Part shown: in pieces, positions 1 through 64,000 of the stretch
Position numbering within the stretch: the stretch's first letter is position 1
How the letters are laid out: each line of letters begins with the position of its first letter
Source of the DNA: an uncultured virus (IMG/VR IMGVR_UViG_3300030380_002570)
Taxonomy: Duplodnaviria; Heunggongvirae; Uroviricota; Caudoviricetes
Reading direction: 5' to 3' (one strand)
IMG/VR virus record: IMGVR_UViG_3300030380_002570
DNA: 64,000 bases
Position numbers and translations under genes: made by a program
Notes under the pieces: generated by a model
What the model was told of the DNA's origin: nothing
The model's input: only the letters and a program-made list of their open reading frames with translations
Database searches by the model: none

Positions 1-2
1 TA

Positions 3-434
3 CTAGGCTATTCGGATAATGGCGTTAGACGCATCCGCAGTAGGGAACTGAATAGTAAAGTCACCCGCTGTTGAAGTCTTATCACCACCAAAATCCAATG
101 CACAAACAGCAGGATCGCCTGATGCCGACTCATTAAAGATGAGAGCACCCCTCGCCGTAACTGTCGCATTTGAGAACGTAAGATCAGCGAAGTCTGTCAG
201 TGCAGTCGTGCCTGATGAAGACGGATCTACGCGGGTCAGGGCTGCACCTTTTGCGGTGTAGTTTGTGCCCGACACTTCGTTAGATGTCGTGTATGCGGTG
301 GTGCCTGCGCCCAAAGAAGCACTGCTCGTATACAGTGCCAAGTTAAACGTACTTCCGCCTGAGTTTAGAAAATTGTGTTTTGCTTCCAAAAGCTCTTTCT
401 TGAAAGACGTACACATTGCAGTCGTGATAGCCAT
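3..434 (-). CDS. Conserved virion structural protein (143 aa)
   Basis: Ala/Thr/Gly-rich ORF in the late operon; near-identical homolog at 57276-57707. Confidence 0.7.
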   Translation of the reverse strand: MAITTAMCTSFKKELLEAKHNFLNSGGSTFNLALYTSSASLGAGTTAYTTSNEVSGTNYTAKGAALTRVDPSSSGTTALTDFADLTFSNATVTARGALIFNESASGDPAVCALDFGGDKTSTAGDFTIQFPTADASNAIIRIA

Positions 435-724
435 TATAGACTCCTTATGATGTTCGCCATATCAGCATGGCCTTGGTTTTCAAATTCAGCGGCAAGAGTA
501 ACTCTGTCACTGCGAATCGCTTCTTTGATATAAAATAAGACCGTTGCTCTAACAGCCCTCTTGAATTCGTTTGCCTGTTCTGCAATTGCAGGATGGCAGT
601 TCCCACCAACACTAACAATCCTATCTGCTGCTGAGTCAGCCCAGAAGTCTGGATCGTGTCCCTTGTTTTCTGTGGTTGAAACAAAGACGTTTCCTACGCC
701 CATCTCTGAAGGTGTGATCAGCAC
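434..724 (-). CDS. Hypothetical late protein (96 aa)
   Basis: Coupled to the downstream gene; homolog at 57707-58000. Confidence 0.75.
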   Translation of the reverse strand: MLITPSEMGVGNVFVSTTENKGHDPDFWADSAADRIVSVGGNCHPAIAEQANEFKRAVRATVLFYIKEAIRSDRVTLAAEFENQGHADMANIIRSL

Positions 725-728
725 TCAG

Positions 729-1373
729 CTATATCCTTTCTGAACGAACCATACCGGCTCTGTAATTATCTGTTGTACTGTAGCCTTCACCCAAAGACTT
801 GAGATCCGCCAAGGCTGTCTCATATCTAGTGGCGTAAAGCTGCATCATATCTTGTTCTGTTTTCAGAAACGTCCCGGCCTCTATCAGGCTTCCATAAAGC
901 AAGGCTTCTTCCGCATTAGACCCAAGCCAGCTAGTCCCGTCCGCCGAAACCGTTATTGATTGCGGAGAGTAGAAGTAGTGTAGCTCTACGGTCAGATTGT
1001 CATTTGGAGTCGGCCCAAGAATGAATGTCGTATCATCAAACAAGGCATAGTATTTAGGCGTACCTGTTGTACTAGCCACTGGATAAGCCTGACGGATGAA
1101 GTTTACATCCTTAATAATCAGGTACTCATATCCAGAGGTAGGCGTGATGGCTAACGAATACACAGACAAGAAGTCAGATGGTGTCTCTAGGTACGGGTTA
1201 CTTGACGTTGTGACCCCGTTAACTGCTTTGCGAAAGTTAGGCAACTGGACAGATTTAAGTATTCTGTCTTCCGCCTGACGAATGATAAGCGGTAAGTTTG
1301 ATACTAGCGTGGTCTCGGTGCTCTCCAAGTAGTCCTGAATAGCAGACTTGAGTGTAGTGAATGTAAGGGCCAT
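729..1373 (-). CDS. Putative head-tail adaptor / tail tubular protein A-like
   Basis: G-x-P-x-YYA...LGPTP...YFY and LLYGSL motifs typical of phage adaptors; homolog at 58003-58638. Confidence 0.6.
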   Translation of the reverse strand: MALTFTTLKSAIQDYLESTETTLVSNLPLIIRQAEDRILKSVQLPNFRKAVNGVTTSSNPYLETPSDFLSVYSLAITPTSGYEYLIIKDVNFIRQAYPVASTTGTPKYYALFDDTTFILGPTPNDNLTVELHYFYSPQSITVSADGTSWLGSNAEEALLYGSLIEAGTFLKTEQDMMQLYATRYETALADLKSLGEGYSTTDNYRAGMVRSERI

Positions 1374-1687
1374 CAGCTTGTTGCCACCGTGACTCGGCCT
1401 ACATCACCCGTCATACCCAAGCCCACCTGACCCACAGGATCAAATGATGATAGGATTCTGCTCTCATCCAACGACCTGTCGGGTCTTGGGTTCAAGAGAG
1501 GCTTAGGATCGTCAAGCAAAAGCTTGCCGACCTGTAGCTGCGGCTGGTCTGGATCGACAACATCTTTGCCAATCAAGAACCCTGTAGGTCTTTGGTTAAA
1601 AATTTCAGGCACAAGATCTCTAAGCGGATACCTGAACCCAGTTCGATCACAATAGCCGTAAGCGTACTTGCCCTTTGCTTTACTCAA
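1373..1687 (-). CDS. Conserved phage late protein (CDRTGFRY...PRPD)
   Basis: Homolog at 58635-58937; coupled ORF. Confidence 0.7.
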   Translation of the reverse strand: MSKAKGKYAYGYCDRTGFRYPLRDLVPEIFNQRPTGFLIGKDVVDPDQPQLQVGKLLLDDPKPLLNPRPDRSLDESRILSSFDPVGQVGLGMTGDVGRVTVATS

Positions 1688-2376
1688 AAGGTGTATCCTC
1701 CCGGCGAAACAAACAAAGAAGCCTTGTTGCGATCAGACTCAGAGGCAAGCTTCCATTGCTCCTCATAGTCCATCTTCAACGCTTGTGCTCTGGCCCCGGC
1801 TTGGGGGTACTTCATGCTTAACTGATAAGCCAAACCGCTAACCAAGCACGGCAAAAATCTAGCTGGAACGTCTATGTTGTTTGACGCAGGACTGCCTGCA
1901 TCCTCAATACGCTCCATGTAGTAGTACCCAAACGAGTAGGTCTCTTGCGCGTCAGGCGTGGGCCAAAGATTGATCGTAATGTTATCCGTGTTTCGATCAA
2001 CAAAGTATTGCAGAGGCTTGCTTTGAGACAGCTTGTTAGGAAGGTTTGAGTATTGGCTCACCGATATGCGAGTCATTGACTGGTCGAACTGCGAGTTTGT
2101 GTCGCCCGCGTCCGTGCGGATAAACGCTTCGATGATATCTAGAACCTTCCCATCTAACGTGTATGTGTTGGTTCCGGCAGTCAACGCCTGCGTTGCAAAC
2201 TCAACAGTCCAAAGGTTAAGCCCTCTGTTCTGCCACTCAAGCATCATTAGATTCAGACTGCGTCTAGCCGTCTTGTAGTCATAGCCACTACGAAGCTCTA
2301 AGCCTGCTCTTTCAAACGCCTCTTCCATAGAATCGGCTAGGTCGAGATTAAATGTAAATGTGCCGCTAGTAGCCAC
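1684..2376 (-). CDS. Putative head-tail adaptor/neck protein
   Basis: EEAFERAG, W-x-NRGLNLW, LWPTP motifs; homolog at 58940-59824. Confidence 0.6.
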   Translation of the reverse strand: MATSGTFTFNLDLADSMEEAFERAGLELRSGYDYKTARRSLNLMMLEWQNRGLNLWTVEFATQALTAGTNTYTLDGKVLDIIEAFIRTDAGDTNSQFDQSMTRISVSQYSNLPNKLSQSKPLQYFVDRNTDNITINLWPTPDAQETYSFGYYYMERIEDAGSPASNNIDVPARFLPCLVSGLAYQLSMKYPQAGARAQALKMDYEEQWKLASESDRNKASLFVSPGGYTF

Positions 2377-2379
2377 CTA

Positions 2380-2463
2380 CTACCTCCGATTCTTTTTTAC
2401 CTTGCGCTTCTTCGCCTTAGGCTTATTGATTTGTTGCTTCTGTTGCGCCCTGCTTATTGGCAT
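2380..2463 (-). CDS. Tiny basic protein, 27 aa (MPISRAQQKQQINKPKAKKRKVKKNRR)
   Basis: Translated by hand; ATG overlaps the upstream stop (TAATG) and the ORF fills the gap between two genes. Confidence 0.55.
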   Translation of the reverse strand: MPISRAQQKQQINKPKAKKRKVKKNRR

Positions 2464-2795
2464 TAACTTTTGCCAAACTTTTGCTTCTGGGACTTTGGTG
2501 GGCTTTTCTTGCTGCCGCCCTTGCCAGACCAAAACATCTTGTTTGCCCAGTATGCGGCTGATGTCTTGCCCTTCTTGATGTTCTTTGCGTGACGAGCCTT
2601 GAAGCTTTTACGCGCTTCTGCTGAGTAGTTGTGACCCATCTTCTGGTCACCGAAGCGGATTATCTTTACCTTACCCGCATCGCGCACAGCAACGACTCCC
2701 TTCTTTGAGGGATGGCTAGGCGTTCTTTTAGGCTTGTTCAGTCCTTGAAGACCGGCCTTCTTCAGCCTGTTCTTCTCCGCGTCCGTCAAGCTCAT
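2463..2795 (-). CDS. Lys-rich protein, DUF5754-like (IRFG...F-x-ARH...AAYW)
   Basis: Motifs recognised; homolog at 61298-61582. Confidence 0.6.
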   Translation of the reverse strand: MSLTDAEKNRLKKAGLQGLNKPKRTPSHPSKKGVVAVRDAGKVKIIRFGDQKMGHNYSAEARKSFKARHAKNIKKGKTSAAYWANKMFWSGKGGSKKSPPKSQKQKFGKS

Positions 2796-3046
2796 TTGCG
2801 ATGCCTCGCTGTTTTCTTGGCAATCTTCTTAGGCTGGCTTGAGTGCTGCTTGCCTTTCTTCGTGTCGGCTCGTTTCTTTCTACTTGTAGCTGCGTACTCC
2901 GCATCTGATAGAGCCGCTCTAGCCTTCTTCGGGAGATACCTTTCACCTGTCGCTTTCTTTCCTTGTGTCGATGGTTTGCCTGACTTGGTTCCCCATTCTT
3001 GCTTTGTCCACTTCTTCAGCGACTTTTGCGACTTCTTGAGAGGCAT
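2792..3046 (-). CDS. Lys-rich protein resembling the C-terminal half of DUF5872 (LKKWTKQEW...RYLP)
   Basis: Motif recognition; loose homolog at 60751-61077. Confidence 0.6.
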   Translation of the reverse strand: MPLKKSQKSLKKWTKQEWGTKSGKPSTQGKKATGERYLPKKARAALSDAEYAATSRKKRADTKKGKQHSSQPKKIAKKTARHRK

Positions 3047-3231
3047 TAGTTCTTGTACCCCCCGCCAGCTTCTTTGTAACGCTTCGCTAGCATCTGAGCT
3101 TTACGAGCCGACCATTGTCCCGGCTTTCCGCCCTTGCCGCTTGCCTTGATAGAGTTAAACAACCTCTTGCGTAAGGCTGGCTTCGTATAGTTGCCAGCCT
3201 CATTTACACGAGACTTCTTCTTTTCAGCCAC
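3046..3231 (-). CDS. Lys-rich protein resembling the N-terminal half of DUF5872 (GGKPGQWSARKAQ...GGGY)
   Basis: Motif recognition; coupled ORF. Confidence 0.6.
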   Translation of the reverse strand: MAEKKKSRVNEAGNYTKPALRKRLFNSIKASGKGGKPGQWSARKAQMLAKRYKEAGGGYKN

Positions 3232-3635
3232 TAGAAGTGCTTCCTTACCTGCATAACGATAACGTACACATTACCCGAACTGGCACTAACAGTAGAGAAC
3301 TGGATGTCTCCAGTAACGCCACTACCAGCGTTGTTAGGTATACCCGTGAAGTCAGTGAAATCAAACGTCCTAGCGTCATCTGCCTTTAGCTGCCAAGCCA
3401 AGACATCACTAGAAGCGTCAAAGAAGATCTTTACGCCCATCCCTACGGTGGTGTATTGGATCTTTTCAATCGATACCTTGGTGCAAGCCGCGCCCGTAAG
3501 GGGGTCAACGGCCAATGCAGAAACATCGATCTTTGTTACTGCCGACTCACCCGTGCCATCACTGACATTTGTGAACCGGAATATCGCAGTACTACCATTG
3601 TCTTGAATGGTTTGTGTTGCTACTGCATCAGCCAT
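3231..3635 (-). CDS. Putative virion beta-sandwich protein (134 aa)
   Basis: RBS aggaggt; homolog at 61595-61999. Confidence 0.65.
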   Translation of the reverse strand: MADAVATQTIQDNGSTAIFRFTNVSDGTGESAVTKIDVSALAVDPLTGAACTKVSIEKIQYTTVGMGVKIFFDASSDVLAWQLKADDARTFDFTDFTGIPNNAGSGVTGDIQFSTVSASSGNVYVIVMQVRKHF

Positions 3636-3647
3636 GACTACCTCCTA

Positions 3648-4169
3648 TTAGGAATCAGCAAACGCTGGAGCATCGGCTCCTTCAGCATAGCCCCAAATGT
3701 ACCAACTCGTTGAGTCTTTGGCGACGATGTTAATCTCGAAGATGCCAAAGTCAGTGAGAGTCAGCTTGCGATTGGAGTTCCCATCTGAGTAAACAGATGT
3801 GTTATCTGCATCTGAATCCAAATGCACAAGACCGCCTTGCAAAAAATTGTCTGTTGATCCGGTGTCGATGATCAGATTCTCTGTTTCTTCAGCCGCGCCA
3901 CCATAGATAAACTTAAAGCTGATACCCGCCGCAGGCGATGGCAACGTTAAAGTTCTATCAGCAGTGACCGCAGGAACAACAACCAATCGGCTTCCGTGAT
4001 CGGCAGCAGAGATATTGTGATCAGCGTCTGTCAGCAGCACTGGGGTTGCTTGCAATCCAGAGCTATCTAGAGTGAAGGAGGTGCTTATTTCTCCAGAAGT
4101 TGCGTCTTTTGAAACAACCTTAAATCCATTTTCGGAGCGGACGGCTCCATTGAAAGTCGTATTACCCAT
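3648..4169 (-). CDS. Putative capsid fibre/decoration protein
   Basis: Directly downstream of the capsid gene; T-L-T-L-P beta motifs; homolog at 62012-62518. Confidence 0.6.
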   Translation of the reverse strand: MGNTTFNGAVRSENGFKVVSKDATSGEISTSFTLDSSGLQATPVLLTDADHNISAADHGSRLVVVPAVTADRTLTLPSPAAGISFKFIYGGAAEETENLIIDTGSTDNFLQGGLVHLDSDADNTSVYSDGNSNRKLTLTDFGIFEINIVAKDSTSWYIWGYAEGADAPAFADS

Positions 4170-4174
4170 TGTAA

Positions 4175-4225
4175 TCTCCTGTCTGGGTTAGTCCTTATGT
4201 TCCACGTGGAACAATCGGTCAGGAA
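4175..4225 (-). promoter_or_regulatory. Putative cis-regulatory RNA sequestering the RBS of the 173-aa gene
   Basis: CCTGAC-hairpin-GAC-TAACCCA-GACAGGAGA conserved with 62524-62568; inner hairpin differs in sequence but still pairs. Confidence 0.5.
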
Positions 4226-4251
4226 AAAGGACGGCCCCCGAAGGGGCCGCC
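4224..4251 (-). terminator. Rho-independent terminator after the major capsid gene
   Basis: GGCGGCCCC-TTCG-GGGGCCGTC hairpin followed by a T tract on the minus strand. Confidence 0.85.
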
Positions 4252-4267
4252 AAACTCTTCCTAGCTA

Positions 4268-5176
4268 TTAGCTAGATCCCGGTGACCCGTAAATTCCGAG
4301 TGGGTCGGAAACGCCAAAACTATATCGCTCTCTGGCTTTATAGCGCACGTTACCAGTATCGAAGTCACCATCCATTGAAGTTTCAAGCGCAGTACGCTCG
4401 AAGTGCTTCATGCCATTTGGCACATCGGTGATCAAGAAGAAAGCGTTGCTGTCAGTCAGGTAATGATTGACTGCATAGCCTTCTGGGATCGCACCCATGT
4501 TGCGGATGGCATTGATGTCGTTGTCGCTGGTCGCAACACGCTGAGTCGTTTCAAGCAGACGATCTGCCGTAAACATCAAAGCGGGTGGTACGATCAAACG
4601 GCGAGGACGCGCTGCAATAAGAAGACCGCGCTCATCGGTGAACGCAGCAATCTCAATGATCGCATTTTCCAGTGACGTTTCGTTCAGGTCAGCACCTGTG
4701 GATGGACGGTTGGAGTTAGTTCCACCGCTTACCAAAGGATGTGAAGCATTGAACAGAGTTACACCGTCTCCAGATTGGAAGCTGGTGAAACCATTGTTCA
4801 GCAAGTTTGCCGCCTTCACTTGCTTCGTGTACGCCATAGCGCGAGAAAGCGCCTTGGTGTAACGAGCAGAAAGTGAATCGTACAAATTGTCTTCCATCGC
4901 TTCCTCGGTGATCGCAAAGCCCATCGAAATGGTCTCGTGATTGTACCGAGCGGTGTAAGACTCTTGAGCGGAGTCGTAGCTGGTAGCCGCGCCTTCTGCT
5001 TTCACAGGGGCAGCAGCGAAGCCAGACAACTTCACTTCTTCCTCGAAAGAACGATCAGAGCTTTCAGTCTCATAAATGAGAGTGTGCTCGTCTTCGTACT
5101 TCTCATACTCCAAACCAAAAAGAGCATTAAGCCCCGGCAGGAGTTCTTTAAGCATTTGCGCTCTTGAGATAGCCAT
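4268..5176 (-). CDS. Major capsid protein (Mu gpT-like)
   Basis: 302 aa; MAISRAQ..KEL.PGLNALFG, LIVPP, RERYSFG motifs; follows scaffold, precedes a terminator. Confidence 0.9.
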   Translation of the reverse strand: MAISRAQMLKELLPGLNALFGLEYEKYEDEHTLIYETESSDRSFEEEVKLSGFAAAPVKAEGAATSYDSAQESYTARYNHETISMGFAITEEAMEDNLYDSLSARYTKALSRAMAYTKQVKAANLLNNGFTSFQSGDGVTLFNASHPLVSGGTNSNRPSTGADLNETSLENAIIEIAAFTDERGLLIAARPRRLIVPPALMFTADRLLETTQRVATSDNDINAIRNMGAIPEGYAVNHYLTDSNAFFLITDVPNGMKHFERTALETSMDGDFDTGNVRYKARERYSFGVSDPLGIYGSPGSS

Positions 5177-5188
5177 TGCCTAAACCTC

Positions 5189-5767
5189 CTATACGCCAGT
5201 GGTGGTAACGTACTGATGACCAACGTTAAATTTAACGATTACATCAGTGAAGCTATCACCAGCCGAACTAGTTGGCCCATCTACAAAATCAATGATTCGT
5301 AGTGGGAGTGTATTTGTTGTTGCAGCAGTGCTTGCGTCAACAGCGTTCTTGCTTCGACCAATAGAGGTAGAGCCAGCGGTTTGAACAATCGCTGTGTTGT
5401 TACCTAGAGTGGTCTGTGCGAGAGACGCATCGCCTTGCATACGCATCAACACGTTGGGGTCATCAACCACATAAGCCACAATGTCACTTGCAGAAGTAGA
5501 CGCTGGGTACTGTTGGTTGAAGGTCTTTTGGTTGGTGCTGGGGTCAGTGTAAGCACAGCCTACAAAAACGCCTACAGGAGTGGCGCTTGTAGTGCCAGTG
5601 TCCTTTTCGACAGTACCATCGTTAACGAGTTTTACGAAATCTCCGTAAAACACGGCGGTGCCATAACCACTTGCAATCTTGATATGACGAATCTTCCCGG
5701 TAAACGAGCCACTCGCACTCAAGGTATCAACTGGTTCCGCACCTGTTGGGGCAGCAGAAGTAGCCAT
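5189..5767 (-). CDS. Putative capsid decoration/minor capsid protein
   Basis: Immediately upstream of the MCP; homolog at 63558-63986. Confidence 0.6.
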   Translation of the reverse strand: MATSAAPTGAEPVDTLSASGSFTGKIRHIKIASGYGTAVFYGDFVKLVNDGTVEKDTGTTSATPVGVFVGCAYTDPSTNQKTFNQQYPASTSASDIVAYVVDDPNVLMRMQGDASLAQTTLGNNTAIVQTAGSTSIGRSKNAVDASTAATTNTLPLRIIDFVDGPTSSAGDSFTDVIVKFNVGHQYVTTTGV

Positions 5768-5808
5768 AATTGGCCTCCTAGTTAATAGTAACTAACCCCT
5801 GCTAAGGG

Positions 5809-6261
5809 CTAGCCTTTTCCAAAGGTAGTCCTAGTGCTCCGCTCTGGATTGAGCATCGGCATTCTAGGATCGTTTTCTCTGAGATAGTTATTGTCAACCG
5901 AAGCCATCTGATTCTCAGCAGCTTGCTGGAAGTGTCGTGTTCTAGCCTCCATTGTTTCCGCAGGAGCCTTACACAACAGCAAACCACCAACCTCAATGTT
6001 TCCTTGAAAGCGTGAGCCTACATCAGACTCAAGCATCAGTTCTGGGTGGTCTTGCGCCCTTACAGGCTCCCATCCTTCTCTGAACATCTTAGAAACGTGA
6101 GTGTTGTCAGACTGACCTAGCAGTGAAGTCTTAACCCACCGAAACACATAGCCGTCTTGCGGCTTTGGGTCTGGCAAGATGGAAGCTGGCTTCCATGAAT
6201 CACTTGGTCGTTCAATACTTTCACGAGATTTACTTTCTCTTGGGGTGCGCTCTTCAGACAT
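5809..6261 (-). CDS. Conserved head-module protein (GYVFRW...EGWEPV)
   Basis: Lies between scaffold and capsid genes; coupled start. Confidence 0.65.
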   Translation of the reverse strand: MSEERTPRESKSRESIERPSDSWKPASILPDPKPQDGYVFRWVKTSLLGQSDNTHVSKMFREGWEPVRAQDHPELMLESDVGSRFQGNIEVGGLLLCKAPAETMEARTRHFQQAAENQMASVDNNYLRENDPRMPMLNPERSTRTTFGKG

Positions 6262-7325
6262 TACGAGGTCTCCTTAGCGAGTTGCCTCGCGTACTGTTCC
6301 GGGGTTAAACCCAATCTCTTAGCGAGGGAGAGTTGGGTAGCCGTTAGCCGTACTTTGCGCGGTTTAGCACCGTTACTCCTTGCGGAGGGTGCCACCACCG
6401 ACGAGGGCTGACCGGCAGTCACGGATGCGTCACGGCTATATGATTCGCCTTTATCCTGCCAGTCGTATTCTGGAAACGCGCTTCGTAGGCGCGTATCTAT
6501 CTGTCTGAAATACTCAGCACTATTGGGCTGAATACCTCTTTTGATCAATGCTGCATGTGTTCCATAAGCAAGGCTAGTCATTTCTTCATAGCCGTCTTGC
6601 ATGAACCACGAGTTACGACTCGCCCAATCTTCAGCTTCAGGGCTTACCTGAGGCTCTGGCTGGGCTTGTTGTGCTACGTTTTGTGCAGCTTGTTGTGCAA
6701 TTTGTTGCTGGCTCCAAGCTTCTGCTTGTTGCTCTCGCTGCGCCTGATTAGAAGCTAGGTTGTTCTCATACCTTTCAGCTTCTCCAAACTCAGCTTGTGC
6801 GCGATTCAAGCTTTCTTGAGCAGAAATAAGACGATCTGTATCGCCTTCTTCATAAGCCTGCTTGTAAGAATTACGAGCATCTTGTAGCGCAAGCTCTGCC
6901 TTCGCCTTGATCTGAGCAACCAGAGCGGCTTCGCCTCGGTTGATCAAAGCTTCGTTTTCTTGATTACGCTTGTTTAGTTGCTCCGCGACCCGTACCGCTT
7001 CTTCTCGCATACGCTCTGCCGCTTCGCGCTTCCTGCGCTCTTCGTGCTGCTCGTATCGAAGCTTATTGATTCGCTTCTGTACCTTTTCACTGTATCCAGC
7101 AAGCTCTTCATCATCATCGTCAACATCGACAGAAGTATCAGCAGCCTCTGCCTTTGGCGGTCTACGATCTTCTTCAGGTCGTTCATCGATGACCTCTAGC
7201 TCAAACTCACTCTGCTCTTCGATAGACTCACTTGATTTTTTACCAATCTGCGTCTTTACGCCGAAGAACTTATCTTCAGAACTCATGGGCTGTTCTGGTT
7301 GTACGTCCATTTCTGCTTCGCTCAT
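6261..7325 (-). CDS. Capsid scaffolding protein
   Basis: Acidic coiled coil, VQKRINKL motif, C-terminal AKRLGLTPEQYA helix; position between portal and MCP. Confidence 0.75.
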   Translation of the reverse strand: MSEAEMDVQPEQPMSSEDKFFGVKTQIGKKSSESIEEQSEFELEVIDERPEEDRRPPKAEAADTSVDVDDDDEELAGYSEKVQKRINKLRYEQHEERRKREAAERMREEAVRVAEQLNKRNQENEALINRGEAALVAQIKAKAELALQDARNSYKQAYEEGDTDRLISAQESLNRAQAEFGEAERYENNLASNQAQREQQAEAWSQQQIAQQAAQNVAQQAQPEPQVSPEAEDWASRNSWFMQDGYEEMTSLAYGTHAALIKRGIQPNSAEYFRQIDTRLRSAFPEYDWQDKGESYSRDASVTAGQPSSVVAPSARSNGAKPRKVRLTATQLSLAKRLGLTPEQYARQLAKETS

Positions 7326-7699
7326 ACCTTAATAATCCCCCTCGGATCTTCTACGACAGCCTCTACAGAGTCATCGTTGATCAATCGGAACTCTTTCCCG
7401 TGAACCTTGAATCTGGTTCCAGAGTAAGAGCGCATGATTATCCAGTCGCCCTCTTGACAGTAAGGGCCATTGGGGAACCGACTAGGGTCATTGTAAGCAT
7501 CTGCTCCCATCTTGAGAACCATGCCAACAATAGACCCTACCTCTTCATCGTGCAGAGTGGTTGCAGCCTTCAGGATGCCGCCCTCAGTTTTTTCGTCGGG
7601 ATTGGGTAGAGCAATTAACAGTTTGTAGCCTTGCGGCTCAGGCAACTGATTAGCCTTGCGGGATTCATCTGTCCCGATATCTTCTAATGCTTCAGACAT
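7322..7699 (-). CDS. groES: Co-chaperonin GroES-like
   Basis: P-x-G-Y-K-L-L, KTEGGIL, G-x-V-L-K-M-G, YSGT, RLINDD-x-V-x-A motifs of Cpn10. Confidence 0.85.
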   Translation of the reverse strand: MSEALEDIGTDESRKANQLPEPQGYKLLIALPNPDEKTEGGILKAATTLHDEEVGSIVGMVLKMGADAYNDPSRFPNGPYCQEGDWIIMRSYSGTRFKVHGKEFRLINDDSVEAVVEDPRGIIKV

Positions 7700-7759
7700 T
7701 AGTTTTCCTTTCGCACTGGAAATTAGCGTCCAGAGTCGCTTGCGTCACCTAACGTAACG

Positions 7760-7966
7760 TTATTCAGACTCGTACTTTTCAGCCAAGTCTAGAATCTCTC
7801 TCTCAGCGATAGCTAAACCTTCAATGATTCCACATAACTTAGTGTACTCACTGTAGTCTTTACACGCGCCACCGCTAATGAAGTCTGCATATTCGTTCAT
7901 TTTCTCGCGCAGATTGCCCTTCATGTACTGAAATACGTTCTGAGAACTACTTGTCATCAAGCGCAT
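7760..7966 (-). CDS. Hypothetical head-module protein
   Basis: Coupled to the portal; Y-x-x-x-C-G-x-I-x-G-L motif; true start may be 7954. Confidence 0.6.
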   Translation of the reverse strand: MRLMTSSSQNVFQYMKGNLREKMNEYADFISGGACKDYSEYTKLCGIIEGLAIAEREILDLAEKYESE

Positions 7967-10394
7967 CCTGCACTAAATCAATGCCAATCTTAAATCCTTC
8001 GATCTGCTGCTGGCTTTCATCTTGAGCCAATTTGACGGCTATTCGCTTGTCTTCGATATCTTTCTGTTGCTCTAGCCGCATACGATCAAGCTCTGCCTTA
8101 ACAGCGGCCTTCTGCTGATCAAGCTCAAGCCTACCCATATCAGCCTGCATTCTACGCTGGGCTTCCATCTCCTTGATCTGCAACTCTTTTTGCTGCATCT
8201 GAAGAATAGGATCTTCTGCTTGTTGCTGCTGTTCCGCAGCTTGGGCTTCTTGCTGATTCTTGCCTTTGAGTTGATCGGCTGCAAGTCCTGCAAGCCTAGA
8301 TATACGGAACTCAATATCCTCAGGCAGCGGCTCTTCTGGCCCCGGTAACTCGAAACCAAGCTCTTTTTCGATCTGTATTCTGTACATGAACGCCAAGTGT
8401 TCTTGTATATGGGCAGCCATCTCTGCCGCAGCCGATTCCGCGTTGGGGCTTTGCGACATAAGCTCCATGACCTTCGGATCTTCCAGCATAGCCTTGTGAG
8501 CCATGATGTGAGACTCGTGATCTTGGTAAACAAACGCCTTAACCGGCTTGCCGTTGATGATATTCATGTTCTCAGTGATCGGATCGACTGGTGTCATGTC
8601 ATCATCGACAGGAACAAGCTTCTCTGCGTCCCGAATGTTCAGTATTTCCAGCATTTGCCGGTGCAATTGCGGCATGTCGTACATCTGAGGCGCTTGTTGT
8701 GCCAGTTGCAACGCTGCTTGGTACTGCATAATGCGTTGAGCCATCGTTCCCGCGTTAGGATCGCTGACTGGAATGATGTCTACCCTTTCATCGAAGTCAG
8801 AAGCCACCAATGGCTCCTTGTTTTCGTCGTATGGGTACGTTTCAGGCCCAAAATCACGCACAACATTTGATAAAAGCCGCAGTTCCGACCTCATAGAGGC
8901 GTGTAACCGCGCTTGAACGGCGCTCATGACCTTCATTGACCGCTCAAGTATGGCTAATGTGGTGCCAACCGGCGCTTCAGCGTTCATATCGGACGCTTTT
9001 ACGTCAGCAGCGGACGCAAAACGCCGTCCTTCTTCCACAATGTCGCCCATAAGCTGGTACAAAACCGTGCTTGGCTCTTTGTAGGGCAAGAAACTGATGT
9101 TTTCGCCTATGCTACCGCCGGGAACGTCCACATCTCGGAACTCTCCGGGCATTATCGGGGTGTCATCACCCTTGATTCGCAGTCCACGAGCCTTCAAACC
9201 ACCCGGAAGGTTCGCCAAAGTGCCTGCATCGACCAGTTGTCGCAACAAAGAGGTGGCAGATTTAGCCAATCCGCCAATCATGTGAAGCAAACCGAAGCCG
9301 TAGAAGCCTAATCCGGGCATGTACTGGTAGTGAACGAAGTGCTGACGAGCCATTTTCTGCTCATCTGACTCGTACCAGTTGCGTCGGATAGACAAAATCG
9401 TGCGAGAAGACAGATCAATAGTCACCACATACGGCAACATGATGCCAGTCTGCTGCCCCTTCACGGTATCTTCAAAGCCGGGAAGGTCTAAATGGACATT
9501 CATCTCCAACAAGACATGGCGATAGTCGAGATCATAGTTGGCAGAGTCGCCAGTAAGCTCGTTGTACTTCTTTTCGATGTCATCGTAGTCTGGAGATGGT
9601 GCCGGTAAGTCTACATCCGAGTAGAATCCGGCGACCTGAAGCTTGCGTACCTCGTTTGCGCTACGGCGCATAACGTGTGTAGCCCTCTCGCAGGTCTGCA
9701 AGTCTGAAGCTCCGTAACTAACAACGAAGTCTTCTGCTGGTACAAACATGCTGCAAGGTCTGCTCATGTTTGGATCGTAATAAATCTTGCGGAACGCAGA
9801 GCCTGCAAGCGGCAAAGAGAACAAAAGCCTCTCTGTCTCAGTGCGATACTCTGTCATTCTTTCGGTCAGCAAGTAATTCAGGTAGTCCTGAACCCTTTGC
9901 GCCTGATCCTGCTTCTCATCAGTGACCACACCAACAACAGAAGTCTTGGCTGGGCCAGCAGCGGGGAACAACTCTTGGATAGACTGTGACTGAAAGCGGA
10001 TAACTGCTTCCGTCAAAAGCGGATGGAACACGCCGCAAGCGCCATCCCAAGGAGTGGTGCGGTCTTCATGCTTGAGTCCTAACAGATCCAAGCCTTCAAT
10101 GTATGTGCGCTCCCAGTCTGAACGGCTTTCTTTGTCAGACTTGTACTGTCCTACTAGGTCAGTAGCAATCCCTTGTAGCTCACCATCGTCGATGTACTCG
10201 GCAAGGTTAGCGTCATGAGGGATCATGCCCGTCAGGGAATCCTGTGCATCAAAGTCGAAGATCATGCCTCCGTCTTCTGTCTCAATAGAAACAGCTTCTG
10301 GGTTGACGATCTCAATCTCTAGGTCAGGCTCACCGTCCTGACCCTGAGAGAACATGCTTTGCTCTGGAGTCGCCAGAGGGCGGTCGATTGCCAT
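7947..10394 (-). CDS. Portal protein (P22-like with C-terminal coiled coil)
   Basis: 815 aa; HP-L-L-x-E-A, G-S-A-F-x-K-x-Y-Y-D, GFYG-x-G motifs; downstream of terL. Confidence 0.9.
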   Translation of the reverse strand: MAIDRPLATPEQSMFSQGQDGEPDLEIEIVNPEAVSIETEDGGMIFDFDAQDSLTGMIPHDANLAEYIDDGELQGIATDLVGQYKSDKESRSDWERTYIEGLDLLGLKHEDRTTPWDGACGVFHPLLTEAVIRFQSQSIQELFPAAGPAKTSVVGVVTDEKQDQAQRVQDYLNYLLTERMTEYRTETERLLFSLPLAGSAFRKIYYDPNMSRPCSMFVPAEDFVVSYGASDLQTCERATHVMRRSANEVRKLQVAGFYSDVDLPAPSPDYDDIEKKYNELTGDSANYDLDYRHVLLEMNVHLDLPGFEDTVKGQQTGIMLPYVVTIDLSSRTILSIRRNWYESDEQKMARQHFVHYQYMPGLGFYGFGLLHMIGGLAKSATSLLRQLVDAGTLANLPGGLKARGLRIKGDDTPIMPGEFRDVDVPGGSIGENISFLPYKEPSTVLYQLMGDIVEEGRRFASAADVKASDMNAEAPVGTTLAILERSMKVMSAVQARLHASMRSELRLLSNVVRDFGPETYPYDENKEPLVASDFDERVDIIPVSDPNAGTMAQRIMQYQAALQLAQQAPQMYDMPQLHRQMLEILNIRDAEKLVPVDDDMTPVDPITENMNIINGKPVKAFVYQDHESHIMAHKAMLEDPKVMELMSQSPNAESAAAEMAAHIQEHLAFMYRIQIEKELGFELPGPEEPLPEDIEFRISRLAGLAADQLKGKNQQEAQAAEQQQQAEDPILQMQQKELQIKEMEAQRRMQADMGRLELDQQKAAVKAELDRMRLEQQKDIEDKRIAVKLAQDESQQQIEGFKIGIDLVQDALDDK

Positions 10395-10769
10395 TTAGCC
10401 GTTCTTGCCAAAGTCTCGTGTACGAGCCTTGCCGTTTCCACGCATAGAGACGTTTCCGCCTTCTTTTTTATTCAGCATGGTAGGGCCGCCATTAGCCATG
10501 AGCTTGGTGCTCATTCGCACCTTACCGCCGCCAGCCATCTTGCCTTTACCGTCAGCAGCGTAGAAGGGAACCATCTGTCCACCCTTCTCGACCATAGGCA
10601 GCTTGCCGCCGCCAGCCATGCCTTTGGTCTTCATCTTGCCGCCGTGAGCCATTCCTTTGGCTTTTACTTTACCGCCGCGAGACATGCCTTTGGCTTTCAT
10701 CTTTCCGCCACCAGCCATACCTTTAGCTTTCATCTTCCCGCCGCCTGCGTAGCCTTTAGTCTTCTTCAT
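10395..10769 (-). CDS. Basic low-complexity repeat protein (KAKGMAGGGKM)n
   Basis: 11-aa tandem repeats; RBS agagga before ATG 10769; homolog at 60492-60743. Confidence 0.7.
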   Translation of the reverse strand: MKKTKGYAGGGKMKAKGMAGGGKMKAKGMSRGGKVKAKGMAHGGKMKTKGMAGGGKLPMVEKGGQMVPFYAADGKGKMAGGGKVRMSTKLMANGGPTMLNKKEGGNVSMRGNGKARTRDFGKNG

Positions 10770-11445
10770 GGTCATCCTCTGAATAAAGATTATCAAATAC
10801 TTGATTTACATCTAACGTGTAATCCAAGTCCGACTTACTGTAGTGGATATGCTGCGATGGCCTAAAGTCTGGAGCACCCTCCCCAGTCTCAAACCATGCT
10901 GGATGAGTCACTCTAACCCGATTGTTTGGTAAAGCAACGATATTTCCAGTCCACTTCCCAGCATCCAAAAGCTCCATTACATGGCTTTGCTTATGCTGCG
11001 CTGGGTCATCCGCTATCTCGTTATCCGTGTAGTCCACGGTAAACAAGTACTTTGCTGGGTACATCTCGCCGTCGATCTTAGCAAGCCACGGACATGGCGT
11101 ACAACGATCCAAGACATACACAGAATGATTCCTAGAACTGCAATCCCACGGCTGGGCAGCCCATGTCGGCATGGGTTCAGGCCACTCCTCTAGGGGGGTG
11201 TCTCCTACTAACGCAGTCAAAGGCATACGTGCCCACATCGCGCCACCGTGAACGTTAGGCTCGTCGGTGTCGTATGTCTCTGCGCCGGTAAAGATCACCT
11301 GAAAGCTCAAGCTCCTGCATGGCATAGTCGTTACAGCTATCGCCATCGCATGAATAAACTCGCCGTGATACTGCTGGTGATTGTATGTGTACTCGCGTCG
11401 TACCCAGCATTTGAAATACGGGATGTTGCTTTGGAGATATGCCAT
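10756..11445 (-). CDS. Conserved phage protein (MAYLQSNIP...ALPNNRV)
   Basis: Highly similar homolog at 59811-60488 fixes the start at 11445. Confidence 0.8.
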   Translation of the reverse strand: MAYLQSNIPYFKCWVRREYTYNHQQYHGEFIHAMAIAVTTMPCRSLSFQVIFTGAETYDTDEPNVHGGAMWARMPLTALVGDTPLEEWPEPMPTWAAQPWDCSSRNHSVYVLDRCTPCPWLAKIDGEMYPAKYLFTVDYTDNEIADDPAQHKQSHVMELLDAGKWTGNIVALPNNRVRVTHPAWFETGEGAPDFRPSQHIHYSKSDLDYTLDVNQVFDNLYSEDDHEED

Positions 11446-12161
11446 TACGCAGACTCCCCATAAAAGCGTTCCTCCCACTTCTTGTGCCTACGGATAGGCT
11501 CCTTGAAGTAAGGCAGGAATCTAGCGATGTACAAAACAAATCGGTTAACAAGTCTCAACGGCATAGGTAGTGGTCTCAGGTAATCCAGAAACAACACTAT
11601 ACGATATCCGTTGGTCATGTTCACGGCAAAATGCTCGTATGTGTCATCAAACACTACGGCCTTGCCTTCTTCCCACCGATACTCTTGCTTATCGACCACA
11701 AGGACACATCCCTTCCCGTCGGTTGGAACCTGTATCCCCATGTGAATTCTTAGAACGCCGCACCACGGCCCGTTGTGTGGCATCAGCATTTTGTTTGGCC
11801 CGATTACAGAAAAGTAGGCAGATACCAAATTCTTATCTGAATCTAGGATTTTCATGGTCTCTGGGAACTCTTGGCAGTTCCTCTCGAACCGCACGTTCCC
11901 TGCCTTGAGGAAAAACATCTTCCACTTGTCATCGTTTGAAATGAACGTCTGATCCGGGCTGATCTCTTGGAACGGTGCGAACTCATGCAGTCGTACTTGC
12001 ATCTGCTCGAACTCAGCCTTTATCACATCGTAGTTCTTTTCAAGAACGTCAGTGAAAGGAAAGTCTTTGTTCTCAAAGAATACCTTGTCACCAAAGGTGG
12101 AATACCTTCGGAAGAACGGCTTCAACACCGTATCTATGACGTACCCTTTGACTTCAATCAA
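11445..12161 (-). CDS. Aspartyl/asparaginyl beta-hydroxylase family (AspH/LpxO-like) 2OG-Fe(II) dioxygenase
   Basis: PH-x-G, LRIHMG, W-x-EG...FDDTYEH, RIVLFLD motifs. Confidence 0.85.
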   Translation of the reverse strand: MIEVKGYVIDTVLKPFFRRYSTFGDKVFFENKDFPFTDVLEKNYDVIKAEFEQMQVRLHEFAPFQEISPDQTFISNDDKWKMFFLKAGNVRFERNCQEFPETMKILDSDKNLVSAYFSVIGPNKMLMPHNGPWCGVLRIHMGIQVPTDGKGCVLVVDKQEYRWEEGKAVVFDDTYEHFAVNMTNGYRIVLFLDYLRPLPMPLRLVNRFVLYIARFLPYFKEPIRRHKKWEERFYGESA

Positions 12162-13663
12162 TAGTACGAAGCCCTTCTGGGGTAGTGAGGCTCGTCTTCC
12201 TCATCGGAGTTTAGCCTCAGGAACCCGCCTTGGCGGAACCTAAGCAGTGCCTGTGTCGATGAGTCCACAAGGTCATCGTGGTCGCCAGCCGGGAAAGCAG
12301 CGAACTCTTCGATCACTTCCTCGGCAAACCTCGTTCCCGGTGCCCATACAATGCCAGATGCAAACAGGTCTGAGACCGCATTCACACGACTGATCTTGTC
12401 GTTACCTCTGGACGGGGTGTACTCCGCGACTGGGATGCCCATCGCTCGTAGCTCAAAGATCAGCGGTGTTCCCGCTGCTTTAGCCTCCACGATAGTGGCA
12501 TCAGGTTGCCAGTCGTTATAGAACTCCATTGCCGCTTTCTTCAGTTCTGGGAACTCAAGACGCTCTTTGTGGGCATCCAGCAGTATGATATTCGGCTGGG
12601 TGACGCCATCATCGTCGGGCTTGTAGAAAACGCCCCACGTAGTGCAAGCGGAGAAGTCGGAACGCTGCGTCTTCAAGAACGCCGTATCCCACGACTGAAT
12701 TATAAATTCACACGGCGGAGGACGATCACTCTCCCATCTTTGCCACCAATCCCTCTTGACCAGCGCCCCTTCCTCTGAGGTGGGGTTCTGCTGGTACTGG
12801 GCATTCCATTTGGGTGCCGGCAGTTCGTTCTGTAGGGAGGTTAGTTCCTCCAAAGACCAGAACTCAGGCCATAGCGCCTTGCCGGATGGCATGATCGCTG
12901 GGAACTCAATCACCTCCCATTCATCGGTGCCTGCCCGTTGAACGGATGATTTGATGATCTGTCCCGTCAAATCTCGTTTGTGCCATCGGGTCATAACCAC
13001 AATGATGGCTCCTCCCGGCTGCAAACGCTGTCGAGGCCCGGAGGTATACCACTCGTATACACGGTCAAACACGCCGGGATCTGCACTCTGACCTTCTTGC
13101 TCAGAATGCGGGTCATCAATGATCAGCAGATCGGCACCTTTACCAGTGACCGCACCACCAACACCGATAGCGAAGTATTCGCCGTTCTTACTGGTACTCC
13201 ATCGACCAGCAGCCTTTGAGTCAGATCGCAAGCCTAAGTCGGGGAACACGGTCTTGTAGTCCTCTGCATCGACAAGGTTACGAACCTTACGACCAAAACC
13301 TACAGACAACTCGGCGGTATGCGCCGTCTGGATAATTTTCTTTTCGGGGTATTTGCCAAGGAACCATGCTGGCAGGAGATACGAAGCAAACTCGGACTTC
13401 GTGTGTCTGGGCGGCATGTTGATGATTAGCCGCTTTAATTCCCCTCTAGCTACACGCTCGAAAGCATCAGCCATTATCTTGTGGTGCCGTCCTTCGATAA
13501 AGGCAGGCCACACATAATTCACAAACCCCATGAACTCTTCACGGGCACGTTCTTTCTTCTCTGTTTCTTCTAAGGCTTCAAGAAGCTCTAGGATCTCTTT
13601 CTGCTCTTCTATCGGAAGATCAGTCACTCCTTTGAGCAAATCTTTGTCGATTCTTTTTGACAT
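12158..13663 (-). CDS. terL: Terminase large subunit
   Basis: MPPRHTKS Walker A-like, IIDDP Walker B, SWDTA and HDDLVD nuclease motifs. Confidence 0.95.
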   Translation of the reverse strand: MSKRIDKDLLKGVTDLPIEEQKEILELLEALEETEKKERAREEFMGFVNYVWPAFIEGRHHKIMADAFERVARGELKRLIINMPPRHTKSEFASYLLPAWFLGKYPEKKIIQTAHTAELSVGFGRKVRNLVDAEDYKTVFPDLGLRSDSKAAGRWSTSKNGEYFAIGVGGAVTGKGADLLIIDDPHSEQEGQSADPGVFDRVYEWYTSGPRQRLQPGGAIIVVMTRWHKRDLTGQIIKSSVQRAGTDEWEVIEFPAIMPSGKALWPEFWSLEELTSLQNELPAPKWNAQYQQNPTSEEGALVKRDWWQRWESDRPPPCEFIIQSWDTAFLKTQRSDFSACTTWGVFYKPDDDGVTQPNIILLDAHKERLEFPELKKAAMEFYNDWQPDATIVEAKAAGTPLIFELRAMGIPVAEYTPSRGNDKISRVNAVSDLFASGIVWAPGTRFAEEVIEEFAAFPAGDHDDLVDSSTQALLRFRQGGFLRLNSDEEDEPHYPRRASYY

Positions 13664-13672
13664 GTAAGTCCA

Positions 13673-13786
13673 TAGAACGTTCTACAGATAGAACGTTCTG
13701 CTGTAGAACGTTAATTAAGAACGATAATCTAAAGCCCCGTAGCACCCCGGAGGGGCGTATGAACGTTCAACCTGTAGAACGTTCTA
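13673..13786. repeat. Array of palindromic AGAACGTTCT sites upstream of terL
   Basis: TAGAACGTTCTA at 13673 and 13775; variants at 13689, 13704, 13717 and 13760. Confidence 0.85.
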
Positions 13787-13800
13787 TGTCACCTTTGGTG

Positions 13801-13827
13801 ATTCTAGCAGACTGAAGACCTTGACAA
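13801..13827 (-). promoter_or_regulatory. Putative sigma70-type promoter for the terL operon
   Basis: TTGTCA-15 nt-TAGAAT with extended -10 TG on the minus strand. Confidence 0.4.
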
Positions 13828-14139
13828 AGAAAGTCAACAAAAAAGTACGCCAATTTTTTTAGAAATTTTTTTTGGCTCTGGGACTCCTAGCCTTTGTGCC
13901 ATACAAAAAAAGGGGTTCTTCGTTGTGCGTTATGCTATCTGTCAGAAAAAAGGGGTAATCGTTTGAGCGTTTCACTATGTATATATGGTGACGCGCTCGC
14001 ACGCATTAGGGGGGGTGGGGGTGTGCGTGATTTGCGCGATCCTCTCAAAAAAAGACCCCTCATTCTAACCGTTGTGATTCGTTGCGCGTCTTATTCTAAC
14101 AGTCATCATTCGTTGTGCGTCTTACGTTAACCGTTAGAT

Positions 14140-14589
14140 TTAGTGGAGCGGTGATTCGTCTGCCGCTGATGCTAATCGTTTCTCTATCTCGGCGGCTATT
14201 TCATCCGGTGATCGCTCGACCTTCTCGACAACCTGCTTATCGCTGAACAATGCAACCGTCCGGCCCAGCAGTTGAGCCGCAGCCAATTGAGCATTAGTAG
14301 GTTCATCACCTGTCGTTGGATCGATGCCGTCCTCCACCCATCGCCGCAGCTTACCCACGACCAATTCTCTGTCCGAGACCGCCTTTCGCTGAATCGCCCG
14401 CTCCTTTAGCCCAATCAGTACATCCACCCTTGCGGTAATCTTGGGGTCTTTCATCAGCCGCGACCCCTCACTATGTACTGTCGAATCCTTACCGTTGCTG
14501 TTGAACGCCTCACGGTAAGCGTCCGCCTGACTGCTACCCCCAGCAACCAGTTGAGCAAACCGTTCCTGTTTCGGTGTGAGCTTATCCAT
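14140..14589 (-). CDS. terS: Terminase small subunit
   Basis: LTPKQERFA...ADAYREA...SRLMKDPKI HTH pattern typical of TerS; upstream of terL. Confidence 0.8.
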   Translation of the reverse strand: MDKLTPKQERFAQLVAGGSSQADAYREAFNSNGKDSTVHSEGSRLMKDPKITARVDVLIGLKERAIQRKAVSDRELVVGKLRRWVEDGIDPTTGDEPTNAQLAAAQLLGRTVALFSDKQVVEKVERSPDEIAAEIEKRLASAADESPLH

Positions 14590-14720
14590 TGACCCCCCTT
14601 TTCGAGCACTTACCCTTGCCGCATCGCATCGCTTTTTTCCCTATTTGAATTTATCTCGACCCGATGACCCCCCTTTTTCAGGGGTAAACCGTGCCGCATC
14701 GCATCACCTTCCCCCTACTT
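14590..14720. repeat. Imperfect direct repeat, 75-bp period
   Basis: TGACCCCCCTTTT at 14590 and 14665; TGCCGCATCGCATC at 14617 and 14692. Confidence 0.75.
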
Positions 14721-14882
14721 TTGCCCTGTTTCGGGATCGGTTTTGTTTGCCTATATAGTGGCTGTCATTCTATCCGCCCCACGTCACCCCACCAGCCCAT
14801 GACCTACGACCCCCGACCTATGACCAACAGGAATATAACCCTAGCGCACAATTCATTGTTCGTTGGTCGTGATATGTGATTT

Positions 14883-14888
14883 TATAAT
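14883..14888 (+). promoter_or_regulatory. Putative -10 box of the early promoter
   Basis: Perfect TATAAT just before the structured region and the plus-strand operon; no well-spaced consensus -35. Confidence 0.45.
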
Positions 14889-14894
14889 GACCAA

Positions 14895-15295
14895 CGGCGA
14901 CGGGGAGCCGACTCAATCCCGCCCAGCCCCTCACGGGGTGCCTTGAAAGACAGGCTTAAATGAGAGACTACCAGCCGGTCAAAGGTGCTGAGAGCAGGAT
15001 AGGCGAAGTGCTATGCAGATCGTCCCGCAACGGGCATATCGATAGCGAGTTTTTGAGGTCAACTACGAACGGAACGAGGCCAACAATACTAACGAGACCT
15101 GCAACCCCTCACGGGGTTAGAACTAAACTGGTGGTGAAGGCTAGGGTTGAGTGGGAATGAGTGATGCAGATCGAACCGCAACGGGCATATCGGTCACGAC
15201 TTCCCAGCCCGACACCCTGACACCAGCCAACATTCTAGACGTGAGACTTACCAGAGCGCACTGGCAATCGGGCTAGTGCTTTCGAGTAAGTCACA
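14895..15295 (+). ncRNA. Candidate large structured ncRNA (~400 nt) with duplicated modules
   Basis: Nested helices found by eye; GCAGATCG-NN-CCGCAACGGGCATATCG twice; CCCC-TCAC-GGGG hairpin twice; no convincing ORF. Confidence 0.65.
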
Positions 15296-15310
15296 ACCGG
15301 AGAACGTGCT

Positions 15311-15367
15311 ATGGACAATCAAGATCACAAGGATTTTGAGGAATTCATGCGAGAGCAAAACCTTTAA
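15311..15367 (+). CDS. Putative 18-aa peptide MDNQDHKDFEEFMREQNL
   Basis: GGAGAACGTGCT-ATG initiation context nearly identical to that of ardC. Confidence 0.35.
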   Translation: MDNQDHKDFEEFMREQNL

Positions 15368-15397
15368 CCCAACCCCCACGCAAACAGGAGAAAACCA

Positions 15398-15607
15398 ATG
15401 CGTAACTTTTACAACCATACCCCGCTGGAGCAGGCCCGAATGGACGTGCTGCAAGCGATCTCAAACATGGCAAAGGATTACATGTCCCACAACCCTCATG
15501 CCGAGACCGAGGGCTTCAACACTTACAAGCGCAAGCACCTTGCGAAGATGTATTACAAGCTCGCGGAACAGTGGGATCTCGATACCGCTGCCATCTTGGA
15601 AATATAG
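15398..15607 (+). CDS. Hypothetical early protein (69 aa)
   Basis: RBS aggaga; stop codon abuts the hammerhead. Confidence 0.7.
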   Translation: MRNFYNHTPLEQARMDVLQAISNMAKDYMSHNPHAETEGFNTYKRKHLAKMYYKLAEQWDLDTAAILEI

Positions 15608-15669
15608 TCGAAACCGCCTCTGGCGGTCTGCATCGATTGGCCCCGATGCACTGATGATGACAGGCCCAA
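15607..15669 (+). ncRNA. Hammerhead ribozyme, type II
   Basis: gtc-GAA-stem III accgcc/ggcggt-C(15628)-stem I tgcatcg/cgatgca-CTGATGA-t-gac; loop I ttggcc can pair with downstream ggcccaa. Confidence 0.85.
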
Positions 15670-15692
15670 CTTAAACTTTAGGAGAACGTGCA

Positions 15693-16631
15693 ATGCGCGA
15701 TGTATATCAAGAAATCACCGACCGAATCGTGGCTCAGATGGAGTCTGGCGACAGCAACTGGATCAACCCGATGGCAGGCTCTGGCCTTGGCGGAGGCTGG
15801 CCTATGAACGCCACCACCGGCAAACGATACAACGGTATCAACGTGATGCTGCTGATGGGCCTGACGGTATTCAACGGCAAGGAACATGTACCCGCCGCCA
15901 GTCAGCAGTGGGCGACATTCAAGCAGTGGAAGGCCAAGGGCTGCACAGTCGTGAGCGGCAAGGGCAGCGGCAACATGATCGTCTTTTTCGAGAAGCTGGA
16001 GGTGAAGGATCGCAAAGACCCTACCGGCGAAACCAAGATACATATCCCATATTTCAAGGCGTCCTCCGTGTTCTCTGCCGAGCAGGTCGAGGGCGAGTAT
16101 GCCGAGCAGTTCAAGGTCGAGCGTGAGCCGCTGACTGAGGTCGAGCAGATCGCAGCCGTCAACGACTGGGTGACAAGCTACGTCAACGGTACTGATCTCA
16201 CGATCAACTACAACGAGACAGGCCGTGCGTTTTACCGTCCCAGCACCGACTCGATCCACATGCCACCCGCTGATGGATTCGAGGCCACCGCAACGTCAAC
16301 CGCTACCGAGTGTTTCCACTCAACCCAGCTTCACGAGTTGACTCACGCCACTGGTAACAAGGCTCGTCTGAACCGGCTCGACATCAAGAACAACGACGGC
16401 TACGCCTTCGAGGAATTGGTTGCCGAGTTGGGCGCTGCGTTCCAATGCCTGATGCTGGGCGTCAGCGCCGAGCCACGCGAGGATCACGCTAAGTACCTCA
16501 ACAATTGGATCGCCGCGCTGAAGAATGACAAGCGCCTGATCTACCGAGCCGCCAAGCTTGCACAGAAGGCTGTCGATCACATCGCGGAGCACCAACCCTC
16601 CGCTGAACAATCAACTGAAGAGGCCGCCTAG
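15693..16631 (+). CDS. ardC: ArdC-like ssDNA-binding antirestriction protein with zincin-like metallopeptidase domain
   Basis: YQEITD-x-I, NATTGKRYNGIN, WATFKQW, AFY-x-P-x-x-D-x-I, HELTH-x-TG, YAFEELVAELGA. Confidence 0.9.
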   Translation: MRDVYQEITDRIVAQMESGDSNWINPMAGSGLGGGWPMNATTGKRYNGINVMLLMGLTVFNGKEHVPAASQQWATFKQWKAKGCTVVSGKGSGNMIVFFEKLEVKDRKDPTGETKIHIPYFKASSVFSAEQVEGEYAEQFKVEREPLTEVEQIAAVNDWVTSYVNGTDLTINYNETGRAFYRPSTDSIHMPPADGFEATATSTATECFHSTQLHELTHATGNKARLNRLDIKNNDGYAFEELVAELGAAFQCLMLGVSAEPREDHAKYLNNWIAALKNDKRLIYRAAKLAQKAVDHIAEHQPSAEQSTEEAA

Positions 16632-16651
16632 TGCGGCCCGAGGGCATCAAA

Positions 16652-17038
16652 ATGAAAGTACATGTATTCCAATTCAACCTGACAGATATGGAACGGGTAG
16701 AGCTAGAACACCTTGGCTGGGAGGCGACGGATCGCATCAGCCAGTGGGGTGAAAAGCGCCTGCTTCAGATCGCTGGCGACGAGGCGGTGGCAGAGTTCGC
16801 CGCCGCGAACATCGATGAATACGAACTGGTCGTGACCGTCGAAATGCCAGACACCGACGAGTGGACTGCGCTGGAGGTGGCCTACGGTGAGATGAATCAC
16901 TGGGCTAACCCAGACAACATTACCCGTCACCGGATGTGCGCCAGTATGTCTGTCGGTGACATCTGCGAGATCAACGGGCAACTGTTTGTCTGCGCCACAT
17001 TTGGATTCGATAAATTAAATCTAGGAGAGGCCGCATAG
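16652..17038 (+). CDS. YodL-like protein
   Basis: SMSVGDI...F...GF motif; ATG 16652 follows a purine-rich RBS. Confidence 0.6.
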   Translation: MKVHVFQFNLTDMERVELEHLGWEATDRISQWGEKRLLQIAGDEAVAEFAAANIDEYELVVTVEMPDTDEWTALEVAYGEMNHWANPDNITRHRMCASMSVGDICEINGQLFVCATFGFDKLNLGEAA

Positions 17039-17056
17039 CGGCCCAAGGGGATCAAC

Positions 17057-17437
17057 ATGATAGTGAAAGTTGAAACATGGGAAGTGCTGGACGGCGATGA
17101 TCGCCGTAAGTTCAGCAATCGATTCGACGCGCTGCGTTACGGCGTCAGATCGCAGGGCATGGTGGACATCGAACTTTGGTATCACACCGGCAGGCGACTA
17201 GCGAATGGCTTTGCTTACGAGGGTGAGCGCAGCCTTGAGATGGTGGAGTCGGTGACTCTATATGAGAACGCCGATCACCCGTGGCTGCAATTCGGATTCG
17301 ATGGGTGGCTTGATCTGCAAGAGCTTGTTGCCTATGACATTTCTCGCGCCGAGGGCGGACAGTTTGAGCCAGTGTCGTACATGTCATGGGCCGAGAAATT
17401 AATGAATGAATCAGGACTGAAGAGGATCGATTTATGA
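17057..17437 (+). CDS. Hypothetical early protein
   Basis: In operon, RBS aagggg. Confidence 0.65.
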   Translation: MIVKVETWEVLDGDDRRKFSNRFDALRYGVRSQGMVDIELWYHTGRRLANGFAYEGERSLEMVESVTLYENADHPWLQFGFDGWLDLQELVAYDISRAEGGQFEPVSYMSWAEKLMNESGLKRIDL

Positions 17438-17661
17438 ACGCATTGTATACCGACGGCGACGGGCGCTGGCACTCACAGTACATCGCCAAGACCAAGGGCA
17501 TGAGCCTCGACTCATTGCTCCATGTCATGCAGGACTGCGCCGCAGCGATATCTGCTAACCCAGACAATCCTAAGTGTGGGCAGTACGCCGACGAGCGCCA
17601 CTACTGCGCGATGGAATTAGAGCGCCGACGCAAGGCATTCAACGCTAAATTTTCCAACTGA
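17434..17661 (+). CDS. Hypothetical early protein (75 aa)
   Basis: Coupled start; its stop codon lies inside the hammerhead core CTGA. Confidence 0.65.
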   Translation: MNALYTDGDGRWHSQYIAKTKGMSLDSLLHVMQDCAAAISANPDNPKCGQYADERHYCAMELERRRKAFNAKFSN

Positions 17662-17712
17662 TGAGACCAGATGGTGACTGGTCGAAACGCCGCGAGGCGT
17701 CTTGGATAACCA
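17653..17712 (+). ncRNA. Hammerhead ribozyme, type I
   Basis: Stem I tccaa/ttgga, CTGATGA, stem II gaccag/ctggtc, GAA, stem III acgcc-GCGA-ggcgt, GTC cleavage after 17701; loop II tggt pairs with acca 17709-17712. Confidence 0.92.
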
Positions 17713-17773
17713 ACTTCACATCATTCGTGAGTCGTGGTACGCTGCACTCACATTATCAATCAGGAGACGGACT

Positions 17774-18214
17774 ATGAACATCACTGAAGACAACTATTGG
17801 AACAACCGAGGCCGGTATCAGGACAAGGCGGACAAGCTAGAGGCATTGATCCCTCGCATGGGCGAGGTTGAGAACGCCGAGCAGCGACCCGAGCTAGAAA
17901 GATTCCGCGCTGCCGTCAACGCCTATTACGATCTGTTCAACAACGGCGGTTGGAACAGACCATCCGAGATCGCAGACATGTTCTTCCTCAACATCGAAAA
18001 GATCGACGGGAACTACGACGCATCCACATGCCCTCACTGCGGGTGCAGTTGCCCCGATTACGAGGAAGAGGATGACGCCTGCGACGATTACCGCATGCGT
18101 GGCGTACCCGTACCGCCAACCCTTTACACAGACGAGGAGGTGTACGCGAGGACTGAACCCGTCATGTCCGAGATCATTCTCGACGCATACGCAGCGGAGT
18201 TCCCCGATGCCTGA
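17774..18214 (+). CDS. Hypothetical early protein (YYDLFNNGG motif, CxxC)
   Basis: RBS aggaga before ATG 17774. Confidence 0.7.
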   Translation: MNITEDNYWNNRGRYQDKADKLEALIPRMGEVENAEQRPELERFRAAVNAYYDLFNNGGWNRPSEIADMFFLNIEKIDGNYDASTCPHCGCSCPDYEEEDDACDDYRMRGVPVPPTLYTDEEVYARTEPVMSEIILDAYAAEFPDA

Positions 18215-18407
18215 TCACCTCATTAAGAACGCCACGATCAGGAAGGTACGCAATCGGGGGTTCACCCCCGTGAGCTACCACCATGATTCGGGCATCCACA
18301 ACGGCTGGATTCACAAGGTAGGAACCAAGTGGAACCACGCATTCTTTCCATCCCTTGGCAACGTGCGAATCAGCAAGGCTGATATGCGCTTCGTCAAGGA
18401 ACTGTAG
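18207..18407 (+). CDS. Hypothetical early protein
   Basis: Overlaps the previous stop; RBS ggag. Confidence 0.55.
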   Translation: MPDHLIKNATIRKVRNRGFTPVSYHHDSGIHNGWIHKVGTKWNHAFFPSLGNVRISKADMRFVKEL

Positions 18408-18567
18408 ACCCACCAACAGAAGGAGTACCTGCCAGTGGTGCATTGAAACCATTCGCCCATGAGTGACCCCGTAGGATTCATGGAGTGGTGTGCGGCTTCG
18501 CGGGGCGCTGAGGGGAGGGCCGTCACCCCTCAGTGTCAAGAGTATCGATTTATTTTAGAAGGACAAC

Positions 18568-18864
18568 GTGATGAAAGACCAGAACGAAATGCCAAACGAG
18601 TGGCAGCAACATCAGATTAGCATCGCCATCGATGCTTTTGAGGATGCTCTCTTGGAGCAGATGGACAAACTCGGAGACGCTAACGTCCCACCATACGAGG
18701 TGGTGTACGCAGCGGTGAGGATGTTCACTCACCTGTGCTTTGACATGGCACCGTCAGAGGACGTGGCGCGGAAGACAATCGAGGCTTCAGTTGAGGCAGG
18801 CTACAAAGCCTTTCTCACTGGCGAGATCGATGGGGGTTGCCCCCACTGCCAAGAGGAGGCATAG
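18568..18864 (+). CDS. Hypothetical protein with C-terminal CPHC
   Basis: RBS aagga; in operon. Confidence 0.65.
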   Translation: MMKDQNEMPNEWQQHQISIAIDAFEDALLEQMDKLGDANVPPYEVVYAAVRMFTHLCFDMAPSEDVARKTIEASVEAGYKAFLTGEIDGGCPHCQEEA

Positions 18865-18866
18865 CC

Positions 18867-19370
18867 ATGACGATCAAATCCAAACGCGGCCCTAACGTGA
18901 CACCCGACGAGCACAAGCTCGTCGTGAAGTTTGCAAAGCAGTGCCTGAGAGAGATCTGCAAGAAGCAGCATGAGATCGAGTATCAAGGCAAGCCTGTCGT
19001 GTATGCCGAGGCTATCAAGCGGCTTCAGGTACGGACAAAGTATCGCAGTCAGAGAAGCTACGGCTCCGAGATTTACATCTGCGTCGATATGCAACGCTAT
19101 CGCCAGAACCTTACCTCGTTCACTGAATACAAATCGTTTGCTGATGATCCGGTTATTGGCACCATCAGAAACTGCGATGACCGTGAGCTACTGCTCAAAT
19201 GCTTGGTCGCTCATGAGATGGCGCACCATATCCAAATGAGGTACGGGCTGTACACCCGCTACCTCAGGAATACGTTCCACAAACCGCATGGCGATGCATT
19301 CAAGACGATCTACCGTGAGCTACGGCGCACGTTGATCAACCCGTACATCGAGAGCAGGGAGGCTGCGTGA
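18867..19370 (+). CDS. SprT-like zinc metallopeptidase
   Basis: HEMAH plus downstream HG-x-x-F motif; RBS gaggagg. Confidence 0.65.
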   Translation: MTIKSKRGPNVTPDEHKLVVKFAKQCLREICKKQHEIEYQGKPVVYAEAIKRLQVRTKYRSQRSYGSEIYICVDMQRYRQNLTSFTEYKSFADDPVIGTIRNCDDRELLLKCLVAHEMAHHIQMRYGLYTRYLRNTFHKPHGDAFKTIYRELRRTLINPYIESREAA

Positions 19371-19567
19371 TTATGTTTACTGAAAAGGAACTAGCTAGCT
19401 TGATGCACGATCTAGTAGAAGCAACTGATCACGAGCGAATCAAGATGGGCCGTCGTTGGGCCACACTTGAGGAAACATTTTACGACTACTTGGATGAGGT
19501 TGGCGGCATGTCATCCGATGAAATCGAACAAGTGCTTGAAGAAATAAAAATACAGGAGGCCGTGTGA
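19367..19567 (+). CDS. Hypothetical acidic protein
   Basis: GTGA coupling at both ends. Confidence 0.6.
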   Translation: MIMFTEKELASLMHDLVEATDHERIKMGRRWATLEETFYDYLDEVGGMSSDEIEQVLEEIKIQEAV

Positions 19568-20745
19568 TGGAAGGAGATCTATACCAACACGTTCTGCATG
19601 CCCTTAGAAACCCCGACAAGCGTATTCTCGGATCATCCAAGGGGACAGATCCCAATAGCGCAAGGGCATTGTTCAAGCTCTTTAACAATCGTCTGAAGAC
19701 GGCTCGTAAATTCGACATCGATAACGCTCTGCTGGAGCGTGTATTTCAAGAGCCTAGCTGGGCCGAGTTGACCAAAGACAACGGACATCTGCCGATCAAA
19801 ACAATCACCCGCAACGTGGTGGAAGCCGAGCAGGAACTGAGGCTGCCGTTCAAGGATTGTTGGATTGAGTTCGATGCAAAGACGTACAACGCACAAGTTG
19901 CAGACTTAGATTGGTCAGTAGGGCGCGTCGGCCTTGAAAATGAAGGAGACAGAAAGCTGTTTGAGTTTGAAAGAGCAGGCGTCTTTCTGTCTGAAAAATA
20001 TAATGGGCAGATAGATATTCATCTGTTCTTCAGTCTCGACGGCGACGATAGAATCTACATGGCGATGCTGGGGCGTAGCTTCAGAAACCCAGTACTCGAA
20101 AAGCCCCTGACTGACGTTGCCCTACGTCATATTTCCCTGCTCAATTTTGGCGTGGACTTTCAATACGAGCCGCCGTCTGAGGCTTACGATGGCTATCTTG
20201 AATTGCTTAATCGCACTCGGATTACGGAGATGATGGAGGTCTTTGGTGATGAATACACCGCTAAGGCATTCGAGAATTTTGTCGAGCCGTGGGCACCATA
20301 CTATGTGCGGATCTCATGGGAGATACTGCGCGTTCTGAACTACCCGTGGGTGGTCAGAGAGCAGGCCCGATTCGAGAGATCAAAGAAGGGCCGCAGCCCC
20401 AAGGTCACGCCTCGTGATTCGTACTACCGCTGCAAGATCAAGCTGCCCAAGCCTGATGGCGTGGAGACTCGGCAGCTAGAGCCACGCGACGAGGCATACG
20501 GCAAGCGCCTGCATCAGGTGCGTGGGCACTGGCGTGTGTACCGTGATGAACACGGCGACTTCGTCAAGCGCACATGGATCAGAGAGCACAGGCGTGGCGA
20601 TGCCAAGCTAGGTGTAGTGCTGAAGGACTATGTACTGACTGGCGAAGGTACGTCTTGCGCCCAAAAAGGTACGTCTTGCGCCCAAACTGGCAGCAACGTA
20701 TCATCAACAAACACATCACAACTAACGGAGAACGTGAATGGATAA
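19564..20745 (+). CDS. Phage protein with C-terminal H-x-VRGHWR...WI-x-x-H-x-RG motif
   Basis: 393-aa ORF with a motif common in phage hypothetical proteins. Confidence 0.7.
   Translation: MMEGDLYQHVLHALRNPDKRILGSSKGTDPNSARALFKLFNNRLKTARKFDIDNALLERVFQEPSWAELTKDNGHLPIKTITRNVVEAEQELRLPFKDCWIEFDAKTYNAQVADLDWSVGRVGLENEGDRKLFEFERAGVFLSEKYNGQIDIHLFFSLDGDDRIYMAMLGRSFRNPVLEKPLTDVALRHISLLNFGVDFQYEPPSEAYDGYLELLNRTRITEMMEVFGDEYTAKAFENFVEPWAPYYVRISWEILRVLNYPWVVREQARFERSKKGRSPKVTPRDSYYRCKIKLPKPDGVETRQLEPRDEAYGKRLHQVRGHWRVYRDEHGDFVKRTWIREHRRGDAKLGVVLKDYVLTGEGTSCAQKGTSCAQTGSNVSSTNTSQLTENVNG
20645..20686. repeat. Perfect 21-bp tandem duplication
   Basis: AAGGTACGTCTTGCGCCCAAA x2, in frame. Confidence 0.9.
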
Positions 20746-21211
20746 TGTAATCAAGCTCCCGACAAGGGACATGTGGAGAAATGCCGTCGAGATCTGGGAC
20801 GGCTACCGGATGACACTCGATCCTTGCAAACGGTGGATACCTATGCTGACAGGCACTGGTCTGTCTGAAGCTAAGGCCGAGAAGCATGTGCGAGAGATGA
20901 TCGGGATCATCCCTGACTTCTATCAATCGGCAGTGATCCACACTGATCGCAACGGCACCATTGAAGAGTTCGCCCGAGTCATGGACGAGTGCTATGGCTG
21001 GGGTGGATTCAACGATTCTATGTTCAACGGCACGGTGACCGATACCGGCGTTTACACCAGCGAGTATGACGGGGACGAGAATCTATACCCGCTAGCCCAT
21101 CTCATCATGTCAACTGAGAGCGAGGCTGACGTTGAGTGTTACATCTACGAGTATGGAATCGTCGCTCTGATTGATGCTTGGGGTGAATCCAAAGTAGCGA
21201 GGTTCGACTGA
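20738..21211 (+). CDS. Hypothetical protein
   Basis: RBS ggaga; coupled. Confidence 0.7.
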   Translation: MDNVIKLPTRDMWRNAVEIWDGYRMTLDPCKRWIPMLTGTGLSEAKAEKHVREMIGIIPDFYQSAVIHTDRNGTIEEFARVMDECYGWGGFNDSMFNGTVTDTGVYTSEYDGDENLYPLAHLIMSTESEADVECYIYEYGIVALIDAWGESKVARFD

Positions 21212-21537
21212 TGAACTACGATACTTTCGAGGAGATCTTTGACGAGATCGAAGACAAGATTGATCGGCTAGAGAAAGCCCAGTACACCCTTGCGTCTGTC
21301 GAGTCTAGCTTCAAGTCTTACGAGGCTTCGACCAAGAAGGCGTATATGGATGCTGGCATGAGTGCCGTGGCAGCCGAGGCCGAGATGAGAGCGGTAGGAG
21401 AAAGCTGGCGAGACTTCTACCTGCAAGTTCAAGAACATTCCAGCCGAGTGGAAAAGATCAAGCGCACGATCAAGCTGCTAGAGATGCGGCATGACGCGCT
21501 TCGATCTGCCAAGGCTGACGCAAGGAGGGTGGTATGA
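21211..21537 (+). CDS. Coiled-coil hypothetical protein
   Basis: TGATG coupling; helical composition. Confidence 0.65.
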   Translation: MNYDTFEEIFDEIEDKIDRLEKAQYTLASVESSFKSYEASTKKAYMDAGMSAVAAEAEMRAVGESWRDFYLQVQEHSSRVEKIKRTIKLLEMRHDALRSAKADARRVV

Positions 21538-21770
21538 ACGAGAACGAGAAGAACAAGTTCAGAGATCTGCTGGCGAACAAGAAGAATGTCTCTGAGATCC
21601 AAGAGATCTTGCTCAACAAGGCCACGCTCATGGTGGCATATCCCGATGCGTCAGCGGATGAAAGTGGGATGTGGGACTGGCAGGTCAGCGCCTGTCGGAT
21701 AGAACTGCGTCGGCGGTGGCAATCCAAACACCCGAAACCAACAGTAATCAAGAAGGAAGCAAACAGATGA
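21534..21770 (+). CDS. Hypothetical protein
   Basis: ATGA coupling; RBS aggagg. Confidence 0.6.
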   Translation: MNENEKNKFRDLLANKKNVSEIQEILLNKATLMVAYPDASADESGMWDWQVSACRIELRRRWQSKHPKPTVIKKEANR

Positions 21771-21991
21771 GCAAATTAAAAACGCAGTATCTGCAACTGA
21801 CCAATGAAGAGGGTGCCCTGCTGGACAGGCTCTTGGCTACGTCAAAGGATGACCCAAGGATTCACGGACTGATCGGCACCTGTCTTTGGGACATGGGCCA
21901 CACCCCAGAGGAAGAGGCTCACGCGAAAGCCTTGTGGACTAGCTTGCAATCAAAGGTGAAGGAGGCGTTCAATGACAAGTCTGATGGATGA
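21767..21991 (+). CDS. Hypothetical protein
   Basis: ATGA coupling at 21767. Confidence 0.6.
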   Translation: MSKLKTQYLQLTNEEGALLDRLLATSKDDPRIHGLIGTCLWDMGHTPEEEAHAKALWTSLQSKVKEAFNDKSDG

Positions 21992-22199
21992 TATGGTTGA
22001 GATCATGGAACTAGCCGATGAGATTTTGTCAACTGGTCGCGGCGGTGACTACGAGGTTACAATCGTGTATCGACAGGGCCGAGGGGCTAAGACCGAGACG
22101 CAAACCTTTCGAGGCGTGAGGCTTGACGAGATATCTAGCCTCGCACCTATAAGCGATGGCTGGTTGATCGATTCTCTCAGCGCAAAGAAGTTTAGATAG
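21972..22199 (+). CDS. Hypothetical protein
   Basis: RBS aggagg. Confidence 0.6.
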   Translation: MTSLMDDMVEIMELADEILSTGRGGDYEVTIVYRQGRGAKTETQTFRGVRLDEISSLAPISDGWLIDSLSAKKFR

Positions 22200-22205
22200 A
22201 ACTAG

Positions 22206-22340
22206 AGCCTCACGTTGAGCAGGCTAGCGGTGGGGTCAGTTCAATCCGGCGAATCATATAAGCCGGACTCCTCCGAGAAATAGGTACGATGAAGTGCGCG
22301 GCTCATGGATTATTAGGCGCGAATCGTATCGTCCACCGCA
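22206..22340 (+). ncRNA. Candidate multi-branched structured RNA
   Basis: Closing helix gcggtgg/ccaccgc encloses tccggc/gccgga and tacgat..gcgc/gcgc..atcgta arms; strand uncertain. Confidence 0.4.
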
Positions 22341-22360
22341 CCCTAACACTAGGATAAATC

Positions 22361-23071
22361 ATGATCGATTTCACAGATCTAATCGGCTCAATGTCTATCG
22401 TTGAGTTCGAGGCAAACCATCGTGGCAAAACCTTTGCCGTATTCCCCCGAACCGAAGCTCGAACAGAACTGTTCGACAACATAATCGACTGGCAGCAGTT
22501 CAGCAGTTACCTGAACAATGACCGCGCCACCGCTGGGATGCAGGCTATCACTCTCGATGGCAGGAAGCTTTGCATGGAAAAGGGAAACCTTGAGCGGGAG
22601 AGCAGACCTAACTGGGGTCGCAAGGACTACTTTGAGAAGAAGTATCTGCACGAGATATGGAAGCAGGGTGGATCTCTGATCCTTACGAAGGCTTCACTCC
22701 TCACCCCAAGAATTAGCCTGATCGCTGGCGCGATTGAGCAGTACTACATGGGCGCAGCCGACGCACACTTCTATTGCAGTGGTGAATCCAACGCCTCCAC
22801 ATTCCCCTTTCACATCGATCAGGATGACAACTTCTTGGTGCATGCACAGGGAGACGTTAGCTGGGAGATAGCAAACAGTTTCGAGAATGACGAGGATGAT
22901 TTCACGTCACTGGATCTGACCGTGGGAGATCTTCTCTACATCCCCAAGGGTCTCATGCACAGGGCCATACCTAAGACCAAACGAATCTCTATCTCCGTGC
23001 CAGTGGCAGAACGCAAAGCAAACGAAGGCGCACTGAAGACGCAAGACAGAACGTACTACGATTTCTCTTGA
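22361..23071 (+). CDS. JmjC/cupin-domain 2OG-Fe(II) oxygenase (YcfD/RoxA-like)
   Basis: F-x-x-H-x-D, FLVHAQG...W and GDLLYIPKG-x-x-H motifs. Confidence 0.8.
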   Translation: MIDFTDLIGSMSIVEFEANHRGKTFAVFPRTEARTELFDNIIDWQQFSSYLNNDRATAGMQAITLDGRKLCMEKGNLERESRPNWGRKDYFEKKYLHEIWKQGGSLILTKASLLTPRISLIAGAIEQYYMGAADAHFYCSGESNASTFPFHIDQDDNFLVHAQGDVSWEIANSFENDEDDFTSLDLTVGDLLYIPKGLMHRAIPKTKRISISVPVAERKANEGALKTQDRTYYDFS

Positions 23072-23192
23072 AGGGGTGACCCCGCACAGGCAGAAGGAGA
23101 TACCCATGCGGGGCCGGTTGTAACGCCAAGGAGAGACGGGGCGTTACATGAATTCTAGTGGACGTATACGGACGGCGCAAGACACCTCACGA

Positions 23193-23702
23193 CTAACCGT
23201 GCATCGAAATGTAGTCCCTATCTAACGCCTGCAACCCCACACGAAACATGATCAGATCCTCTGCTGGAGGACTGATGTCCTTAGCCATGCACATCACGAT
23301 GATCGCAGTCGTTTCTTCCCCTACCGCCTGCTCTATGCAGTTGACCACGTCACGCAATCGGATCAGCCCATGCGTGTAGTTGGTCTTCTTGAACCTGCTA
23401 CTGGAGCCAGTGCTTTCCATGTTCACACCCCGTACAAACGCCCCTGCATCCAACAGCGTCTGGAGGATGTACTCCCCCGCCTTGTGCTCCACATCAGTAA
23501 TCAAACCACCCAACAACATCTTGTCGATCTGAAGTTGATCGGTGACCCGCGCCCTTGCAACGGCCTCACCGTCTTCCTTCTCCAGCACCACCCTGTGCTG
23601 CTCATGCAGCTTGGAGTTTCCTACGTCATTGATGGCATCGTCAGATGTCCCAGTCACTTTCTCTTTCATGGTAATCCCTACGGCCTGCGTATCTGCTGGC
23701 AA
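23193..23702 (-). CDS. Hypothetical protein downstream of primase-helicase
   Basis: ORF with protein-like composition; true start may be 23669. Confidence 0.65.
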   Translation of the reverse strand: MPADTQAVGITMKEKVTGTSDDAINDVGNSKLHEQHRVVLEKEDGEAVARARVTDQLQIDKMLLGGLITDVEHKAGEYILQTLLDAGAFVRGVNMESTGSSSRFKKTNYTHGLIRLRDVVNCIEQAVGEETTAIIVMCMAKDISPPAEDLIMFRVGLQALDRDYISMHG

Positions 23703-25437
23703 ACGAGTTGTCTACCTGCTCCTCCCAGTCCTCATAATCTTTGTATCGCCCGTTCACCGGATCGTAGGATAGCTTTGCAGAACCTACCGTACCAATCCAT
23801 TTGAAGCGGCACTTCCAACTGTGAACCTCTATATATTCCCCGAGCCTATGCACTGTGATCCCACAGTCAGCCTTAGCGAACCACGCCGCACTGCCGCTGA
23901 TGTGATTACCGTTGGGCACCGGCATGGTGCCGTTCTCGTTTGCTCTCATCTTCGCAGGGTGTGCAATGAACCAGATGTGCAGGTCACATGACCGTGCGAA
24001 CTGCACCATCCGAGTCAGCATGTCGCTGATCGCCTGATGCTCCTGATCGTTGGTGTTCTGTGCTATGTAATTGTAGGGATCGATCACCAACCCCCGGCAC
24101 CCCAGCCTCATCACCGCTTGCTTGGTACGGTCTATGATGTTGTCGATGGTGGCAGCCTCGCCGTCTTTGCTATCCAAGAACGCGAAGTGATCGTTGACCC
24201 AGCCCCTAGCCTCAGTCATCTCACCCTCAGTCATGCGCTCTGTCTGCCCCTCAAAGAAAGGCTTACGCATCCGCTTCTCTGCAAGCTTGATGATGTGCAT
24301 CGCTGGCGGGTTCTCGAAGCTGGCGATAGCAAACTTCCAATCGTGTTCTTCAGCGAGGTTGACCATCACAGAGTCAATCCATTCGCTCTTGCCAGATCCC
24401 GGCAGGCCAGTGACCACCGTCAACTGTCCCTCCAAGACGGTGTAAATACCATCCAGTCCAGAGTATCCGGTGGACTTGCCACTCATCAGCCCCCTGTCAT
24501 ACAAGAACTGCACGTCATCTGAGTAATCGTCTGCCGAGTACACGCCGACCAGCGGTGTAGGTGTAGCCTCCTCTACCAGATCAGCTAGGTACTCAGGGCC
24601 GTGCTTCATCAGAACATCATTAGCATCCTTGCAGCCTTCGGGGATCTCAAGGTGATAGCACTTGGCTCTTCCCACGCGGCGCATAATCTCTTCACCCAGA
24701 GCCTCTCCCGGCTCATCGGTGTCCATCGCTAGCACGATCTTGTCTGCCTTCTCAAAGATGTCTTTGCTCTTCCACAGGTAGGCGAACTTGCGATCCTCCT
24801 CTGGATCTACCTTGCGGTTGCTAACCTTCTGGGGGGCACCATTTGGAACTGACACCACCAAGGTATCGTCCCGTTTACCTATGGCATCAACGATGGATAC
24901 GGCATCCATCTCACCTTCTGTGATGATCACTGTGGTGAGCGCCTCGCCCGGGTCGTTCTCTACGTTCCACAGGGTTTGCGCTGCCCCGTCTTGAATGAAC
25001 CGCTTGCCTTCGACGCTACGCCATTTGGTGGCGGTGTCTTCGTACCGAAACCCAACCGCCGGTAGATCACCAGCCCCGTGGAAGAAGTGGCTGGCCCCGA
25101 CGATCTTGAGATGATCGACTCTCTCTGGAGTGATGCCACGGGATATCAGAAAGTTCTGGCAGATAACGGGATCGGTCTTGGCTTTCTTTGTTATGGGCAT
25201 GACCTTAGCTGGCGCATCTATATCAAAGTCATCGTCCACGCTACTCTTGTGCCTCACCTTGCCTGACATATCGCAATGCCAGCAGTTATATAACAGCCCC
25301 TCGCCATCTTCCGTAATGCTTAGTGTCTTCTCTCCCTTCTTCTTTCGATGTGGCCCACATACTGGGCATTGGTGCCTGCCGTCTCCAAGCTGGCGAATGG
25401 AATAGTCGAGATCCTCATCCCGTAGTTGCTGGTTCAT
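23641..25437 (-). CDS. Bifunctional DNA primase-helicase (T7 gp4/Twinkle-like)
   Basis: CPVC...CWHC zinc finger, TOPRIM (EGEMD, D-x-D, KDAND), GLPGSGKS Walker A, VIDP, AHP; RBS aggaga before ATG 25437. Confidence 0.92.
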   Translation of the reverse strand: MNQQLRDEDLDYSIRQLGDGRHQCPVCGPHRKKKGEKTLSITEDGEGLLYNCWHCDMSGKVRHKSSVDDDFDIDAPAKVMPITKKAKTDPVICQNFLISRGITPERVDHLKIVGASHFFHGAGDLPAVGFRYEDTATKWRSVEGKRFIQDGAAQTLWNVENDPGEALTTVIITEGEMDAVSIVDAIGKRDDTLVVSVPNGAPQKVSNRKVDPEEDRKFAYLWKSKDIFEKADKIVLAMDTDEPGEALGEEIMRRVGRAKCYHLEIPEGCKDANDVLMKHGPEYLADLVEEATPTPLVGVYSADDYSDDVQFLYDRGLMSGKSTGYSGLDGIYTVLEGQLTVVTGLPGSGKSEWIDSVMVNLAEEHDWKFAIASFENPPAMHIIKLAEKRMRKPFFEGQTERMTEGEMTEARGWVNDHFAFLDSKDGEAATIDNIIDRTKQAVMRLGCRGLVIDPYNYIAQNTNDQEHQAISDMLTRMVQFARSCDLHIWFIAHPAKMRANENGTMPVPNGNHISGSAAWFAKADCGITVHRLGEYIEVHSWKCRFKWIGTVGSAKLSYDPVNGRYKDYEDWEEQVDNSFASRYAGRRDYHERESDWDI

Positions 25438-25478
25438 AGCGTCTCCTTCTTGTGAACCGTTTTCGATTGTGATATTTA

Positions 25479-25549
25479 TAGAACGTTCCACTGTAGAACG
25501 TACTATTTAACCGAAGGTTATTGAGAACGTTCTACGATAGAACGTTCTA
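25479..25549. repeat. Second array of AGAACGTTCT palindromes
   Basis: Copies at 25479, 25494, 25523 and 25538. Confidence 0.85.
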
Positions 25550-25895
25550 TTGCCCCCCTCAGTTTTGATACAGCATCTCTAGCAGCCTTCGTCCGTCTCA
25601 CACCAAGGTCTGCCTTCGCTACCGCATAACTAATTTCTACGAAGTCCTCTTTCAATAGTCCCGCTTCTTCCCACAGATCAAACTGATCGATGTTGATCAG
25701 CCATCTAAATGCCTGCGCTCTGATCTCCTCATCCTTATCCGCCATGTCCAACAGCGTTTGCTCCAGTACTGACTGGGCTAAGTTACGCATCGATCTGCTC
25801 AACCAAGATCTCTGACCGAGGGTTCTCTTTGTCGAGGCCGTGGAAGATGTGCTTCTCTTTGACCTGTCTGTCATTGGTGTAAGCGTGACCCTCAA
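25518..25895 (-). CDS. Hypothetical protein
   Basis: In the replication operon; true start probably near 25790 (MRNLAQ). Confidence 0.55.
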   Translation of the reverse strand: MRVTLTPMTDRSKRSTSSTASTKRTLGQRSWLSRSMRNLAQSVLEQTLLDMADKDEEIRAQAFRWLINIDQFDLWEEAGLLKEDFVEISYAVAKADLGVRRTKAARDAVSKLRGAIERSIVERSQ

Positions 25896-26187
25896 GACAA
25901 TCCAAGATCACAGACTCATCTAGGTCTGGTCTTCGCGTCTTGTAATAGATGGTCATGGTCACACGCACGTCTCCATCGAGCAGCGCCTCTAGTGTTGGGC
26001 ACTGCTTCTCAAACTCAGCGACATAGTCACGAGCCTTCTGACTCTTGATGAATCTTGGCCTCCCACCAAACGTCACAAGCTTCCTGCTGTTAGCCTTGCT
26101 TGCAGGTTCGCCGTAGATCGTTGTGTGAAAGGTGTTGTTCTTCATGTCGATAGTCGTTATACTCTCACCCCTGAAGGAGGAAAGCAA
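25783..26187 (-). CDS. rusA: RusA-like Holliday junction resolvase
   Basis: P-x-S-K-x-N, RPDLD...ILD-x-L...ND-x-QV motifs; start may be 26145. Confidence 0.8.
   Translation of the reverse strand: MLSSFRGESITTIDMKNNTFHTTIYGEPASKANSRKLVTFGGRPRFIKSQKARDYVAEFEKQCPTLEALLDGDVRVTMTIYYKTRRPDLDESVILDCLEGHAYTNDRQVKEKHIFHGLDKENPRSEILVEQIDA
26135..26163 (+). promoter_or_regulatory. Putative sigma70 promoter of the recombination operon
   Basis: TTGTTC-17 nt-TATACT just upstream of RBS aaggagg and ATG 26187. Confidence 0.55.
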
Positions 26188-26480
26188 TGAGTAAAATAAC
26201 TGATTGGATTTTGGAGCAAGAGGCGAACGGAGAGATCGTCTTTAATGAAAAGGAAAACCTTTATGAGCCTAGAAATAAAGCGCGATGTGAGCATGGATGT
26301 ACCTTCCCCCGGACAGCGAATGGCAACAATACCATTCGATCAGATGTTTCTGAAGGACGCGGTGGATATTCCCGTTACAGCAGACGAGGTAGTCAGACGT
26401 TTGAGCGCCGTAAGAAGCGCCTACAGGCGTTGGCAAGATCGATCTGGGGCAGGAAACGAGAGGGAATTCTACATTGGTAA
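26187..26480 (+). CDS. Hypothetical protein
   Basis: Strong RBS aaggagg; largely overlaps the next ORF. Confidence 0.45.
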   Translation: MSKITDWILEQEANGEIVFNEKENLYEPRNKARCEHGCTFPRTANGNNTIRSDVSEGRGGYSRYSRRGSQTFERRKKRLQALARSIWGRKREGILHW

Positions 26481-26598
26481 GCACCAGCAAGGTGATCAAT
26501 TGAGTATTCGCGTGTACTGCAAGAAGGGGCCAGAGAGAAATGAAAGTTACCAACAATCACAACCTGCCGCCGACCATCGTTTCGGCACTGAGTCGTGA
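26245..26598 (+). CDS. Hypothetical, possible small DNA-binding protein
   Basis: P-F-x-x-M...IRV pattern seen in small phage DNA-binding proteins; start may be 26263. Confidence 0.5.
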   Translation: MKRKTFMSLEIKRDVSMDVPSPGQRMATIPFDQMFLKDAVDIPVTADEVVRRLSAVRSAYRRWQDRSGAGNEREFYIGKHQQGDQLSIRVYCKKGPERNESYQQSQPAADHRFGTES

Positions 26599-27406
26599 TG
26601 ACTACACCCGTGGTAAAAGCCATCGGTCTGTAACTCAGCTAATCGACTCGCCACAGGTACGCATCCTGAGAGAGCGTCACTGGGACAGTCTTACCGAGGA
26701 TGTCAGCGAAAAGATGTGGTCTGTGTTGGGCACTGCGGTACACAAAGTGTTCGAGGATCACACCGAGGGCGATGTCATCAGCGAGGAGAGACTGTTCGTT
26801 GAGCTAGATGACTGGGTCATCAGTGGTGCCATCGATCTGCAAGATGCGCGAGGCATCGTGGACTACAAATGCACCAGTGTGTGGTCGGTCATCCATGACA
26901 AGATCGAGTGGGAACTTCAGCTTAACGCATACGCTTGGCTGATGCGCCATGCCAAGAACGTCAACCCGCAAGAGCTACGCATCGTGGCAGTCATGCGGGA
27001 TTGGAATCGCAGGCAAGCAGAAAGTGATGCCGGTTATCCACAGGCACCTATCGCTGAGTTGTCCATCACCCGATGGTCAGACAGTGATCAGGATACATAC
27101 ATGGAAGGACGCATTGCTCTGCATCAATTCGCAGAGTTCCGAAGCTTTAGTGATGAGTCATTACCTCCATGCACAGACGCTGAACGCTGGACACGTCCAA
27201 CAACCTACGCCGCCAAGAAGACAACGAGCAAACGTGCGCTCAAGGTGTTTGATTCGATGGAAGAAGCCGAGTCTTTTCTTGTGCAGCGTGGTCACGGCGA
27301 CAGCAAGTGGCACTCGGTAGAGGTGCGTCACGGAGCGCATGTGAGGTGTGATCAGAACTGGTGCCGTGTTGCTGAGTTCTGTGATCAGTATAAGGAGAGC
27401 GCATGA
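26540..27406 (+). CDS. PD-(D/E)XK exonuclease (Cas4/RecB-like)
   Basis: S-x-T-x-L, GTAVH, E-x-R, GAID, DYK, QLNAY and C-terminal Cys cluster. Confidence 0.85.
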   Translation: MKVTNNHNLPPTIVSALSRDDYTRGKSHRSVTQLIDSPQVRILRERHWDSLTEDVSEKMWSVLGTAVHKVFEDHTEGDVISEERLFVELDDWVISGAIDLQDARGIVDYKCTSVWSVIHDKIEWELQLNAYAWLMRHAKNVNPQELRIVAVMRDWNRRQAESDAGYPQAPIAELSITRWSDSDQDTYMEGRIALHQFAEFRSFSDESLPPCTDAERWTRPTTYAAKKTTSKRALKVFDSMEEAESFLVQRGHGDSKWHSVEVRHGAHVRCDQNWCRVAEFCDQYKESA

Positions 27407-27684
27407 TAGAAATGGATAAGAAGGTGTACGAAAAGATGGTAGCCATCTGGAGCATCACCCGAATCCCTAGTTTGAAGATGAGTCCAACCGCAGGAGAGGT
27501 GCATTTCAGTTGGGCGAAAGGACGAATCGATGAGATTCCGTTCAAGGTGTTCGATGAACTGGCACCGATTGAGGTTGTAACGTTAATAGAAAAAAAGATG
27601 GAGAAAAACTATGGCATCAACGCCAAGCAATACAGAGCCGACCTTTCAGGATATCTGGCAGACCCTTTCAGCAGTCAACGTTGA
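27403..27684 (+). CDS. Hypothetical protein
   Basis: ATGA coupling; RBS aggaga. Confidence 0.55.
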   Translation: MIEMDKKVYEKMVAIWSITRIPSLKMSPTAGEVHFSWAKGRIDEIPFKVFDELAPIEVVTLIEKKMEKNYGINAKQYRADLSGYLADPFSSQR

Positions 27685-28303
27685 GTCTTTCGTAGAGACT
27701 AAGATGGGCCTGCGCTACCTGTCATGGGCGCACGGGTGGATGACCCTGATGGATCATTACCCGAACGCAATCATGGACTTTCCTCACAACGAAGTGCATG
27801 AAGACGGCAGTGTCACAGTGCATTGCTCAATCGTGATCGGCACGTTGGCTCGACACATGTGGTTGCCAGTCATGAACAACAAGAACCAAGCCATCGTCAG
27901 GCCCAACGCACGGGATATCTCGGACGCTAAGATGCGATGCCTAGTGAAGTGCATGGCGTTATTCGGTCTAGGCATGTACGTCTACGCTGGAGAGGATCTG
28001 CCTCAAGCAGAGCAGCCTGTTGCTGAAGTCAAAGGCAAGCCAGCAAAGAAGCCTGAACCGAAGAAGACCGAACCCGACGAGGACGGTATCGACTATAGCG
28101 AAGAGGCTCATGCCCAAGCGTTCTTAAAGATTTGGAGCGACTGGCTACCTGAACATTCTGATGTGGCGGGTCTGTACCGTAACAACAAAGGTACGATCAC
28201 CACTATTCAGAACCATCACCCTGCGATCTACGAAGAGATTAAGCAGGCTTACCAACGGCGCAAGGCTGAGATAGCTGACGCCAAACAAGAAGGAGAAGGC
28301 TAA
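27611..28303 (+). CDS. Sak/Rad52-like ssDNA-annealing protein (DUF1071)
   Basis: YLSWA, WLPVM-x-x-KN, MRCLVK...FGLG-x-Y-x-YAGEDLP. Confidence 0.85.
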   Translation: MASTPSNTEPTFQDIWQTLSAVNVESFVETKMGLRYLSWAHGWMTLMDHYPNAIMDFPHNEVHEDGSVTVHCSIVIGTLARHMWLPVMNNKNQAIVRPNARDISDAKMRCLVKCMALFGLGMYVYAGEDLPQAEQPVAEVKGKPAKKPEPKKTEPDEDGIDYSEEAHAQAFLKIWSDWLPEHSDVAGLYRNNKGTITTIQNHHPAIYEEIKQAYQRRKAEIADAKQEGEG

Positions 28304-28635
28304 TGCCTGATTATTCACTCGCTGAGAAAAGCAAAGGAACCCTCTATAACGAGGGTGCCAAGCGCACGTCCGATAAGTCTCCGCACTTCAGAGGGAAGGT
28401 TGTAATCACCCGCGAACAGGCGAAACATATTGCAGCGCACTTTAAGGGAGACCCAAACCTAGAGTCCGTGGACTTCCGCCTCGCGGCTTGGAAGAACCAA
28501 GGAGACAGCGGGGTTTACCTCAGTCTTAACGGGGAAACCATGCCGCCTGACGGCGCACACGCAGCACCACCGCCTGCGCCTAAACCAGTAGCACAGGACA
28601 ACTTCGATGATTTCGAGGATGACATCCCTTTCTAG
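28303..28635 (+). CDS. Putative ssDNA-binding protein
   Basis: P-x-F-x-G...AW...YLS pattern and acidic DDIPF tail. Confidence 0.7.
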   Translation: MPDYSLAEKSKGTLYNEGAKRTSDKSPHFRGKVVITREQAKHIAAHFKGDPNLESVDFRLAAWKNQGDSGVYLSLNGETMPPDGAHAAPPPAPKPVAQDNFDDFEDDIPF

Positions 28636-28673
28636 ACTCGTCTCAGGGACACTTCGGGACTGAGGCGTACAAG

Positions 28674-29015
28674 TTGCACCGAAGGGAATCGCCAACAACC
28701 AGTGCTGACGCAGCTAGCGAGATCAACACCACGTTCCTTGAGGAGATGGTGTTCAGTGTGATCGAGAGCCACGGCGGTGCCGGATGTATCAGTGACGATG
28801 TGAGGGCAGCCCTATCCGGGCTGTCCTATTCGTCAGTGACGGCACGATACAAGGCGTTAGCAGAGAAGGGGATGATCATATACCCCGGAAGTAAACGTAA
28901 AGGAGAGAGCGGCAGAAGCCAACGAGTGATGATTGCTCGGACGATGGTGCCGCATAGTAAAAGGAAGCTATACAGTGGAAAACTTGAAGAAGGAAAAGGC
29001 CGCGAAGCGCGGTAA
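28674..29015 (+). CDS. Putative winged-helix DNA-binding protein
   Basis: R-x-x-x-P-x-TS-x-x-AA, SSVTAR...L...G...R...SGR-x-Q pattern; TTG start. Confidence 0.55.
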   Translation: MHRRESPTTSADAASEINTTFLEEMVFSVIESHGGAGCISDDVRAALSGLSYSSVTARYKALAEKGMIIYPGSKRKGESGRSQRVMIARTMVPHSKRKLYSGKLEEGKGREAR

Positions 29016-29487
29016 GAAAGTTAGCAGGGAAGTCGTTAATCACTTGGAGTCGATGGTTGGATCAAGCGTGTCTGACTGGGGAATGTCTAGGACAGCAGCG
29101 ATCAATGAACTGTCCCAGCATGTGGGAGTGTCGTTTAACTCGCTAAAGAAGGTGCTGGAAAATGATCGTCATCGTGTCTTTTCAAAGACGTATGAACGCA
29201 TCGTTGATTGGTACAAGAGGGATACGGACGTATCGTCGGACATACTAGAGGTGTCGCCTCACGACATAGCAAACAGCCCCACACACTACACCGACAGCGG
29301 TATCGAATGTATCGATGCTATGGTCGCAGTGTTTGGCGAGCAGCGCGTCAGGGAGTATGCAGAGATCTCTGCGTTCAAGTACAAGTGGAGGGCTGGCAAG
29401 AAGGGCAATGAGGCAGACGCCTTGCTGGATAAGGCCAAGGACATCTGGTACACCCGCTACTCAATGGGCGACGATCCACGGAAATGA
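28933..29487 (+). CDS. DUF3310-domain protein
   Basis: NSPTHY...IECIDAM...KY-x-WRAG-x-K...KA-x-x-x-WY. Confidence 0.75.
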   Translation: MLGRWCRIVKGSYTVENLKKEKAAKRGKKVSREVVNHLESMVGSSVSDWGMSRTAAINELSQHVGVSFNSLKKVLENDRHRVFSKTYERIVDWYKRDTDVSSDILEVSPHDIANSPTHYTDSGIECIDAMVAVFGEQRVREYAEISAFKYKWRAGKKGNEADALLDKAKDIWYTRYSMGDDPRK

Positions 29488-29669
29488 AAACGTTAGCCGC
29501 CACACTGCTAGTGTTTGTTGCGATGTGCGCTCACGCGCACGTCCATCAGTGGGAGTTTGTAGGTAGTTACACTGGCGCGAGTGGAGACCAGATCTGTGTC
29601 TGGTCTTGCACTTTCTCAGGACAGGATCACACGATTCAAACAGTCGGCTGCTGGAATCCTAACGACTAG
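29484..29669 (+). CDS. Small secreted Cys-containing protein
   Basis: Signal-peptide-like N-terminus (AHA); coupled. Confidence 0.5.
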   Translation: MKTLAATLLVFVAMCAHAHVHQWEFVGSYTGASGDQICVWSCTFSGQDHTIQTVGCWNPND

Positions 29670-29670
29670 G

Positions 29671-32600
29671 TCACCGCAGCCCAGATCCCACATCGAATGC
29701 AGGGATTTCTATCTGCTGCCGCATCATTGGCACAACCTCAAGGTATAGGCGCTTGCGTGTCTGCACCTCCCTGATCCTCTCTTGCTTCTCTTCGGGAGAG
29801 ATATCCATGCGGCGTATCGCCTGCTCTTCCTTTCTGAGACGCGACAAGCCACGCCTGATCTCTGCTTGCTCACGATACATCGGCAGCAGGTACTCTCTAC
29901 CAGCTATGTACCTCTCAGCCTGCTCTGGTCTGTCAACACGCAGCTTTCTGTACGTCTTGTACACTTCGTCCACATAGCCAGCCATGTCGTAGAACTCTTC
30001 GGTTCTCCCTGCGCCAAACTCTCTTGTAAAGAATCGTCGCAGCAATGGGCTGTCGTATATGGGTCGTGCCGGTAGAAGCTTGGTTTTGTCCCCAGTAAGA
30101 GTCTCAGATTTTAACGCCAAGTCAGACAGCGCAAGCACATAGCTACCAATCGTCCCGGTGTACCCCCTGATCAGATGATCCATCTTGATTGGGCTGAGAT
30201 CGAACGGTGCAAACTCTGACGCCAGCTTTGCGACTTCTGAGGTGCTGCTAAGAACCTGAGATTCTCCAGCTAAACCGCTCAAGTATTGAGGGACGATAGA
30301 TCTGCCGGTGAAGCTATTGTAGTTTGCTACTGTCTCAATCAACGGCGCAACTATCTGTGGCCCCGTCACAGGAACTTCCAATGTGCTAACAACAGCCCTT
30401 TGTAGTGACTCACGAGTCTGTCTGCCGGTTGTATCGCCAGTCATCTCGCGCATCATGCGTTCTGGCAGGGTCTTAAACAGCAAGCCAACTTCAAATGGGA
30501 TCGGATATTTCAATGCTGGAATGCCAAACGGCATTGGGATGATCCAGTTGTTGTCTCGCTCTTCTTCCGTTGCCTCTTGATAGTCCTCTGAATCACTCAC
30601 CAGCAGGTAGTACATTGCACTAGATGCAGCGAGAATTCCTGCTCTTGCGATGAACGAGCCTACCGCTTTGCGTCTGCTCAACTCTTTGTTCGAGCTTCTG
30701 ACTCCAGTCGCTGCATTCAACAGAAGATCCAGACCTTGCATCCTTGCATTCAGGAACGGCACCGCCGTAGTCAATAACCGCATCACGGGGTGTGAGCCAC
30801 GGCGACCAAAGTTCATTACCTCTAATGCTTGGAACTCTGCCTCTGCCCTGTCCCCTGTACGGGCCAGCACATCATCATGAACAGCCTTGCGGGTAGCAAA
30901 ATCTGACCTAGTTGTTATATCGCCTAGACCATCCCAGATTCCCATCAGAAGTTTTGTAGTAAGACCTCTGTCATCCTTGATCGCTCCCTGCTTTCGCAGT
31001 TGCGTAGTCATGAACTTGCCTATGTCAGCAGGATCTTTCGAGAAGTCATACCCGCCGACAACGCCAGACCGTTCAAGCTCTGACATGTCTTTCGCAAAAC
31101 CACGGAGAGTGTCTACGATTGGAACGAAGTCAGCGCCAGAAGTCTGATACGCCGACAGCGTATCTCGCATCATGTTAGCAGCAACAAACGGCGGTGCCCT
31201 TGTGACAGTTTCGCGCAAGATGTTTGCAGGAACACCGAAGATGGTGTTGAGGAGGTCGTAGCCAGCGCCACCCTCCATAGGTTGAAGGGACGTAAAGACT
31301 AGCGGATCGTCAATGACAAACTTCCTGTCTTTGCCTTGAACCCTGAAGGTAACAACGTTAAGACCCTTGCCTGACTTGCCCTTTGGCAGTTCGTAAGCGA
31401 GGCCGTAACGTACCATATTCCGTACCACTCGCTGCTGGGCCACGTTGTTCATGCCCATGCTGATTGCGGCAGCCATGTTGGTCGTGATCGCATCAAGCAA
31501 CGGTACGTTGAGCGCGGTATCAGTGCCTGTTATCCCCTTGAAGCTACCTGCTGTGGTCAGGCCGCCGAACATATTGGGTGCATTGGGCACATCCCTGCCC
31601 TCTGCTTGACGATAGAACGGAACGTAGTCTGACTGAGCAGCCCATATCTCTGCCATCTCAGCATCAAGAACGCCTGTGTCCCGCAGGAACTGGATGGTCT
31701 TAGCATTGTATGCCTGCCAAACCTCATACCAATCTTTGATCTCTGGGTGGTTTCGCTCTACATACTGGATGATTTGTAGTTGCTCTTCTGGAGTGCCGGG
31801 AGAATCTATCCCTCGCTTACGCAGCCCCTCTGCCCGTCTTGCAATGGCGTAAGCTTGGGCATCTTTCTCCAGCGAACCCTTGTCGTTGAACAGCAGACCC
31901 ATGACACCCGCCAGTCCCCTGAACTGCACGGTCTCTCCGGGCCTGCTTGAGTCTGCTGAGAAGGTGTGGCTGAAGTCCTCTACCGTGGTACGCCCATCTT
32001 TGTACACGGCGTTACCGTACTTGATCGCAGCACCAGCGATAGCATTAGATCTGTCGGCTGCCATCAGCGCAGGCAGGGCAGCAGAGCTTGCCATGACATC
32101 TCTATCAAGCGTCTTTTCAAGCGCCTCAAACTGTGCGTACCGGAATACCGTTCCTTGCTTCAAGGCAGTAATGAAGTTGCGTATTGGCCCACGCTCAAGA
32201 ACGTTTAGGTATGTCTCGCCGGGAGTGATGTTAGCTGGGTTGGCAACCAGCTTGTCCATTGTCCTCTGCACATCGCCGGGTCTCTCTGGCTCGTTGCCAC
32301 GAGAGAACATGATCTGCTGCTCACGAGATAGCTTCTGCCCCTTATCTGGATCAGCAGCGACAGCCTGTGCGTATGGATCTGCGCTTGGGTTTATCTTTGG
32401 AGCGTAGCCAGAGGCGAAGTCTCTCGCCTTCTCTGCGTTGGCCTCGACGGTAGCCTTTACCTGTCCGTCAGGTATGCGCTTGCGAGCTAGACCTGTATCT
32501 GCTCTGGAAGCTCCGCTTCTTCTTCGGCTGAAAGCTGGCCCTCCAGCTTCTGGTCTGGATACGCTAGCGTAAGATACGTTGTCCTCGTAAGTGGGAGGTT

Positions 32601-35600
32601 GCTCGCCTTCAGATACTGCATCACGGGGTCTATCGGCCCAGTCTGGGTTGGGGATTTGTCCTGCTGACGCATGTAGTAGTACCTCTTGCCTAGCTTTATC
32701 TAAGTCTATCAGTCGTTTGTTGTATTGTCGCCATACGTTATCCACAAACTTAACGTTGTCTTCGTTGTTCTTGTAGCTTGGGCTGAACACCCCACGGACA
32801 GCTTCCCACGTGATCGACTGCATCTCTCTGGCTAATACGCCACGCTCCGCTGCCGCCCTGCGATACGCCTCTTCAAACAGGGAGTAGGTGCCATTGATCC
32901 CGGTAACCTTAGAGCTTGACGCTCCAGTCTTACCTACCACACCACCACCGAAGTTGTGCATGACAGGCTCCGACTTGCCGCTCAAGGGCTGCAACAGACC
33001 TGCCGCTACAGCGTGGGTATCAATCGTGACAAAACCAAGATCCGACTGTGGATCGAAGATGTTGTTGTAGAAATTACGAACCTTGTTCTGGGTGCCCAAG
33101 GATGAGGAGATAACGTCGATGTCGTTTGACCTCAGAGCAATGATCGCCTTGGCGATCTCGTTCATAGACCCCCAGCCAGCGCCTGCGTCTTCGCCCTTGA
33201 CCGTCTTGACGTAGTCCATGATCGTGCCGTCAGGAGATATGATCCTGTGGGCACGGCTGTTGTATGTCTCGTCATACGTCCTGATGTAATACGCAAGCTG
33301 CAAGTTAACCTTGTCTGGATCGCCAGCAAGGATCTCGTTAATGGTCTTGCCATCTATCTCTGGCAGGATCTTGGACGATATAGCCTTGGACTTAGCGGAC
33401 GCATCCTTCTTGAGATACAGACGCTTTGCAGTGTCCATCATCTCACCGTTGAACGGGGTGTCTGCCTGCTCGAAGAATATGTCTGCGGTGCGCTCACCCA
33501 AAGACGCATTCATGTACCAGTCTTTCTGGGGTGACAGGTTAGCTAGCACGGCGGAAGCCTGCTCCAAGCTTATGTTGTGCTTGCTTGCCATTCGCTGGGC
33601 TAGCTTGTTTGCGCCCTCATACCAGAGCTTGGATGTCTCCCTGATAGATGGATCAACCATGTCGTAGATGTACAGCAGATTATCCTTCACTGCCTCGACA
33701 AAGCTTTCTGCCTTCTGCTCATCGGTTCTAAGAGCGCGATCCTTCCGCAGGATTGGGTATATGCTGGCGTCCTTGATCAGTGCCATGTTCTTTGTGAACA
33801 CTGGCTTGTCGCCTGTGAACGCCTGATAGTCGTTGACTAGCAGATCATCTAGCGGATCTTCTGTTCTTCGCACAGCAGTTGGGAATCGTGTGCTTACCTG
33901 ACCCTTCGCTTTGCGAGAGAACACTGGCCCTGTGTAGTCCCTGTCCTTGAGAACGGGCTTCGTATCGAACATAGGGATGCCGTCTTCCGTAAACCCATAC
34001 AAGTCAAACGGTATGGTCTTAGGAAACTTTAGTTGAAGGCTCTCAAGCGCCGCTGCTTTTTCATCAGGATCGTAGACCGAACTCCTACTGACAATACCTA
34101 CAAAACCCCCATCATCTTCTTTGTACAGGGCGCTCGGTCTTGCGTCTGACTCACCAAATCTCAACTCACCAGCCCCACCTCCTACAGATGTCAGGGTCAC
34201 TGGCATCAGCGTGTCGCCATAGCCCTGCGAGGCATAGTATCTGGCTCGATGTCTGCCCTCGTGCCCAGTAATGCTGGCAGCGCCACGCTCATTGGCGGTG
34301 AACTGTAGGAAGTTTGGTTGAAACTTCTGCCCCGCAGCAGCCATTGCATCAACGCGCTCAGTTTTAGATCGGTCTACGCCTGTAGCTGCAAGCTTTAGAA
34401 ACTCATTCGGGGTCATCATGGTCACAGTTGATCGTGACGATGGGTCTACAGCGTCCCTGAACTGGTAGTCAACCCTCTCTGGGTCTAAGAACTGCTGCGT
34501 TATTGGCGACGAATCCATCAACTCTCTGACCTGTGAGGTCTTGATGTCGCGCCCTCTTGAGAAGACAGGCTGTTCAATGAAGTCAGCCATCCTTGGGCCG
34601 CCTTGCTTACCAACCCTCGACGGATCATCTTCAGCGCCTGCTGTAGGCAGAACCTGACTAGGTGCAGTGGCAGATACCCCAGCTTCTCGCTCGGTAAATT
34701 GGAGCGTGCGGACTTCATCTCTTGGCCTAGATCCAACTCGACCAGATGAGATGTCATCGATGATGCCCTCAAATGATCTGAATCCAGAGCCATCAAGAGC
34801 ATTCTTCATTGCTGACATAAAGCGTGTAGCTCGACGCAGCAGGTTAGCAGGCTTGCCTGACACCAAGCTTGGGTTTGCCCGCTGATCCCGCACCATCTCA
34901 GCGACAGCTTCTTCCATCTGCTGAACTGGATTAAGCTGAGGATACCCTTTAGCAGCCCACTCGGTATATGTTTGGTTGCCTTTCTTCAGCACCCCGGCCC
35001 TGCCACTAAGGATCTTCCATTCGCTCTTTGTGAACAGATCCATCGTCCGCATGGCATGAATCATCTCGTGATTCAGGACATCAGCTAGCCGAGCTTCTAT
35101 CTGCTGATCCGTAAGCGCGGGATCATTAGCCACTGCATCAATAGACAAGAAGATCTGATTCATTTCAGGGAGGTAGTACCCTTCTGTAACCTGATCCTCT
35201 TGAGCATCAGGATCTACAACGTCATCCCTGACGAACCGCTGCGAACCCATAGTCCCGCCTACAACAAGCTCTGGATCTACCTGTTCGCCCTTTCTTCTTT
35301 TCCTGATGCCATATACTAGGTTGCCGCCTGCGTCCCTTAGAACGTTCCTGAGGGCGTGTGAGACGTTTACTGGCACATCCCCTACGTTCATGCCCTGCAT
35401 CTGCTTGGCTAACGCAGACTCGAACTGCTGAATCTCTATGTCTTGACGCTGATCTATGGATGGGCCTTCCAGCAACAGAGGCTCTTGCTCTGTCTTGGTA
35501 ATGCCCTGCGCCTTTGCGTCTTCGAGCAGGCTATCGAGTGCAGTAGGAGACACATCTCCGTCAATCTGAAAGTCACCGATAGCTTCGGCTAACTGCGCTG

Positions 35601-37881
35601 GCCCCATGTCTGGGTTTTCTTTGAGTGCCGCTACCGCCCTTCTAAATTGATCACCCGTGTATGGCTTGAGCTTGAATACTGGCAGCACAGTAGGGCTGTC
35701 AAAACGCGGGAGAGAGCGCATTTTCTGCGCGAACATTTTGAACTCGCCATCTGACATCTCACTTAGAGGTGTTCCGGGCGCAACCCCAGCAAACCTCTCC
35801 GCCAAGTACTGTAGCTCTGGCGAATCGATAGGAGAGATTATGTTCTTTGCATCTAGAATGTTCTGCAAGAACTGCCGTGCAGGGAACTTGTCTCGGTATA
35901 CAGACTCATCAACTCGACCAATGCCTGTGTTTGCATTTAGCTGATTGGCAAAAGCTTGAGCCTCTCCAGCATCACGCCCGAACCTCCTGATTCTAGGCAT
36001 GTTTTTCTTGTCAGCGCCTGTCTCAAGATACTCTTGCTTTTCTTTGTAGTTCAGCTTCCTGCCACGGATTACTTCGCCAGCACTACTGACAACAACAAAG
36101 TCTGGCACCGTAGCGTTCTTCTTCCTTCGATCTTCAACCCGATAGCTTTCGGTCTCGACCAGACCGTTCAGCCTTGTGTCAACGATGTTAGGGAACTTGT
36201 CGCCAAGCTCTTCTTTGACTTCCTCCAATGTGAAGTTGTTTGATAGCGGTAAGCCCTGCTCCATGCGCCTGCGATTGATCCGCTGCGATGCAGTCATCCT
36301 AGCTTCTGGGCGCACACCATTTGCAACGTCACGGATGATGGAGGCTGTGTCTTCGCCCTCGTAAAACCCACGGTCAACAGTAGTTTCTGCGGCAGCGTCT
36401 ACAGATGGCCCGATGAACGTCATCTGATCAGGGTCATTAGCAGCAATGTTGTATCGCCTTAGCGTCTTCTTCTGCTGCTCGTCGTAAACGTTTGGAGATG
36501 ACTCGACTAAAGCTTCGCCAGCATCGTATACGTTGCTCAACTCTACCTGTCGATTGAGAGCGCCAGCTAGTGCAGCAGCATCGCTACGACTCTCAACTGG
36601 CTGGCTGTATGCATAGCCCTCTGCGTCAACAACAGAGAAGCTGTCGCCATTATCTTGTATGGAGAAGGTGTTTCTTTTTGACGGGAACGCTCGTCCCATC
36701 TGGCGTGATATCTCAAGAGCCGTCTCATCAACAGTGCCTCTTGGCTTTATAGTCGATGCCCTGTCTCGTGCGGCGGCAGATACGTCAGCCTCTATATCAA
36801 CGTCTCGTCGGCCTTCTAACTGCTGCTGCGCTTCCATATCAGCAGCGATCTCATTTATCAGGGCGGCACCACGCTCCATGTCAAGATCTGCGGAAAGATC
36901 AGCGTCTTGCTGCGCTATCAAGTCTTCTCGTTCTTTAATCTTCGCCTGCTCTTTTTCCAGAGCAGAGTCATAGTTGGCCTTGTTTCTGCGACCAGCAATG
37001 GCGTTAACAACTAGGTCTGCACCGGCACCAACAGCGCCACCAACAGTGAACTCATCGTATAGTGTTGGCCCAAGTAACTCGGCGTCCTCGTTGTATACGC
37101 CTTTCTCAATGGCATTCTGCGCGATACTAGCCAAGACTTCTTGAGTAGCCTCGACGCCGCCGGTTCTCAGGGCAGAGTTTAAGACCTCTCTGTATCCCTT
37201 AGGCAGCTTGATGTTTCCCTTAGCGTCAATCCTCTTGAGCAGTCTTGTTGGAGCAGCTAGTTCACTGAGTCCGACAATGCCGCTAAGAATAGCAGCGGTG
37301 TCTTCTTGATCTTCTGAGACATCAATGCCTCTTGCTCTTGCAGCTTCTACCTGCTGCATCTGTGTGCCCGTGCCAGAGCCAACAGCTAAAGTTCCCGTAG
37401 CACCAGCCCCAAGAATCTTTGCGCCCTTGCCTGCCAAGCCTGCCAAACGTAACGCTGCTGCCGGGGTAAAGAACGTGGCAAACGAACCGATACCTTCACC
37501 GAACTTGGTGATCCATGTGTCTCGGTAGGCTTCATCAGCCCCAAGGTATTCGTCTATTGCCTGTCTGCCTTCGCGTGAGGCCGCTACAAGGGCGTTCTCA
37601 TCGCCATCGTCTATGACATCCTCGAATCCAGCGAGGTTTGTGGCGGCGTCAGATAGCTCTCCAACGCCCTCTCCAGCAGAGACAAAGGTGTTACCGAACC
37701 CACGACCAATAGCTTTACCGAACTCAAAGGTTTGACCGCTAATCGTGCGCTCATCTGCGAACTGATCTTCAACAACGTCCTCGACACCCAATACGCGCTT
37801 TACTGTGCCCTGTATAACTGATGGGTCTGTTCCATCAGGGAACTCCAGTATCCTGCCGTCAGGCAGTTGAGCCTCTATCAT
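29671..37881 (-). CDS. Giant polyvalent internal virion/ejection protein (metallopeptidase HEMIH, ParB-like GHEGRHR, glycosylase-like TIDTHA, C-terminal LPD38-like)
   Basis: 2736-aa ORF at the end of the ejection gene cluster; motifs read from the translation. Confidence 0.75.
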   Translation of the reverse strand: MIEAQLPDGRILEFPDGTDPSVIQGTVKRVLGVEDVVEDQFADERTISGQTFEFGKAIGRGFGNTFVSAGEGVGELSDAATNLAGFEDVIDDGDENALVAASREGRQAIDEYLGADEAYRDTWITKFGEGIGSFATFFTPAAALRLAGLAGKGAKILGAGATGTLAVGSGTGTQMQQVEAARARGIDVSEDQEDTAAILSGIVGLSELAAPTRLLKRIDAKGNIKLPKGYREVLNSALRTGGVEATQEVLASIAQNAIEKGVYNEDAELLGPTLYDEFTVGGAVGAGADLVVNAIAGRRNKANYDSALEKEQAKIKEREDLIAQQDADLSADLDMERGAALINEIAADMEAQQQLEGRRDVDIEADVSAAARDRASTIKPRGTVDETALEISRQMGRAFPSKRNTFSIQDNGDSFSVVDAEGYAYSQPVESRSDAAALAGALNRQVELSNVYDAGEALVESSPNVYDEQQKKTLRRYNIAANDPDQMTFIGPSVDAAAETTVDRGFYEGEDTASIIRDVANGVRPEARMTASQRINRRRMEQGLPLSNNFTLEEVKEELGDKFPNIVDTRLNGLVETESYRVEDRRKKNATVPDFVVVSSAGEVIRGRKLNYKEKQEYLETGADKKNMPRIRRFGRDAGEAQAFANQLNANTGIGRVDESVYRDKFPARQFLQNILDAKNIISPIDSPELQYLAERFAGVAPGTPLSEMSDGEFKMFAQKMRSLPRFDSPTVLPVFKLKPYTGDQFRRAVAALKENPDMGPAQLAEAIGDFQIDGDVSPTALDSLLEDAKAQGITKTEQEPLLLEGPSIDQRQDIEIQQFESALAKQMQGMNVGDVPVNVSHALRNVLRDAGGNLVYGIRKRRKGEQVDPELVVGGTMGSQRFVRDDVVDPDAQEDQVTEGYYLPEMNQIFLSIDAVANDPALTDQQIEARLADVLNHEMIHAMRTMDLFTKSEWKILSGRAGVLKKGNQTYTEWAAKGYPQLNPVQQMEEAVAEMVRDQRANPSLVSGKPANLLRRATRFMSAMKNALDGSGFRSFEGIIDDISSGRVGSRPRDEVRTLQFTEREAGVSATAPSQVLPTAGAEDDPSRVGKQGGPRMADFIEQPVFSRGRDIKTSQVRELMDSSPITQQFLDPERVDYQFRDAVDPSSRSTVTMMTPNEFLKLAATGVDRSKTERVDAMAAAGQKFQPNFLQFTANERGAASITGHEGRHRARYYASQGYGDTLMPVTLTSVGGGAGELRFGESDARPSALYKEDDGGFVGIVSRSSVYDPDEKAAALESLQLKFPKTIPFDLYGFTEDGIPMFDTKPVLKDRDYTGPVFSRKAKGQVSTRFPTAVRRTEDPLDDLLVNDYQAFTGDKPVFTKNMALIKDASIYPILRKDRALRTDEQKAESFVEAVKDNLLYIYDMVDPSIRETSKLWYEGANKLAQRMASKHNISLEQASAVLANLSPQKDWYMNASLGERTADIFFEQADTPFNGEMMDTAKRLYLKKDASAKSKAISSKILPEIDGKTINEILAGDPDKVNLQLAYYIRTYDETYNSRAHRIISPDGTIMDYVKTVKGEDAGAGWGSMNEIAKAIIALRSNDIDVISSSLGTQNKVRNFYNNIFDPQSDLGFVTIDTHAVAAGLLQPLSGKSEPVMHNFGGGVVGKTGASSSKVTGINGTYSLFEEAYRRAAAERGVLAREMQSITWEAVRGVFSPSYKNNEDNVKFVDNVWRQYNKRLIDLDKARQEVLLHASAGQIPNPDWADRPRDAVSEGEQPPTYEDNVSYASVSRPEAGGPAFSRRRSGASRADTGLARKRIPDGQVKATVEANAEKARDFASGYAPKINPSADPYAQAVAADPDKGQKLSREQQIMFSRGNEPERPGDVQRTMDKLVANPANITPGETYLNVLERGPIRNFITALKQGTVFRYAQFEALEKTLDRDVMASSAALPALMAADRSNAIAGAAIKYGNAVYKDGRTTVEDFSHTFSADSSRPGETVQFRGLAGVMGLLFNDKGSLEKDAQAYAIARRAEGLRKRGIDSPGTPEEQLQIIQYVERNHPEIKDWYEVWQAYNAKTIQFLRDTGVLDAEMAEIWAAQSDYVPFYRQAEGRDVPNAPNMFGGLTTAGSFKGITGTDTALNVPLLDAITTNMAAAISMGMNNVAQQRVVRNMVRYGLAYELPKGKSGKGLNVVTFRVQGKDRKFVIDDPLVFTSLQPMEGGAGYDLLNTIFGVPANILRETVTRAPPFVAANMMRDTLSAYQTSGADFVPIVDTLRGFAKDMSELERSGVVGGYDFSKDPADIGKFMTTQLRKQGAIKDDRGLTTKLLMGIWDGLGDITTRSDFATRKAVHDDVLARTGDRAEAEFQALEVMNFGRRGSHPVMRLLTTAVPFLNARMQGLDLLLNAATGVRSSNKELSRRKAVGSFIARAGILAASSAMYYLLVSDSEDYQEATEEERDNNWIIPMPFGIPALKYPIPFEVGLLFKTLPERMMREMTGDTTGRQTRESLQRAVVSTLEVPVTGPQIVAPLIETVANYNSFTGRSIVPQYLSGLAGESQVLSSTSEVAKLASEFAPFDLSPIKMDHLIRGYTGTIGSYVLALSDLALKSETLTGDKTKLLPARPIYDSPLLRRFFTREFGAGRTEEFYDMAGYVDEVYKTYRKLRVDRPEQAERYIAGREYLLPMYREQAEIRRGLSRLRKEEQAIRRMDISPEEKQERIREVQTRKRLYLEVVPMMRQQIEIPAFDVGSGLR
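32487..32672 (-). CDS. Nested out-of-frame small protein (61 aa) inside the giant ORF
   Basis: AAGAGGT SD 8 nt upstream of ATG; amphipathic sequence DPVMQYLK..LPLTR..YL.LAYP..LSAEEEAELP. Confidence 0.6.
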   Translation of the reverse strand: MRQQDKSPTQTGPIDPVMQYLKASNLPLTRTTYLTLAYPDQKLEGQLSAEEEAELPEQIQV

Positions 37882-40118
37882 TGGATTGGATCACCTTTGT
37901 CATCAAATTTAAGACGTTGATTGCCTTTCCCTGTGTTAGGGGTTTTACCAATCTGGCTAAACTTTGGGCCTTTGTATATTACACCCATCATTGATGTTGC
38001 TTGTTGTATCAAGAAGTCCGCTATGTCTGTCTTCTGATCTGGGGTCATTCCGTCTGAGATCAAATCATCCATAGCAGACGTGACGTATTGCAGAACCGCT
38101 CTTTCGTTGAGAGCTTCCCTATCAAGCTTGTCACCTTCTTCCTTCTCAACCTTGAGCAAGAACTCTTGGAGATTGACTTGCATTCCAAGAACAGTCTTTT
38201 CTGCTGCGGCTTGACTGACATTGAAATCCTTCAGCCCAGCAATCCTAACCTTCTGAGCTTCGACTTCACGCTTTTGCCTGTCTATCTCAGAAGCAAACGC
38301 CGCGTCCATTTCTGATTTCTTCAGGCCAAGTCTAGCTGCACGATCCTTAGCCTCAACTGCACGTCTCTGTGCGTTGGATGCCGCAACAACCTTGCCTGCC
38401 TCAGACAGCCCCTCACCCAACTTGCCGCGAGCGATGCCTGCGCCTAGAGCAATTAGCGACTGAGCACCTCGCTCACTCTTGATATCTTCTAGCTGCTTCT
38501 GAGTCTCTGCTTCGTACTCATCTACCAAGGCTTTGTATGACAGCGTTGGACGCTTCTGATTTTCTATCAGATCAGCCAAGCCCAATGCCTCGCTGTACAC
38601 ATCTGCCGCATTGAACATGTCACTAGTAGTAGCTCTCATGGCGTCTTCAACTATCTTTTCATAGTTCGACTTTAAGCCTGTGGCTCCTGTGCCTTGAACA
38701 CTGGTGCCTCCAGTGCCATCTCCGCCTGTGTCCTTCGTCTCTGTGTAGTCAGTCAGGTTTATGCCGTACTGTTCCATGAACGTCTTTGGTTCATTACCAG
38801 CGGCATTCGGAGCCAAGATTGCACTGAGAGCGTCAGAAGTAAAATCTTTAGTGTCAGCCCTTTTAGCGTCAGTTTGTTGAGCGTTGAAGGAAACGGGTTT
38901 TGGCGATGCAGCGTCAACCAAAGCTTCCTGCTCTGCCCTGCGCCGAGCCATTATCTCTTGCTTGGTTGCGCTCAAAGGAGGGTTTTGTTTTCTTTCGGCT
39001 ATCCTGTCCGTCATGGCTCTCATTTGAGCCGTAGGCGTGTCCCCGATAGGAGGGCCAGCCACTTCTGCATCCCGTCTTGCTTGGGATTGCTGACGCAACA
39101 GATCTGCATACTCATTCATATTAGCGTCTTGTACTAGCTGACTTGTACGCGCCGCCAGCTTAGGATCTGTTCCCTGAGGAGCCACTGTCTCGCCGGTCAT
39201 CTTGGAAAGCTCAGACGCATACATGCGATCAACGTCCGTAACTGGGAACGTCTTGATGTCAGGGTATCGGCTCGGATCTTGATCCACTATGTTCCTGAAT
39301 CCACCAACGTTCTTGTCATACATCTCTTGCGTGTATGCGGTTTGTGGTGCGCTGAATGTGCCCACTGCTTCACTAGGCTGTCTGTTACGCCTTTCCCTAG
39401 AGCCAGCAGACAACTCATCTAGGAACGCCTGAGACGGTTTATCAACCATCCGCTGCCTCATTGCCGGGCTTGTATTTGGATAAAATCGTCTGTCAGTGTC
39501 GAACTCTTCGGGGTCTCGTGGCGTAGGCTTGAAGTCCCCCATAGCGTCAACAACAGGAGCTTGACTTCCAAATACCTGATCTAGCGCCGCATATGCAGCG
39601 TTGCCCGGACGCACGATGTCTGTCAAGGGAGTGTTCTCCACGACGCTGCCAACTCCCTGCTTATTAGGAGGCATAACCGTAGAATTTGGCTGGTCAGTGA
39701 CGCTATGCACCGAAGTCTCGTCAGCGTTGTTGTAGTAGTAGCCGCGCAGTCTTTCCATCACGTCTTCCCTAGTGACCCCTTGATCCGCTAGCTGTTGCAA
39801 GAATTTTATTCTTGGGTCATCAGCAGAGAAAGGGACGCTTCGACCAGCAGCCATCGGCACAGGAGCGCCCATAGCAGCCTGCATCTGGGGATCTGGGGGC
39901 GCAATAGCAGCTATGCCCTGCTGAACAACCTGATCCTTGACCGTGCCTTGAGGAGCCTGTTGTTGCTGATCAGCGAAACGTTTACGCATATCCGTGCGTC
40001 TTTGTATCTCTGAGATCACAAGGAACTGAGGCACCTGACCAGTAGGAGCTTCAGCTTCCTGCTGTAGCCTCTGATCTGGCAGCCCCTTAATCATGTCTTC
40101 AACATCTAGTATGTTCAT
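37878..40118 (-). CDS. Putative internal virion/ejection protein
   Basis: 746 aa, helical and low-complexity; coupled to the giant ORF. Confidence 0.65.
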   Translation of the reverse strand: MNILDVEDMIKGLPDQRLQQEAEAPTGQVPQFLVISEIQRRTDMRKRFADQQQQAPQGTVKDQVVQQGIAAIAPPDPQMQAAMGAPVPMAAGRSVPFSADDPRIKFLQQLADQGVTREDVMERLRGYYYNNADETSVHSVTDQPNSTVMPPNKQGVGSVVENTPLTDIVRPGNAAYAALDQVFGSQAPVVDAMGDFKPTPRDPEEFDTDRRFYPNTSPAMRQRMVDKPSQAFLDELSAGSRERRNRQPSEAVGTFSAPQTAYTQEMYDKNVGGFRNIVDQDPSRYPDIKTFPVTDVDRMYASELSKMTGETVAPQGTDPKLAARTSQLVQDANMNEYADLLRQQSQARRDAEVAGPPIGDTPTAQMRAMTDRIAERKQNPPLSATKQEIMARRRAEQEALVDAASPKPVSFNAQQTDAKRADTKDFTSDALSAILAPNAAGNEPKTFMEQYGINLTDYTETKDTGGDGTGGTSVQGTGATGLKSNYEKIVEDAMRATTSDMFNAADVYSEALGLADLIENQKRPTLSYKALVDEYEAETQKQLEDIKSERGAQSLIALGAGIARGKLGEGLSEAGKVVAASNAQRRAVEAKDRAARLGLKKSEMDAAFASEIDRQKREVEAQKVRIAGLKDFNVSQAAAEKTVLGMQVNLQEFLLKVEKEEGDKLDREALNERAVLQYVTSAMDDLISDGMTPDQKTDIADFLIQQATSMMGVIYKGPKFSQIGKTPNTGKGNQRLKFDDKGDPIQ

Positions 40119-40127
40119 AACTACTTA

Positions 40128-41840
40128 CTAACCCCGGTTGGCGTTATATAAACCGACACCGCCAATGCCTGCACCAAGCAATCGCTCAGTCTCGCTAGGG
40201 CCGCCAAAGCTTGTCGTTGTCGTTCCCGGCGTGACTGGTAACCCTTGAAGCATCGCGTTATAGAACGCTAGCTGTTCTCTTGGGAATGCCTGCTGACGCA
40301 AGAAGTCCTCATACCCCATGTCCATGCCGCGCTGTGACATCATGCGCTCAATCTCACCGGCAGCTTGCAGGTTCCTGAGACGCTCGATCTCCATACGCTG
40401 TGCATCTACGCCTAGCTGACCAAGCAAACGGGCGGAATCTAGCTGCTGACCACGATCAGCCCTGTCACTAGCAATGGCAGACAGACCGAGCCTTGCTCGC
40501 TGTTCTTCGAGTGCAGCGTTTTCCCGACGAGCAGCCATACGAGCTTGATTCTCAGCCTGATTGACCCGCTCTTGCATCTCTTGTGCCGTCAATCCAAGTT
40601 TTGCAGCTTGCTGTCTAGCTGCTTCACCAGCTTGGAACACAGCACGTTCTTCTTTCTGTTGAGCAAGTCTTAGCTGCTCATTGGTGCCGAACTGCTGTTG
40701 CTTGAACTTTTCCTCTGCCTGCCTTGCGGCTTCCTCTTGCTGCTGCGCCGTAAGCCCAAGCTTTGCTGCTTCTTGTTTAGCCTGCTCACCTGCTTGGAAT
40801 GCTGATTGTTCAAGCTTTTCCATCAGTGCTCTGCCGGATTCTGTTTGGGCAAACGCATCTTGCCTAAACTTCTCTTCCGCTTGTCTTGCCGCTTCCTCCG
40901 CTTGATCTGCACTGAGGCCAAGCTTTGCCGCTTCCTGCAACGCTTGCTGACGCTGGGCTGCCGCCTCTAAACCGAACTTGCCTTCGGATAGTCGCGCCCC
41001 TCTATCAGCTTCAAACGCCGCTTGAGCTTGCTTGAAGGCAGCCTGATCGCCAGTAGCCTGAATATCTGCAAGCTGCTTTCTCGTATCAGCGCCAAGCTCT
41101 GCCGACAAGATGGCTTCTCTATAGCCACCCAGACCACCTGATGCGGCAGCCTGCTGCTCTATCTTGGACTGGGCTATGTCAGATTGCTTTTGCGCTTCTT
41201 GCTTTTGAATATCCGTGACCAACTGCTGGTACGGGTTCATGTATTTTTCTAGTGTGGCTGGGTCTGCAATGGTGCCTGCTTGGAATCCCGGCCCTTGATC
41301 TATCCCGCCACCAGTATAGCGAGGATCAAATTCACCAGCCGAGTAGCCAGAAGTTAGGTCACGCGCTTGATAACCCTGATCCCGACTTCCTGCCTCATAC
41401 CCCGGATCAAAGCTACCAGCCTGATAGTCAACGCCTCGCTGGTCTGCCTGATATAGATTCCTGATGTTACCGGCTTGATAACCAGAGTCGATATCACCGG
41501 CACGGTACTCAGAGTACTGCGAGGGCGGCCTGTACCCCCGCATCACATCAGCGCCTGACATGAATGGGTCTGCCGTTCCTACCCGTGCTGCAATGTTGGA
41601 GGCATCAGTAAACTGCTGCGGCCCTCCTCTTGTCGCCATGTCCTCGAAACCTTGCATTCCCGCAAGCTCTCTGTCGGTAAACTCAGCGATTCTTTGACCG
41701 GGGTACGCTTCATATGGACGAGTCGATTCAAAGACCGTGCGTCCCATAAGCTCTTCAAAATAAGGACGGGCGTATTCTGGTATGTTTGTTTGTGTAACCT
41801 TGCTTTCTTGAACGCCGCTGCTGCCTTTACTCTTTCCCAT
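40128..41840 (-). CDS. Putative DNA ejection/pilot protein with coiled-coil repeats
   Basis: YMNPY motif, QAGE-x-A-x-Q-x-AAKLGL-x-AQ repeats, Gly-rich ends. Confidence 0.7.
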   Translation of the reverse strand: MGKSKGSSGVQESKVTQTNIPEYARPYFEELMGRTVFESTRPYEAYPGQRIAEFTDRELAGMQGFEDMATRGGPQQFTDASNIAARVGTADPFMSGADVMRGYRPPSQYSEYRAGDIDSGYQAGNIRNLYQADQRGVDYQAGSFDPGYEAGSRDQGYQARDLTSGYSAGEFDPRYTGGGIDQGPGFQAGTIADPATLEKYMNPYQQLVTDIQKQEAQKQSDIAQSKIEQQAAASGGLGGYREAILSAELGADTRKQLADIQATGDQAAFKQAQAAFEADRGARLSEGKFGLEAAAQRQQALQEAAKLGLSADQAEEAARQAEEKFRQDAFAQTESGRALMEKLEQSAFQAGEQAKQEAAKLGLTAQQQEEAARQAEEKFKQQQFGTNEQLRLAQQKEERAVFQAGEAARQQAAKLGLTAQEMQERVNQAENQARMAARRENAALEEQRARLGLSAIASDRADRGQQLDSARLLGQLGVDAQRMEIERLRNLQAAGEIERMMSQRGMDMGYEDFLRQQAFPREQLAFYNAMLQGLPVTPGTTTTSFGGPSETERLLGAGIGGVGLYNANRG

Positions 41841-42348
41841 CTTCTAGGCTCCTTTCATATACAACATACGATCTGGAAAACTCGTCTTGCTCAAGCCATT
41901 TCCAGAATCCCATACGCGCAGTGGCCTCTATGCCAGTGCAGTTTTCATCTCGACCAAATTCTTTGAAACGATCCAGCATGTCCCATACCCAACCGTTGAA
42001 ATTGTCGCCCCCAAGGAACTGTATCGCTAGCATTTTTTTCTCTGGGTACTGATAAATCTCAGTGGTTCCGACACCTTCGATGCGCTTGTCTTCATCAAAT
42101 GCGACCCACAACTGCTGACCGCCATTGAGTATCGCGGCATAAAGGAACTCTAGGTTCCAACGCCCATGAGATCTATCAACGGCCCTAGCTAGTTGCGGCT
42201 TCACTTCCGCCCAAAGAGTGTTTAGATAATTAGGCGGGATCATCGTGATCGTGTGAGTCACTTCTCTAGGCTCATCTTTACGCCTTACCTTAGGCTCTCT
42301 AGAGATGTCCTTGAACTGTGATGCGTCGAAGTCTAAAAGGTTGCTCAT
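41827..42348 (-). CDS. Putative GNAT-fold protein of the virion gene cluster
   Basis: QLW...T-E-I...FLGG...C-x-x-IE-x-x-AR-x-GF pattern. Confidence 0.55.
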   Translation of the reverse strand: MSNLLDFDASQFKDISREPKVRRKDEPREVTHTITMIPPNYLNTLWAEVKPQLARAVDRSHGRWNLEFLYAAILNGGQQLWVAFDEDKRIEGVGTTEIYQYPEKKMLAIQFLGGDNFNGWVWDMLDRFKEFGRDENCTGIEATARMGFWKWLEQDEFSRSYVVYERSLEDGKE

Positions 42349-44243
42349 GCTGGCAAGATCCCCCCTGCGCTAGCTTGAATAGGTGCTGGCTGCCTAGTGG
42401 TGCCAGTCCTTTCCATACGAACTCTATCCATCATACCCTCAAGCTCCTTTGCTCCAGCAGAGCTGTCGCCGTCACCCAGTCCAGAGACCACGTCGCCGGG
42501 AACAATGAACTCGCCGGGAGATACAGCAACAGGCTGCTGATCACCAATCATGCCGGGAATCATGTCATCCATGCCGCCGCCTTGACCTTGAATCATCCCC
42601 TCTTTCTGAGATCCGGGCACGATTCCTTCAAGCACTTGAGACCTTAATGCTTGAAAGGCTTCTATGCCAAACTCATCAATGAACCGCTTGATGACAACGT
42701 CTGTTTCTTCTTCTGACAATCGACCCATCAGAGCCATTGCAGTCTGATCGACAAGCATCTTCTCCATGCCAGCGTTGGTTTCACCGCCACCCTGCATGCC
42801 GTATGCCTCGCCATATCGCATACCAGCTATGTCATCTTGAGTTGTTTCATCGACGGGATTTCGATCAAGATAGTCTTGAGCAGCCTTACGCTTTCGCGTA
42901 GACACTGACTGCCTGTTTATTATCTCCAATGCTTCAGCGCGTTTCGCTGGATCTGCTGCCGCCATGAATGGATTGTCTGACTGACTTGATGCCATGACCG
43001 CAGCGGTATCAGCGGTGCCAGTGGTATCCGTGCTTCCCGTGTCTGTCCCTGTTTCTGCTTTAGCAGGGTTGCGGAAGTACATGATTTCTGGATCTATTCC
43101 GGGACGATATCCCTCAAGATCTGCCGGGGTAATAACTTCACTTCCCCTGAGGTTCTGTTGAGCCAGTCTAGGGCCAAGATTCCCCGGCCCTAAACCAAAT
43201 CCTCCAGACAGATTCGATGCTGTCATAGGATTGAAGTCAGTATTTGATGGGCCACCACCCATCATCCTCTTCACTGGAGGCGCTTCGCCTGCCAGACCGT
43301 AAACGCCTGACACCGTATCCATGTAGTTCTGTGGATTGATGCTGGTAATGCCGCCCTCTGCCAGACCGCCCACACCACCAGATGTGCTGCCGTATCTGCT
43401 TGCCTCTAAGCCAGCCCTATTGCGCCGATAGTCTTCCTCTCGCTCTTCCGCAGACAGCCCGAACATGCGTTCCATTTCGTCAAGACGCTCTATCTCTGCG
43501 CGTTGACCTTCGCCTACTGCGATTGGGATAGCGGCACTAGGAGTCAGCAAGCCCTTGCCAATATCGGCAAGCCCCCCTTCTTTCACAACGTCAAAAGCAG
43601 ACATGTCGGATGCTAGATCTTTAGCTACATCAGCACCTGCTCTAGCAGTCTCCGCTTGAGCTATAAAAGGATTGTTCGCTGCGGTTAAAGCGTCAGGAGT
43701 TGCTCCCTTCGCTATCTCCTGCGCTTTAGATAGATCCGCTAATTTTTCGGCATCAGTCGCTGCCTGCTCAAAGCCTTGAACACCCTGCAAGGCTTCCGCC
43801 CCAGCCTGCACCGCTTTATCTACACCAAACGTAGTGGCGGCAGAGGTGGCAGCCTTCCCTAGGTCAAAATCCGTACCAGTTAAACCGGCGCGTAAGCCCT
43901 CTGTTGTTATACCTTTTAACGCTAACATGCCCAGCTTTCCGCCCAGTCCGCCAGCGACACCGGCAAGCGTCCCGCCAAGAGCAGTAGAGCCAAGAAAGCT
44001 ACCAATACCAGTGGCTAATGCGCTGCCCCCGATACTGCTAGCAAGTGCAGCCAAGATAGGAAGGAACGCTTCAGGCTGCCCCGTTTCAGGGTTGATGGTT
44101 AACTCCCCTGTAGGCGACAGTGATGCGAGACCTTCGACCTCAATCGGGTTCATGTGAACCAGCATTGAATCTCCGAATCGTCCCTGTCGGGCCATCTCTT
44201 CAGCCATTGGCTGCATTGGGAAAGGGGCTTGTTGCATATTCAT
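42345..44243 (-). CDS. Putative internal virion protein
   Basis: GRFGD-x-x-LVH, INPETGQPEAF, G-x-G-x-G-x-x-D-x-IP, S-x-GEFIVP-x-DVVS-x-LGDG motifs. Confidence 0.7.
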   Translation of the reverse strand: MNMQQAPFPMQPMAEEMARQGRFGDSMLVHMNPIEVEGLASLSPTGELTINPETGQPEAFLPILAALASSIGGSALATGIGSFLGSTALGGTLAGVAGGLGGKLGMLALKGITTEGLRAGLTGTDFDLGKAATSAATTFGVDKAVQAGAEALQGVQGFEQAATDAEKLADLSKAQEIAKGATPDALTAANNPFIAQAETARAGADVAKDLASDMSAFDVVKEGGLADIGKGLLTPSAAIPIAVGEGQRAEIERLDEMERMFGLSAEEREEDYRRNRAGLEASRYGSTSGGVGGLAEGGITSINPQNYMDTVSGVYGLAGEAPPVKRMMGGGPSNTDFNPMTASNLSGGFGLGPGNLGPRLAQQNLRGSEVITPADLEGYRPGIDPEIMYFRNPAKAETGTDTGSTDTTGTADTAAVMASSQSDNPFMAAADPAKRAEALEIINRQSVSTRKRKAAQDYLDRNPVDETTQDDIAGMRYGEAYGMQGGGETNAGMEKMLVDQTAMALMGRLSEEETDVVIKRFIDEFGIEAFQALRSQVLEGIVPGSQKEGMIQGQGGGMDDMIPGMIGDQQPVAVSPGEFIVPGDVVSGLGDGDSSAGAKELEGMMDRVRMERTGTTRQPAPIQASAGGILPA

Positions 44244-44572
44244 TAGGTGGTCTCCACGCCGAATAGGTTGAAGCTTATATCTCCAGAACTAGCGTAGACC
44301 TTCACGACATCTGTTTGTGACAGGCATATGCCAATCACTACAGTCCTCGCGGTACTACCAGCTATTGCTTCGTTGAAAAAAATGAATTGTTTGTCATCTG
44401 CACCAGCACCAGCAACGTGAATGCTGACCCTGAACGAGCCAACTAATGCGTTCTGATTACAGATAACGAGGGAACTTACTGTAGTCTGGGTAAGATTGGG
44501 CACCGTGTACAACGTCGTAGTGGTTGTCGCGCTAGGATTTACCTGTCCCAAAACCTTGATTACGTCTGTCAC
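44243..44572 (-). CDS. Small virion beta-sandwich protein
   Basis: TTLYTVP...ICN pattern in the tail cluster. Confidence 0.6.
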   Translation of the reverse strand: MTDVIKVLGQVNPSATTTTTLYTVPNLTQTTVSSLVICNQNALVGSFRVSIHVAGAGADDKQFIFFNEAIAGSTARTVVIGICLSQTDVVKVYASSGDISFNLFGVETT

Positions 44573-44763
44573 GAGGCACCCATTAGAAGGAATTGATGCC
44601 TACGTAACGCTAGCGAACTCTGCTTGTCACCCTGCGTCTTTGCGATATTGATATCGTTCTCGACTCTGTTCAGTGCAATCTCAAGAGTGCGGCGTGTGTA
44701 AGCCTCATTCTCTTGCTGATACTCTAACTCTGGGATGGGCAGGGGTTGCTCAAGTATGCTCAT
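44569..44763 (-). CDS. Hypothetical tail-cluster protein
   Basis: Coupled at both ends. Confidence 0.6.
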   Translation of the reverse strand: MSILEQPLPIPELEYQQENEAYTRRTLEIALNRVENDINIAKTQGDKQSSLALRRHQFLLMGAS

Positions 44764-46619
44764 TAGCGTCTACCGTCCTGTCTCATATCAAATCTCAAAT
44801 CGCCAAGCCTCCAGCCATAACCCAAGCCATTGCTTTCTACGCGAAGCTTTGTATGTCTAGCTCTGGCTCGAACATGAGACTGCTTTGTCGTGTTGTTGAT
44901 TGTTGACGTGGTCAAAGTGCTTGCCTCTTCCAAAGGAAAGTCGCTGCCCTTGAGGGTTAGATCTATCGAAGCATCGACCTCCAGACCTGTAAATGAGAAG
45001 TCAGGGATGATCCGCTTGATAAACATGAAGCTATCGCCATCTCCAATCTCAAGATCGCCAGACTCAACAAACGCAGTCATGGCTGATCCGTCATCGTCAA
45101 ACCCAACCTCATGCTCGTACAGGATATTCGACTTGTCATTGGTATCAATTGCGCTTGTGGCTAACGGTCTGTTCTCAATTGAACGACCACCCCATGTACC
45201 CCTAGCAAGCGTTCCGACTGCCCACAGGTTCTCTGCATAATTGTACGAGACGTAGTTCGTTATGTCTGTGTTGCCCTCTCCGACTGGATAGAACCAGATC
45301 ACCTCAGAGTATTCATTGTTCTCGGCAGCAAAGACCTTGAATCGTTGAGATATGTTTAGGTTATCGAATACATGCTCTAACACAGAACACGGCAACGGTT
45401 GAACAGACCCGTTGTAAAGATAGAAACCACCTTGATCCATGAAGTAAACAGATCCTCTAGCGTTCACAGCCGCATTGGGGGATATCATTGATATATCTGT
45501 ACTTACAGTAGAAAACTGGAACGTAAAAGGTGCCCCAACAAATCTCATAGAGTGAAGGCTTACGTCAGTCCAGATAAGTATTTCCTGCCTAGCCTGCACC
45601 GCACCAATAATCTCAGACCCTGAGTTGATACGGACACCGCCAGCGGTGTTGGTCGCAGTAGGAGTCCAGTCTGCCGCGTTTTGCTGGTCAGAAAATCTAA
45701 CAAACAGCGGGTCAATTGCTGAACTTCCGATTGGGTTAGAACCAAAAGCAATAACGTGTTGATCAACATCTGAGACCATAACCTGTAAAGCAACAGTCGG
45801 TACGTTAGACGCTCCTCCTAGAGCCGTTGCATTAACCGCTCTGGTGCCTACACCAACAGACTCGTCCCAGTAGAAGATGCCACCGCCACGAGCGTTGAAG
45901 ATAAGATCTTCGCCAAAGTTGTCCTGACTCCACAGACGCAGTTGACCGGCGGCAGATATAGAGCTTGCACTGCCAAACGTACCTGCACCCCAAGCGCCTG
46001 CACCCCAGCCCGTACCAAGAATGAAGGCGTTCAACCCAGAGTTGATTTGATATGCGGCTACAGTAGAGCTACCGCCATTGCCGGTGTCGCTAGAATTTGC
46101 CGATACAGAAGCGCCTGTAGTGTCTATCGCCTCTATCGTGAACGTGTCAGTCGTAGGCACTGACGTAATCTGATACTCCTGATTCAAGACTGCGGCTGTG
46201 ATGTTACCGCCAAGAGTCGCTGCATCGGAAAACGTGACGAAGTCGTTCAACGCAGCACCGTGACCTGCCTCTGTCACTGTGATCGTTGATGATCCATCTG
46301 TTGCTGCAAACGTTGGATCACCAGCGCCAGTGGTTAATCTTATCGGAGTTACATCATTGAAGGTGGCACCTTCATTCACATAGAACTTTAGGTTTGTTCC
46401 GATACCAAGATACCTTGTGCCCTCTAGAGATGACCAAGAATGCAGCGATCTTGCTATGCCGTAGAACGTATCTGCTACAGACTTGACCCACCCGCCAATC
46501 TTTTCAACGCGACCTTTACGGAACCGTATCTTGTCGGAGTCAAACCATCCAGCGTCTGCCGTGTACTCAGTACCCTCTTTGTTTACGCCGGGGCTGAACT
46601 GAATCTTGGCGAGAGGCAT
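44763..46619 (-). CDS. Tail tubular protein B / DNA stabilisation (nozzle) protein
   Basis: 618 aa; PG-x-NK, RF-x-x-G-x-x-EKIGGW, RFSDQ, W-x-PT-x-TNTAG and C-terminal WRLG-x-x-R-x-D-x-x-x-DG-x-R. Confidence 0.75.
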   Translation of the reverse strand: MPLAKIQFSPGVNKEGTEYTADAGWFDSDKIRFRKGRVEKIGGWVKSVADTFYGIARSLHSWSSLEGTRYLGIGTNLKFYVNEGATFNDVTPIRLTTGAGDPTFAATDGSSTITVTEAGHGAALNDFVTFSDAATLGGNITAAVLNQEYQITSVPTTDTFTIEAIDTTGASVSANSSDTGNGGSSTVAAYQINSGLNAFILGTGWGAGAWGAGTFGSASSISAAGQLRLWSQDNFGEDLIFNARGGGIFYWDESVGVGTRAVNATALGGASNVPTVALQVMVSDVDQHVIAFGSNPIGSSAIDPLFVRFSDQQNAADWTPTATNTAGGVRINSGSEIIGAVQARQEILIWTDVSLHSMRFVGAPFTFQFSTVSTDISMISPNAAVNARGSVYFMDQGGFYLYNGSVQPLPCSVLEHVFDNLNISQRFKVFAAENNEYSEVIWFYPVGEGNTDITNYVSYNYAENLWAVGTLARGTWGGRSIENRPLATSAIDTNDKSNILYEHEVGFDDDGSAMTAFVESGDLEIGDGDSFMFIKRIIPDFSFTGLEVDASIDLTLKGSDFPLEEASTLTTSTINNTTKQSHVRARARHTKLRVESNGLGYGWRLGDLRFDMRQDGRR

Positions 46620-47209
46620 TACGTAAAAAACCCCCCAAGACCTTGAAGTGTAGCTTGTTGAGGAATACGGCTAATCGCAGGACGCGGACTGTACCCGCCC
46701 ATGTTCTGAGTCTGATACGGCAGCGGCATGGGCTGTGCCTGAAACATACCTGATCCACGGTTGCCTAGCGGGTTTTGCATCATGGGCATTGGCCCTTGGT
46801 TTTGCATGGGGGGAACGTTCATGCCGCCACCCTTTGATCCACCCTTGCCCGGAGAGGGTGCGCGGAATGGCATAGGTTGATATCGAGGCTGATTGTAGCC
46901 GCCAAAATTACCTTGATACATTTGACCGTATGTGGGCCGACGGAACGGCTGGGGCTGCTGAAACGCTCGCTGTTGTGGCAACCCTTGATAACCACGGTTA
47001 GCCCTCATATCGTTCATGATTGAGTTATAACCGGAGCCAAAACTAGGTTGCTGCTGCGGTTGTATAGGAAGAATTGCTGGGCCGCTAGTCATAACCGGCT
47101 GTTGTTGTTGTTGCGGTGGTTGATACCTGTTGTTTCCAACTCCTCCGCGTCCGTAAGGGACAGTTTGCGCTCCGCCTTTGCTGCCGCCGCCTGATCCGCC
47201 TCTAGCCAT
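46619..47209 (-). CDS. Gly/Gln/Pro/Met-rich low-complexity protein
   Basis: 196-aa ORF that fills the gap, TAATG-coupled to the tail gene. Confidence 0.6.
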   Translation of the reverse strand: MARGGSGGGSKGGAQTVPYGRGGVGNNRYQPPQQQQQPVMTSGPAILPIQPQQQPSFGSGYNSIMNDMRANRGYQGLPQQRAFQQPQPFRRPTYGQMYQGNFGGYNQPRYQPMPFRAPSPGKGGSKGGGMNVPPMQNQGPMPMMQNPLGNRGSGMFQAQPMPLPYQTQNMGGYSPRPAISRIPQQATLQGLGGFFT

Positions 47210-47212
47210 GAC

Positions 47213-47662
47213 CTATACCTCTTCCCAATTTTGCCCTAAGAACAAGAGAGCCTCTGCCTCTCTGCGCCTTACTAGACCGTCCAATACCTTACCGCCTGCT
47301 TTGTTCCATCGACGTATTTGCGTTGGAACATCGTTATAGTCTTCTTCGTTCAGCCTGATCAGCAAGGTGGACTCTCTCAGGTTAGTTGGCCCTAAGTTGT
47401 ATGTCCATGCTACTAAAGCGTCGAATTGATTCTGCTCTAAAGGACACTGCACGATGTCATTAACGTACCCCTCAAACTCTTCGAGGTCTTCAACGAGCAT
47501 GCTCTCAGCGTCTTCTTGAGAGCAGGTATCGCCCTCTTCTACGCCGCGAGTGTGCCCATAACCAATCGTCCAAACGTTGGCAGAACATTGATATGCCTCA
47601 AGTTCGCATCCCTCAAACTTTTTTATGAGAGCCACGCCCTCTGCGCTTGTCTTCCTATCCAT
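47213..47662 (-). CDS. Endolysin, GH24 lysozyme
   Basis: LIKKFEG...WTIGYGHT...QFDALV...GLVRRR-x-AE. Confidence 0.92.
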   Translation of the reverse strand: MDRKTSAEGVALIKKFEGCELEAYQCSANVWTIGYGHTRGVEEGDTCSQEDAESMLVEDLEEFEGYVNDIVQCPLEQNQFDALVAWTYNLGPTNLRESTLLIRLNEEDYNDVPTQIRRWNKAGGKVLDGLVRRREAEALLFLGQNWEEV

Positions 47663-48161
47663 AAGATCTCTGCACCTTAAAAAACGAGTTTCGTTTCTTT
47701 TGATATATATTCAGTGTACATCTAATTTCGTCAGTCGTATTGCGGTACATGTGCCTCTGGCCCTTGTTTACCCACGACACTAGGCGGTTTGGCTTCCAGA
47801 TAATCTCGTCAAACGAAATTCTGTTAACACTTTCTTCTTTAACAAATGACGTGCCGTCTCCCTGCTCTGGATAAAGGTACACCACAGTGCTGACAATCTT
47901 GTTTGGGTTGTCGGCGTGAATGTTGTACTCGTAACCCGGATAACACTTCACAACTGTTACGTCAAAAAAGCCAACCGGCTCTCCTACTTTTTCTTGATAG
48001 CAGGACTTGATTTGCTGGCTTATGTCATCGCCCAGACTTGCCTCGTGCTTATCGGCACCTTTATGGTCATCGATAAGCCTGTAATCTAGATCGTCCAATT
48101 CGCCCAATAGCTGGCTATACAGGTCTTTATAAAGAAAGTTATCTAGCACCTTCACTGGCAA
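47655..48161 (-). CDS. 2OG-Fe(II) oxygenase
   Basis: H-x-D (HAD), S-x-VVYL, GT, PNR, distal H and R. Confidence 0.75.
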   Translation of the reverse strand: MPVKVLDNFLYKDLYSQLLGELDDLDYRLIDDHKGADKHEASLGDDISQQIKSCYQEKVGEPVGFFDVTVVKCYPGYEYNIHADNPNKIVSTVVYLYPEQGDGTSFVKEESVNRISFDEIIWKPNRLVSWVNKGQRHMYRNTTDEIRCTLNIYQKKRNSFFKVQRSYG

Positions 48162-48855
48162 CGTCCTTAGATTCTCTCAACCTGCACATAAGGTCTTGAT
48201 ATTTAACAGGATCTTGTATTTTTATTAACGCCTTAACGTCTTCTAAAGGCATTGATAGCAATGCAGGCCAGTCCGCACCTGCAAGCCACTTAGCTTTCCG
48301 CCCATGTCTATACGCTTCAAAAGATGCGCCAAAGACTCCCCAGCCTTTCTTCCTAGCATGCGTTATCGTCATGGGGATTGTCATGGCAACGATGCCAAAG
48401 TTTGCAAAGTTGCCGTGCAGAAACCAAAGGAGAACAACTTCGCCAAATGGATTGCGCTCGTAATCTGTAACCGTGTGGGTAAGATCGTGCTGATCTCTGT
48501 ACCACTTGATGTATGTGTTAAACCCTGACTCAGAAGGCTTCTCTCCACGGCCCTTTGTGTCTCCTGCAAACTGCGAGGTAGAGCGATTTGTTTCCACTAG
48601 AAACTTAGAGTACTCGCGCCCTAAGCTGCCAACAGGCATTGCCTTTAAGCTGTCAACGTCATCTAGAACGTGAACCAACGACTCACTGTTCATGATGACT
48701 CTTGAGCCTAACTCTGTATTACGAAACCTTTCGTACTGCTTTCGCACTGAGCCAGACGAAAGCCAGTTAAAAATAACAAAAGCCGCCTCTAGATCGTTGG
48801 GATTTTTGTATAGCCTACGCATGGCGCTAAACACTCTACGCCATCGGGTGTGCAT
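48139..48855 (-). CDS. Coq4-family protein
   Basis: L-x-x-MP-x-GSLG-x-x-Y and HD-x-x-H-x11-E (HDLTHTVTDYERNPFGE); start 48855 or 48906. Confidence 0.8.
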   Translation of the reverse strand: MHTRWRRVFSAMRRLYKNPNDLEAAFVIFNWLSSGSVRKQYERFRNTELGSRVIMNSESLVHVLDDVDSLKAMPVGSLGREYSKFLVETNRSTSQFAGDTKGRGEKPSESGFNTYIKWYRDQHDLTHTVTDYERNPFGEVVLLWFLHGNFANFGIVAMTIPMTITHARKKGWGVFGASFEAYRHGRKAKWLAGADWPALLSMPLEDVKALIKIQDPVKYQDLMCRLRESKDVASEGAR

Positions 48856-48860
48856 CTTTC

Positions 48861-49685
48861 TCAAAGCCAACGTTTGTACCTCTCCACAAGATCTGGTTTG
48901 GCACAACTTACGTCACATGACGCACATGGATCAACAGCATCCCTGTTTCCGTTTATAAGCTCCCTGCTTATCTCTGCAAGCCTTGGGTTGTCGCGCCATT
49001 CTCTGAACAGGTTTACGTCTTTGACGTTGCCAAACCCTATTTGGTGTGACCAGTCGTTGCAACACATCTGCAACTGCCCATCGAAGTTAATGAATATGCC
49101 CCTCATGGGATGAACGCACGGCCCCTTCACAGCAGTGCCGCCAGCTATCAACCCCGCCCTGTGATTGAAAGCATGCTTCCATCTAATCGGTTTACCCTTT
49201 GGGTCAGCATAATCAGGAAGGCGATTTACATCTTCAACTGACCCGCCGTCAGGCTTCCAATAGTCCTCAATCCGCTCACCGTTATTTAGGCGAGGGTATT
49301 TTGCCCTTCTAGCATTGAAGTCTTCTTCCGTCGTGTAGGTGTTCAGCACAAGGTTGTCTAGCTGACGATAGTATTTCCAGTAACGATCAAGCCGCCATCC
49401 GTTTGTCGTTATCTGTGCGCGATATCTTCTAGGCTTACGGAGAAGACGCTGTATTATCTTCTCGAACTTTGGATTGTTGGTGCTTTCCCCTCGGCCTGCC
49501 AGCATGACAGTACCATCAAAGCGCCACTCCTCAATCTGATCCATGATCGAATCAAACATTTCCAGACTCATGTTCTGGTTGTTGTTGGGATATATTGATG
49601 CGTCAGATCGTGGACAGAACGAACAGGTGCGATTGCACAAGTCCGTAATGTTTATGTCAATCTGTAGTATCCCCTCCAGATCCAT
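48861..49685 (-). CDS. Radical SAM protein with SPASM/twitch domain
   Basis: CNRTCSFC, TTNG, C-x-HP...CC-x-DW...C-x-x-C. Confidence 0.9.
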   Translation of the reverse strand: MDLEGILQIDINITDLCNRTCSFCPRSDASIYPNNNQNMSLEMFDSIMDQIEEWRFDGTVMLAGRGESTNNPKFEKIIQRLLRKPRRYRAQITTNGWRLDRYWKYYRQLDNLVLNTYTTEEDFNARRAKYPRLNNGERIEDYWKPDGGSVEDVNRLPDYADPKGKPIRWKHAFNHRAGLIAGGTAVKGPCVHPMRGIFINFDGQLQMCCNDWSHQIGFGNVKDVNLFREWRDNPRLAEISRELINGNRDAVDPCASCDVSCAKPDLVERYKRWL

Positions 49686-50046
49686 CAGTATCTTCCGACA
49701 AGTCTTTGTAGTATTCGATTATAGATAAAACCTGTCGTATATACCTCTTCAGTTCCGCCATGTTGGAGGAGAGGTTCTCATAACCCTTTGGCGACACCCC
49801 ATAATATGCGTTCACTGGGGCGTTACCGTCATTCAGATCTTGCAGGTATTCACTCATCGTGTCTGGCGTTAAGACCTTCCACTCAACAGGTGACATTGAA
49901 ACGGCGTTAGGCAAGGGCGGATGATAAACGGCTGCTGGCTGGACTACCGTAACGACTTCAACCTTCTTTGTCTCAGGAACGTATGGCTCACGACCTATGA
50001 GGCCGCAGCCGCTAAGTAGAAGGATCGGTAATAGCTTCCAGATCAC
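49657..50046 (-). CDS. Outer-membrane spanin (lipoprotein)
   Basis: Lipobox LSGC, Pro-rich stretch, directly downstream of the i-spanin. Confidence 0.7.
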   Translation of the reverse strand: MIWKLLPILLLSGCGLIGREPYVPETKKVEVVTVVQPAAVYHPPLPNAVSMSPVEWKVLTPDTMSEYLQDLNDGNAPVNAYYGVSPKGYENLSSNMAELKRYIRQVLSIIEYYKDLSEDTDGSGGDTTD

Positions 50047-50408
50047 TCAGCACCTCCNNNNNNNNNNTTGATTATGTTCTGTATCAACCCCGGCTTTCGT
50101 AAGGAAAGTACAGTCATGTCGTGCTTGGCGAACTTTTTTCTGATCGACTCCACCTCACGCTGGGACTCTGCATTGTCAATCTGCAACTGGGAAACACGCT
50201 CATACATCTCTTGCTGGCGGCTTTCTTGCTTAATGATCTGGTCGTTAAGCTGCTCTACGCTAGACTCTAGGGCAACTTGATTGTCTGCCGCTACTCTAAG
50301 CTGGGCAGACAGCGACTCTTTCTCTGCCTCTGCCTTGTCAACGTAAAGCTTAAAAGCTCCCCCAGTCAGGGCGAGAGCAACCCCAAGAATTCCAGCTAGC
50401 TGCCACAT
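50043..50408 (-). CDS. Inner-membrane spanin (spans N gap 50058-50067)
   Basis: N-terminal TM helix followed by coiled coil. Confidence 0.65.
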   Translation of the reverse strand: MWQLAGILGVALALTGGAFKLYVDKAEAEKESLSAQLRVAADNQVALESSVEQLNDQIIKQESRQQEMYERVSQLQIDNAESQREVESIRKKFAKHDMTVLSLRKPGLIQNIIXXXXGGAE

Positions 50409-50409
50409 G

Positions 50410-50736
50410 TCACTTCCTATTTGACCATGCTTGTGCGCCAAAGAAAGCGGCAAGTATGCCTGCAACCGATACAAAGTAGACCGCAGCCATATCACCGAGA
50501 ATCGAGGCCGCTTGATTCATGCCAAAGAACTCGCTAACCACGACCAGCGATGGATATAAAAGCATGCCCCATAAAGCAAACCAACTCATGGCTCGTTGTG
50601 CATCGGCGCGTTCATGCTGCAACCGCAACTCTTGTAGCTCTTTACTGGTGTTTAGCTCTTCATCAGTAATGATGCCGTCGCCATCTGCGTCATATTCAGC
50701 GTACTCACTACCTTCTTCTAACCGCTTTGCGTTCAT
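50410..50736 (-). CDS. Holin-like membrane protein with EF-hand-like DADGDG loop
   Basis: Two TM helices; in the lysis cluster. Confidence 0.55.
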   Translation of the reverse strand: MNAKRLEEGSEYAEYDADGDGIITDEELNTSKELQELRLQHERADAQRAMSWFALWGMLLYPSLVVVSEFFGMNQAASILGDMAAVYFVSVAGILAAFFGAQAWSNRK

Positions 50737-50738
50737 AA

Positions 50739-51206
50739 CTACGGCCCAAATGCTTTGATAATTAAGTAAATCATACCAACGGCTACACCACCGCCAACAA
50801 TTAAAGCCACTGCTCCAACTGAAATGTCGTGCATGAGCTTCTCACGCTCTTTGCGCTTCTTGTTCAACATAGCTTGATGAGCCTTCCTGTCCCTCTCTTG
50901 CTGCATGATTGCTTCATCGTAGTCCTTCAACAGCTTAGGGTCTGCGACAAGAAGCAAATCCCTCAAATCTTTTTGATATCGCTCTTGCGACCTACGAAGC
51001 ATTTGCAGCTTTAAGATGTCGTTCTTAGATAATGGCTTGAATGCAGAGGACTTGCGGTCAATCTCAAACGTGTTGAGGGCTTCGCCAAAATCGGACACCA
51101 AAGCCATAGCCTGATCGACATTAGCCTTGCCCTCATTTACATTCTGAATGACCGTATTGATCTGCTGGAGCAACATCCCAGCCGCTGCAACAGACTCAAT
51201 AATCAT
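50739..51206 (-). CDS. Coiled-coil protein with C-terminal TM helix
   Basis: Composition; operon position. Confidence 0.6.
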   Translation of the reverse strand: MIIESVAAAGMLLQQINTVIQNVNEGKANVDQAMALVSDFGEALNTFEIDRKSSAFKPLSKNDILKLQMLRRSQERYQKDLRDLLLVADPKLLKDYDEAIMQQERDRKAHQAMLNKKRKEREKLMHDISVGAVALIVGGGVAVGMIYLIIKAFGP

Positions 51207-51209
51207 GAT

Positions 51210-51398
51210 CTATCCCAAAAGAAACTGGGGCAACGCGACAGCCAGAACAACGGCGGCATACACTCCCCAGATCATTGTTTCAAGGCGGTCGAATCTTTTA
51301 CTCCCAGCGTCAAGACGCTGCTCTATACCTTGATATCGCACGGCACACTCACGCTCATGGGCATCAATTTTTGCTATAGCCTTCTCTGTTGGAGTCAT
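51210..51398 (-). CDS. XhlA-like small membrane protein
   Basis: HERECAVRY...RLE plus C-terminal TM helix. Confidence 0.6.
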   Translation of the reverse strand: MTPTEKAIAKIDAHERECAVRYQGIEQRLDAGSKRFDRLETMIWGVYAAVVLAVALPQFLLG

Positions 51399-51583
51399 CT
51401 GAGTCTACCTTTTCTCATGTCTTGTCTAGCCTCTTGAAGCATTTCTGAAACAGCATGCCACCAGATCACACTGACCTTTCCCGTAACTACGACGGCAACG
51501 AAACCTTGGTCTTGAGCTTCTTGAATAGCTCTTCTAACGGCCTCAGTAATATCGCCAATGTCACAATCAGTGTTATCTGACAT
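51395..51583 (-). CDS. Hypothetical protein
   Basis: Coupled ORF. Confidence 0.45.
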   Translation of the reverse strand: MSDNTDCDIGDITEAVRRAIQEAQDQGFVAVVVTGKVSVIWWHAVSEMLQEARQDMRKGRLR

Positions 51584-51791
51584 AAGAATACCAGTACCTC
51601 AAGCCTCGAATCAGAAGCCTCTTCTCGCCAGAAGTCTGACTCTTCTTTGGTCACTTGCCTTTTTTCTTTGGAAGGGTTTTCTCTAGCCTGTCAGCTTGCC
51701 CTGCGTGTAGCTTTGATGCTTTACGTAGCTCGGCTATCATTTTGCGCTTTTGCGCNNNNNNNNNNTGCTGTCAGTTCCGCCATAAGTTTTC

Positions 51792-51998
51792 CTAAACGCT
51801 GATGTTAATTCTTCGGGTAGGAGCTAATTGCTCTACAGTAATTCTGCCATCTTTCATGGTGTACACGGTGGGCATTATTGTCTGTATAGCTTCTCGCACT
51901 AGCTCGCCGTCACCGCCTGTTCTCAGAACCTCTTGCTTCTGGACAGCAACCTGCTTCCAGCTAACCTGAGACATCCCACCAACAGCGCCAACGTCCAT
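51792..51998 (-). CDS. Hypothetical protein
   Basis: Coupled to the upstream small ORF. Confidence 0.55.
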   Translation of the reverse strand: MDVGAVGGMSQVSWKQVAVQKQEVLRTGGDGELVREAIQTIMPTVYTMKDGRITVEQLAPTRRINISV

Positions 51999-52162
51999 CA
52001 GTCTTTAGCCTTGCCAATGTTTAGAGCCAAGATGTCCACCAACTTGTAGAGCTTACCTATCATCTCGTCATCTCTTGGCGTATCTGTGGCTGCTGCAATC
52101 AGTGACGCAACGGTAACAATACCCGTAACGATCACAATTACATTGCCTATAAAGTCCAACAT
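51998..52162 (-). CDS. Small holin-like protein, 54 aa (MLDFIGNVIVIVTGIVTVASLIAAATDTPRDD...)
   Basis: Translated by hand; RBS aggagg; TM helix and T-x-TP-x-DD motif. Confidence 0.6.
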   Translation of the reverse strand: MLDFIGNVIVIVTGIVTVASLIAAATDTPRDDEMIGKLYKLVDILALNIGKAKD

Positions 52163-52171
52163 AAAAGCCTC

Positions 52172-52393
52172 CTATGTAACTGGTCTCAAATCTGGAATGC
52201 TTTCGGTGTTCATCGAACTCCAATCCTTCACGCCATGAGCTATCTCATCCGCAAGCGTGGCACACAAACGCTCATACGCCGTCTGTTGTAAGGTGGCGTT
52301 GCAGTGCTCTACCAGCAGGTTCTGTAATTTTTCTGGCAGATCTACGACCTTGTACTCAGTGCCATCCACGTCAATTGTTTCAGGTATATACAT
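52172..52393 (-). CDS. Hypothetical protein (IDVDGTEY motif)
   Basis: RBS aagga. Confidence 0.55.
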   Translation of the reverse strand: MYIPETIDVDGTEYKVVDLPEKLQNLLVEHCNATLQQTAYERLCATLADEIAHGVKDWSSMNTESIPDLRPVT

Positions 52394-52402
52394 CGCTTGT
52401 CC

Positions 52403-52981
52403 TTAATCGTCATCAACAACAATGTTTGCGTTGCTGTTCATCGTGAGTGTTCTTACATTACGACCAGAGTAGACTGTGTCCGAATAATCTTCTAGTGTCT
52501 CTGATATCCCCCAGTCACCACTTACATCTTTAATTCGCGCGTTACCGTCATCAGTGAAGTCTTTGAGACGATTACCTTTTTCAGAAATATGACTCTGGAT
52601 GCCAGTAACCCCCTGTTCCTTCAGCCATGTATGAAAGCTAAGAACATTGGCTGTGTCATAAACATAGCTTCTGCTGCCATTAGCGTCATCCGCCCCAAGC
52701 CAGACCCACATATCTAACTGGCTGTTAGCCACTGTTCCAAAAATCATGGTGAGCAACAGACCGTCATCCTCTGTCTTAAAGCAGAAAGCGTTATCTTTTG
52801 AGATAAAGTGTTCGCAAATACTACGAATATGCGCCTTTTGGTCATCGTATGTTGTCAGTTCTCTCTCAGCAAAAGGGAACGTACCTGTATCTGGGTCTGT
52901 CATAATGGCTAACGAACCATCAAACACACGGTCAAACTCAGCATCTACGATGGAGAATATGCGTGTACGAACTAATGCCAT
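52403..52981 (-). CDS. Hypothetical protein
   Basis: 192 aa, TAATG-coupled. Confidence 0.6.
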   Translation of the reverse strand: MALVRTRIFSIVDAEFDRVFDGSLAIMTDPDTGTFPFAERELTTYDDQKAHIRSICEHFISKDNAFCFKTEDDGLLLTMIFGTVANSQLDMWVWLGADDANGSRSYVYDTANVLSFHTWLKEQGVTGIQSHISEKGNRLKDFTDDGNARIKDVSGDWGISETLEDYSDTVYSGRNVRTLTMNSNANIVVDDD

Positions 52982-53679
52982 TAGTTACTCTCCGCTAAAG
53001 CTTTGATAAATTTTGATTGGCTCTTGCATCGACCTATATACGCTTCAGCTTGAGCCTTCTTCTCTGCGTTGAGATTGCCCACAAACGGCGTAACACGATC
53101 TAATGCGTATGCGTATCTAGCGGCACCATAGAGGCCGTGGGTCAATACGCCGACATAGTTCAACACACTTGCTTGATGCCCAAGAACGCCGTATCTAGCG
53201 AGTTCTGCGGCAGGTAATACCCTTTCTGCAACACGATCCACTCTATGGTTCATGTAGCGCGGCATCTTCAGGATTTTTTTATCGCGCAAGGCACCCGCAT
53301 CCTGTTCAGGAGCGGCGTCCCACATGTCAGGATTGACTATGATTACATCTAAGTCCCATGTCCCGTGAGTGATGTTCGCACCGGCTAAGTTGTATATCTG
53401 GTCGTGATTTGGGTTATCGACATAAACCCCGCGCTTAGATAGAGATATGTGGAATGCAGAAAGCTTTTCATCTGGTGGCAAGTCTTCTAGCTTTATATCA
53501 AGAACGACACCGCCTCGGACGCACATAGTGATGCCGTCTGCATTATCAAGTGCCGCAGCAATAACACCAGAAGCCCCCTTCTTGATTAGGACAGGCTCCC
53601 AATCAGGCATGTTCGCCTTGATTGAGTCTACTGTGATTGCGCTCCAAGCGTTCTCACGGACTAGTATTTTTGGGTTCAA
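52981..53679 (-). CDS. Putative GT-A (GT8-like) glycosyltransferase, diverged
   Basis: SIKAN-x-P N-terminus and DLDVIIVNPDMW resembling the GT8 NSGV-x-x-x-N-x-x-x-W segment; weak. Confidence 0.4.
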   Translation of the reverse strand: MNPKILVRENAWSAITVDSIKANMPDWEPVLIKKGASGVIAAALDNADGITMCVRGGVVLDIKLEDLPPDEKLSAFHISLSKRGVYVDNPNHDQIYNLAGANITHGTWDLDVIIVNPDMWDAAPEQDAGALRDKKILKMPRYMNHRVDRVAERVLPAAELARYGVLGHQASVLNYVGVLTHGLYGAARYAYALDRVTPFVGNLNAEKKAQAEAYIGRCKSQSKFIKALAESN

Positions 53680-54547
53680 TGTGAGGAACCTCCGAAAACT
53701 GGTTGAAGAAAGACGCTATGCGATCTAGCGCATCATCGCTTTTGCCGTAAATTATACCGCTAAAAGGACTGTCAAATACCCGTATTAGGTTATCTCTGTA
53801 GTTGCCACCGCTTAGTATCGCCTTGTATATGGGATCGTATGTGCCATGACTTTTACATTTGAGGTCTGTAAATAGATGAAAGCCCTTGCCTGCGGCTATT
53901 GCCGCTATGCCCATTTCGCTATTCCAACAACAGCCCACAATGTCTGCGGCCTGCATAAGCTCATGACCAGACTCTTTCTTCTCTAAAACGTTGTCTTCGC
54001 CATAGAGGTTTTTTAGATGAACCACCAAAGATACGCTGGAAATAGGGTGAGGCTTTATAACAGCGCCTTGATCAACGGCGGCTTTTGCTTTATCCCAATC
54101 AAAGACTTTCTTTATGCAGTTAGTTCCGGGCAGGAATATGACGAACTTGTGCTTTGCGCTTGAGCGTCTGAGCCTGTACTTGTCCGCAATACCCTTGCCC
54201 ATCTGATCAACTAGCTTTTCGCCATATCCGGTTGGGTCAAGCTTTACACTTGCATACATAGCCATTTCAGCGAAATGCTGATTGGCTGGCTTTATGTACA
54301 AGTAGTCTTCAAGCGCATCGGTGTAAACGTAGCCGTGTATTTCTTTGTTACCCCCCATTGAATACCAAAGATCGTACTCAAGGTTGGTGTTATACAGGCC
54401 GCGCTTGGGCAGCAAACTAGCTAGATTTAAGGAATTGCACTTAGGGTTTCTAAGAATGTTGCCGCTCTTGAAGAAGTGCGCCCCAGCATTGCCAAGGCGA
54501 TCATCAATAGCTAACTGGTCAATCGGCATCTTTAGCCCCTGCACCAT
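53654..54547 (-). CDS. Capsule-polysaccharide-synthesis (KpsC/KpsS-like) glycosyltransferase
   Basis: IKPHP and L-x-x-x-AD-x-V-x-x-x-NS-x-x-G-x-x-A-x-x-x-GK motifs; start may be 54529. Confidence 0.65.
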   Translation of the reverse strand: MVQGLKMPIDQLAIDDRLGNAGAHFFKSGNILRNPKCNSLNLASLLPKRGLYNTNLEYDLWYSMGGNKEIHGYVYTDALEDYLYIKPANQHFAEMAMYASVKLDPTGYGEKLVDQMGKGIADKYRLRRSSAKHKFVIFLPGTNCIKKVFDWDKAKAAVDQGAVIKPHPISSVSLVVHLKNLYGEDNVLEKKESGHELMQAADIVGCCWNSEMGIAAIAAGKGFHLFTDLKCKSHGTYDPIYKAILSGGNYRDNLIRVFDSPFSGIIYGKSDDALDRIASFFNQFSEVPHIEPKNTSP

Positions 54548-54683
54548 CCTTGAGGTCAGATATCATCTTTTCTAACTCATCGAAACGATCTTCTGAGTCA
54601 CCGAAATGCTCAAGGACTATGTCGAGCATTGTTTCTATGCGCTTGTTTATAGCCTTTAACTCGTCCTCTAGTCTTCCGTCCAT
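54519..54683 (-). CDS. Small coiled-coil protein, 54 aa (MDGRLEDELKAINKRIETML...)
   Basis: Translated by hand; bridges the Thr-rich gene and the GT gene. Confidence 0.5.
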   Translation of the reverse strand: MDGRLEDELKAINKRIETMLDIVLEHFGDSEDRFDELEKMISDLKDGAGAKDAD

Positions 54684-55714
54684 TGCGATCCGTCGTGATA
54701 TCTAGCGTTATGTGCGCTACCAGACGTAACCTCAGTGTCATTACCAGTAGCAGTTAATCGCTCAAATATAACAGTATTGGTATTGAAAGTCGTCGTTGTA
54801 TTGAATGTCGTTGTAGTGTTAAACGCTGTGTTGAACGTCGTTGTAGTTGACTGACTAGTGCCTGTCGCTCTTGTCGTGTTAAACGAAGTGGTCGTGGACT
54901 GGCTTGTGCCCCTAGAGGTGGTGGTGTTAAACGCAGTCGAGGTGCTTTTACTCGTTCCAGTCGATCTGGTCGTGTTGAAGCTGGTTGTTGTACTTTTGCT
55001 TGTGCCCCTCGAAGTCGTGGTATTGAAAGCGGTGTTAAACGACGTGCTTGTGTTCTTGCTTGTACCCCTGCTCGTGTTAAACGAAGTAGAGAACGATGTA
55101 GAGAACGACGTATTGAACGAGGTATTTCTACTTGTGTTGCGGCTAGTCTCCGATGGCTTGCCACCTACGGTAGTAAAAAACGATGTAGAGAAACTTGTGC
55201 TTCTACTCGTAGACCTTGAAGTGTTTCTTGATGTGTTTCTACTAGTTCCAAACGTTGTGTTGAAGCTGGTTGATGTATTTCTGCTTGTCCCTCTACTCGT
55301 AGCTGTGGCGAAAGACGTATTGAACGATGTAGTCGTGTTCTTACTGGTGCCAAACGTAGTCGTAGTATTGAACGACGTAGTGGTATTCCTGCTAGTACCC
55401 GTCGCAAATGCCGTGTTGAACGACGTTGTAGTGCTCTTACTAGTACCAAACGTAGTCGTAGTATTGAACGATGTAGTCGTTGAGTTACTGGTGGACTGAC
55501 TCGTTTCAGTTGCACGAGTCGTAGCCGTAGAGCGCGTTGTCGCGGTAGCTCTGGTCGTGTTGTATATAGCATTCCAGACCGTAGCCAATGTACCGCCGTT
55601 ATTAACGACGATAAAGTTCACCTGATGAAGCGTGTTGGCTGTAGCACGGACAGCAATCTGCGAGTCTGTGTCTAGCTCCTTCAGCGTACCATTGTCGTTA
55701 ATAAATATAGCCAC
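54668..55714 (-). CDS. Thr/Ser-rich repetitive fibre-like protein with mirror-complementary halves
   Basis: T-x-T repeats; central VGGKP turn; located in the tail fibre region. Confidence 0.75.
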   Translation of the reverse strand: MAIFINDNGTLKELDTDSQIAVRATANTLHQVNFIVVNNGGTLATVWNAIYNTTRATATTRSTATTRATETSQSTSNSTTTSFNTTTTFGTSKSTTTSFNTAFATGTSRNTTTSFNTTTTFGTSKNTTTSFNTSFATATSRGTSRNTSTSFNTTFGTSRNTSRNTSRSTSRSTSFSTSFFTTVGGKPSETSRNTSRNTSFNTSFSTSFSTSFNTSRGTSKNTSTSFNTAFNTTTSRGTSKSTTTSFNTTRSTGTSKSTSTAFNTTTSRGTSQSTTTSFNTTRATGTSQSTTTTFNTAFNTTTTFNTTTTFNTNTVIFERLTATGNDTEVTSGSAHNARYHDGSQWTED

Positions 55715-55723
55715 TATTCGTTC

Positions 55724-56377
55724 CTAGCTAATGACGTAAAACACATGCCCGTCTGGGAACCCAGAGGCAGATGTCGGATTCGAGCTAACAATGGACTGTG
55801 TACCTACAGTTTTGCCATTAGACACAATATCAGTAAATGTACCAGCCGCTGCTGTACTGCCGCCTATGACCACGTTGTCAATCGTTCCGCCGTTGATATC
55901 TGCGGTGGTCAGAGTTGCGCTTGCAATCGTAGCACTTGCAACATCGGCTAACTCTAGGTCTATCAGAGCATCTGTAACCGCTGCACCAGCGCCAGCACCA
56001 TCTAGAAAAACAACTTTAACGTTACCGTTACCAATTGTTACTGTAGCGCCAGATCCTTGCTTGATGACGATGTTTTGCGACCCACTTGTTGCATTCTCTA
56101 TGATGTGAACACGGGTCATTGTATTCGGCCCAATCGTGATAGTGCATTCCGAATCTAAGGTCCCCGTGTACTTAATGTACATTGCACGAGCAGGGTCAGT
56201 TGAACCATCCGCTACCGTAGACGTATGAGTGTCTGCATTGGTTGTAATTGCTTCAGTTCCAAAGCCTAAAGCCTCACCTATCAACTCAAGGTTAGTATTC
56301 GTACTGGTGCCCCATGTGCCTGACTCATCGCCATTGGCGATTTCTTTTAAGCGCAGGTCATTAACGTAAGTTGCCAT
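55724..56377 (-). CDS. Tail fibre proximal/adaptor protein
   Basis: G-x-x-SGTWG-x-x-TN-x-NL motif; INGGTID repeat. Confidence 0.65.
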   Translation of the reverse strand: MATYVNDLRLKEIANGDESGTWGTSTNTNLELIGEALGFGTEAITTNADTHTSTVADGSTDPARAMYIKYTGTLDSECTITIGPNTMTRVHIIENATSGSQNIVIKQGSGATVTIGNGNVKVVFLDGAGAGAAVTDALIDLELADVASATIASATLTTADINGGTIDNVVIGGSTAAAGTFTDIVSNGKTVGTQSIVSSNPTSASGFPDGHVFYVIS

Positions 56378-57265
56378 CTAAGCTACCTCTGTCCAGTTTG
56401 GTGTCTGACTTGTATCAACAAGCCCCCATATGTTTATAGCAGTAACCGCCCCAGTTGCGCCAACTCCAGTGAGACTAAACACCGCTGTACCCGTCACCGT
56501 CACGTCGCCAGCACTACCCGTACCCGCTACACCCGTAAGAGTAGCAGAAGCTGCCGCAGTCGTTGTAACAGTAGTTACACCCCCTGTTGCAGAAACCCCT
56601 GTTACAGGCGCTGTAGCGCCCGCTGCGACGGCTGGGGCGGTAACCTGCCCTGTACTAGAAACCCCTATGATCGCAGCGTCTGGATCAGCGTCAACCGTTC
56701 CAGCGGCACCTGTGCCCACAACACCCGTAACAGGAGCGTTGATGCTTAGAAGGACCGTAGGCGAACCTAGCGTTCCTGTTCCTTCAACACCTGTAACCGG
56801 CAGTGTGTTGTTACTTATCGTGGATACTGTGCCTACAGATCCAGTTCCTTCAACACCTGAAGGTGCGCCGGTTGCACCACCAGTTGCGGTGCCCGTGTTT
56901 GATGACCCAGTGCCTTCTACCCCAGTAACCCCTTGAACAATGCTCAAAGAGAAAGAGGGCGTCCCTATCTGCCCTGTACCCTCAACACCTGTAACGGGGA
57001 GGGTATTGTTCGATATTGTGGATACAGAGCCGGTAGAACCAGTGGCTGATACTCCCGTGACAGGGACAGTTGCTCCTAACGCAACAAAGACAGACCCTAC
57101 AGATGCCGTCCCTTCAACACCCGTTACAGCTAAGGTGTTGTTTGTAACAGTGGTGGCGGCAGTGACTGCGCCTGTAGCAGACACACCTGTGACTTCGACG
57201 GGCAGGGGTGTTCCCCACGCGCCTTCGCCCCAGCCACCTCTGGCCCAGCCGTTAATTGCCGCCAT
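56378..57265 (-). CDS. Repetitive fibre-like virion protein (VTGV-x-x-TG repeats)
   Basis: About ten ~24-aa repeats; WG-x-x-x-WG N-terminus. Confidence 0.7.
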   Translation of the reverse strand: MAAINGWARGGWGEGAWGTPLPVEVTGVSATGAVTAATTVTNNTLAVTGVEGTASVGSVFVALGATVPVTGVSATGSTGSVSTISNNTLPVTGVEGTGQIGTPSFSLSIVQGVTGVEGTGSSNTGTATGGATGAPSGVEGTGSVGTVSTISNNTLPVTGVEGTGTLGSPTVLLSINAPVTGVVGTGAAGTVDADPDAAIIGVSSTGQVTAPAVAAGATAPVTGVSATGGVTTVTTTAAASATLTGVAGTGSAGDVTVTGTAVFSLTGVGATGAVTAINIWGLVDTSQTPNWTEVA

Positions 57266-57275
57266 GTACTAAGTA

Positions 57276-57707
57276 CTAGGCTATTCGGATAATGGCGTTA
57301 GACGCATCCGCAGTAGGGAACTGAATAGTAAAGTCACCCGCTGTTGAAGTCTTGTCACCACCAAAATCCAATGCACAAACAGCAGGGTCGCCTGATGCGG
57401 AATCATTAAAAATGAGCGCACCCCTAGCCGTGACTGTCGCATTCGAGAACGTAAGATCGGCAAAGTCTGTCAGGGCAGTCGTGCCCGATGAAGACGGGTC
57501 TACGCGGGTTAAGGACGCGCCCTTTGCCGTGTAGTTTGTTCCAGACACTTCGTTAGATGTCGTGTATGCGGTAGTGCCTGCGCCCAAAGAAGCACTGCTT
57601 GTGTACAGTGCCAAGTTGAACGTGCTTCCGCCTGAGTTTAGAAAATTATGTTTTGCTTCCAAAAGCTCTTTCTTGAAAGACGTACACATTGCTGTCGTAA
57701 TAGCCAT
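57276..57707 (-). CDS. Virion structural protein, copy B of 3-434
   Basis: Only two substitutions seen versus copy A. Confidence 0.75.
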   Translation of the reverse strand: MAITTAMCTSFKKELLEAKHNFLNSGGSTFNLALYTSSASLGAGTTAYTTSNEVSGTNYTAKGASLTRVDPSSSGTTALTDFADLTFSNATVTARGALIFNDSASGDPAVCALDFGGDKTSTAGDFTIQFPTADASNAIIRIA

Positions 57708-58000
57708 TATAGACTCCTTATGATGTTCGCCATATCAGCATGGCCTTGGTTTTCAAATTCAGCGGCAAGAGTAACCCTGTCACTACGAATCGCCTCTTTG
57801 ACGTAAAATAAAACTGTTGCCCTAACAGCCCTTTTGAATTCGTTTGCTTGTTCCGCAATCAAAGGATGACAGTTTCCGCCTACGCTAACAATCCTATCCG
57901 CCGCTGCATCAGACCAAAACTCTGGGTCATGGCCTTTGTGATCGGTGGTGGAGACTAAAACATTACCAACCTCAGATTGAGGCGCTTCAAAAAATGACAA
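57707..58000 (-). CDS. Homolog of 434-724
   Basis: Near-identical C-terminal half. Confidence 0.75.
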   Translation of the reverse strand: MSFFEAPQSEVGNVLVSTTDHKGHDPEFWSDAAADRIVSVGGNCHPLIAEQANEFKRAVRATVLFYVKEAIRSDRVTLAAEFENQGHADMANIIRSL

Positions 58001-58002
58001 CG

Positions 58003-58638
58003 TTAACCCCTTGCAATGTCGTATCGGTATTGATCTTGAGCGCCATATCCTTCACCCAAAGCTTTTAAGGATGCCACTGCCTGTGAAAAGCGTTGCTCGT
58101 ATTGAGCCACCTCTTCTGGAACTTTTAAAAACGTAGCAGCTTCCGTCAATGTGCCGTACAGCAAAGCGTCCGGCGCGTTATCGGATAGCCACGTAGTATC
58201 TGACCCGGAAGTTGTAGTTAAAGATGCGGGTCGATATTGATAGTGAAGCTCAAACGCATAGTCCGCAGCGGGAGTTGGAGACAAGATAAAAGTGCTTTCA
58301 TTAAACAAAGCATAATACCGCGTTTCTCCCGTCGTAGACGCATTAGGGGTAAACGCCCGAATAAACGAAGCTTGTTTTAACAAAGGGTAGCTGTATTCAC
58401 CACTGACAATCAAAGCCAAGCTGTATGAGGCAAGAAAATCAGAAGGTGTGGATAGGTACGGGTTCCCGCTAGAAGCTTGCCCCGTAACATTTTTGCGGAA
58501 CACTGGCAAAGTGACGTTTTTAAGTATTCGCTCTTCCGCCTCTTTTATAAAGGTATCCAGTTGCGAAACAAACGTAGACTCAGCGGTTTCGCAATAGTCT
58601 TGAACCGCCGATTTTAAGGTTGCTAGAGTAAAACTCAT
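58003..58638 (-). CDS. Head-tail adaptor-like, homolog of 729-1373
   Basis: Shared motifs. Confidence 0.65.
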   Translation of the reverse strand: MSFTLATLKSAVQDYCETAESTFVSQLDTFIKEAEERILKNVTLPVFRKNVTGQASSGNPYLSTPSDFLASYSLALIVSGEYSYPLLKQASFIRAFTPNASTTGETRYYALFNESTFILSPTPAADYAFELHYQYRPASLTTTSGSDTTWLSDNAPDALLYGTLTEAATFLKVPEEVAQYEQRFSQAVASLKALGEGYGAQDQYRYDIARG

Positions 58639-58937
58639 GTTATCACCACAGTGGCTTCACCCACCTGTGTAAAACCAACAACAGGTAAAGTGTTTGGGTT
58701 ATCAACGGTAGGCAATCCTACAGATATGACTAAAGGCTCAACCCGGTCTGGGCGAGGGTTTTGTAAAGCCTGCGGGTCACTCACCTGCGTGAGAGGCAGT
58801 AGTTGTGGTTGTTTTGGTTCAAATTCGTCAAACCCAACCAAACTACCATTCCATTCTTTCCGCATTTTACTTAGCTTGTACCGAAAACCTGATCGATCAG
58901 AAATGCCGTATGCGTTTTTTCCAGAGGCAAAAGCCAT
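58635..58937 (-). CDS. Homolog of 1373-1687
   Basis: DRSGFRY...PQ...NPRPD. Confidence 0.7.
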   Translation of the reverse strand: MAFASGKNAYGISDRSGFRYKLSKMRKEWNGSLVGFDEFEPKQPQLLPLTQVSDPQALQNPRPDRVEPLVISVGLPTVDNPNTLPVVGFTQVGEATVVIT

Positions 58938-58939
58938 AA

Positions 58940-59824
58940 TTACACCCCGTACTTGTACGCAGGCGGACTTATTTTAAAAGAAGCCCTGTCACGATCTTCT
59001 TCCATGGCTCTAATCATTTCCTCTTCGTAAACACTTTTAAGCATGCCCATCATCTGCGGATTTTTTTTCATAGATAAGTAGTACGCCAGCCCTGCTGCCA
59101 AACAAGGGTAAAAGCGAAAGGGAACATCTACCGTATTTGTGAAGTTATCTGCGTCTTCAATTCGAGTAAGACGATTAAACTTAACTATATCCGTGTTGTT
59201 GTCTGGAACCGGCCAGATCTTTAAAACAGGGGTAATTTGACGGTCCAAGAAAAATTGACTTGGTCTGCCCGTTTGGGTTTTGGTAGGTATGTTTAAAAAC
59301 TCAGATCGACTTAATCTGTCTATTTCAAAGTCTGTGCCATCGCGAGTCACAACAGTAGACAGAATGTCTATAGTTGACTGCACATCGCTAAGATCTTGCG
59401 CAGCGGATACCGTAGTAGTCGCCCCGCTAGTGCCGCCAGTTATTGTCTCTCCGCTAGAAAAAGTCCCTGACGGGACCGTAGTTGCCACAGAAGTTGCTGT
59501 CGGCTTGCTAGTAATAGACGCCGTGGCTGAACTGCTTCCACCAGTGATTACCTCTCCAACAGAAAAACTTGCAGAAGATGCAACAGATAAAGTTAAAGTT
59601 CCGGCAGGATATTCACTGATGCCCGAAGCCAACGTGATAGAGGTTTGATCTATCGTCCACTGATTCAAGCCTCGGTTAGCCCAATCAGCAAACAATAAAT
59701 TTAGCGACCGTTTTGCAGTTTTTAGATCATAGCCCGTGCGAAGCTCTAAGCCACATCGCTCAAATGCTTCTTCAATGTATTCAGCTACATCAATCTCAAA
59801 ATTTTTGCTGTTACTCGTTGTCAT
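58940..59824 (-). CDS. Neck/adaptor protein, homolog of 1684-2376 with ~70-aa insertion
   Basis: EEAFERCG, WANRGLN; insert with two F-x-x-GE-x-ITGG repeats. Confidence 0.7.
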   Translation of the reverse strand: MTTSNSKNFEIDVAEYIEEAFERCGLELRTGYDLKTAKRSLNLLFADWANRGLNQWTIDQTSITLASGISEYPAGTLTLSVASSASFSVGEVITGGSSSATASITSKPTATSVATTVPSGTFSSGETITGGTSGATTTVSAAQDLSDVQSTIDILSTVVTRDGTDFEIDRLSRSEFLNIPTKTQTGRPSQFFLDRQITPVLKIWPVPDNNTDIVKFNRLTRIEDADNFTNTVDVPFRFYPCLAAGLAYYLSMKKNPQMMGMLKSVYEEEMIRAMEEDRDRASFKISPPAYKYGV

Positions 59825-60488
59825 TGTATAGGTTATCGAATACACGGTTCACATCAAGAACATAGTCTAAATCAGACTTCGAGTAATGTATGTGAGCCGA
59901 AGGCTTAAAATCTGGAGCGCCTGTACCCGTTTCAAACCACGCGGGATGTGTTACACGAACCCGGTTGTTTGGTAATGCAACGATGTTACCTGTCCACTCC
60001 CCCGCATCTAATAGTTGCAGCACATGACTTTGCTTGTGTTGTGCTGGGTCGTCTGCAATTTCACTTTCAGTGTAGTCTACTGTGAAAAGGTACTTGGCGG
60101 GATACATTTCTCCGCCGATTTTTGCCATCCAAGGACATGGCGTTGCACGATCTAAAACATAAACAGCATGGTGGTGTGAAGAGCAATCCCAAGGTTGCGC
60201 GTCATGGACTGCCATAGGTTCCGGCCATTCCTCTAAAGGAACGTCTGCAACCAAAGCCGTTATGGGCATTCTTGCCCACATCGCTCCGCCATGAACGGTA
60301 TCTTCCTCTTCACCCTCTGCTTCAATACCCGTAAAAATCATCTGAAAACTCAGACATCTACACGGCATTGTAGTCACGGCTACGGCCATGGCGTGCAAAA
60401 ACTCGCCATGGTAAGCCTCGTGGTTATGAGTAAATTCTTTTCTTACCCAGCACTTAAAATGCGGGATGTTGGACTGTAGGTAAGCCAT
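59811..60488 (-). CDS. Homolog of 10756-11445
   Basis: MAYLQSNIP...ALPNNRVRVTHPAWFETG. Confidence 0.8.
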   Translation of the reverse strand: MAYLQSNIPHFKCWVRKEFTHNHEAYHGEFLHAMAVAVTTMPCRCLSFQMIFTGIEAEGEEEDTVHGGAMWARMPITALVADVPLEEWPEPMAVHDAQPWDCSSHHHAVYVLDRATPCPWMAKIGGEMYPAKYLFTVDYTESEIADDPAQHKQSHVLQLLDAGEWTGNIVALPNNRVRVTHPAWFETGTGAPDFKPSAHIHYSKSDLDYVLDVNRVFDNLYNDNE

Positions 60489-60491
60489 ATT

Positions 60492-60743
60492 TTATTTGCT
60501 TACCTTCCCACCCCGGCGATAGCCCTTAGACTTCATTTTGGACACTTTGCCACCCGTCTTCATGCCTTTAGACTTTACAGCACCGCCCATCTTCATGCCT
60601 TTAGACTTTACGGCACCACCCATCTTCATGCCTTTGGACTTCATGGCACCGCCTTTCTTCATGCCTTTGGACTTCATGGCAGGCGCTTTCTTTTTCGCTG
60701 CTTTCTTTTTGGGGGCACCGTTGCCCAGATTTACTACTGACAT
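60492..60743 (-). CDS. Basic repeat protein (KSKGMK-x-GG)n
   Basis: 11-aa tandem repeats, homolog of 10395-10769. Confidence 0.7.
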   Translation of the reverse strand: MSVVNLGNGAPKKKAAKKKAPAMKSKGMKKGGAMKSKGMKMGGAVKSKGMKMGGAVKSKGMKTGGKVSKMKSKGYRRGGKVSK

Positions 60744-60750
60744 ATATACC

Positions 60751-61077
60751 TCACAGGTACTTGGTTACTTTTCTGCGGTTTTCTAATACAGCCCCGCAGC
60801 CTCTCGCAATCTGTTGACGAACCTCGCCGCCAGTGCTCATGTTCCGAACGGTCGCCTTACGAGTGTTTTTTACAACCGTCTTGCCTTTTCCACCCGCCTT
60901 CTTCTTTTTACGCGCCGTGGCCGCTCGTTCTGACTTGCTTAAAGAACGAGCTTTTGACTCAGGTAAACAACGATCTGGGTTTTTCTTGTCCGGCGAAGTA
61001 CCGCATTTGCCTACGATATTGCCTGCGCTATCAATACGAACCCAGTTCTGTTTTACCCACTTTTTTAAATCACCCAT
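60751..61077 (-). CDS. Lys-rich protein (LKKW-x-KQ-x-W...CLP)
   Basis: Loose homolog of 2792-3046. Confidence 0.6.
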   Translation of the reverse strand: MGDLKKWVKQNWVRIDSAGNIVGKCGTSPDKKNPDRCLPESKARSLSKSERAATARKKKKAGGKGKTVVKNTRKATVRNMSTGGEVRQQIARGCGAVLENRRKVTKYL

Positions 61078-61304
61078 CAGCGACCTTTCCGCTTACCGCC
61101 TTTTGATTTCTTGGCGTAGTTTGGGTCCTTACAGTATTTGCTCGCAGCAAGATTAGCGTAAGCAGACGGATACGTGTCGAAAGTACGCTTTGCCCAAGCT
61201 TTACCTTCAGGGCATATTTTGCTGCCCTTACTTTTTTTAGACGCCGCACCGCCCTTACGATAATAGGTAAGTCCTTTTGGCATGTTTGCTCTAGTCATTA
61301 CCAC
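61077..61304 (-). CDS. Lys-rich protein (YPSAYAN motif)
   Basis: Coupled ORF in the basic-protein cluster. Confidence 0.6.
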   Translation of the reverse strand: MVMTRANMPKGLTYYRKGGAASKKSKGSKICPEGKAWAKRTFDTYPSAYANLAASKYCKDPNYAKKSKGGKRKGR

Positions 61305-61582
61305 GCTTTACAACTCCAATAGCGAGCAGAAAACTTGTCTTTAGCCGTATCACAGTTGTGTCTGGCACGAAAGTTAGACCGTCTTGCGGGCTGATCTTTC
61401 TTAATAGACATCTTAGGATCACCAAATCTAACTAACTTGATTTCAGTGCCCTTTTTAGCCAGCACCGCGCTTTTTTTAGATTTTCCCGGCGTGCGCTTGG
61501 GTTTGTTAAAACCAGCAAACGTTTCACCTCGGTACTTTATCCGACCGGAAGGAAGTCGTTGAACGTCCTTGGTTGTAGCCAT
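61298..61582 (-). CDS. DUF5754-like Lys-rich protein
   Basis: VRFGD...FRARH-x-C...ARYWS; homolog of 2463-2795. Confidence 0.6.
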   Translation of the reverse strand: MATTKDVQRLPSGRIKYRGETFAGFNKPKRTPGKSKKSAVLAKKGTEIKLVRFGDPKMSIKKDQPARRSNFRARHNCDTAKDKFSARYWSCKAW

Positions 61583-61594
61583 ATCAAGTCCTTA

Positions 61595-61999
61595 CTAGCT
61601 GAAGTTTTTCCTTAAATACAAAATTACGGTGTAGGTGTCGCCACTAGAATGCCCAACGGTCGTAAAGTTTACGTCGCCGGTTTTACCGGAGCCTGCGTTA
61701 TTAGACAGACCGCCAAACTTGGTGTAATCGTGATCACCGCTCTGGTTTTCACCTAGTTCAATACAAAACAAATCTGAGGACGCATCCCACAAGATTTGCA
61801 CTTTCATACCGATGCACTGCCACCAAATCCGTTCGATGGTGACGCCCGTACAGGTGTCACCGTCCGCGCTAGGCTGCAAGGCCGAAACATCTACCTTTGT
61901 GACGGCACTTTCACCAGAGCCGTCAGAAATGTTAGTCAGTTTCAAAACAGCGGTTTTCGGTCCATCCGCTAGCGTTTGTGAAGCTACTGTATCAGCCAT
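61595..61999 (-). CDS. Homolog of 3231-3635
   Basis: TN-x-SDG-x-GESAVTK-x-DVSAL. Confidence 0.7.
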   Translation of the reverse strand: MADTVASQTLADGPKTAVLKLTNISDGSGESAVTKVDVSALQPSADGDTCTGVTIERIWWQCIGMKVQILWDASSDLFCIELGENQSGDHDYTKFGGLSNNAGSGKTGDVNFTTVGHSSGDTYTVILYLRKNFS

Positions 62000-62011
62000 A
62001 ATTGCCTCCTA

Positions 62012-62518
62012 TTACTGGTCAGCAAATTCAGGTGCAGTTGCGCTCGTAACATTGCCAAAGATTTGGTAGTTAGTGGTGTTCAAGCCAACAATAGTGACCT
62101 CGCAACCAGCAGGAACGTTCATCTTAAAGCTGCTGTTTGAGTTTCCATCAGAAAACACTGAGCTAACTTCGTTGTCGGTATCAAGGAATGTAACGCCGCC
62201 AATGTAAAAATTACTGTTGCCGGGAGTGAGAATGATCGCGTCTGTAGCATCAGCAGCGCCACCAGCATAAACAAACTTAAACACAGACCCTGCAACAGGC
62301 GCAGGAAGCGTGTAGGTGTTGTCTTGCCCGCCGTCTGGAATAAGAAGAACTCTTCCACTGTGCGTTGCGTTGGTTAGAGTTACGTCTCCGTCAGAAAGGC
62401 TTACCGGACCGTCACCCAAAGTGGCAACCTCGGTAAGTGCTCCGGTCGTAGCATTTTTGCTTACGGTTTTGAAGGTGCTTTCAGATCGCACCGCACCTGA
62501 GAAAGTAGTAGTACCCAT
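62012..62518 (-). CDS. Capsid fibre/decoration, homolog of 3648-4169
   Basis: MG-x-TTF-x-GAVRSE; RBS spacing favours ATG 62518. Confidence 0.65.
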   Translation of the reverse strand: MGTTTFSGAVRSESTFKTVSKNATTGALTEVATLGDGPVSLSDGDVTLTNATHSGRVLLIPDGGQDNTYTLPAPVAGSVFKFVYAGGAADATDAIILTPGNSNFYIGGVTFLDTDNEVSSVFSDGNSNSSFKMNVPAGCEVTIVGLNTTNYQIFGNVTSATAPEFADQ

Positions 62519-62585
62519 GTTCATCTCCTGTCGTGGGTTATGTCAGCCACACCATGCGGCTGTCAGGGATGCTTTTAGCATACAC

Positions 62586-62622
62586 AAAAAAGAAAGGGGC
62601 AACAATGTGCCCCTTCTTTTTT
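62586..62622 (-). terminator. Rho-independent terminator after the second MCP
   Basis: AAGGGGCAC-loop-TGCCCCTT hairpin with flanking A and T tracts. Confidence 0.8.
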
Positions 62623-62638
62623 ACAAGCTTTTACAAGC

Positions 62639-63544
62639 TTATGCACCGGGAGTGCCGATAACGGATCTCCAATCGGAAACACCGAACGAGTATCGCTCTC
62701 GCGCTTTAAAGCGCATGTTTCCAGTGTCAAAGTCACCTTCCATCGCAGTTTTGATGGCGGTTCTTTGAAACAGTTTGAAGCCATTAGGGGCATCGGTTTT
62801 GACAAAGAACGCATCAGTGTCTGTCAGGAAGTGGTTTACCACTGCTCCCTCTGGAAGCATACCCATAGACTTGAGTGCGTTAGTGTCATTGTCGGCAGTG
62901 CCGGGACGCAGGTTAGAGTTCAACACTCGTTCTGCGATAAATTGCAGTTCCTTTGGAATGATTAGTTTCATTCCGCGAACAGCAATCTTCAGGCCACGCT
63001 CGTCGGTAAAGCCTGCGATATCAATCAACATCTGCTCAAGAGACGTTTCGTTGAGATCAGAGGCAGTTGCCAGTACGTTCGACTGATTACCCGAAATAGA
63101 CGGGTGATCGGCTGCGCACAAGGCCGAGCCGTCTCCGATAGGGTTAGACGTGCTGAACGCATTGTTCAGTACGCTTGCCGCTCGGATTTGCTTGGTTTGT
63201 GACATGGAACGTGCCAGCGCACGAGTGTAGCGTGCCGCCAACTTGTCATAGAGATTATCTTCGATAGCTTCCTCGGTGATCGAAAAAGCCAGCGCGATTG
63301 TCTCGTGCGAGTATCGTGCAGTGAAAGTTTCCTGCGCTTGGTCGAACGAGATAGCGCCGCCTTCTGATTTCACAGGGGCAGTACCGAAGCCAGAGAGCAT
63401 TACTTCTTCTTCAAACGCTCGGTCCGAAGACTCCGTGTCAAAGATTTCTGCGTGCTCTTGGTCGTAACGATCATATTCTAAGCCGAACAAAGCATTTAGG
63501 CCGGGTTCAAGCTCTTTCGCCAATTGGGCGCGTGTAATAGCCAT
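62639..63544 (-). CDS. Major capsid protein, copy B
   Basis: Colinear diverged homolog of 4268-5176. Confidence 0.9.
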   Translation of the reverse strand: MAITRAQLAKELEPGLNALFGLEYDRYDQEHAEIFDTESSDRAFEEEVMLSGFGTAPVKSEGGAISFDQAQETFTARYSHETIALAFSITEEAIEDNLYDKLAARYTRALARSMSQTKQIRAASVLNNAFSTSNPIGDGSALCAADHPSISGNQSNVLATASDLNETSLEQMLIDIAGFTDERGLKIAVRGMKLIIPKELQFIAERVLNSNLRPGTADNDTNALKSMGMLPEGAVVNHFLTDTDAFFVKTDAPNGFKLFQRTAIKTAMEGDFDTGNMRFKARERYSFGVSDWRSVIGTPGA

Positions 63545-63557
63545 TTAGACTCTCCCG

Positions 63558-64000
63558 TTAAATGCCAGTTGTCGTGGCAGTGGTTTGTGAATCGAAACGC
63601 GCATTTGGAGAGTTGTAGTGTGAGTTAATTCGCACAACCAAGCCAATACCTGCGGCTGCGAAATCACTGTTGGCTTCGTCATCGACGATACCCATGATTT
63701 TCAGCGGCAGAGTAGCCGTTGTAGCGATTGATGACACTGACAACGCTGAGTTAGAGCGTCCGGTATCCGTGCTGCCCGTTCGAGCAGACGTGCCAAGGCT
63801 AGCATTCGCAAAAACACCCGTTAGAGCAGTAGCTCTGTCGGTGATTGATGCGTCAGTAGCAACTTGGAAAGTTTGCATCGGGTTGTCTGCAACGAGAGCT
63901 TTGACGGGGTGATTTGTGTCAACGCTAACGCTAGCTGAACCGGGCCAGTAGTTTAAATAAACAGGCTTCTTACTTACTGAATCCATGTACTGAATTCCCA
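63558..64000 (-). CDS. Capsid decoration protein, copy B (5' end beyond the window)
   Basis: LPLKI-x-x-x-VD motif shared with 5189-5767. Confidence 0.6.
   Translation of the reverse strand, partial: GIQYMDSVSKKPVYLNYWPGSASVSVDTNHPVKALVADNPMQTFQVATDASITDRATALTGVFANASLGTSARTGSTDTGRSNSALSVSSIATTATLPLKIMGIVDDEANSDFAAAGIGLVVRINSHYNSPNARFDSQTTATTTGI

What the first reader, a model, noticed from the sequence alone, without database searches (positions are those of the whole stretch)
14895..15295. Candidate new ~400-nt structured phage RNA with two copies of a 27-nt module, heading the early operon
Seen: right after a TATAAT box (14883) lies a stretch with no convincing ORF that is rich in nested helices: gcagg/cctgc (14994/15098), tagaa/ttcta (15118/15233), ctggtg/caccag (15128/15221), agggt/accct (15143/15214), tgggaa/ttccca (15152/15201), gacttac/gtaagtc (15245/15286), gcactggc/gctagtgc (15258/15272). 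The module GCAGATCG-NN-CCGCAACGGGCATATCG occurs at 15015 and 15166. Each copy caps a different arm, and the closing helices differ in sequence yet both pair (gctat/atagc vs gtgat/gtcac), which is internal covariation. A CCCC-TCAC-GGGG hairpin precedes each arm (14927, 15105). Known: phages carry large ncRNAs of unclear function (ROOL, GOLLD) and structured motifs near hammerhead-associated genes. I do not recognise this one. Inference: a bivalent protein-binding decoy or scaffold RNA made at the start of infection, possibly anti-defence given the nearby ardC.
Basis: partly seen in the sequence, partly recalled or inferred. Interest (0 to 1): 0.85.

Follow-up and report, generated by a model that had tools for sequence, protein, structure and literature searches.

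The report
New folded early-leader RNA of marine phages
The flagged stretch encodes a real, roughly 400-base intricately folded RNA that uncultured marine phages place at the very start of their early genes; it matches no catalogued RNA family and its job is still unknown.

Summary
Window 14895-15293 (+) is a conserved structured RNA, not an ORF or chance. The 27-nt module occurs twice (0 of 100 shuffles). On 27 distinct relatives, 94.7% of cells in 49 pairs are paired against 35-40% with slid partners, and 28 pairs change on both sides. Only agggt/accct fails; GGGU/GCCC fits better.

No Rfam 15 family matches, even at E<=10. Nothing was found in GenBank phages or plasmids or in the papers searched.

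The family has an invariant 5' terminal domain about 7 nt after a -10 box. Its arms are swappable and carry 0-3 copies of a hairpin module. In 13 of 31 related loci a hammerhead ribozyme lies downstream on the same strand. In several it directly abuts the RNA, where this window's lineage has a conserved 3' hairpin.

Best reading (about 0.4): a discrete early RNA that acts as a multivalent protein-binding scaffold or decoy. A cis-acting leader is nearly as likely. Function, transcript ends and partner are untested.

The parts
14883..14888 (+). -10-like TATAAT box; inferred start of transcription about 7 nt downstream
   Evidence: Sequence. In 13 of 36 distinct upstream regions of relatives, a hexamer with at least 4 of 6 matches (A2 and T6 included) ends 4-9 nt before GGCG; shuffled mean 4.3, maximum 11 in 500. 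The generic promoter scan did not call it because the -35 is poor.
14895..15293 (+). The whole structured RNA (type A early-leader RNA)
   Evidence: L003 is alignable by blastn only over window 14886-15289 (76%) and again at the hammerhead. Covariation. No Rfam family.
14896..14923 (+). P1, the invariant 5' terminal domain: GGCG/CGCC plus GGG/CCC, with the GGGGAGCC...AAUCCC internal loop. Relatives insert a variable hairpin here (GCAA loop in L002).
   Evidence: P1 pairs invariant in 24-27 of 27. Shared with RNAs whose bodies are otherwise different.
14924..14969 (+). Lineage-specific replacement of P2 and module 1: two hairpins (14927-14938 and 14940-14955)
   Evidence: In most relatives a covarying P2 helix (ACCYC/GRGGU) encloses a module; in L185 P2 is capped by a UUCG loop.
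14971..14992 (+). P3 hairpin (CCAGC / GCUGG type)
   Evidence: helix 4: 98.8% of cells paired, 2 pairs with changes on both sides.
14994..15102 (+). Arm 1, closed by P4 (GCAGG 14994-14998 with CCUGC 15098-15102)
   Evidence: helix 5: 100% paired; variants GCGUG/CACGC, GCUAG/CUAGC, GCGAG/CUCGC.
15010..15046 (+). Module copy 1 (27-nt core 15015-15041) with closing helix GCUAU/AUAGC
   Evidence: L125 has GCUGC/GCAGC at this position.
15047..15097 (+). Insert specific to a subgroup, carrying a GAGGYCAAC direct repeat; no fold assigned
   Evidence: Nearly invariant in the window, L002, L003, L125, L185 and L199; absent from L131, L144, L146, L154 and L228.
15104..15117 (+). P6 hairpin (ACCCC-UCAC-GGGGU)
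   Evidence: helix 7: all 5 pairs change on both sides.
15118..15237 (+). 3' domain: P10 15118-15122/15233-15237, P7 15128-15133/15221-15226, P7a 15144-15147/15207-15210, P8 15152-15157/15201-15206, P9 15161-15165/15193-15197, and module copy 2 at 15166-15192
   Evidence: The whole domain is absent in L125 and L187.
15245..15292 (+). Conserved 3' hairpin (GACUUAC/GUAAGUC and GCACUGGC/GCUAGUGC, then UUUCGAG)
   Evidence: L146, L148 and L187 carry a hammerhead at the equivalent position instead.
15299..15367 (+). Ribosome-binding site GGAGAA (15299-15304) and a conserved 18-codon micro-ORF (15311-15367, MDNQDHKDFEEFMREQNL)
   Evidence: (D3: same ribosome-binding context as ardC).
15606..15669 (+). 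Type II hammerhead ribozyme; predicted cut after C15628
   Evidence: Rfam RF02276, 42 bits against a gathering score of 37. The cut site is inferred from the alignment and from general knowledge of hammerheads.
15693..16631 (+). ardC (ArdC N-terminal domain plus zincin metallopeptidase)
   Evidence: Pfam PF08401 at 5.7e-26 and PF18818 at 4.8e-35.

Best explanation
Window 14895-15293 encodes a member of an uncatalogued family of large, modular, structured RNAs. Uncultured marine and aquatic tailed phages make it as the first 200-400 nt of their early transcript.

Shown: the fold (P1-P10), maintained by compensatory changes on the + strand; an invariant 5' terminal domain; arms capped by a recurring hairpin module; hammerhead ribozymes downstream.

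Inferred: host RNA polymerase starts about 7 nt after the -10 box, so the base-paired P1 is the physical 5' end. The RNA is then set apart from the protein-coding message. In many relatives a hammerhead abutting its 3' end does this. In the window's lineage a conserved 3' hairpin holds that position, and a hammerhead cut is predicted at 15628 after two small ORFs.

Most likely mechanism: the matured RNA acts as a discrete early RNA in trans. Its 0-3 interchangeable hairpin modules and conserved junctions would bind a protein partner, from host or phage. It would serve as a scaffold or decoy during takeover or counter-defence, ahead of ArdC.

I put about 0.95 on 'a genuine structured RNA family' and about 0.4 on this mechanism.
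For: Structure: 49 pairs, 94.7% of cells paired against 35-40% with slid partners. 28 pairs change on both sides against 4-11 slid. 0 of 500 shuffles reach the observed values on four of the five measures; the count of further pair types did not exceed the shuffles. RNAalifold found compensatory changes in 24 of 44 pairs.

Strand: U-G at pair 323-355 in 23 of 27 sequences and U-G at pair 308-369 in all 19 with letters there; these would be A-C on the other strand. RNA-type loops sit in inserted hairpins: GCAA in L002, UUCG in L185 and L260.

Conservation island: L003 aligns only over 14886-15289 and at the hammerhead.

Separation from the message: Rfam finds hammerheads on the same strand downstream in 13 of 31 related loci. 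A hammerhead core directly abuts the RNA in L146, L148, L187, L153, L205, L206, L211 and L260. L125 (3' hairpin) and L187 (hammerhead) end the same truncated RNA in the two alternative ways.

Independence from the downstream gene: ArdC follows in 4 of 20 relatives tested plus the window; the other ORFs have no Pfam family.

Interchangeable modules: arm 2 carries the arm-1 type module in only three sequences.

Published parallel: hammerheads next to the anti-restriction gene ardA, and a hammerhead at the 5' end of the HF1/HF2 early transcript (PMC3088659, passages read).
Against: No transcript ends are known. The only RNA data are two 151-nt contigs at depth 2, in one salt-marsh metatranscriptome run, over 15108-15236 and 15309-15459; these could be DNA carry-over.

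In the window itself the hammerhead lies about 310 nt past the RNA, after two ORFs. There the RNA stays joined to coding sequence and could simply be a 5' UTR. In many relatives a ribosome-binding site and ORF follow the RNA directly.

No terminator-like site was found after the 3' hairpin. The single-sequence fold is no better than shuffles (z = -0.99). No partner protein is identified, and module number varies from 0 to 3. The generic scan did not call the promoter, and some close relatives lack a good -10 box.
Confidence: 0.4

Rival explanations
1. A cis-acting leader of the early operon. The RNA would act on its own transcript or on the polymerase that makes it. Candidate mechanisms: put-like processive antitermination, shielding a long untranslated stretch from Rho, protecting the 5' end from decay through the paired P1, or controlling translation of the first ORF.
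For: It always lies in the 5' UTR position, on the same strand as the first ORF, and starts at a fixed distance from the -10 box. In the window and many relatives the ribosome-binding site follows within about 6-25 nt of the 3' hairpin, with no ribozyme between. The minimal 5' domain, P1 plus one unpaired A plus the P2 hairpin, has the general shape of two promoter-proximal stem-loops, as recalled for HK022 put. The downstream genes differ, which suits control at operon level.
Against: In at least eight lineages a hammerhead cuts the RNA away immediately. That would sever a tethered antiterminator or a translational operator. The 200-400 nt of conserved junctions and arms far exceed what a put-like element or a 5' stabiliser needs. 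No excess of terminators is seen in the early operon: 20 terminator-like sites against 14.2 +/- 4.1 in shuffles, both strands.
Confidence: 0.32
2. A catalytic or ligand-sensing RNA. The invariant 5' domain and conserved junctions would form an active site or a binding pocket, for example a ribozyme that processes its own 5' end, or a riboswitch that senses the state of the host.
For: The sequences GGCGACGGGGAGCC...AAUCCCGCC and several junction strands (CUAAA, GGUGAAG, UAGGGUUGAA, GCCCGACA, CCAAC) are extremely conserved. Self-cleaving ribozymes lie nearby, and they are known to cluster (PMC5737381, passages read).
Against: No Rfam ribozyme or riboswitch matches at E<=10. The body differs between type A and type B while the 5' domain stays the same, which is unlike a single aptamer. 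Whole domains are dispensable in L125 and L187.
Confidence: 0.12
3. A DNA-level element in the intergenic region next to the terminase genes, such as a packaging site, a replication origin or an operator array. The repeats would be protein-binding sites on double-stranded DNA.
For: It lies between the divergent terS (14140-14589, minus strand) and the early genes. Direct repeats are present.
Against: Helices are kept by compensatory substitutions, and the G-U pairs work only on the + strand. Hairpin insertions carry GNRA and UUCG loops. Hammerheads are adjacent. The module sequences themselves are replaced by non-identical paralogues that keep the fold.
Confidence: 0.03
4. A protein-coding region, for example the ORF 14960-15160.
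For: A 66-codon ORF exists in the window.
Against: The ORF is present only in the window, L002 and, shortened to 58 codons, L185. Other relatives have their longest ORFs at different places, in different frames and on either strand. Mean column entropy by codon position is 0.905, 0.810 and 0.655, so the third position is the least variable. Indels are not multiples of three.
Confidence: 0.01

Closest known systems
Hammerhead-processed phage and prophage early transcripts: HF1/HF2 halovirus 'HHphage', and hammerheads flanking ardA (Perreault et al. 2011, PMC3088659; passages read)
   Same: A hammerhead sits in the early polycistronic transcript, just upstream of an anti-restriction or first early gene. 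Here one lies at 15606-15669 before ardC and a second at 17652-17707. In relatives a hammerhead lies directly between the leader and the first ORF.
   Different: The passages I read describe the ribozymes, not a large conserved structured RNA upstream of them. The 200-400 nt family with an invariant 5' domain is the new part.
ROOL (RF03087) and GOLLD (RF01998), large ornate RNAs of phages and prophages
   Same: Large, intricately folded, phage-borne, with many conserved junction nucleotides and no known function.
   Different: No match to either covariance model. This RNA is promoter-proximal at the head of the early operon rather than next to tRNAs, and it is smaller (about 200-400 nt). The oligomeric cages reported for ROOL and GOLLD (PMC12286853, abstract only) were not tested here.
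HK022 put RNAs (putL, putR), recalled from memory
   Same: Promoter-proximal RNA at the start of an early operon. The minimal 5' domain is two adjacent stem-loops.
   Different: put is about 70 nt and must act in cis. Here there are 200-400 nt of additional conserved structure, and in many lineages a ribozyme cuts the RNA off. No sequence comparison was possible.
Leader-derived phage RNAs: P4 CI and P1/P7 C4 (recalled from memory); phi29 pRNA (recalled from memory)
   Same: A functional RNA matured from the 5' part of an early transcript. For pRNA, an early-promoter RNA encoded beside the packaging end of the genome.
   Different: Those are 70-175 nt, are matured by RNase P or not at all, and are catalogued in Rfam. 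No Rfam family of any kind was hit here.

Membership tests
Any Rfam 15 family (including GOLLD, ROOL, riboswitches, ribozymes, phage pRNA, c4, tmRNA) | Match to the family covariance model at or near its gathering score | tested here: not met
   Whole window at gathering scores: only Mu-gpT-DE and Hammerhead_II, both outside the element. 14500-15800 at E<=10: nothing inside 14895-15295. 14885-15310 alone at E<=10: only mir-4000 at 14.1 bits, E = 6.5. 31 related loci: only hammerheads and weak chance rows.
Structured non-coding RNA (generic) | Helices kept by compensatory substitutions in independent relatives, beyond controls | tested here: met
   28 of 49 pairs change on both sides; covariation score 0.421 against 0.03-0.06 with slid partners; 0 of 500 shuffles reach it.
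Structured non-coding RNA (generic) | No conserved reading frame | tested here: met
Structured non-coding RNA (generic) | Shown to be transcribed, with defined ends | tested here: inconclusive
   One metatranscriptome run, two 151-nt contigs at depth 2. No information on ends.
HK022 put-like antiterminator RNA | Lies just downstream of an early promoter | tested here: met
   The -10 box ends 7 nt before the RNA; enrichment of such boxes in relatives. The start site itself is inferred.
HK022 put-like antiterminator RNA | About 70 nt, two stem-loops, acts in cis while tethered to the polymerase | tested here: not met
   The RNA is 200-400 nt with more than ten helices, and a hammerhead abuts it in at least eight lineages. 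Antitermination activity cannot be tested with these tools.
Riboswitch or cis-regulatory leader | 5' UTR position, with a single conserved aptamer coupled to an expression platform | tested here: inconclusive
   The position criterion is met. No terminator or anti-ribosome-binding-site platform was found. The body is modular and differs between type A and type B.
Hammerhead ribozyme (the neighbouring element, not the RNA itself) | CUGANGA and GAAA core with three stems, scored by the Rfam model | tested here: met
   15606-15669: RF02276, 42 bits against a gathering score of 37. 17652-17707: RF00163, 30.8 bits, below the gathering score of 34, E = 6e-6 in a 301-nt search.
tRNA or tmRNA-like element | Recognised by ARAGORN | tested here: not met
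   0 genes in the window.

The most novel reading that the evidence does not exclude
Tailed phages of aquatic bacteria carry a previously unrecognised class of RNA-only early effectors. The first molecule made from the entering genome would be an ornate modular RNA with a universal 5' terminal domain, shared by at least two body types. A hammerhead or a 3' hairpin sets it free, and it acts before any phage protein exists. It might neutralise a host defence or seize a host machine, or it might itself be a new ribozyme or a self-assembling particle like ROOL and GOLLD.
Probability: 0.3. Interest if true: 0.9.

Novelty: categorically new. Interest (0 to 1): 0.75.

Why it matters
Large, highly conserved RNAs with complex folds are rare, and each one has eventually revealed new biochemistry. 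This family is well supported by comparison alone. It has a sharply defined position: the first bases transcribed, beside anti-restriction genes. It also has natural domain-deletion and domain-swap variants that amount to ready-made experiments.

It ties the long-unexplained abundance of hammerhead ribozymes in phage operons to a concrete upstream partner RNA. If the RNA acts in trans, it would be an RNA-level early takeover or counter-defence factor. If it acts in cis, it would be a new and unusually elaborate way of controlling a phage early operon.

What is new is the RNA class. The layout of leader, hammerhead and early gene is already known.

Tried and rejected
Rfam at gathering and relaxed thresholds on the window and 31 related loci gave no family for the element.

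blastn of the region against GenBank phages and PLSDB plasmids found nothing. A 52-nt 5' domain against phages gave only 18-21-nt chance matches at E = 4.

The nearest held virus record, G001, had no match. The window's own assembly is not held.

Two short search patterns were too unspecific or unspecific in part. The 14-mer GCCGGTCAAAGGTG gave at least 120 loci, almost all chance. The locus L127, found with a 16-mer, was also a chance hit.

In the genome collection, 28 of the 29 pattern hits were chance by nhmmer. The one true hit, L170, is a 2.2-kb contig binned into a metagenome-assembled genome, so it gives no reliable host.

Thermodynamic support failed: z = -0.99. The promoter and terminator consensus scans called neither the promoter nor a terminator at the element. 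ARAGORN found no tRNA-like element.

A scan of all column pairs for extra covarying helices or pseudoknots recovered the known helices and only 3-4-bp stacks that look spurious.

Metatranscriptome evidence came from one run holding 8% of the sampled words, as two tiny contigs. That is too weak to claim expression or habitat.

Paper searches gave no description of this RNA: hammerhead + ArdC + phage, 0 papers; the 13-nt 5' motif, 0 papers; three broader searches. The preprint 10.64898/2026.10.21.760802 (passages read) concerns other RNAs.

Look-ups of this scan's earlier findings by sequence, with the window, L253 and L146, found nothing.

I considered tRNA T-arm, sarcin-ricin loop, k-turn, cobalamin and ykkC resemblances by eye. 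All are recalled motifs and none passed a model search, so I dropped them.

Full report
WHAT IS THERE. The window is most of a roughly 65-kb tailed-phage genome. It carries terS (14140-14589, minus strand) and terL (12158-13663, minus strand). It also carries a plus-strand early and replication block from about 15300 to 29500 and a 2736-residue polyvalent protein. The closest cultured relatives by TerL are Pelagibacter phage HTVC027P (55%), phage DSL-LC04 (60%) and phage 023Pt_psg01 (60%). The flagged stretch lies between the divergent terS and the first plus-strand genes. TATAAT is at 14883-14888, and the sequence GGCGACGGGGAGCC starts at 14896.

CHECK OF THE OBSERVATION. The 27-nt module is present twice (15015-15041 and 15166-15192); no shuffle of 100 gave two matches. 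The CCCC-TCAC-GGGG repeat is real. On its own the sequence does not fold better than shuffles (z = -0.99), so the case rests on comparison with relatives.

RELATIVES. An exact-pattern scan of IMG/VR with the module gave three contigs: one identical, one 97% alike and one 76% alike (L003). In L003, blastn similarity is confined to window 14886-15289 and to the hammerhead at 15607-15666.

Scans with the most conserved pieces then gave more loci. The 3' hairpin gave 9 viral loci. An nhmmer profile of 12 seed sequences matched 34 of the 109 genome and metagenome loci. Twenty-six matched well beyond the 5' domain and 8 matched over the 5' domain alone. Only one of the 29 genome loci matched, a 2.2-kb contig in a metagenome-assembled genome. 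After removing duplicates there were 30 distinct type A sequences.

No GenBank phage or PLSDB plasmid has the element. The family is therefore known so far only from uncultured aquatic and marine viral contigs.

STRUCTURE. On a MAFFT alignment of 27 distinct sequences (A5), RNAalifold predicted 44 pairs, 24 of them with compensatory changes. I corrected and extended this by hand to 49 pairs in 12 helices and counted them on the same alignment, which was not fitted to the structure:
- 94.7% of cells are standard pairs, against 35-40% when the 3' partners are slid by 1-3 columns.
- 28 pairs change on both sides, against 4-11 slid.
- The covariation score is 0.421, against 0.03-0.06 slid.
- 0 of 500 column shuffles reach the observed values on four of the five measures. 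The exception is the count of further pair types (55 against 54.2; 235 of 500 shuffles reach it).

The helices are:
- P1: GGCG/CGCC and GGG/CCC. It is invariant, so it is not itself tested by covariation.
- P1b: a variable hairpin inserted into P1's internal loop, with a GCAA loop in L002.
- P2: ACCYC/GRGGU, which in most members encloses a module and in L185 is simply capped by UUCG.
- P3.
- P7: ctggtg/caccag; five of six pairs covary.
- P8: tgggaa/ttccca.
- P9: the closing helix of the module.
- The 3' hairpin, with variants GGUUUA/UAAACC and GCAUUGGG/CCCAGUGC.

GGGU (15144-15147) with GCCC (15207-15210) is 95% paired, and its first pair is G-C in 16 sequences and A-U in 7.

G-U pairs that would be A-C on the other strand fix the folding strand as +. 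The clearest case is U-G in 23 of 27 sequences at one P9 pair. No reading frame is conserved.

THE MODULE. The unit consists of a closing helix, a 3-nt bulge, a 3-4-bp helix, a 3x3 internal loop with a central G-A opposition (AGU/CAG, CGU/CAU or GUA/GCA), a short G+C hairpin with a variable loop, and a single bulged G (sequences).

Members carry 0-3 such units: after P2, in arm 1 and in arm 2. The two identical copies seen in the window occur in only three distinct sequences. L003, L199, L219 and L125 have one copy of that variant, and the first three also carry paralogous units. The units are thus interchangeable and partly dispensable, as expected of peripheral binding or packing elements.

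Whole domains are also dispensable. L125 and L187 lack the entire 3' domain.

A WIDER SUPERFAMILY. The 5' terminal domain (xGGCGACGGGGAGCC, variable loop or hairpin, AAUCCCGCC, A, P2 hairpin, GA) also heads RNAs whose bodies look unrelated to type A. These are L153, L205, L206, L209, L211, L233, L253/L250/L221, L254 and L260. Several of them share a different motif, AACGGC...GUAUA...GUCGGG. I did not analyse these further.

POSITION AND PROCESSING. In 13 of 36 distinct upstream regions a good -10-like hexamer ends 4-9 nt before GGCG, against a shuffled mean of 4.3 and a maximum of 11 in 500 shuffles. Some close relatives have poorer boxes, and the generic scan did not call the window's promoter. 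The start site is therefore an inference.

Downstream, Rfam finds a hammerhead on the same strand in 13 of 31 related loci (6 of 11; 7 of 20). By core-motif inspection a hammerhead directly abuts the RNA in L146, L148, L187, L153, L205, L206, L211 and L260 (8 of 46 pattern-bearing sequences; sequences). In L187 the predicted cut is a few nucleotides after P4.

Where the hammerhead abuts the RNA, the conserved 3' hairpin is absent, and the reverse also holds. L125 and L187 end the same truncated RNA in these two ways. This suggests that making or marking a 3' boundary is a conserved need.

In the window, the 3' hairpin (15245-15292) is followed by four elements:
- a ribosome-binding site and a conserved 18-codon micro-ORF (15311-15367);
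- a 69-codon ORF;
- the type II hammerhead (15606-15669; 42 bits; predicted cut after 15628);
- ardC.
A second, sub-threshold type I hammerhead lies at 17652-17707.

ArdC follows the RNA in the window and in 4 of 20 relatives tested, including one type B member. The other first genes have no Pfam family. Perreault et al. 2011 (PMC3088659, passages read) reported hammerheads flanking or preceding ardA, and a hammerhead at the mapped 5' end of the HF1/HF2 early transcript. The layout of ribozyme before an anti-restriction or early gene is therefore known. The large RNA upstream is not described in the passages I read.

HOW IT MOST LIKELY WORKS.

Shown: a conserved, + strand, non-coding fold; an invariant 5' domain; modular arms; hammerheads downstream.

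Inferred: transcription starts at about 14895, so P1 forms the paired physical 5' end. The RNA is the first thing transcribed from the early promoter. If packaging runs from terS toward terL, this region would also be the last DNA packaged and the first to enter the cell; that is a guess about packaging direction. A ribozyme or the 3' hairpin delimits the RNA.

From this I favour a discrete early RNA acting in trans as a multivalent protein-binding scaffold or decoy, at about 0.4. A cis-acting leader is close behind, at about 0.3. That covers antitermination, Rho shielding, 5' end protection and translational control. It is favoured by the constant 5' UTR position and by the window's own arrangement, where ORFs lie between the RNA and the ribozyme. 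It is disfavoured by immediate ribozyme cleavage in many lineages and by the sheer size of the conserved fold. A ribozyme or riboswitch role (about 0.1) is not excluded. DNA-level and coding explanations are effectively ruled out.

EXPRESSION. One metatranscriptome run held 8% of the sampled words. When laid on the window, it gave two 151-nt contigs at depth 2, over 15108-15236 and 15309-15459. This is compatible with transcription but far too weak to show it.

COMPARISON AND NOVELTY. No Rfam 15 family matches at any threshold tried. No paper in the searchable library holds the 5' motif or links hammerheads, ArdC and phages. Broader searches found only general ribozyme and ornate-RNA literature. 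Subscription-only papers and supplements were not searched, so a prior description cannot be fully excluded.

Earlier notes of this scan record the same layout in other uncultured phages, with other uncatalogued RNAs: promoter, large structured RNA, hammerhead, early genes. These notes are unchecked AI leads. None matched this family by sequence. They suggest that the layout is a general phage strategy, of which this family is a particularly well-supported and modular example.

VERDICT. The interpretation as a new structured phage RNA is supported, and the proposed function is plausible but untested. The RNA class is new and the surrounding layout is known. Interest is 0.75.

Noticed in passing
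window 17652-17707 (+): A second hammerhead (type I) lies between two early ORFs, with core CUGAUGA, stem II GACCAG/CUGGUC and GAAAC. Rfam RF00163 scores it 30.8 bits, below the gathering score of 34 (E = 6e-6 in a 301-nt search). The stop codon of the upstream ORF lies inside the CUGAUGA box.
   Followed up: partly
window 62516-62568 (-): Mu-gpT-DE RNA motif (RF03012, 72.3 bits), next to the 301-codon ORF at 62639-63544 (its product was not checked).
   Followed up: no
window 15311-15367 (+); also L131, L144, L125, L185, L150, L258: A conserved 18-residue acidic micro-protein (MDNQDHKDFEEFMREQNL-like) is encoded right after the RNA. In L144 and L125 it ends exactly where the hammerhead begins. 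L003 and L136 encode a longer protein with a similar N-terminus (MELNDH..FE..M.E).
   Followed up: partly
window 14590-14710 (+): Two copies, 78% alike and 75 nt apart, of a 46-nt direct repeat (TGACCCCCCTTTT...GCCGCATCGCATC) lie just upstream of terS. This may be a packaging or regulatory site.
   Followed up: no
window about 14855-14875, and the same place in L199, L136, L144, L150, L258, L185: Tandem (G/A)TTCGT half-sites 2-5 nt apart sit in the -35 region of the inferred early promoter and are conserved across subgroups. This may be an operator or an unusual -35 element.
   Followed up: no
L153, L205, L206, L209, L211, L233, L253, L250, L221, L254, L260: 'Type B' RNAs have the same invariant 5' terminal domain but different bodies of 200-300 nt. 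Several share the motif AACGGC...GUAUA...GUCGGG. Most end in a type III hammerhead whose stem III or stem II holds the first gene's start codon or ribosome-binding site.
   Followed up: partly
window 15299-15327 and 15681-15709: The same translation-initiation context (GGAGAACGTGC-ATG) precedes both the micro-ORF and ardC (repeat D3, 76% alike).
   Followed up: no
window 29671-37881 (-): A 2736-residue polyvalent protein (LPD38 and DUF7178 domains), of the kind associated with conflict between phages and conjugative elements and their hosts.
   Followed up: no
L154, L139, L194, L170 and related loci, about 270-300 nt after the RNA start: In this subgroup the sequence GGAC(C)UAAA that opens the 3' domain is repeated just after its end, inside a separate hairpin (CCGGA-CUAAAUCAA-UCCGG). 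This allows two alternative partners for P10.
   Followed up: no

Follow-up and report, generated by a model that had tools for sequence, protein, structure and literature searches.

Two hammerhead ribozymes bracket an ardC cassette in an uncultured marine phage and are predicted to process its operon transcript

Since 2011 it has been an open question what purpose the thousands of hammerhead ribozymes in phage genomes serve. A locus in an uncultured marine tailed phage, in which two + strand hammerheads (HH1 and HH2) bracket ardC and three small ORFs, poses the question in compact form: what would such a pair do for the genes between them? The window, by which we mean the whole 64-kb stretch of DNA analysed, is identified as phage DNA by its terminase, capsid and recombination genes. 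Each hammerhead shares bases with the stop codon of the preceding ORF, and both the Rfam matches and the complete cores agree with an initial annotation of this DNA, which had placed two same-strand hammerheads here with cuts after 15628 and 17701, at stop codons. We consider it probable (roughly 0.65) that the operon RNA cuts itself into a leader, an ardC cassette mRNA and a downstream mRNA, with insulation as the likely benefit.

Table 1. Features of the ardC locus (positions are those of the window).
Feature	Position	Strand	Basis
TATAAT, candidate −10 box	14883..14888	+	Read from sequence; just before leader conservation begins
Structured leader RNA, two related sub-domains with GNRA-type capped hairpins	14893..15237	+	Covariation
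Hairpin between leader core and first start codon	15245..15292	+	Conservation in alignment A1, minimum-energy fold
18-codon mini-ORF	15311..15367	+	Kept in five relatives, differences mostly synonymous
69-aa ORF, no known family; stop codon TAG overlaps start of HH1	15398..15607	+	ORF list, Pfam, PHROG
HH1, type II hammerhead; predicted cut after C15628	15606..15669	+	Rfam Hammerhead_II RF02276
ardC, 312 aa; ssDNA-binding N domain and zincin metallopeptidase with HExxH	15693..16631	+	Pfam, PHROG
GC-rich hairpin with ardC stop codon in its loop, then ribosome-binding site	16622..16638	+	Read from sequence
128-aa ORF, no family	16652..17038	+	ORF list, Pfam, PHROG
126-aa ORF, no family	17057..17437	+	ORF list, Pfam, PHROG
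75-aa ORF, no family; stop codon TGA inside HH2 core	17434..17661	+	Sequence, ORF list, Pfam
HH2, type I hammerhead with 3′ tail; predicted cut after C17701	17652..17714	+	Rfam Hammerhead_1 RF00163
First gene after second cut, 146 aa, no family	17774..18214	+	ORF list, Pfam, PHROG

Self-cleavage is predicted for both ribozymes. HH1 scores 42.0 bits against RF02276 (gathering score 37) in both a whole-window and a local scan. Its strands follow the type II order: the 5′ strand of stem II (15607–15609), GAAA (15610–15613), the stem III hairpin (15613–15627), C17 at 15628, the stem I hairpin (15629–15650), CUGAUGA (15651–15657) and the 3′ strand of stem II (15659–15661). The core is complete, with the cleavage triplet GUC at 15626–15628, and forms a three-way junction with stem II as its open stem; the minimum-energy fold of HH1 alone is likewise a three-way junction. 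An extra U lies at 15658, between the core and stem II, and the same extra U is seen in five other hammerheads from four loci. A pseudoknot is possible between GGCC in the tail (15663–15666) and GGCC in loop I (15639–15642); in one copy from locus L057 this pair is GCCC/GGGC, a compensatory change, and stems I and III show further compensatory changes in HH1 relatives from L090 and L057.

Recognition of HH2 by Rfam is weaker. Its score at 17652–17707, 30.8 bits (E 6.8e-5 in a 3.4-kb scan), falls below the gathering score of 34 for RF00163; that model is a short one, and this copy loses score through its longer loops. The core is complete, with CUGAUGA at 17658–17664, GAAA at 17684–17687 and GUC at 17699–17701; the stems are of 5, 6 and 5 bp, stems II and III being closed and stem I open, and HH2 alone also has a three-way junction as its minimum-energy fold. 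Loop II UGGU pairs with ACCA in the tail, and L061 has GGG/CCC instead. Orthologous ribozyme copies are nearly identical, and covariation was therefore drawn from paralogous members, picked by a descriptor that itself requires pairing. Compensatory changes in stems I–III are found in HH2-family copies from L016, L061, L066 (two copies), L094, L095 (two copies), L168 and L212, all obtained with a descriptor that requires short stems and with pairing judged without a formal pair count. Synteny had been proposed earlier as a check: HH1 precedes ardC in all eight closest relatives, in seven at the Rfam gathering score and in the eighth by descriptor, and HH2 is present in each of the five close relatives that reach that far.

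Hammerheads are enriched at the borders of viral ardC genes. Our own descriptor, used beside the Rfam models, matched only HH1 and HH2 on the two strands of the window, and gave one match in 435 kb of shuffled loci. Across 80 viral ArdC loci it found 42 hammerheads on the ArdC strand and one on the other. With one long-looped match set aside, 31 of the remaining 41 are no more than 300 nt away from the ArdC ORF, in 12% of the flanking DNA; a hammerhead this close occurs in 28 of the 80 loci and in nine of 37 ArdC clusters formed at 70% identity, and all three hammerhead topologies are represented. No credible hammerhead was found in 80 bacterial ArdC loci, whose single match in 426 kb, with a span of 159 nt and on the strand opposite ArdC, was counted as false; the viral and bacterial sets differ in taxonomy, so that the contrast is not a clean test. 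Eighty terminase loci gave 10 matches, nine of them in upstream DNA of the other strand, the place of the ardC operon in the window, and none beside the terminase gene itself. Of 19 descriptor matches in 12 distant loci, Rfam confirmed no more than six at E up to 0.05.

The operon would be transcribed divergently from the phage's terminase genes, from a start suggested by the candidate −10 box: upstream DNA differs among the relatives in alignment A1, and conservation starts at ∼14893. A consensus promoter scan did not call this promoter at 14883, and no −35 box fits. A terminator between the elements had been named beforehand as the finding that would speak for separate transcripts; a terminator scan of 14895–17712 found no terminator-like site on the + strand, and one transcript is therefore plausible. 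Gene order suggests that it would be an early one.

Such an RNA would carry, in order, the folded leader of ∼340 nt, two small ORFs, the four-gene block led by ardC and the further genes, and would be cut by HH1 and HH2 without a host enzyme. The first piece would be a leader RNA of ∼735 nt with a hairpin and a 2′,3′-cyclic phosphate at its 3′ end. The second would be a 2,073-nt ardC cassette mRNA, with its 5′-OH inside a 7-bp hairpin and with two hairpins and a cyclic phosphate at its 3′ end, and the third a 5′-OH mRNA for the genes that follow; the first two lengths fit the fragment sizes predicted at the outset. Each piece would gain its own stability, and ardC expression would become independent of the folded leader and of the upstream context. 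The complete cores, together with the tertiary pseudoknot of fast natural hammerheads in both ribozymes, argue for this model. Against it stand the sub-threshold score of HH2, the uncalled promoter, the extra U in HH1 and the overlap of both ribozymes with stop codons, where terminating ribosomes could hinder folding.

The leader is a structured RNA family absent from Rfam 15. Its presence ahead of the cassette had been noted from the sequence, and covariation across variants establishes that it is real and conserved. For alignment A3, which holds 12 distinct variants, RNAalifold gives 63 pairs, 33 of them with compensatory changes; 95.2% of the alignment cells are paired, compared with 33.8–39.0% when the partners are slid, and the covariation score of 0.454 (compared with 0.033–0.066) was reached by none of 500 shuffles. 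The window's own copy fully keeps 10 of the 15 consensus helices and deviates in 14923–14964, and folded singly it does not exceed shuffles in stability (z −0.55). Searches of 14893–15300 gave no Rfam 15 match at E up to 5, and ARAGORN found no tRNA or tmRNA in the leader. At E up to 1, the 12 variant leader loci yielded only hammerheads and two isolated weak matches, one to a group II intron domain model in the L385 leader (E 0.42; 22.2 bits, cut-off 49) and one to a snoRNA model in L364. The hairpin that follows the leader core is nearly invariant in all six A1 sequences, one of which has a different downstream gene. A same-strand hammerhead lies 190–1230 nt after the leader start in 14 of 18 distinct variants, and again all three topologies occur; in L380, from another lineage, a type III hammerhead comes immediately after the leader, and ardC comes next.

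The main selected job of HH1 might be to free a stable leader RNA that acts alone, for example on a polymerase or nuclease of the host or on a defence system, with processing of the ardC mRNA as a by-product. The covariation of the leader and the recurrence of a hammerhead behind it, whatever the topology, point in this direction, as do L380, L382 and L384, in which no ORF lies between the two. In the window, however, two translated ORFs separate the leader from the cut; hammerheads adjoin ardC in eight further ArdC clusters, with no leader recognised by the leader model in the DNA retrieved for those loci; and L392 has the leader but no hammerhead within 1.5 kb. As an account of the main job of HH1 we regard leader release as possible but doubtful. 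It is compatible with processing of the operon RNA, and both can be true. Tentatively, the leader may be freed with a cyclic-phosphate end and act in trans early, while the hammerhead pair bounds a mobile anti-restriction cassette; the ∼340-nt leader would then represent a structured phage RNA of a new class, and a host defence or the host's transcription machinery are examples of possible targets.

Related marine contigs lack the hammerhead-bounded block or have it, as one unit, in another place. Homology to relatives is lost at the outer edges of HH1 and HH2 (15605 and 17714). In contigs from other samples 15364 is fused to 15605 and loose ends are seen at 17714, the whole block is absent from two contigs (15590 to 17773, and 15592 to 17756), and in three contigs the 69-aa ORF follows HH2. 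L015 carries an HH2-like sequence (81% identity) upstream of an ArdC whose own identity is just 47%. These breaks, the lost or rearranged blocks and the HH2-like sequence beside a divergent ArdC would also be expected if the hammerheads mattered mainly as DNA, as conserved recombination linkers that mark the cassette borders, with cleavage of little effect on expression. Linkers, however, need no intact core, cleavage triplet or pseudoknot; in many lineages all three have been preserved by compensatory changes, and a single match lies off the coding strand. We conclude that a role mainly as DNA is unlikely, although a linker role and an RNA role are not mutually exclusive.

Cutting might instead be linked to translation, with translation of the preceding ORF setting how often each ribozyme folds. 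The TAG of the 69-aa ORF (15605–15607) covers the first bases of HH1, in stem II, the TGA of the 75-aa ORF (17659–17661) sits within the CUGAUGA core of HH2, and many hammerheads of the family show a TAG, TAA or TGA triplet, in any frame, inside them or 0–10 nt before them. Tight phage gene packing, however, explains such overlap without regulation, and we consider conditional cleavage distinctly unlikely.

Hammerhead cuts leave 5′-OH and 2′,3′-cyclic phosphate ends, which RtcB joins, and the cassette has hairpins at both ends; joining of the excised 2,073-nt RNA into a circular mRNA by a host RtcB-type ligase is nevertheless very improbable, since HH1 and HH2 are of different types, so that cleavage does not recreate one ribozyme holding both ends, and the best end-to-end duplex of the cassette (−26.7 kcal/mol) is at chance level (shuffles −28.5 ± 4.0 kcal/mol, 66% of them as good; z +0.44). 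The self-processing into three pieces put forward in the initial annotation retains motif and family evidence, whereas its circularisation is unsupported. Circular or spliced products could not be detected from such arrangements, as described in Perreault et al. (2011; PMC3088659). In the viroid, satellite and retrozyme RNAs described in PMC4918200 and PMC7761336, hammerhead-cut ends can be joined by a tRNA-ligase or RtcB-type enzyme; these units, short and for the most part non-coding, have one and the same ribozyme at their two ends, and the ends are paired. Here, in contrast, two different ribozymes bound a 2-kb mRNA of four genes whose end pairing is not above chance, and neither mark of a viroid-like or retrozyme-like RNA, the same ribozyme at both ends or base-paired ends, is found in the cassette.

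Arrangements in which hammerheads bracket anti-restriction genes have been published before, and the idea itself is not a new one. Clustered prophage hammerheads flank an anti-restriction gene in the account of Perreault et al. (2011, PLoS Comput Biol, PMC3088659), according to which a triple hammerhead around such a gene cleaved in vitro and in E. coli, rapid cleavage depends on the tertiary pseudoknot, and type II forms normally have a very short stem II. As here, several same-strand hammerheads of mixed type are described there in one phage operon, bracketing an anti-restriction gene or block, the type II forms have a loop I-to-tail pseudoknot, mRNA processing is proposed and circles are considered. 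Because the arrangement so described matches ours, processing into three pieces is plausible but not new. Their example is ardA in an Agrobacterium prophage; ours is ardC in an uncultured marine phage known from sequence alone. Beyond what is described there, the present locus adds a measured association with ardC borders, a conserved leader before HH1 and a bounded block that is absent or moved in relatives. The window fits the definition of clustered hammerheads, at least two on the same strand of one phage operon flanking a short gene block.

A likeness in outline is offered by phage T7, in which host RNase III reportedly cuts the early transcript, including the mRNA of the anti-restriction gene 0.3 (Ocr). 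There too a long early transcript is said to be cut between genes into hairpin-ended mRNAs, the first products of which counter restriction. In T7, however, a host enzyme acts on double-stranded sites, whereas here the RNA would cut itself and leave 5′-OH and cyclic phosphate ends, and the two systems share no sequence or structural kinship. RiboJ, an engineered insulator derived from a satellite RNA, is a hammerhead in the 5′ UTR that removes upstream RNA and leaves a 5′ hairpin. ardC would similarly be expressed free of its upstream context from an mRNA with a hairpin at its new 5′ end, but the element here is natural, and a second ribozyme accompanies it at the far end of the block. RAGATH motifs are structured RNAs near genes that associate with hammerhead and twister ribozymes. 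The leader resembles the motifs described in PMC11061315 in being a conserved structured RNA that accompanies hammerheads in phage DNA, but it matched no RAGATH or other Rfam 15 family, and no TnpB-like gene is adjacent.

The locus and its relatives make a compact test case for what phage hammerheads do. One anti-restriction gene family attracts hammerheads of every topology in marine phages, though not in the examined loci of its bacterial homologues; natural variants exist with and without the bounded cassette; and an uncatalogued, strongly covarying leader would be released by HH1. If cutting is needed for fast ArdC expression, phages would shape their early anti-defence mRNAs independently of the host, and this would account, too, for the success of synthetic ribozyme insulators. 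Should the leader act alone, it would be a new phage RNA class, and if neither holds, the locus is another instance of the published arrangement.

By domain content ArdC is an anti-restriction protein, with Pfam matches to ArdcN (5.7e-26) and MPTase-PolyVal (4.8e-35) and a match to PHROG 7245, ‘anti-restriction protein’ (9.4e-71). The H, E and H residues of its HExxH motif are invariant in 14 aligned ArdC homologues, and protection from restriction is its putative function. No cassette ORF matches Pfam YodL at E up to 5, and the label ‘yodL-like’ given earlier to one of them is not upheld. The 69-aa ORF is absent from its place before HH1 in L005–L007 and follows HH2 in L006, and both arrangements recur in contigs of other samples; in L005, L006 and L007 the stop codon of the mini-ORF abuts a type II hammerhead. 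The 128-aa ORF is missing or replaced in L001–L004, in L006 and in contigs of other samples. In L362 an ORF that by eye resembles the 75-aa ORF precedes a type I hammerhead of the HH2 family. The GC-rich hairpin at the ardC stop codon has no T run after it and is absent from the terminator scan output; a second copy lies at 17029–17043, and a similar hairpin follows ardC in L380.

The pair of hammerhead ribozymes recorded in the initial annotation is confirmed by Rfam, by a reading of the catalytic cores and by a descriptor of our own. This descriptor requires the core words and three stems, and its only matches on either strand of the 64 kb are these two. HH1 is a type II hammerhead preceding ardC, and HH2 a type I hammerhead at the far end of the block that the two enclose (the cassette), which comprises ardC and three small ORFs of 128, 126 and 75 aa. 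In each the catalytic core is complete and the cleavage triplet is GUC, and the cuts proposed earlier, after C15628 in HH1 and after C17701 in HH2, agree with the positions predicted from the core. When each is folded alone, the minimum-energy structure is a three-way junction. An extra pairing is formed by GGCC of loop I with GGCC of the tail in HH1, and by UGGU of loop II with ACCA of the tail in HH2; according to Perreault et al. 2011 (PMC3088659), such pairing is required for fast hammerhead cleavage.

Features of the window, with strand and scores or remarks
Feature	Coordinates	Strand	Remarks
First Mu-gpT-like capsid gene	4268-5176		
Small and large terminase genes	14589-12158	-	
Leader RNA	~14893-15237	+	
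HH1, type II hammerhead	15606-15669	+	Rfam 42.0 bits, curated 37
ardC	15693-16631	+	
HH2, type I hammerhead	17652-17707, tail to 17714	+	Rfam 30.8 bits against 34; E 6.8e-5, local search
Hairpin between HH2 and next gene	17728-17752		local fold; no T run; relatives diverge just upstream, at 17714
2,736-aa ORF	29671-37881	-	LPD38 and DUF7178 domains; large polyvalent-type protein
Mu-gpT-DE RNA, RF03012	62516-62568	-	72.3 bits, cut-off 49
Second Mu-gpT-like capsid gene	62639-63544		

HH1 is found ∼30 nt before ardC in seven of the eight closest viral contigs at the Rfam gathering score, and by descriptor in the eighth, L007 (L-numbers denote the related contig loci compared); HH2 is present in all five relatives long enough to include its site. 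Such orthologous copies differ so little that they are scarcely informative on pairing. In paralogous copies of both families from other contigs, all three stems vary yet are predicted to stay paired, and in one case per family both sides of the pseudoknot have changed. HH1 also has an extra U directly after its CUGANGA core, an insertion that recurs in five more hammerheads from four loci (L066, two in L069, L076 and L161), the six including type I and type II forms; close relatives of HH1 in L090 and L057 do not have it. In L362 and near-identical copies, an ORF that by eye resembles the 75-aa ORF precedes an HH2-family hammerhead of type I, both directly behind a leader, which suggests joint movement of this ORF and of the ribozyme that overlaps its stop.

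The RNA upstream of HH1, here termed the leader and followed by an 18-codon mini-ORF and a 69-aa ORF, had been described as a structured ncRNA, and comparative alignment bears out this structure. A pattern scan of viral contigs with the invariant 5′ leader words gave 32 places, divided by eye into 23 leaders (18 distinct versions) and 9 unrelated matches. Alignment of 12 distinct versions yields a consensus structure with 15 helices and 63 base pairs in all; in 33 of these pairs both sides change with pairing kept. In the consensus 95.2% of the alignment cells are paired, compared with 33.8–39.0% when the 3′ partners are slid by 1–3 columns; the corresponding covariation scores are 0.454 and 0.033–0.066, and none of 500 column shuffles reached the observed value. 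GNRA-type loops cap most of the hairpins, and a repeated hairpin module is common to the two halves. The window copy retains 10 of the 15 consensus helices in full and departs from the other versions at 14923-14964. As a single sequence the leader folds no more stably than its shuffles (z −0.55), so that its structure is established by comparative analysis only. No family in Rfam 15 matches it, and ARAGORN finds in it neither a tRNA nor a tmRNA. Two likenesses suggested by eye were dropped: to boxB, the loops being ordinary GNRA-type caps, and to tRNA, the 5′ hairpin being unlike a T arm. A model of the 3′ domain (R1) recovers the leader from the close group of the window, L090 and L095 alone; its other matches are weak and partial (E about 0.007–0.02), to a single hairpin sub-motif that occurs in the first half of the leader and in L094.

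Fourteen of the 18 versions are followed, within 190–1230 nt of the leader start, by a hammerhead on the same strand; of the other four, three are cut short by contig ends. The leader variant of L392 (and the shorter L366) has no descriptor hammerhead in the following 1.5 kb, and may have a variant core or another element in its place. In L380 a type III hammerhead stands between the leader and ardC, and no ORF intervenes; the order leader-hammerhead-ardC is thus kept across a change of topology.

A terminator between these elements had been named initially as an observation that would speak against the proposed transcript; a scan of the plus strand from 14895 to 17712 found no terminator-like site, and the GC-rich hairpins at the ardC stop and at the next stop (16622-16638 and 17029-17043) have no T run. 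Each of these, like a hairpin at about 1884-1901 in L380, holds the stop codon in its loop and is followed immediately by the ribosome-binding site of the next gene. Indels of relatives fall at these hairpins, which could serve as linkers for translational coupling or for mRNA stabilisation. The promoter scan made no call at 14883-14888, where the sequence is a perfect TATAAT. We infer that the RNA starts near the 5′ end of the leader, since conservation begins there while the upstream DNA of relatives differs. A candidate internal promoter at 15579-15608 (9 of 12 positions) was rejected, the region having two such matches against 6.2 in shuffles.

The reading that we consider best supported, at a probability of roughly 0.65, is that the operon RNA would cut itself co-transcriptionally at HH1 and HH2 into three RNAs, with likely insulation of the ardC cassette mRNA from the folded leader. 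This mRNA would also gain hairpin-protected ends, and a host nuclease would not be needed. Cleavage itself is a prediction, as is every downstream effect. Release of the leader by HH1 as a free RNA is compatible with such self-cutting and may be tentatively entertained.

The cassette is also bounded at the DNA level. Homology between the window and its relatives ends at 15605 and 17714, the outer edges of HH1 and HH2. L005–L007 have no 69-aa ORF before HH1, so that the mini-ORF ends directly at HH1; in L006 the 69-aa ORF is located after HH2, and in L001–L004 an insertion directly follows 17714. Contigs from four other marine samples, compared at 85% likeness, contain the same cassette forms, two of which are seen independently in IMG/VR contigs. 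They also contain one further form, from two runs of two studies, in which everything between a point shortly before HH1 and a point shortly before the next gene is missing, with ∼35 other letters in its place; its joints run from 15590 to 17773 and from 15592 to 17756, with 169 and 30 letters respectively on the shorter side, and short-sided metagenome joints of this kind may stem from other organisms. These homology break points would fit hammerheads that serve as recombination linkers in the DNA, an explanation that we regard as unlikely and that leaves the preserved catalytic cores and pseudoknots unaccounted for. In base composition the cassette is not distinct and bears no foreign mark. 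The ribosome-binding site and spacer before the ATG are almost alike at 15296-15313 (mini-ORF) and 15678-15695 (ardC), as would result from the copying of a translation-initiation module.

Both ribozymes lie at stop codons, as first described: the first bases of HH1 are shared with the stop of the 69-aa ORF, and the stop of the 75-aa ORF is inside the CUGAUGA of HH2. This overlap is the one observation in favour of cutting linked to translation, which appears less likely still. Circularisation of the cassette RNA is very improbable, since its ends carry different ribozymes, their pairing is no better than that of shuffled sequence (z +0.44), and spliced or circular products were considered, and none detected, by the authors of PMC3088659. 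Of the interpretation in the initial annotation, the two-ribozyme arrangement retains motif support. Circularisation lacks support, as does the 'yodL-like' gene, since no cassette ORF matches YodL in Pfam, even with E allowed up to 5; the whole was largely anticipated in print.

The precedent is that of prophages, in which, according to the same paper, multiple hammerheads often surround single genes or short gene blocks and imply that long phage transcripts are processed. There a triple arrangement around an Agrobacterium anti-restriction gene cleaves in vitro and in E. coli, and a hammerhead lies just upstream of ardA, as the authors name this gene, in three Legionella strains. The gene of the window is ardC. 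We found no paper linking hammerheads with ArdC by name, and literature searches on RtcB and circular RNA, prophage and polycistronic RNA, and phage genomes yielded nothing on phage ardC hammerheads. We conclude that the pair adds a further example of an arrangement already known. The literature found does not describe three features: the uncatalogued leader RNA that travels with the pair, the bounded cassette that is present, absent or relocated among relatives, and the degree to which hammerheads are concentrated at the borders of ardC, as measured in viral contigs.

This concentration was measured in the contigs of the best 80 of 115 viral ArdC relatives (435 kb, many of the loci close kin), where the descriptor gave 42 matches on the ArdC strand and one on the other. 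With one long-looped match left out, 31 of the 41 counted fall in the 300-nt zones next to the ArdC ORF, which make up only 12% of the flanking DNA. A hammerhead occurs within this distance at 28 of the 80 loci and in 9 of 37 ArdC clusters at 70% identity; on the upstream side it is found at 14 of the 76 loci whose contigs reach far enough in that direction, on the downstream side at 17 of 74, and on both sides at three. All three topologies are represented. A shuffled-locus control gave one match. Among 80 terminase loci (445 kb) there were ten, none beside the terminase gene itself; nine lie in upstream DNA on the opposite strand, which corresponds, in position only, to the ardC operon of the window. 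No credible hammerhead was found in 426 kb around ArdC homologues (35–44% identity) at 80 loci of bacterial genomes, a set of different origin from the viral one. Of 19 descriptor matches in 12 distant loci, only 6 were borne out by Rfam at E up to 0.05. L057 has four type II hammerheads in 2.7 kb around one ardC (2628-5274), three of them above the Rfam gathering score.

Judged from its terminase, capsid, adaptor and polyvalent-protein genes and an Rfam match to the Mu-gpT-DE RNA, the window is phage DNA. The nearest named terminase, at 55% identity, is that of Pelagibacter phage HTVC027P, and the two nearest annotated terminase relatives differ from the window in layout. The 20 sequencing runs listed for the region (14895-17800) are all metagenome DNA and none is RNA; 18 are marine and 2 from caves. 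The region is not matched in the nearest virus record (G001), and isolated phages give only three weak matches, all inside ardC. The plus-strand operon begins directly to the right of the terminase genes and includes ardC, SprT-like and JmjC-domain genes, with single-strand annealing and nuclease genes farther along; from its layout only, we infer that it is early. Positions 1-697 and 57274-57970 match at 89.8%, and a Mu-gpT-like capsid gene occurs twice. Apparently the window contains a single ∼57.3-kb genome and then the beginning of a related, non-identical copy, as a two-strain assembly or a tandem. No Mu-gpT-DE RNA match was reported alongside the first capsid gene; the one at the second lies shortly downstream of it and extends into the beginning of the next ORF (62012-62524).

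What the first reader, a model, noticed from the sequence alone, without database searches (positions are those of the whole stretch)
54668..55714. Mirror-complementary Thr/Ser protein: predicted very long beta-hairpin fibre
Seen: reading outward from the central TTVGGKPSE turn, the large residues in the left arm run F,F,R,R,R,R,F,F,R,R,F,F,K,F,F,R,F,F,K,F,F and in the right arm R,R,F,F,F,F,R,K,F,F,R,K,F,R,K,F,R,Q,F,R,Q. Every Phe faces Arg/Lys/Gln over more than 100 residues per arm, on a T-x-T background. There are also more than 20 N-x-T/S sequons. Inference: an antiparallel beta-ribbon zipped by cross-strand cation-pi pairs with a flat Thr face, which could be a glycosylation scaffold, an adhesion whisker or an ice-binding-like surface.
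Basis: partly seen in the sequence, partly recalled or inferred. Interest (0 to 1): 0.72.

Follow-up and report, generated by a model that had tools for sequence, protein, structure and literature searches.

The report
Fold-back threonine-rich phage fibre stalk
A marine phage gene next to its tail-fibre gene encodes a threonine-rich protein whose two halves match residue by residue in reverse order, so the chain most likely folds back on itself into a very long, thin beta-hairpin rod of a kind not yet described in print.

Summary
The 348-aa ORF (54668-55714, minus strand) has two ~127-residue arms that pair in one exact antiparallel register (i + j = 371). That register gives 24 Phe-Arg/Lys/Gln pairs and no Phe-Phe or cation-cation pair; the next best register gives 9.

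In 46 of 53 distinct family proteins (281-1071 aa), the best aromatic-cation register equals the sum of two conserved anchor-motif positions, so the arms stay equal in length.

Most relatives carry a 60-90-residue Tyr/Trp/Gly-rich domain at the centre. The window's protein has only a 6-residue turn there. An AlphaFold2 model of a short relative places its strands in the register predicted from sequence.

The gene lies in a conserved module: tail-fibre gene with an invariant C-terminal motif, then the hairpin gene, then two conserved genes.

The oligomeric state is inferred only: one face is 95% small residues. Virion location is also only inferred. The readings as a flat Thr face, a glycan scaffold or an ice binder are unsupported.

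The scan has already noted this design in eight other phage genomes. Four literature searches found no description.

The parts
54668..55714 (-). Whole ORF, 348 aa plus stop (stop at 54668-54670), GTG start
   Evidence: Identical protein on two viral contigs, L001 and L002.
55562..55714 (-). N-terminal base domain, residues 1-51, ending in the anchor motif WNAIY
   Evidence: Conserved across the family (alignment A1). Beta strands with pLDDT about 70 in the otherwise poor monomer model.
55169..55561 (-). Outgoing (left) arm, residues 52-182
   Evidence: Pairs with residues 189-319 in register i+j=371. Contains a 48-nt (16-aa) tandem repeat.
55151..55168 (-). Central turn, residues 183-188 (VGGKPS); register centre lies between G185 and K186
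   Evidence: Tip-bearing relatives have a 60-90-residue Tyr/Trp/Gly-rich domain at this place.
54758..55150 (-). Returning (right) arm, residues 189-319
54671..54757 (-). C-terminal base segment, residues 320-348; the second anchor motif IFERLT (residues 316-321) spans the boundary with the right arm
   Evidence: The most conserved part of the family: invariant R319, T321, A322, T323, E328, V329, N336, R338, D341, G342, W345, E347.
55724..56377 (-). Upstream gene, 217 aa. The N-terminal ~126-146 residues resemble annotated tail-fibre/tail proteins. The last ~27 residues (nt 55727-55807) are the conserved motif GTQS(V/I)V..(A/N)PTSASGF..GHV(W/F)YV(V/I)S.
   Evidence: 9 phage records match, best Roseobacter phage CRP-902 'tail fiber domain-containing protein' at 51% over residues 2-146; all 27 distinct upstream ORFs (86-1056 aa) end in the motif.
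53654..54547 (-). Conserved downstream gene 1, 297 aa (phrog_26179, function unknown)
   Evidence: A homolog follows the hairpin gene in 31 of 34 loci with a complete hairpin gene; the other 3 contigs end within 200 nt.
52981..53679 (-). Conserved downstream gene 2, 232 aa, no family
   Evidence: A homolog is present in 26 of the 34 loci, at 31-100% identity. No Pfam, PHROG or PDB match.

Best explanation
The gene encodes a structural protein of a marine podophage. The phage's terminase is closest to those of Pelagibacter phages HTVC027P and HTVC023P.

Shown from sequence: the chain runs out along residues 52-182, turns at VGGKPS, and returns along residues 189-319, so that residue i lies opposite residue 371-i.

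Inferred: this forms one very long two-stranded antiparallel beta ribbon of about 127 residues per arm, or roughly 38-42 nm at 3.0-3.3 A per residue. The N-terminal 51 residues and the C-terminal ~30 residues would meet at its foot to form a small base domain.

The register is set by a pairing code on one face: Thr opposite Thr alternates with Phe opposite Arg/Lys/Gln. The other face carries only small residues (Ser-Asn, Ser-Ser, Gly/Ala-Thr).

In most relatives the same stalk carries a globular Tyr/Trp/Gly-rich domain at its far end, and stalk length varies from about 65 to 445 residues per arm. I therefore read the hairpin as a variable-length spacer of a host-recognition fibre. The window's protein is a tip-less, strongly cationic variant (arms net +21).

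Inferred, about 70%: the protein belongs to the tail-fibre module and docks through its base, possibly onto the invariant C-terminal tail of the upstream tail-fibre protein.

Inferred, about 55%: the small-residue face is buried by bundling of several hairpins. A trimer forming a six-stranded needle is the natural guess.
For: Evidence in the window protein:
- The exact register gives 24 pairs with no like-with-like pair, far above shuffles.
- There is no DNA palindrome.

Evidence for paired arm lengths in relatives:
- In 24 of 28 homologs, and in 46 of 53 distinct complete family proteins of 281-1071 aa, the best aromatic-(R/K/Q/H) register equals the sum of the two anchor-motif positions. Four more tie.
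- The 1071-aa member has 85 such pairs, 2 aromatic-aromatic and 0 cation-cation. The 803-aa members have 61.
- A composition-only segmentation of the central domain, blind to the register, gives left and right arm lengths with r = 0.968 over 53 proteins (range 65-445).

Family-wide pair statistics over 6,472 arm pairs:
- aromatic-cation 846 observed against 94 expected;
- aromatic-aromatic 10 against 66;
- cation-cation 2 against 34;
- T-T 2068 against 1120;
- N-S 457 against 155.
- 1214 of 1296 aromatic-containing pairs lie on one parity.

A second, shorter family (150-220 aa, different ends) matches the profile. It puts its best register 8-10 residues beyond length+1 in 21 of 25 proteins.

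AlphaFold2 model of one of these, P0059: the tip has pLDDT 76-94. Strands 41-58/134-151 and 11-19/173-181 both sum to 192, the register found from sequence.

Two more tip-less variants (368 and 324 aa) keep 25 and 19 pairs.

Context:
- The gene follows SU10-type adaptor genes and a tail-fibre-like gene.
- The four-gene order is conserved in 31 of 34 loci.
- All 27 distinct upstream ORFs share the C-terminal motif.

Face B is 95% G/A/S/T/N/D family-wide. Face A is 55% Thr plus 36% large residues.
Against: - The AlphaFold2 monomer model of the window protein itself is poor (mean pLDDT 39.9, arms under 50, few strands), so there is no confident model of this protein.
- In the P0059 model the strands far from the tip have pLDDT under 50. 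I saw strand ranges only, not contacts.
- The 53 family proteins include close relatives and are not independent events.
- In the short family, the pair count exceeds all 300 shuffles in only 12 of 25 proteins.
- Three of the 53 proteins place the best register elsewhere: P0022 by 1, L018 by 20, L041 by 139.
- No proteomic or imaging evidence places the protein in a virion.
- No cultured phage in the 50,697-record collection has a detectable homolog.
- The oligomeric state is pure inference.
- A two-stranded ribbon 40 nm long without a hydrophobic core has no solved precedent.
Confidence: 0.65

Rival explanations
1. The chain folds back in the same way, but the ribbon stands alone as a monomer. 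It would be a single-layer, two-stranded beta ribbon with no buried face, stabilised only by cross-strand Thr-Thr, Phe-cation and Ser-Asn pairs.
For: All the register evidence needs only one chain. The pairing code is entirely intramolecular. The AlphaFold2 monomer model of P0059 already forms the mirrored strands. Thr has high beta propensity (general knowledge).
Against: Large residues are almost excluded from face B (4.8% family-wide; 3 of 252 positions in this protein). That is hard to explain if this face were free in solvent. Known phage fibres are trimers (statement in PMC12143355, abstract seen and passages).
Confidence: 0.2
2. The arms pair between chains rather than within one. The left arm of one subunit would zip to the right arm of another, giving a domain-swapped dimer or an open-ended polymer.
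For: The rule i + j = constant is equally satisfied by an antiparallel pairing between two identical chains.
Against: A six-residue turn here, and a compact domain in relatives, join the two arm ends directly. The N- and C-terminal conserved segments would be separated by the full rod length in a swapped dimer. The monomer model of P0059 pairs the arms within the chain next to a confident tip.
Confidence: 0.07
3. An ordinary parallel trimeric fibre (triple beta-helix or beta-solenoid) built from Thr-rich direct repeats, with the mirror pattern a by-product of repeat composition.
For: The arms contain direct repeats of 48 nt. One-armed proteins carry the same kind of repeat ahead of a Peptidase_S74 chaperone domain (P0034) or ahead of C-terminal regions that I read as Hint-like. 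That Hint reading is by eye only; two searches found no Pfam match for P0030 and P0032.
Against: Only one register stands out in an aperiodic spacing pattern (24 against 9). That register coincides with the anchor sum in 46 of 53 proteins, and arm lengths track each other from 65 to 445 residues. A parallel or solenoid fold does not require equal arms or a centre.
Confidence: 0.04
4. A disordered, mucin-like Thr/Ser linker, possibly O-glycosylated by a phage enzyme, acting as a flexible tether or glycan scaffold.
For: 59% Thr+Ser between the anchors. Poor AlphaFold2 confidence. The conserved downstream gene is feature-similar (score 0.95) to a bacterial cluster in which 13% of members carry Capsule_synth, and 1 of 16 homologs hits that family at E = 0.1.
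Against: Disorder does not explain the aromatic-cation complementarity, the strict two-residue face alternation or the matched arm lengths. The glycosyltransferase signal is below any threshold. Profile and sequence searches against the PDB found nothing.
Confidence: 0.04

Closest known systems
Needle (domains D10-D11) of the phage T4 long-tail-fibre tip protein gp37
   Same: Out-and-back topology. D10 is made of residues 811-881 and 1010-1026, so the chain goes to the distal tip and returns, forming a thin trimeric rod that presents a receptor-binding tip (passages of PMC6957217 seen). It is also a distal element of a tail fibre.
   Different: - gp37 is held by seven iron ions bound by His from three chains (same passages). 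This protein has 3 His, none in the arms.
- No sequence or Pfam relation was found.
- The arms here are 127 residues, up to 445 in relatives, vary in length, and follow a Thr/aromatic-cation code.
- Trimer formation is not shown here.
- gp37 needs chaperones gp38 and gp57A.
T2/S16-type gp38 adhesin (receptor-recognising protein at a fibre tip)
   Same: A separate small protein encoded after the fibre gene, proposed here to dock on the fibre's C-terminal end. The tip domain of the relative P0059 gave its best viral fold hits to an unnamed protein and to a 'Receptor-recognising protein Gp38 domain-containing protein' of Rhizobium phage RL2RES (E 0.04-0.065, ~105 columns, TM 0.31-0.32).
   Different: The fold hits are above E 0.001 and concern a domain that the window's protein lacks. 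No sequence similarity was found. Docking was not shown.
Single-layer beta-sheet proteins (Borrelia OspA central sheet; staphylococcal SasG rods). Recalled from memory, not from any call.
   Same: Long, thin beta structures without a conventional hydrophobic core, stabilised by cross-strand side-chain contacts.
   Different: Those have three or more strands, short strands and capping globular domains. None is a two-stranded hairpin of 100+ residues per strand, and none shows a mirror pairing code.
Earlier findings of this scan: mirror-coded Thr-rich fold-back fibres in T4-like and T5-like phages (e1-5729476, e1-6134061, e1-6063792 and five others)
   Same: The same rule (Thr opposite Thr, aromatic opposite Lys/Arg/Gln), matched arms and mirrored length changes.
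   Different: Those are 900-2300-residue proteins, or extensions of baseplate proteins, of large myo- and siphophages. This one is a 348-aa stand-alone protein of an HTVC023P-like podophage, without a tip domain, and only 3 of 180 short words are shared. The earlier notes are unchecked AI notes.

Membership tests
Fold-back hairpin-stalk family defined here (alignment A1) | N-terminal anchor W[NDQSA]A[IV][YFS] and C-terminal anchor [VIL][FY][EV]R[LV]T, followed by the conserved tail ..HN.R(Y/H)(W/H)DG.QWTE. | tested here: met
   WNAIY at residues 47-51 and IFERLT at 316-321; tail ..HNARYHDGSQWTED.
Fold-back hairpin-stalk family defined here (alignment A1) | Best aromatic-cation register equals the sum of the anchor positions (equal arms) | tested here: met
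   371 = 371 for this protein; 46 of 53 family proteins meet it.
Fold-back hairpin-stalk family defined here (alignment A1) | Globular Tyr/Trp/Gly-rich domain with GG(Y/F/W)xY(Q/Y)RG at the centre | tested here: not met
   The centre is the turn VGGKPS. The same holds for two other members, of 368 and 324 aa. This is a tip-less subgroup.
T4 gp37 needle-type fibre tip | Out-and-back chain topology with N- and C-proximal segments side by side | tested here: met
   Register and anchor evidence; strand ranges in the model of a relative.
T4 gp37 needle-type fibre tip | His-x-His motifs binding iron along the needle axis | tested here: not met
   His occurs only at residues 30, 335 and 340, none in the arms.
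T4 gp37 needle-type fibre tip | Homotrimer forming a six-stranded rod | not testable with these tools
The 348-aa chain in three copies exceeds that tool's 1000-residue limit.
T4 gp37 needle-type fibre tip | Sequence homology to gp37 or any curated fibre family | tested here: not met
   0 Pfam families and 0 PHROGs for this protein; no tblastn match in 50,697 phage records.
Fibres matured by a C-terminal Peptidase_S74 intramolecular chaperone | PF13884 domain at the C-terminus | tested here: not met
   Absent here. Present in the one-armed repeat protein P0034 (E 2.1e-6).
Beta-solenoid antifreeze / ice-binding proteins with T-x-T ranks | Direct-repeat coils that align T-x-T motifs into a flat, Thr-only face | tested here: inconclusive
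   Thr shares its face with Phe and Arg in alternating rungs, and the arms are mirror-related, not stacked coils. No structural or functional test was possible.

The most novel reading that the evidence does not exclude
The protein would be an analogue of a nucleic-acid stem-loop. A residue pairing code (Thr with Thr, aromatic with Arg/Lys/His/Gln, Ser with Asn) would on its own specify the register of a free-standing two-stranded beta ribbon 40 to about 150 nm long, with no hydrophobic core, metal or chaperone domain. The ribbon's length would evolve by compensating duplications in both arms. This would be a new, designable principle for building rigid protein rods of chosen length.
Probability: 0.25. 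Interest if true: 0.92.

Novelty: new variant of a known kind. Interest (0 to 1): 0.78.

Why it matters
If the fold-back reading is right, abundant marine phages build host-recognition fibres on a principle absent from the solved fibre structures: a sequence-encoded antiparallel zipper whose length changes in steps of matched repeats. The family spans 65-445 residues per arm.

This would explain a large class of unannotated Thr-rich 'low-complexity' phage ORFs. It would also give a simple sequence rule for finding them and for predicting stalk length, and so how far the receptor-binding tip stands from the virion. And it would offer protein designers a core-less, length-programmable beta rod.

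The tip-less, highly cationic form in this window asks a separate question: what does a stalk do without its adhesin?

The stretch is near-identical in 16 marine metagenome runs; the 20 runs holding any part of it come from 15 studies. It is therefore not a rare oddity.

Tried and rejected
- AlphaFold2 monomer of the window protein with 28 aligned sequences gave mean pLDDT 39.9, which is unusable.
- Complex prediction gave no answer (best score 0.30, mark 0.32, controls not run). The job held residues 1-70 and 301-348 of the hairpin protein plus the last 60 residues of the upstream protein. It is neither support nor evidence against docking.
- Fold searches with the P0059 model found little. 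Foldseek against the PDB gave nothing at E <= 0.001. BFVD gave only weak hits. VIA-align over 48,161 chains reached a best Z of 3.9. The tip fold stays unassigned.
- Pfam and PHROGs gave no hit for the hairpin protein. tblastn against cultured phages gave none. The protein atlas gave a best score of 0.82, for unnamed viral clusters. Cluster look-up returned no names.
- The two downstream genes gave nothing in PDB sequence and profile searches. Pfam at E <= 1 gave nothing for either. The Capsule_synth lead stayed sub-threshold.
- Profile comparison with HTVC023P was not significant: gp70 N-terminus E 0.019 with probability 2.4%; gp69 C-terminus E 0.067 over 12 columns.
- A first crude arm-length walker broke off early in many proteins (r = 0.23). 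I replaced it with the maximal-segment method.
- Pairwise alignment of the three tip-less variants could not place indels reliably in the repeats.
- RNA libraries hold only short pieces (share 0.05-0.12), and these may be DNA carry-over. Expression is not shown.
- The window's own assembly is not held. The nearest record, G001, carries the same gene.
- In Stenotrophomonas phage DLP6, the homolog of the downstream gene lies about 10 kb, across the record ends, from the baseplate genes. No adjacency could be claimed.
- A DNA-palindrome origin of the mirror was rejected.
Full report
WHAT IS THERE

The finding's coordinates are exactly one ORF on the minus strand: 54668-55714, 348 aa, with a GTG start nine bases after the stop of the upstream gene. 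The protein is 32% Thr and 17% Ser.

The window is a phage genome. It holds:
- a large terminase (12158-13663), a portal (7947-10394) and a major head protein (62639-63544);
- two SU10-type adaptor genes (58003-58638 and 58940-59845);
- a primase/helicase, an ejection protein and a 2736-aa giant protein.

The terminase is closest to those of Pelagibacter phage HTVC027P (55%), phage DSL-LC04 and HTVC023P. The window's own assembly is not held. The same protein, letter for letter, lies on two viral contigs.

THE OBSERVATION

Every one of the 21 listed pairs, and three more toward the base, satisfies i + j = 371, although spacings switch irregularly between 4 and 6 residues.

- At that register there are 24 Phe-(Arg/Lys/Gln) pairs and no Phe-Phe or cation-cation pair. 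The next best register has 9.
- 20,000 composition shuffles never exceeded 12 at their own best register.
- 20,000 shuffles of identities among the existing sites never exceeded 21.
- 24 of the 26 arm Phe face R/K/Q. The exceptions are F294-N77 and F180-S191.
- The arms hold no DNA inverted repeat, so the mirror is a protein property.

All large residues fall on one parity. That face is T 74, F 25, R 17, K 5, Q 3, arranged as Thr-Thr rungs (37) alternating with Phe-cation rungs. The other face is S 53, N 25, T 23, A 12, G 10, mostly Ser-Asn (21) and Ser-Ser (11) rungs. So there is no separate Thr face.

The 24 N-x-S/T sequons are only mildly more than composition gives (17.6 +/- 2.8).

THE DECISIVE TEST: RELATIVES

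A word-indexed search found 37 relatives, none named. A profile search of 1.84 billion representatives found 95. A scan of viral contigs found 41 loci.

The family shares a ~50-residue N-terminal domain and a very conserved C-terminal tail. Its total length runs from 281 to 1071 aa. Most members carry a 60-90-residue Tyr/Trp/Gly-rich domain exactly where this protein has its turn. Two further tip-less members (368 and 324 aa) exist.

I took two conserved motifs as anchors, one at the end of the N-domain and one at the start of the C-tail. I then asked whether the register that maximises aromatic-cation pairs equals the sum of their positions.
- It does in 24 of 28 proteins and in 46 of 53 distinct complete proteins.
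- Four more tie with a register one repeat period away.
- Three differ: P0022 by 1, L018 by 20 and L041 by 139.
- The 1071-aa member has 85 aromatic-cation pairs, 2 aromatic-aromatic and 0 cation-cation.

A segmentation of the central domain by composition alone gives left and right arm lengths that correlate at r = 0.968 over a range of 65-445 residues. A cruder first attempt failed.

Pooled over 6,472 arm pairs, the counts are:
- aromatic-cation 846 against 94 expected;
- aromatic-aromatic 10 against 66;
- cation-cation 2 against 34;
- Thr-Thr 2068 against 1120;
- Asn-Ser 457 against 155;
- His-Tyr 105 against 4.

The 53 proteins include close relatives, so these are not 53 independent events. 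The length range and the several sub-lineages still make a shared accident implausible.

Indels are mirrored across the centre, which a solenoid or a disordered linker does not require.

A SECOND FAMILY AND A MODEL

The profile also recovered proteins of 150-220 aa with different ends (N-terminal MSxGF.., C-terminal ..TSFYA) but the same arm-tip-arm plan.
- In 21 of 25 of them the best register lies 8-10 beyond length+1. That means the C-terminus pairs with residue ~9-11 whatever the length.
- Only 12 of the 25 exceed all 300 shuffles in pair count.

AlphaFold2 on one of them (P0059, 27 sequences) gave a confident tip, with pLDDT 76-94 over residues 60-135. It also gave four long strands, 41-58 with 134-151 and 11-19 with 173-181. 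Both pairs sum to 192, the register derived from sequence beforehand. Confidence falls below 50 away from the tip, and I saw strand ranges, not contacts.

The tip has no clear known fold. The best viral hits, weak, include a 'Receptor-recognising protein Gp38 domain' protein.

The monomer model of the window protein itself was useless (pLDDT 39.9).

CONTEXT

The upstream gene (55724-56377) has an N-terminal ~126-146 residues like those of proteins annotated as tail fibre or tail protein. These are in Roseobacter phages CRP-902/901, HTVC023P/027P and Planktothrix/Synechococcus phages. In CRP-902 that protein follows the adaptor genes, as here.

Across the related loci the gene order is fixed: a fibre gene, then the hairpin gene, then a homolog of 53654-54547, then a homolog of 52981-53679.
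- The first downstream homolog is present in 31 of 34 loci with a complete hairpin gene. The other three contigs end within 200 nt.
- The second is present in 26 of the 34.

The upstream fibre genes are otherwise unrelated to each other. They are 86-1056 aa long with at least four kinds of N-terminus. Yet all 27 distinct ones end in the same ~27-residue motif..GTQSVVTTAPTSASGF.NGHVWYVVS.

A conserved tail on variable fibres, next to a conserved base on variable stalks, suggests that the two dock. I could not support this: the one complex job returned no answer.

In HTVC023P the gene at the hairpin's position encodes a Gly-rich protein instead. In Caulobacter phage Quill_5.2 the order is tail fibre, then a Thr/Tyr-rich 184-aa protein, then a homolog of the first downstream gene.

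The function of the two downstream genes is unknown. A Capsule_synth-like hint is sub-threshold.

HOW IT MOST LIKELY WORKS

Shown: two arms of equal length whose residues are complementary in antiparallel register, kept so through large length changes.

Inferred:
- The chain folds back into a two-stranded beta ribbon. Cross-strand neighbours in an antiparallel pair point to the same face (established geometry), which fits the strict two-residue alternation.
- One face carries the register-setting code. Each Phe is covered by an Arg/Lys/Gln and flanked by Thr-Thr rungs.
- The other face admits almost only small residues (95% G/A/S/T/N/D family-wide). This argues that it is packed against something. 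That is most simply other copies, as in a trimeric six-stranded needle, but I have no direct evidence.
- At about 3.0-3.3 A per residue the stalk would be 38-42 nm here, and up to ~145 nm in the longest relative (the rise per residue is general knowledge).
- In relatives the stalk presents a distal domain.
- Here the distal domain is missing and the arms carry net charge +21 with almost no acidic residues. The tip-less form may act as a cationic whisker for first contact with an anionic cell surface, or may have another role. This is speculation.

COMPARISON WITH WHAT IS KNOWN

The nearest solved thing is the T4 gp37 needle. Its chain also goes out to a tip and back: D10 is made of residues 811-881 plus 1010-1026, and the needle is a trimer with seven iron ions (passages of PMC6957217). 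The present protein shares the topology and the place in a fibre. It has no His in the arms, no sequence relation, far longer and variable arms, and a different stabilising principle.

A recent atlas of fibre folds (PMC12143355; passages seen) does not contain the words hairpin or threonine.

Four full-text searches found no description of such a fibre.

The scan itself has noted the same design eight times in other phage genomes. These are unchecked AI notes that I saw only after my own analysis, and they agree with it. This case adds the smallest, stand-alone, tip-less form, a podophage host-recognition module, and a family series from 281 to 1071 aa.

VERDICT

The hairpin reading is well supported by sequence evidence but not yet by any confident structure of this protein. 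The readings as a Thr face, a glycan scaffold or an ice binder are unsupported or untested. Oligomeric state, virion location and docking partner are open.

Noticed in passing
window 56378-57265 (-): A 295-aa Gly/Thr/Val-rich protein with about nine tandem units of the type 'PVTGVEGTGS.G..'. It lies between a phrog_644 gene and the tail-fibre-like gene and is 91-96% conserved in the closest loci. It has no Pfam or PHROG family.
   Followed up: partly
window 46619-52981 (-): A block of non-structural genes sits between the fibre module and the next virion gene. It holds a radical SAM/SPASM enzyme (48861-49685), a Coq4-like protein (48139-48906), a weak 2OG-Fe(II) oxygenase match (47655-48161), a phage lysozyme (47213-47662) and many small ORFs.
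   Followed up: partly
window 29671-37881 (-): A 2736-aa protein with LPD38 and DUF7178 domains, downstream of an ejection-protein-like gene.
   Followed up: no
proteins P0030, P0031, P0032, P0036, P0034: One-armed proteins carry the same Thr-rich aromatic/cation repeats. Each is followed either by a C-terminal region that looks Hint/intein-like by eye (no Pfam match for P0030 and P0032) or by a Peptidase_S74 chaperone domain (P0034). How a single arm is paired in these is unexplained.
   Followed up: partly
window 55237-55431, seen in contigs of run X1: DNA contigs of one marine metagenome join 55382 to 55431 (skipping 48 nt, one 16-aa repeat unit) and 55237 to 55332 (skipping 94 nt) inside the left arm. 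These are either natural repeat-number variants or assembly collapse of repeats. No matching change in the right arm was seen.
   Followed up: no
L048:5677-6603 (Pelagibacter phage HTVC023P gp70) and L047:4160-4714 (Caulobacter phage Quill_5.2 gp041): At the position of the hairpin gene, HTVC023P has a 308-aa Gly-rich protein. The Caulobacter T7-like phage has a 184-aa Thr/Tyr-rich protein followed by a homolog of window gene 53654-54547. Different low-complexity proteins appear to be interchangeable after the fibre gene.
   Followed up: partly
window 54858-55499 (+), 54754-55164 (-), 55165-55572 (-): Long open frames overlap the gene on the opposite strand (213 aa) and in another frame of the same strand (136 and 135 aa). 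They are by-products of the biased codon content and have no relatives of their own.
   Followed up: no
L046 (Vibrio phage KVP40, KVP40.0256) and L050 (Stenotrophomonas phage DLP6, AAY80_002): Homologs of window gene 53654-54547 occur in large T4-like phages. In KVP40 the homolog lies beside QueC-like and radical SAM genes rather than fibre genes. The family may be an enzyme rather than a structural partner.
   Followed up: partly
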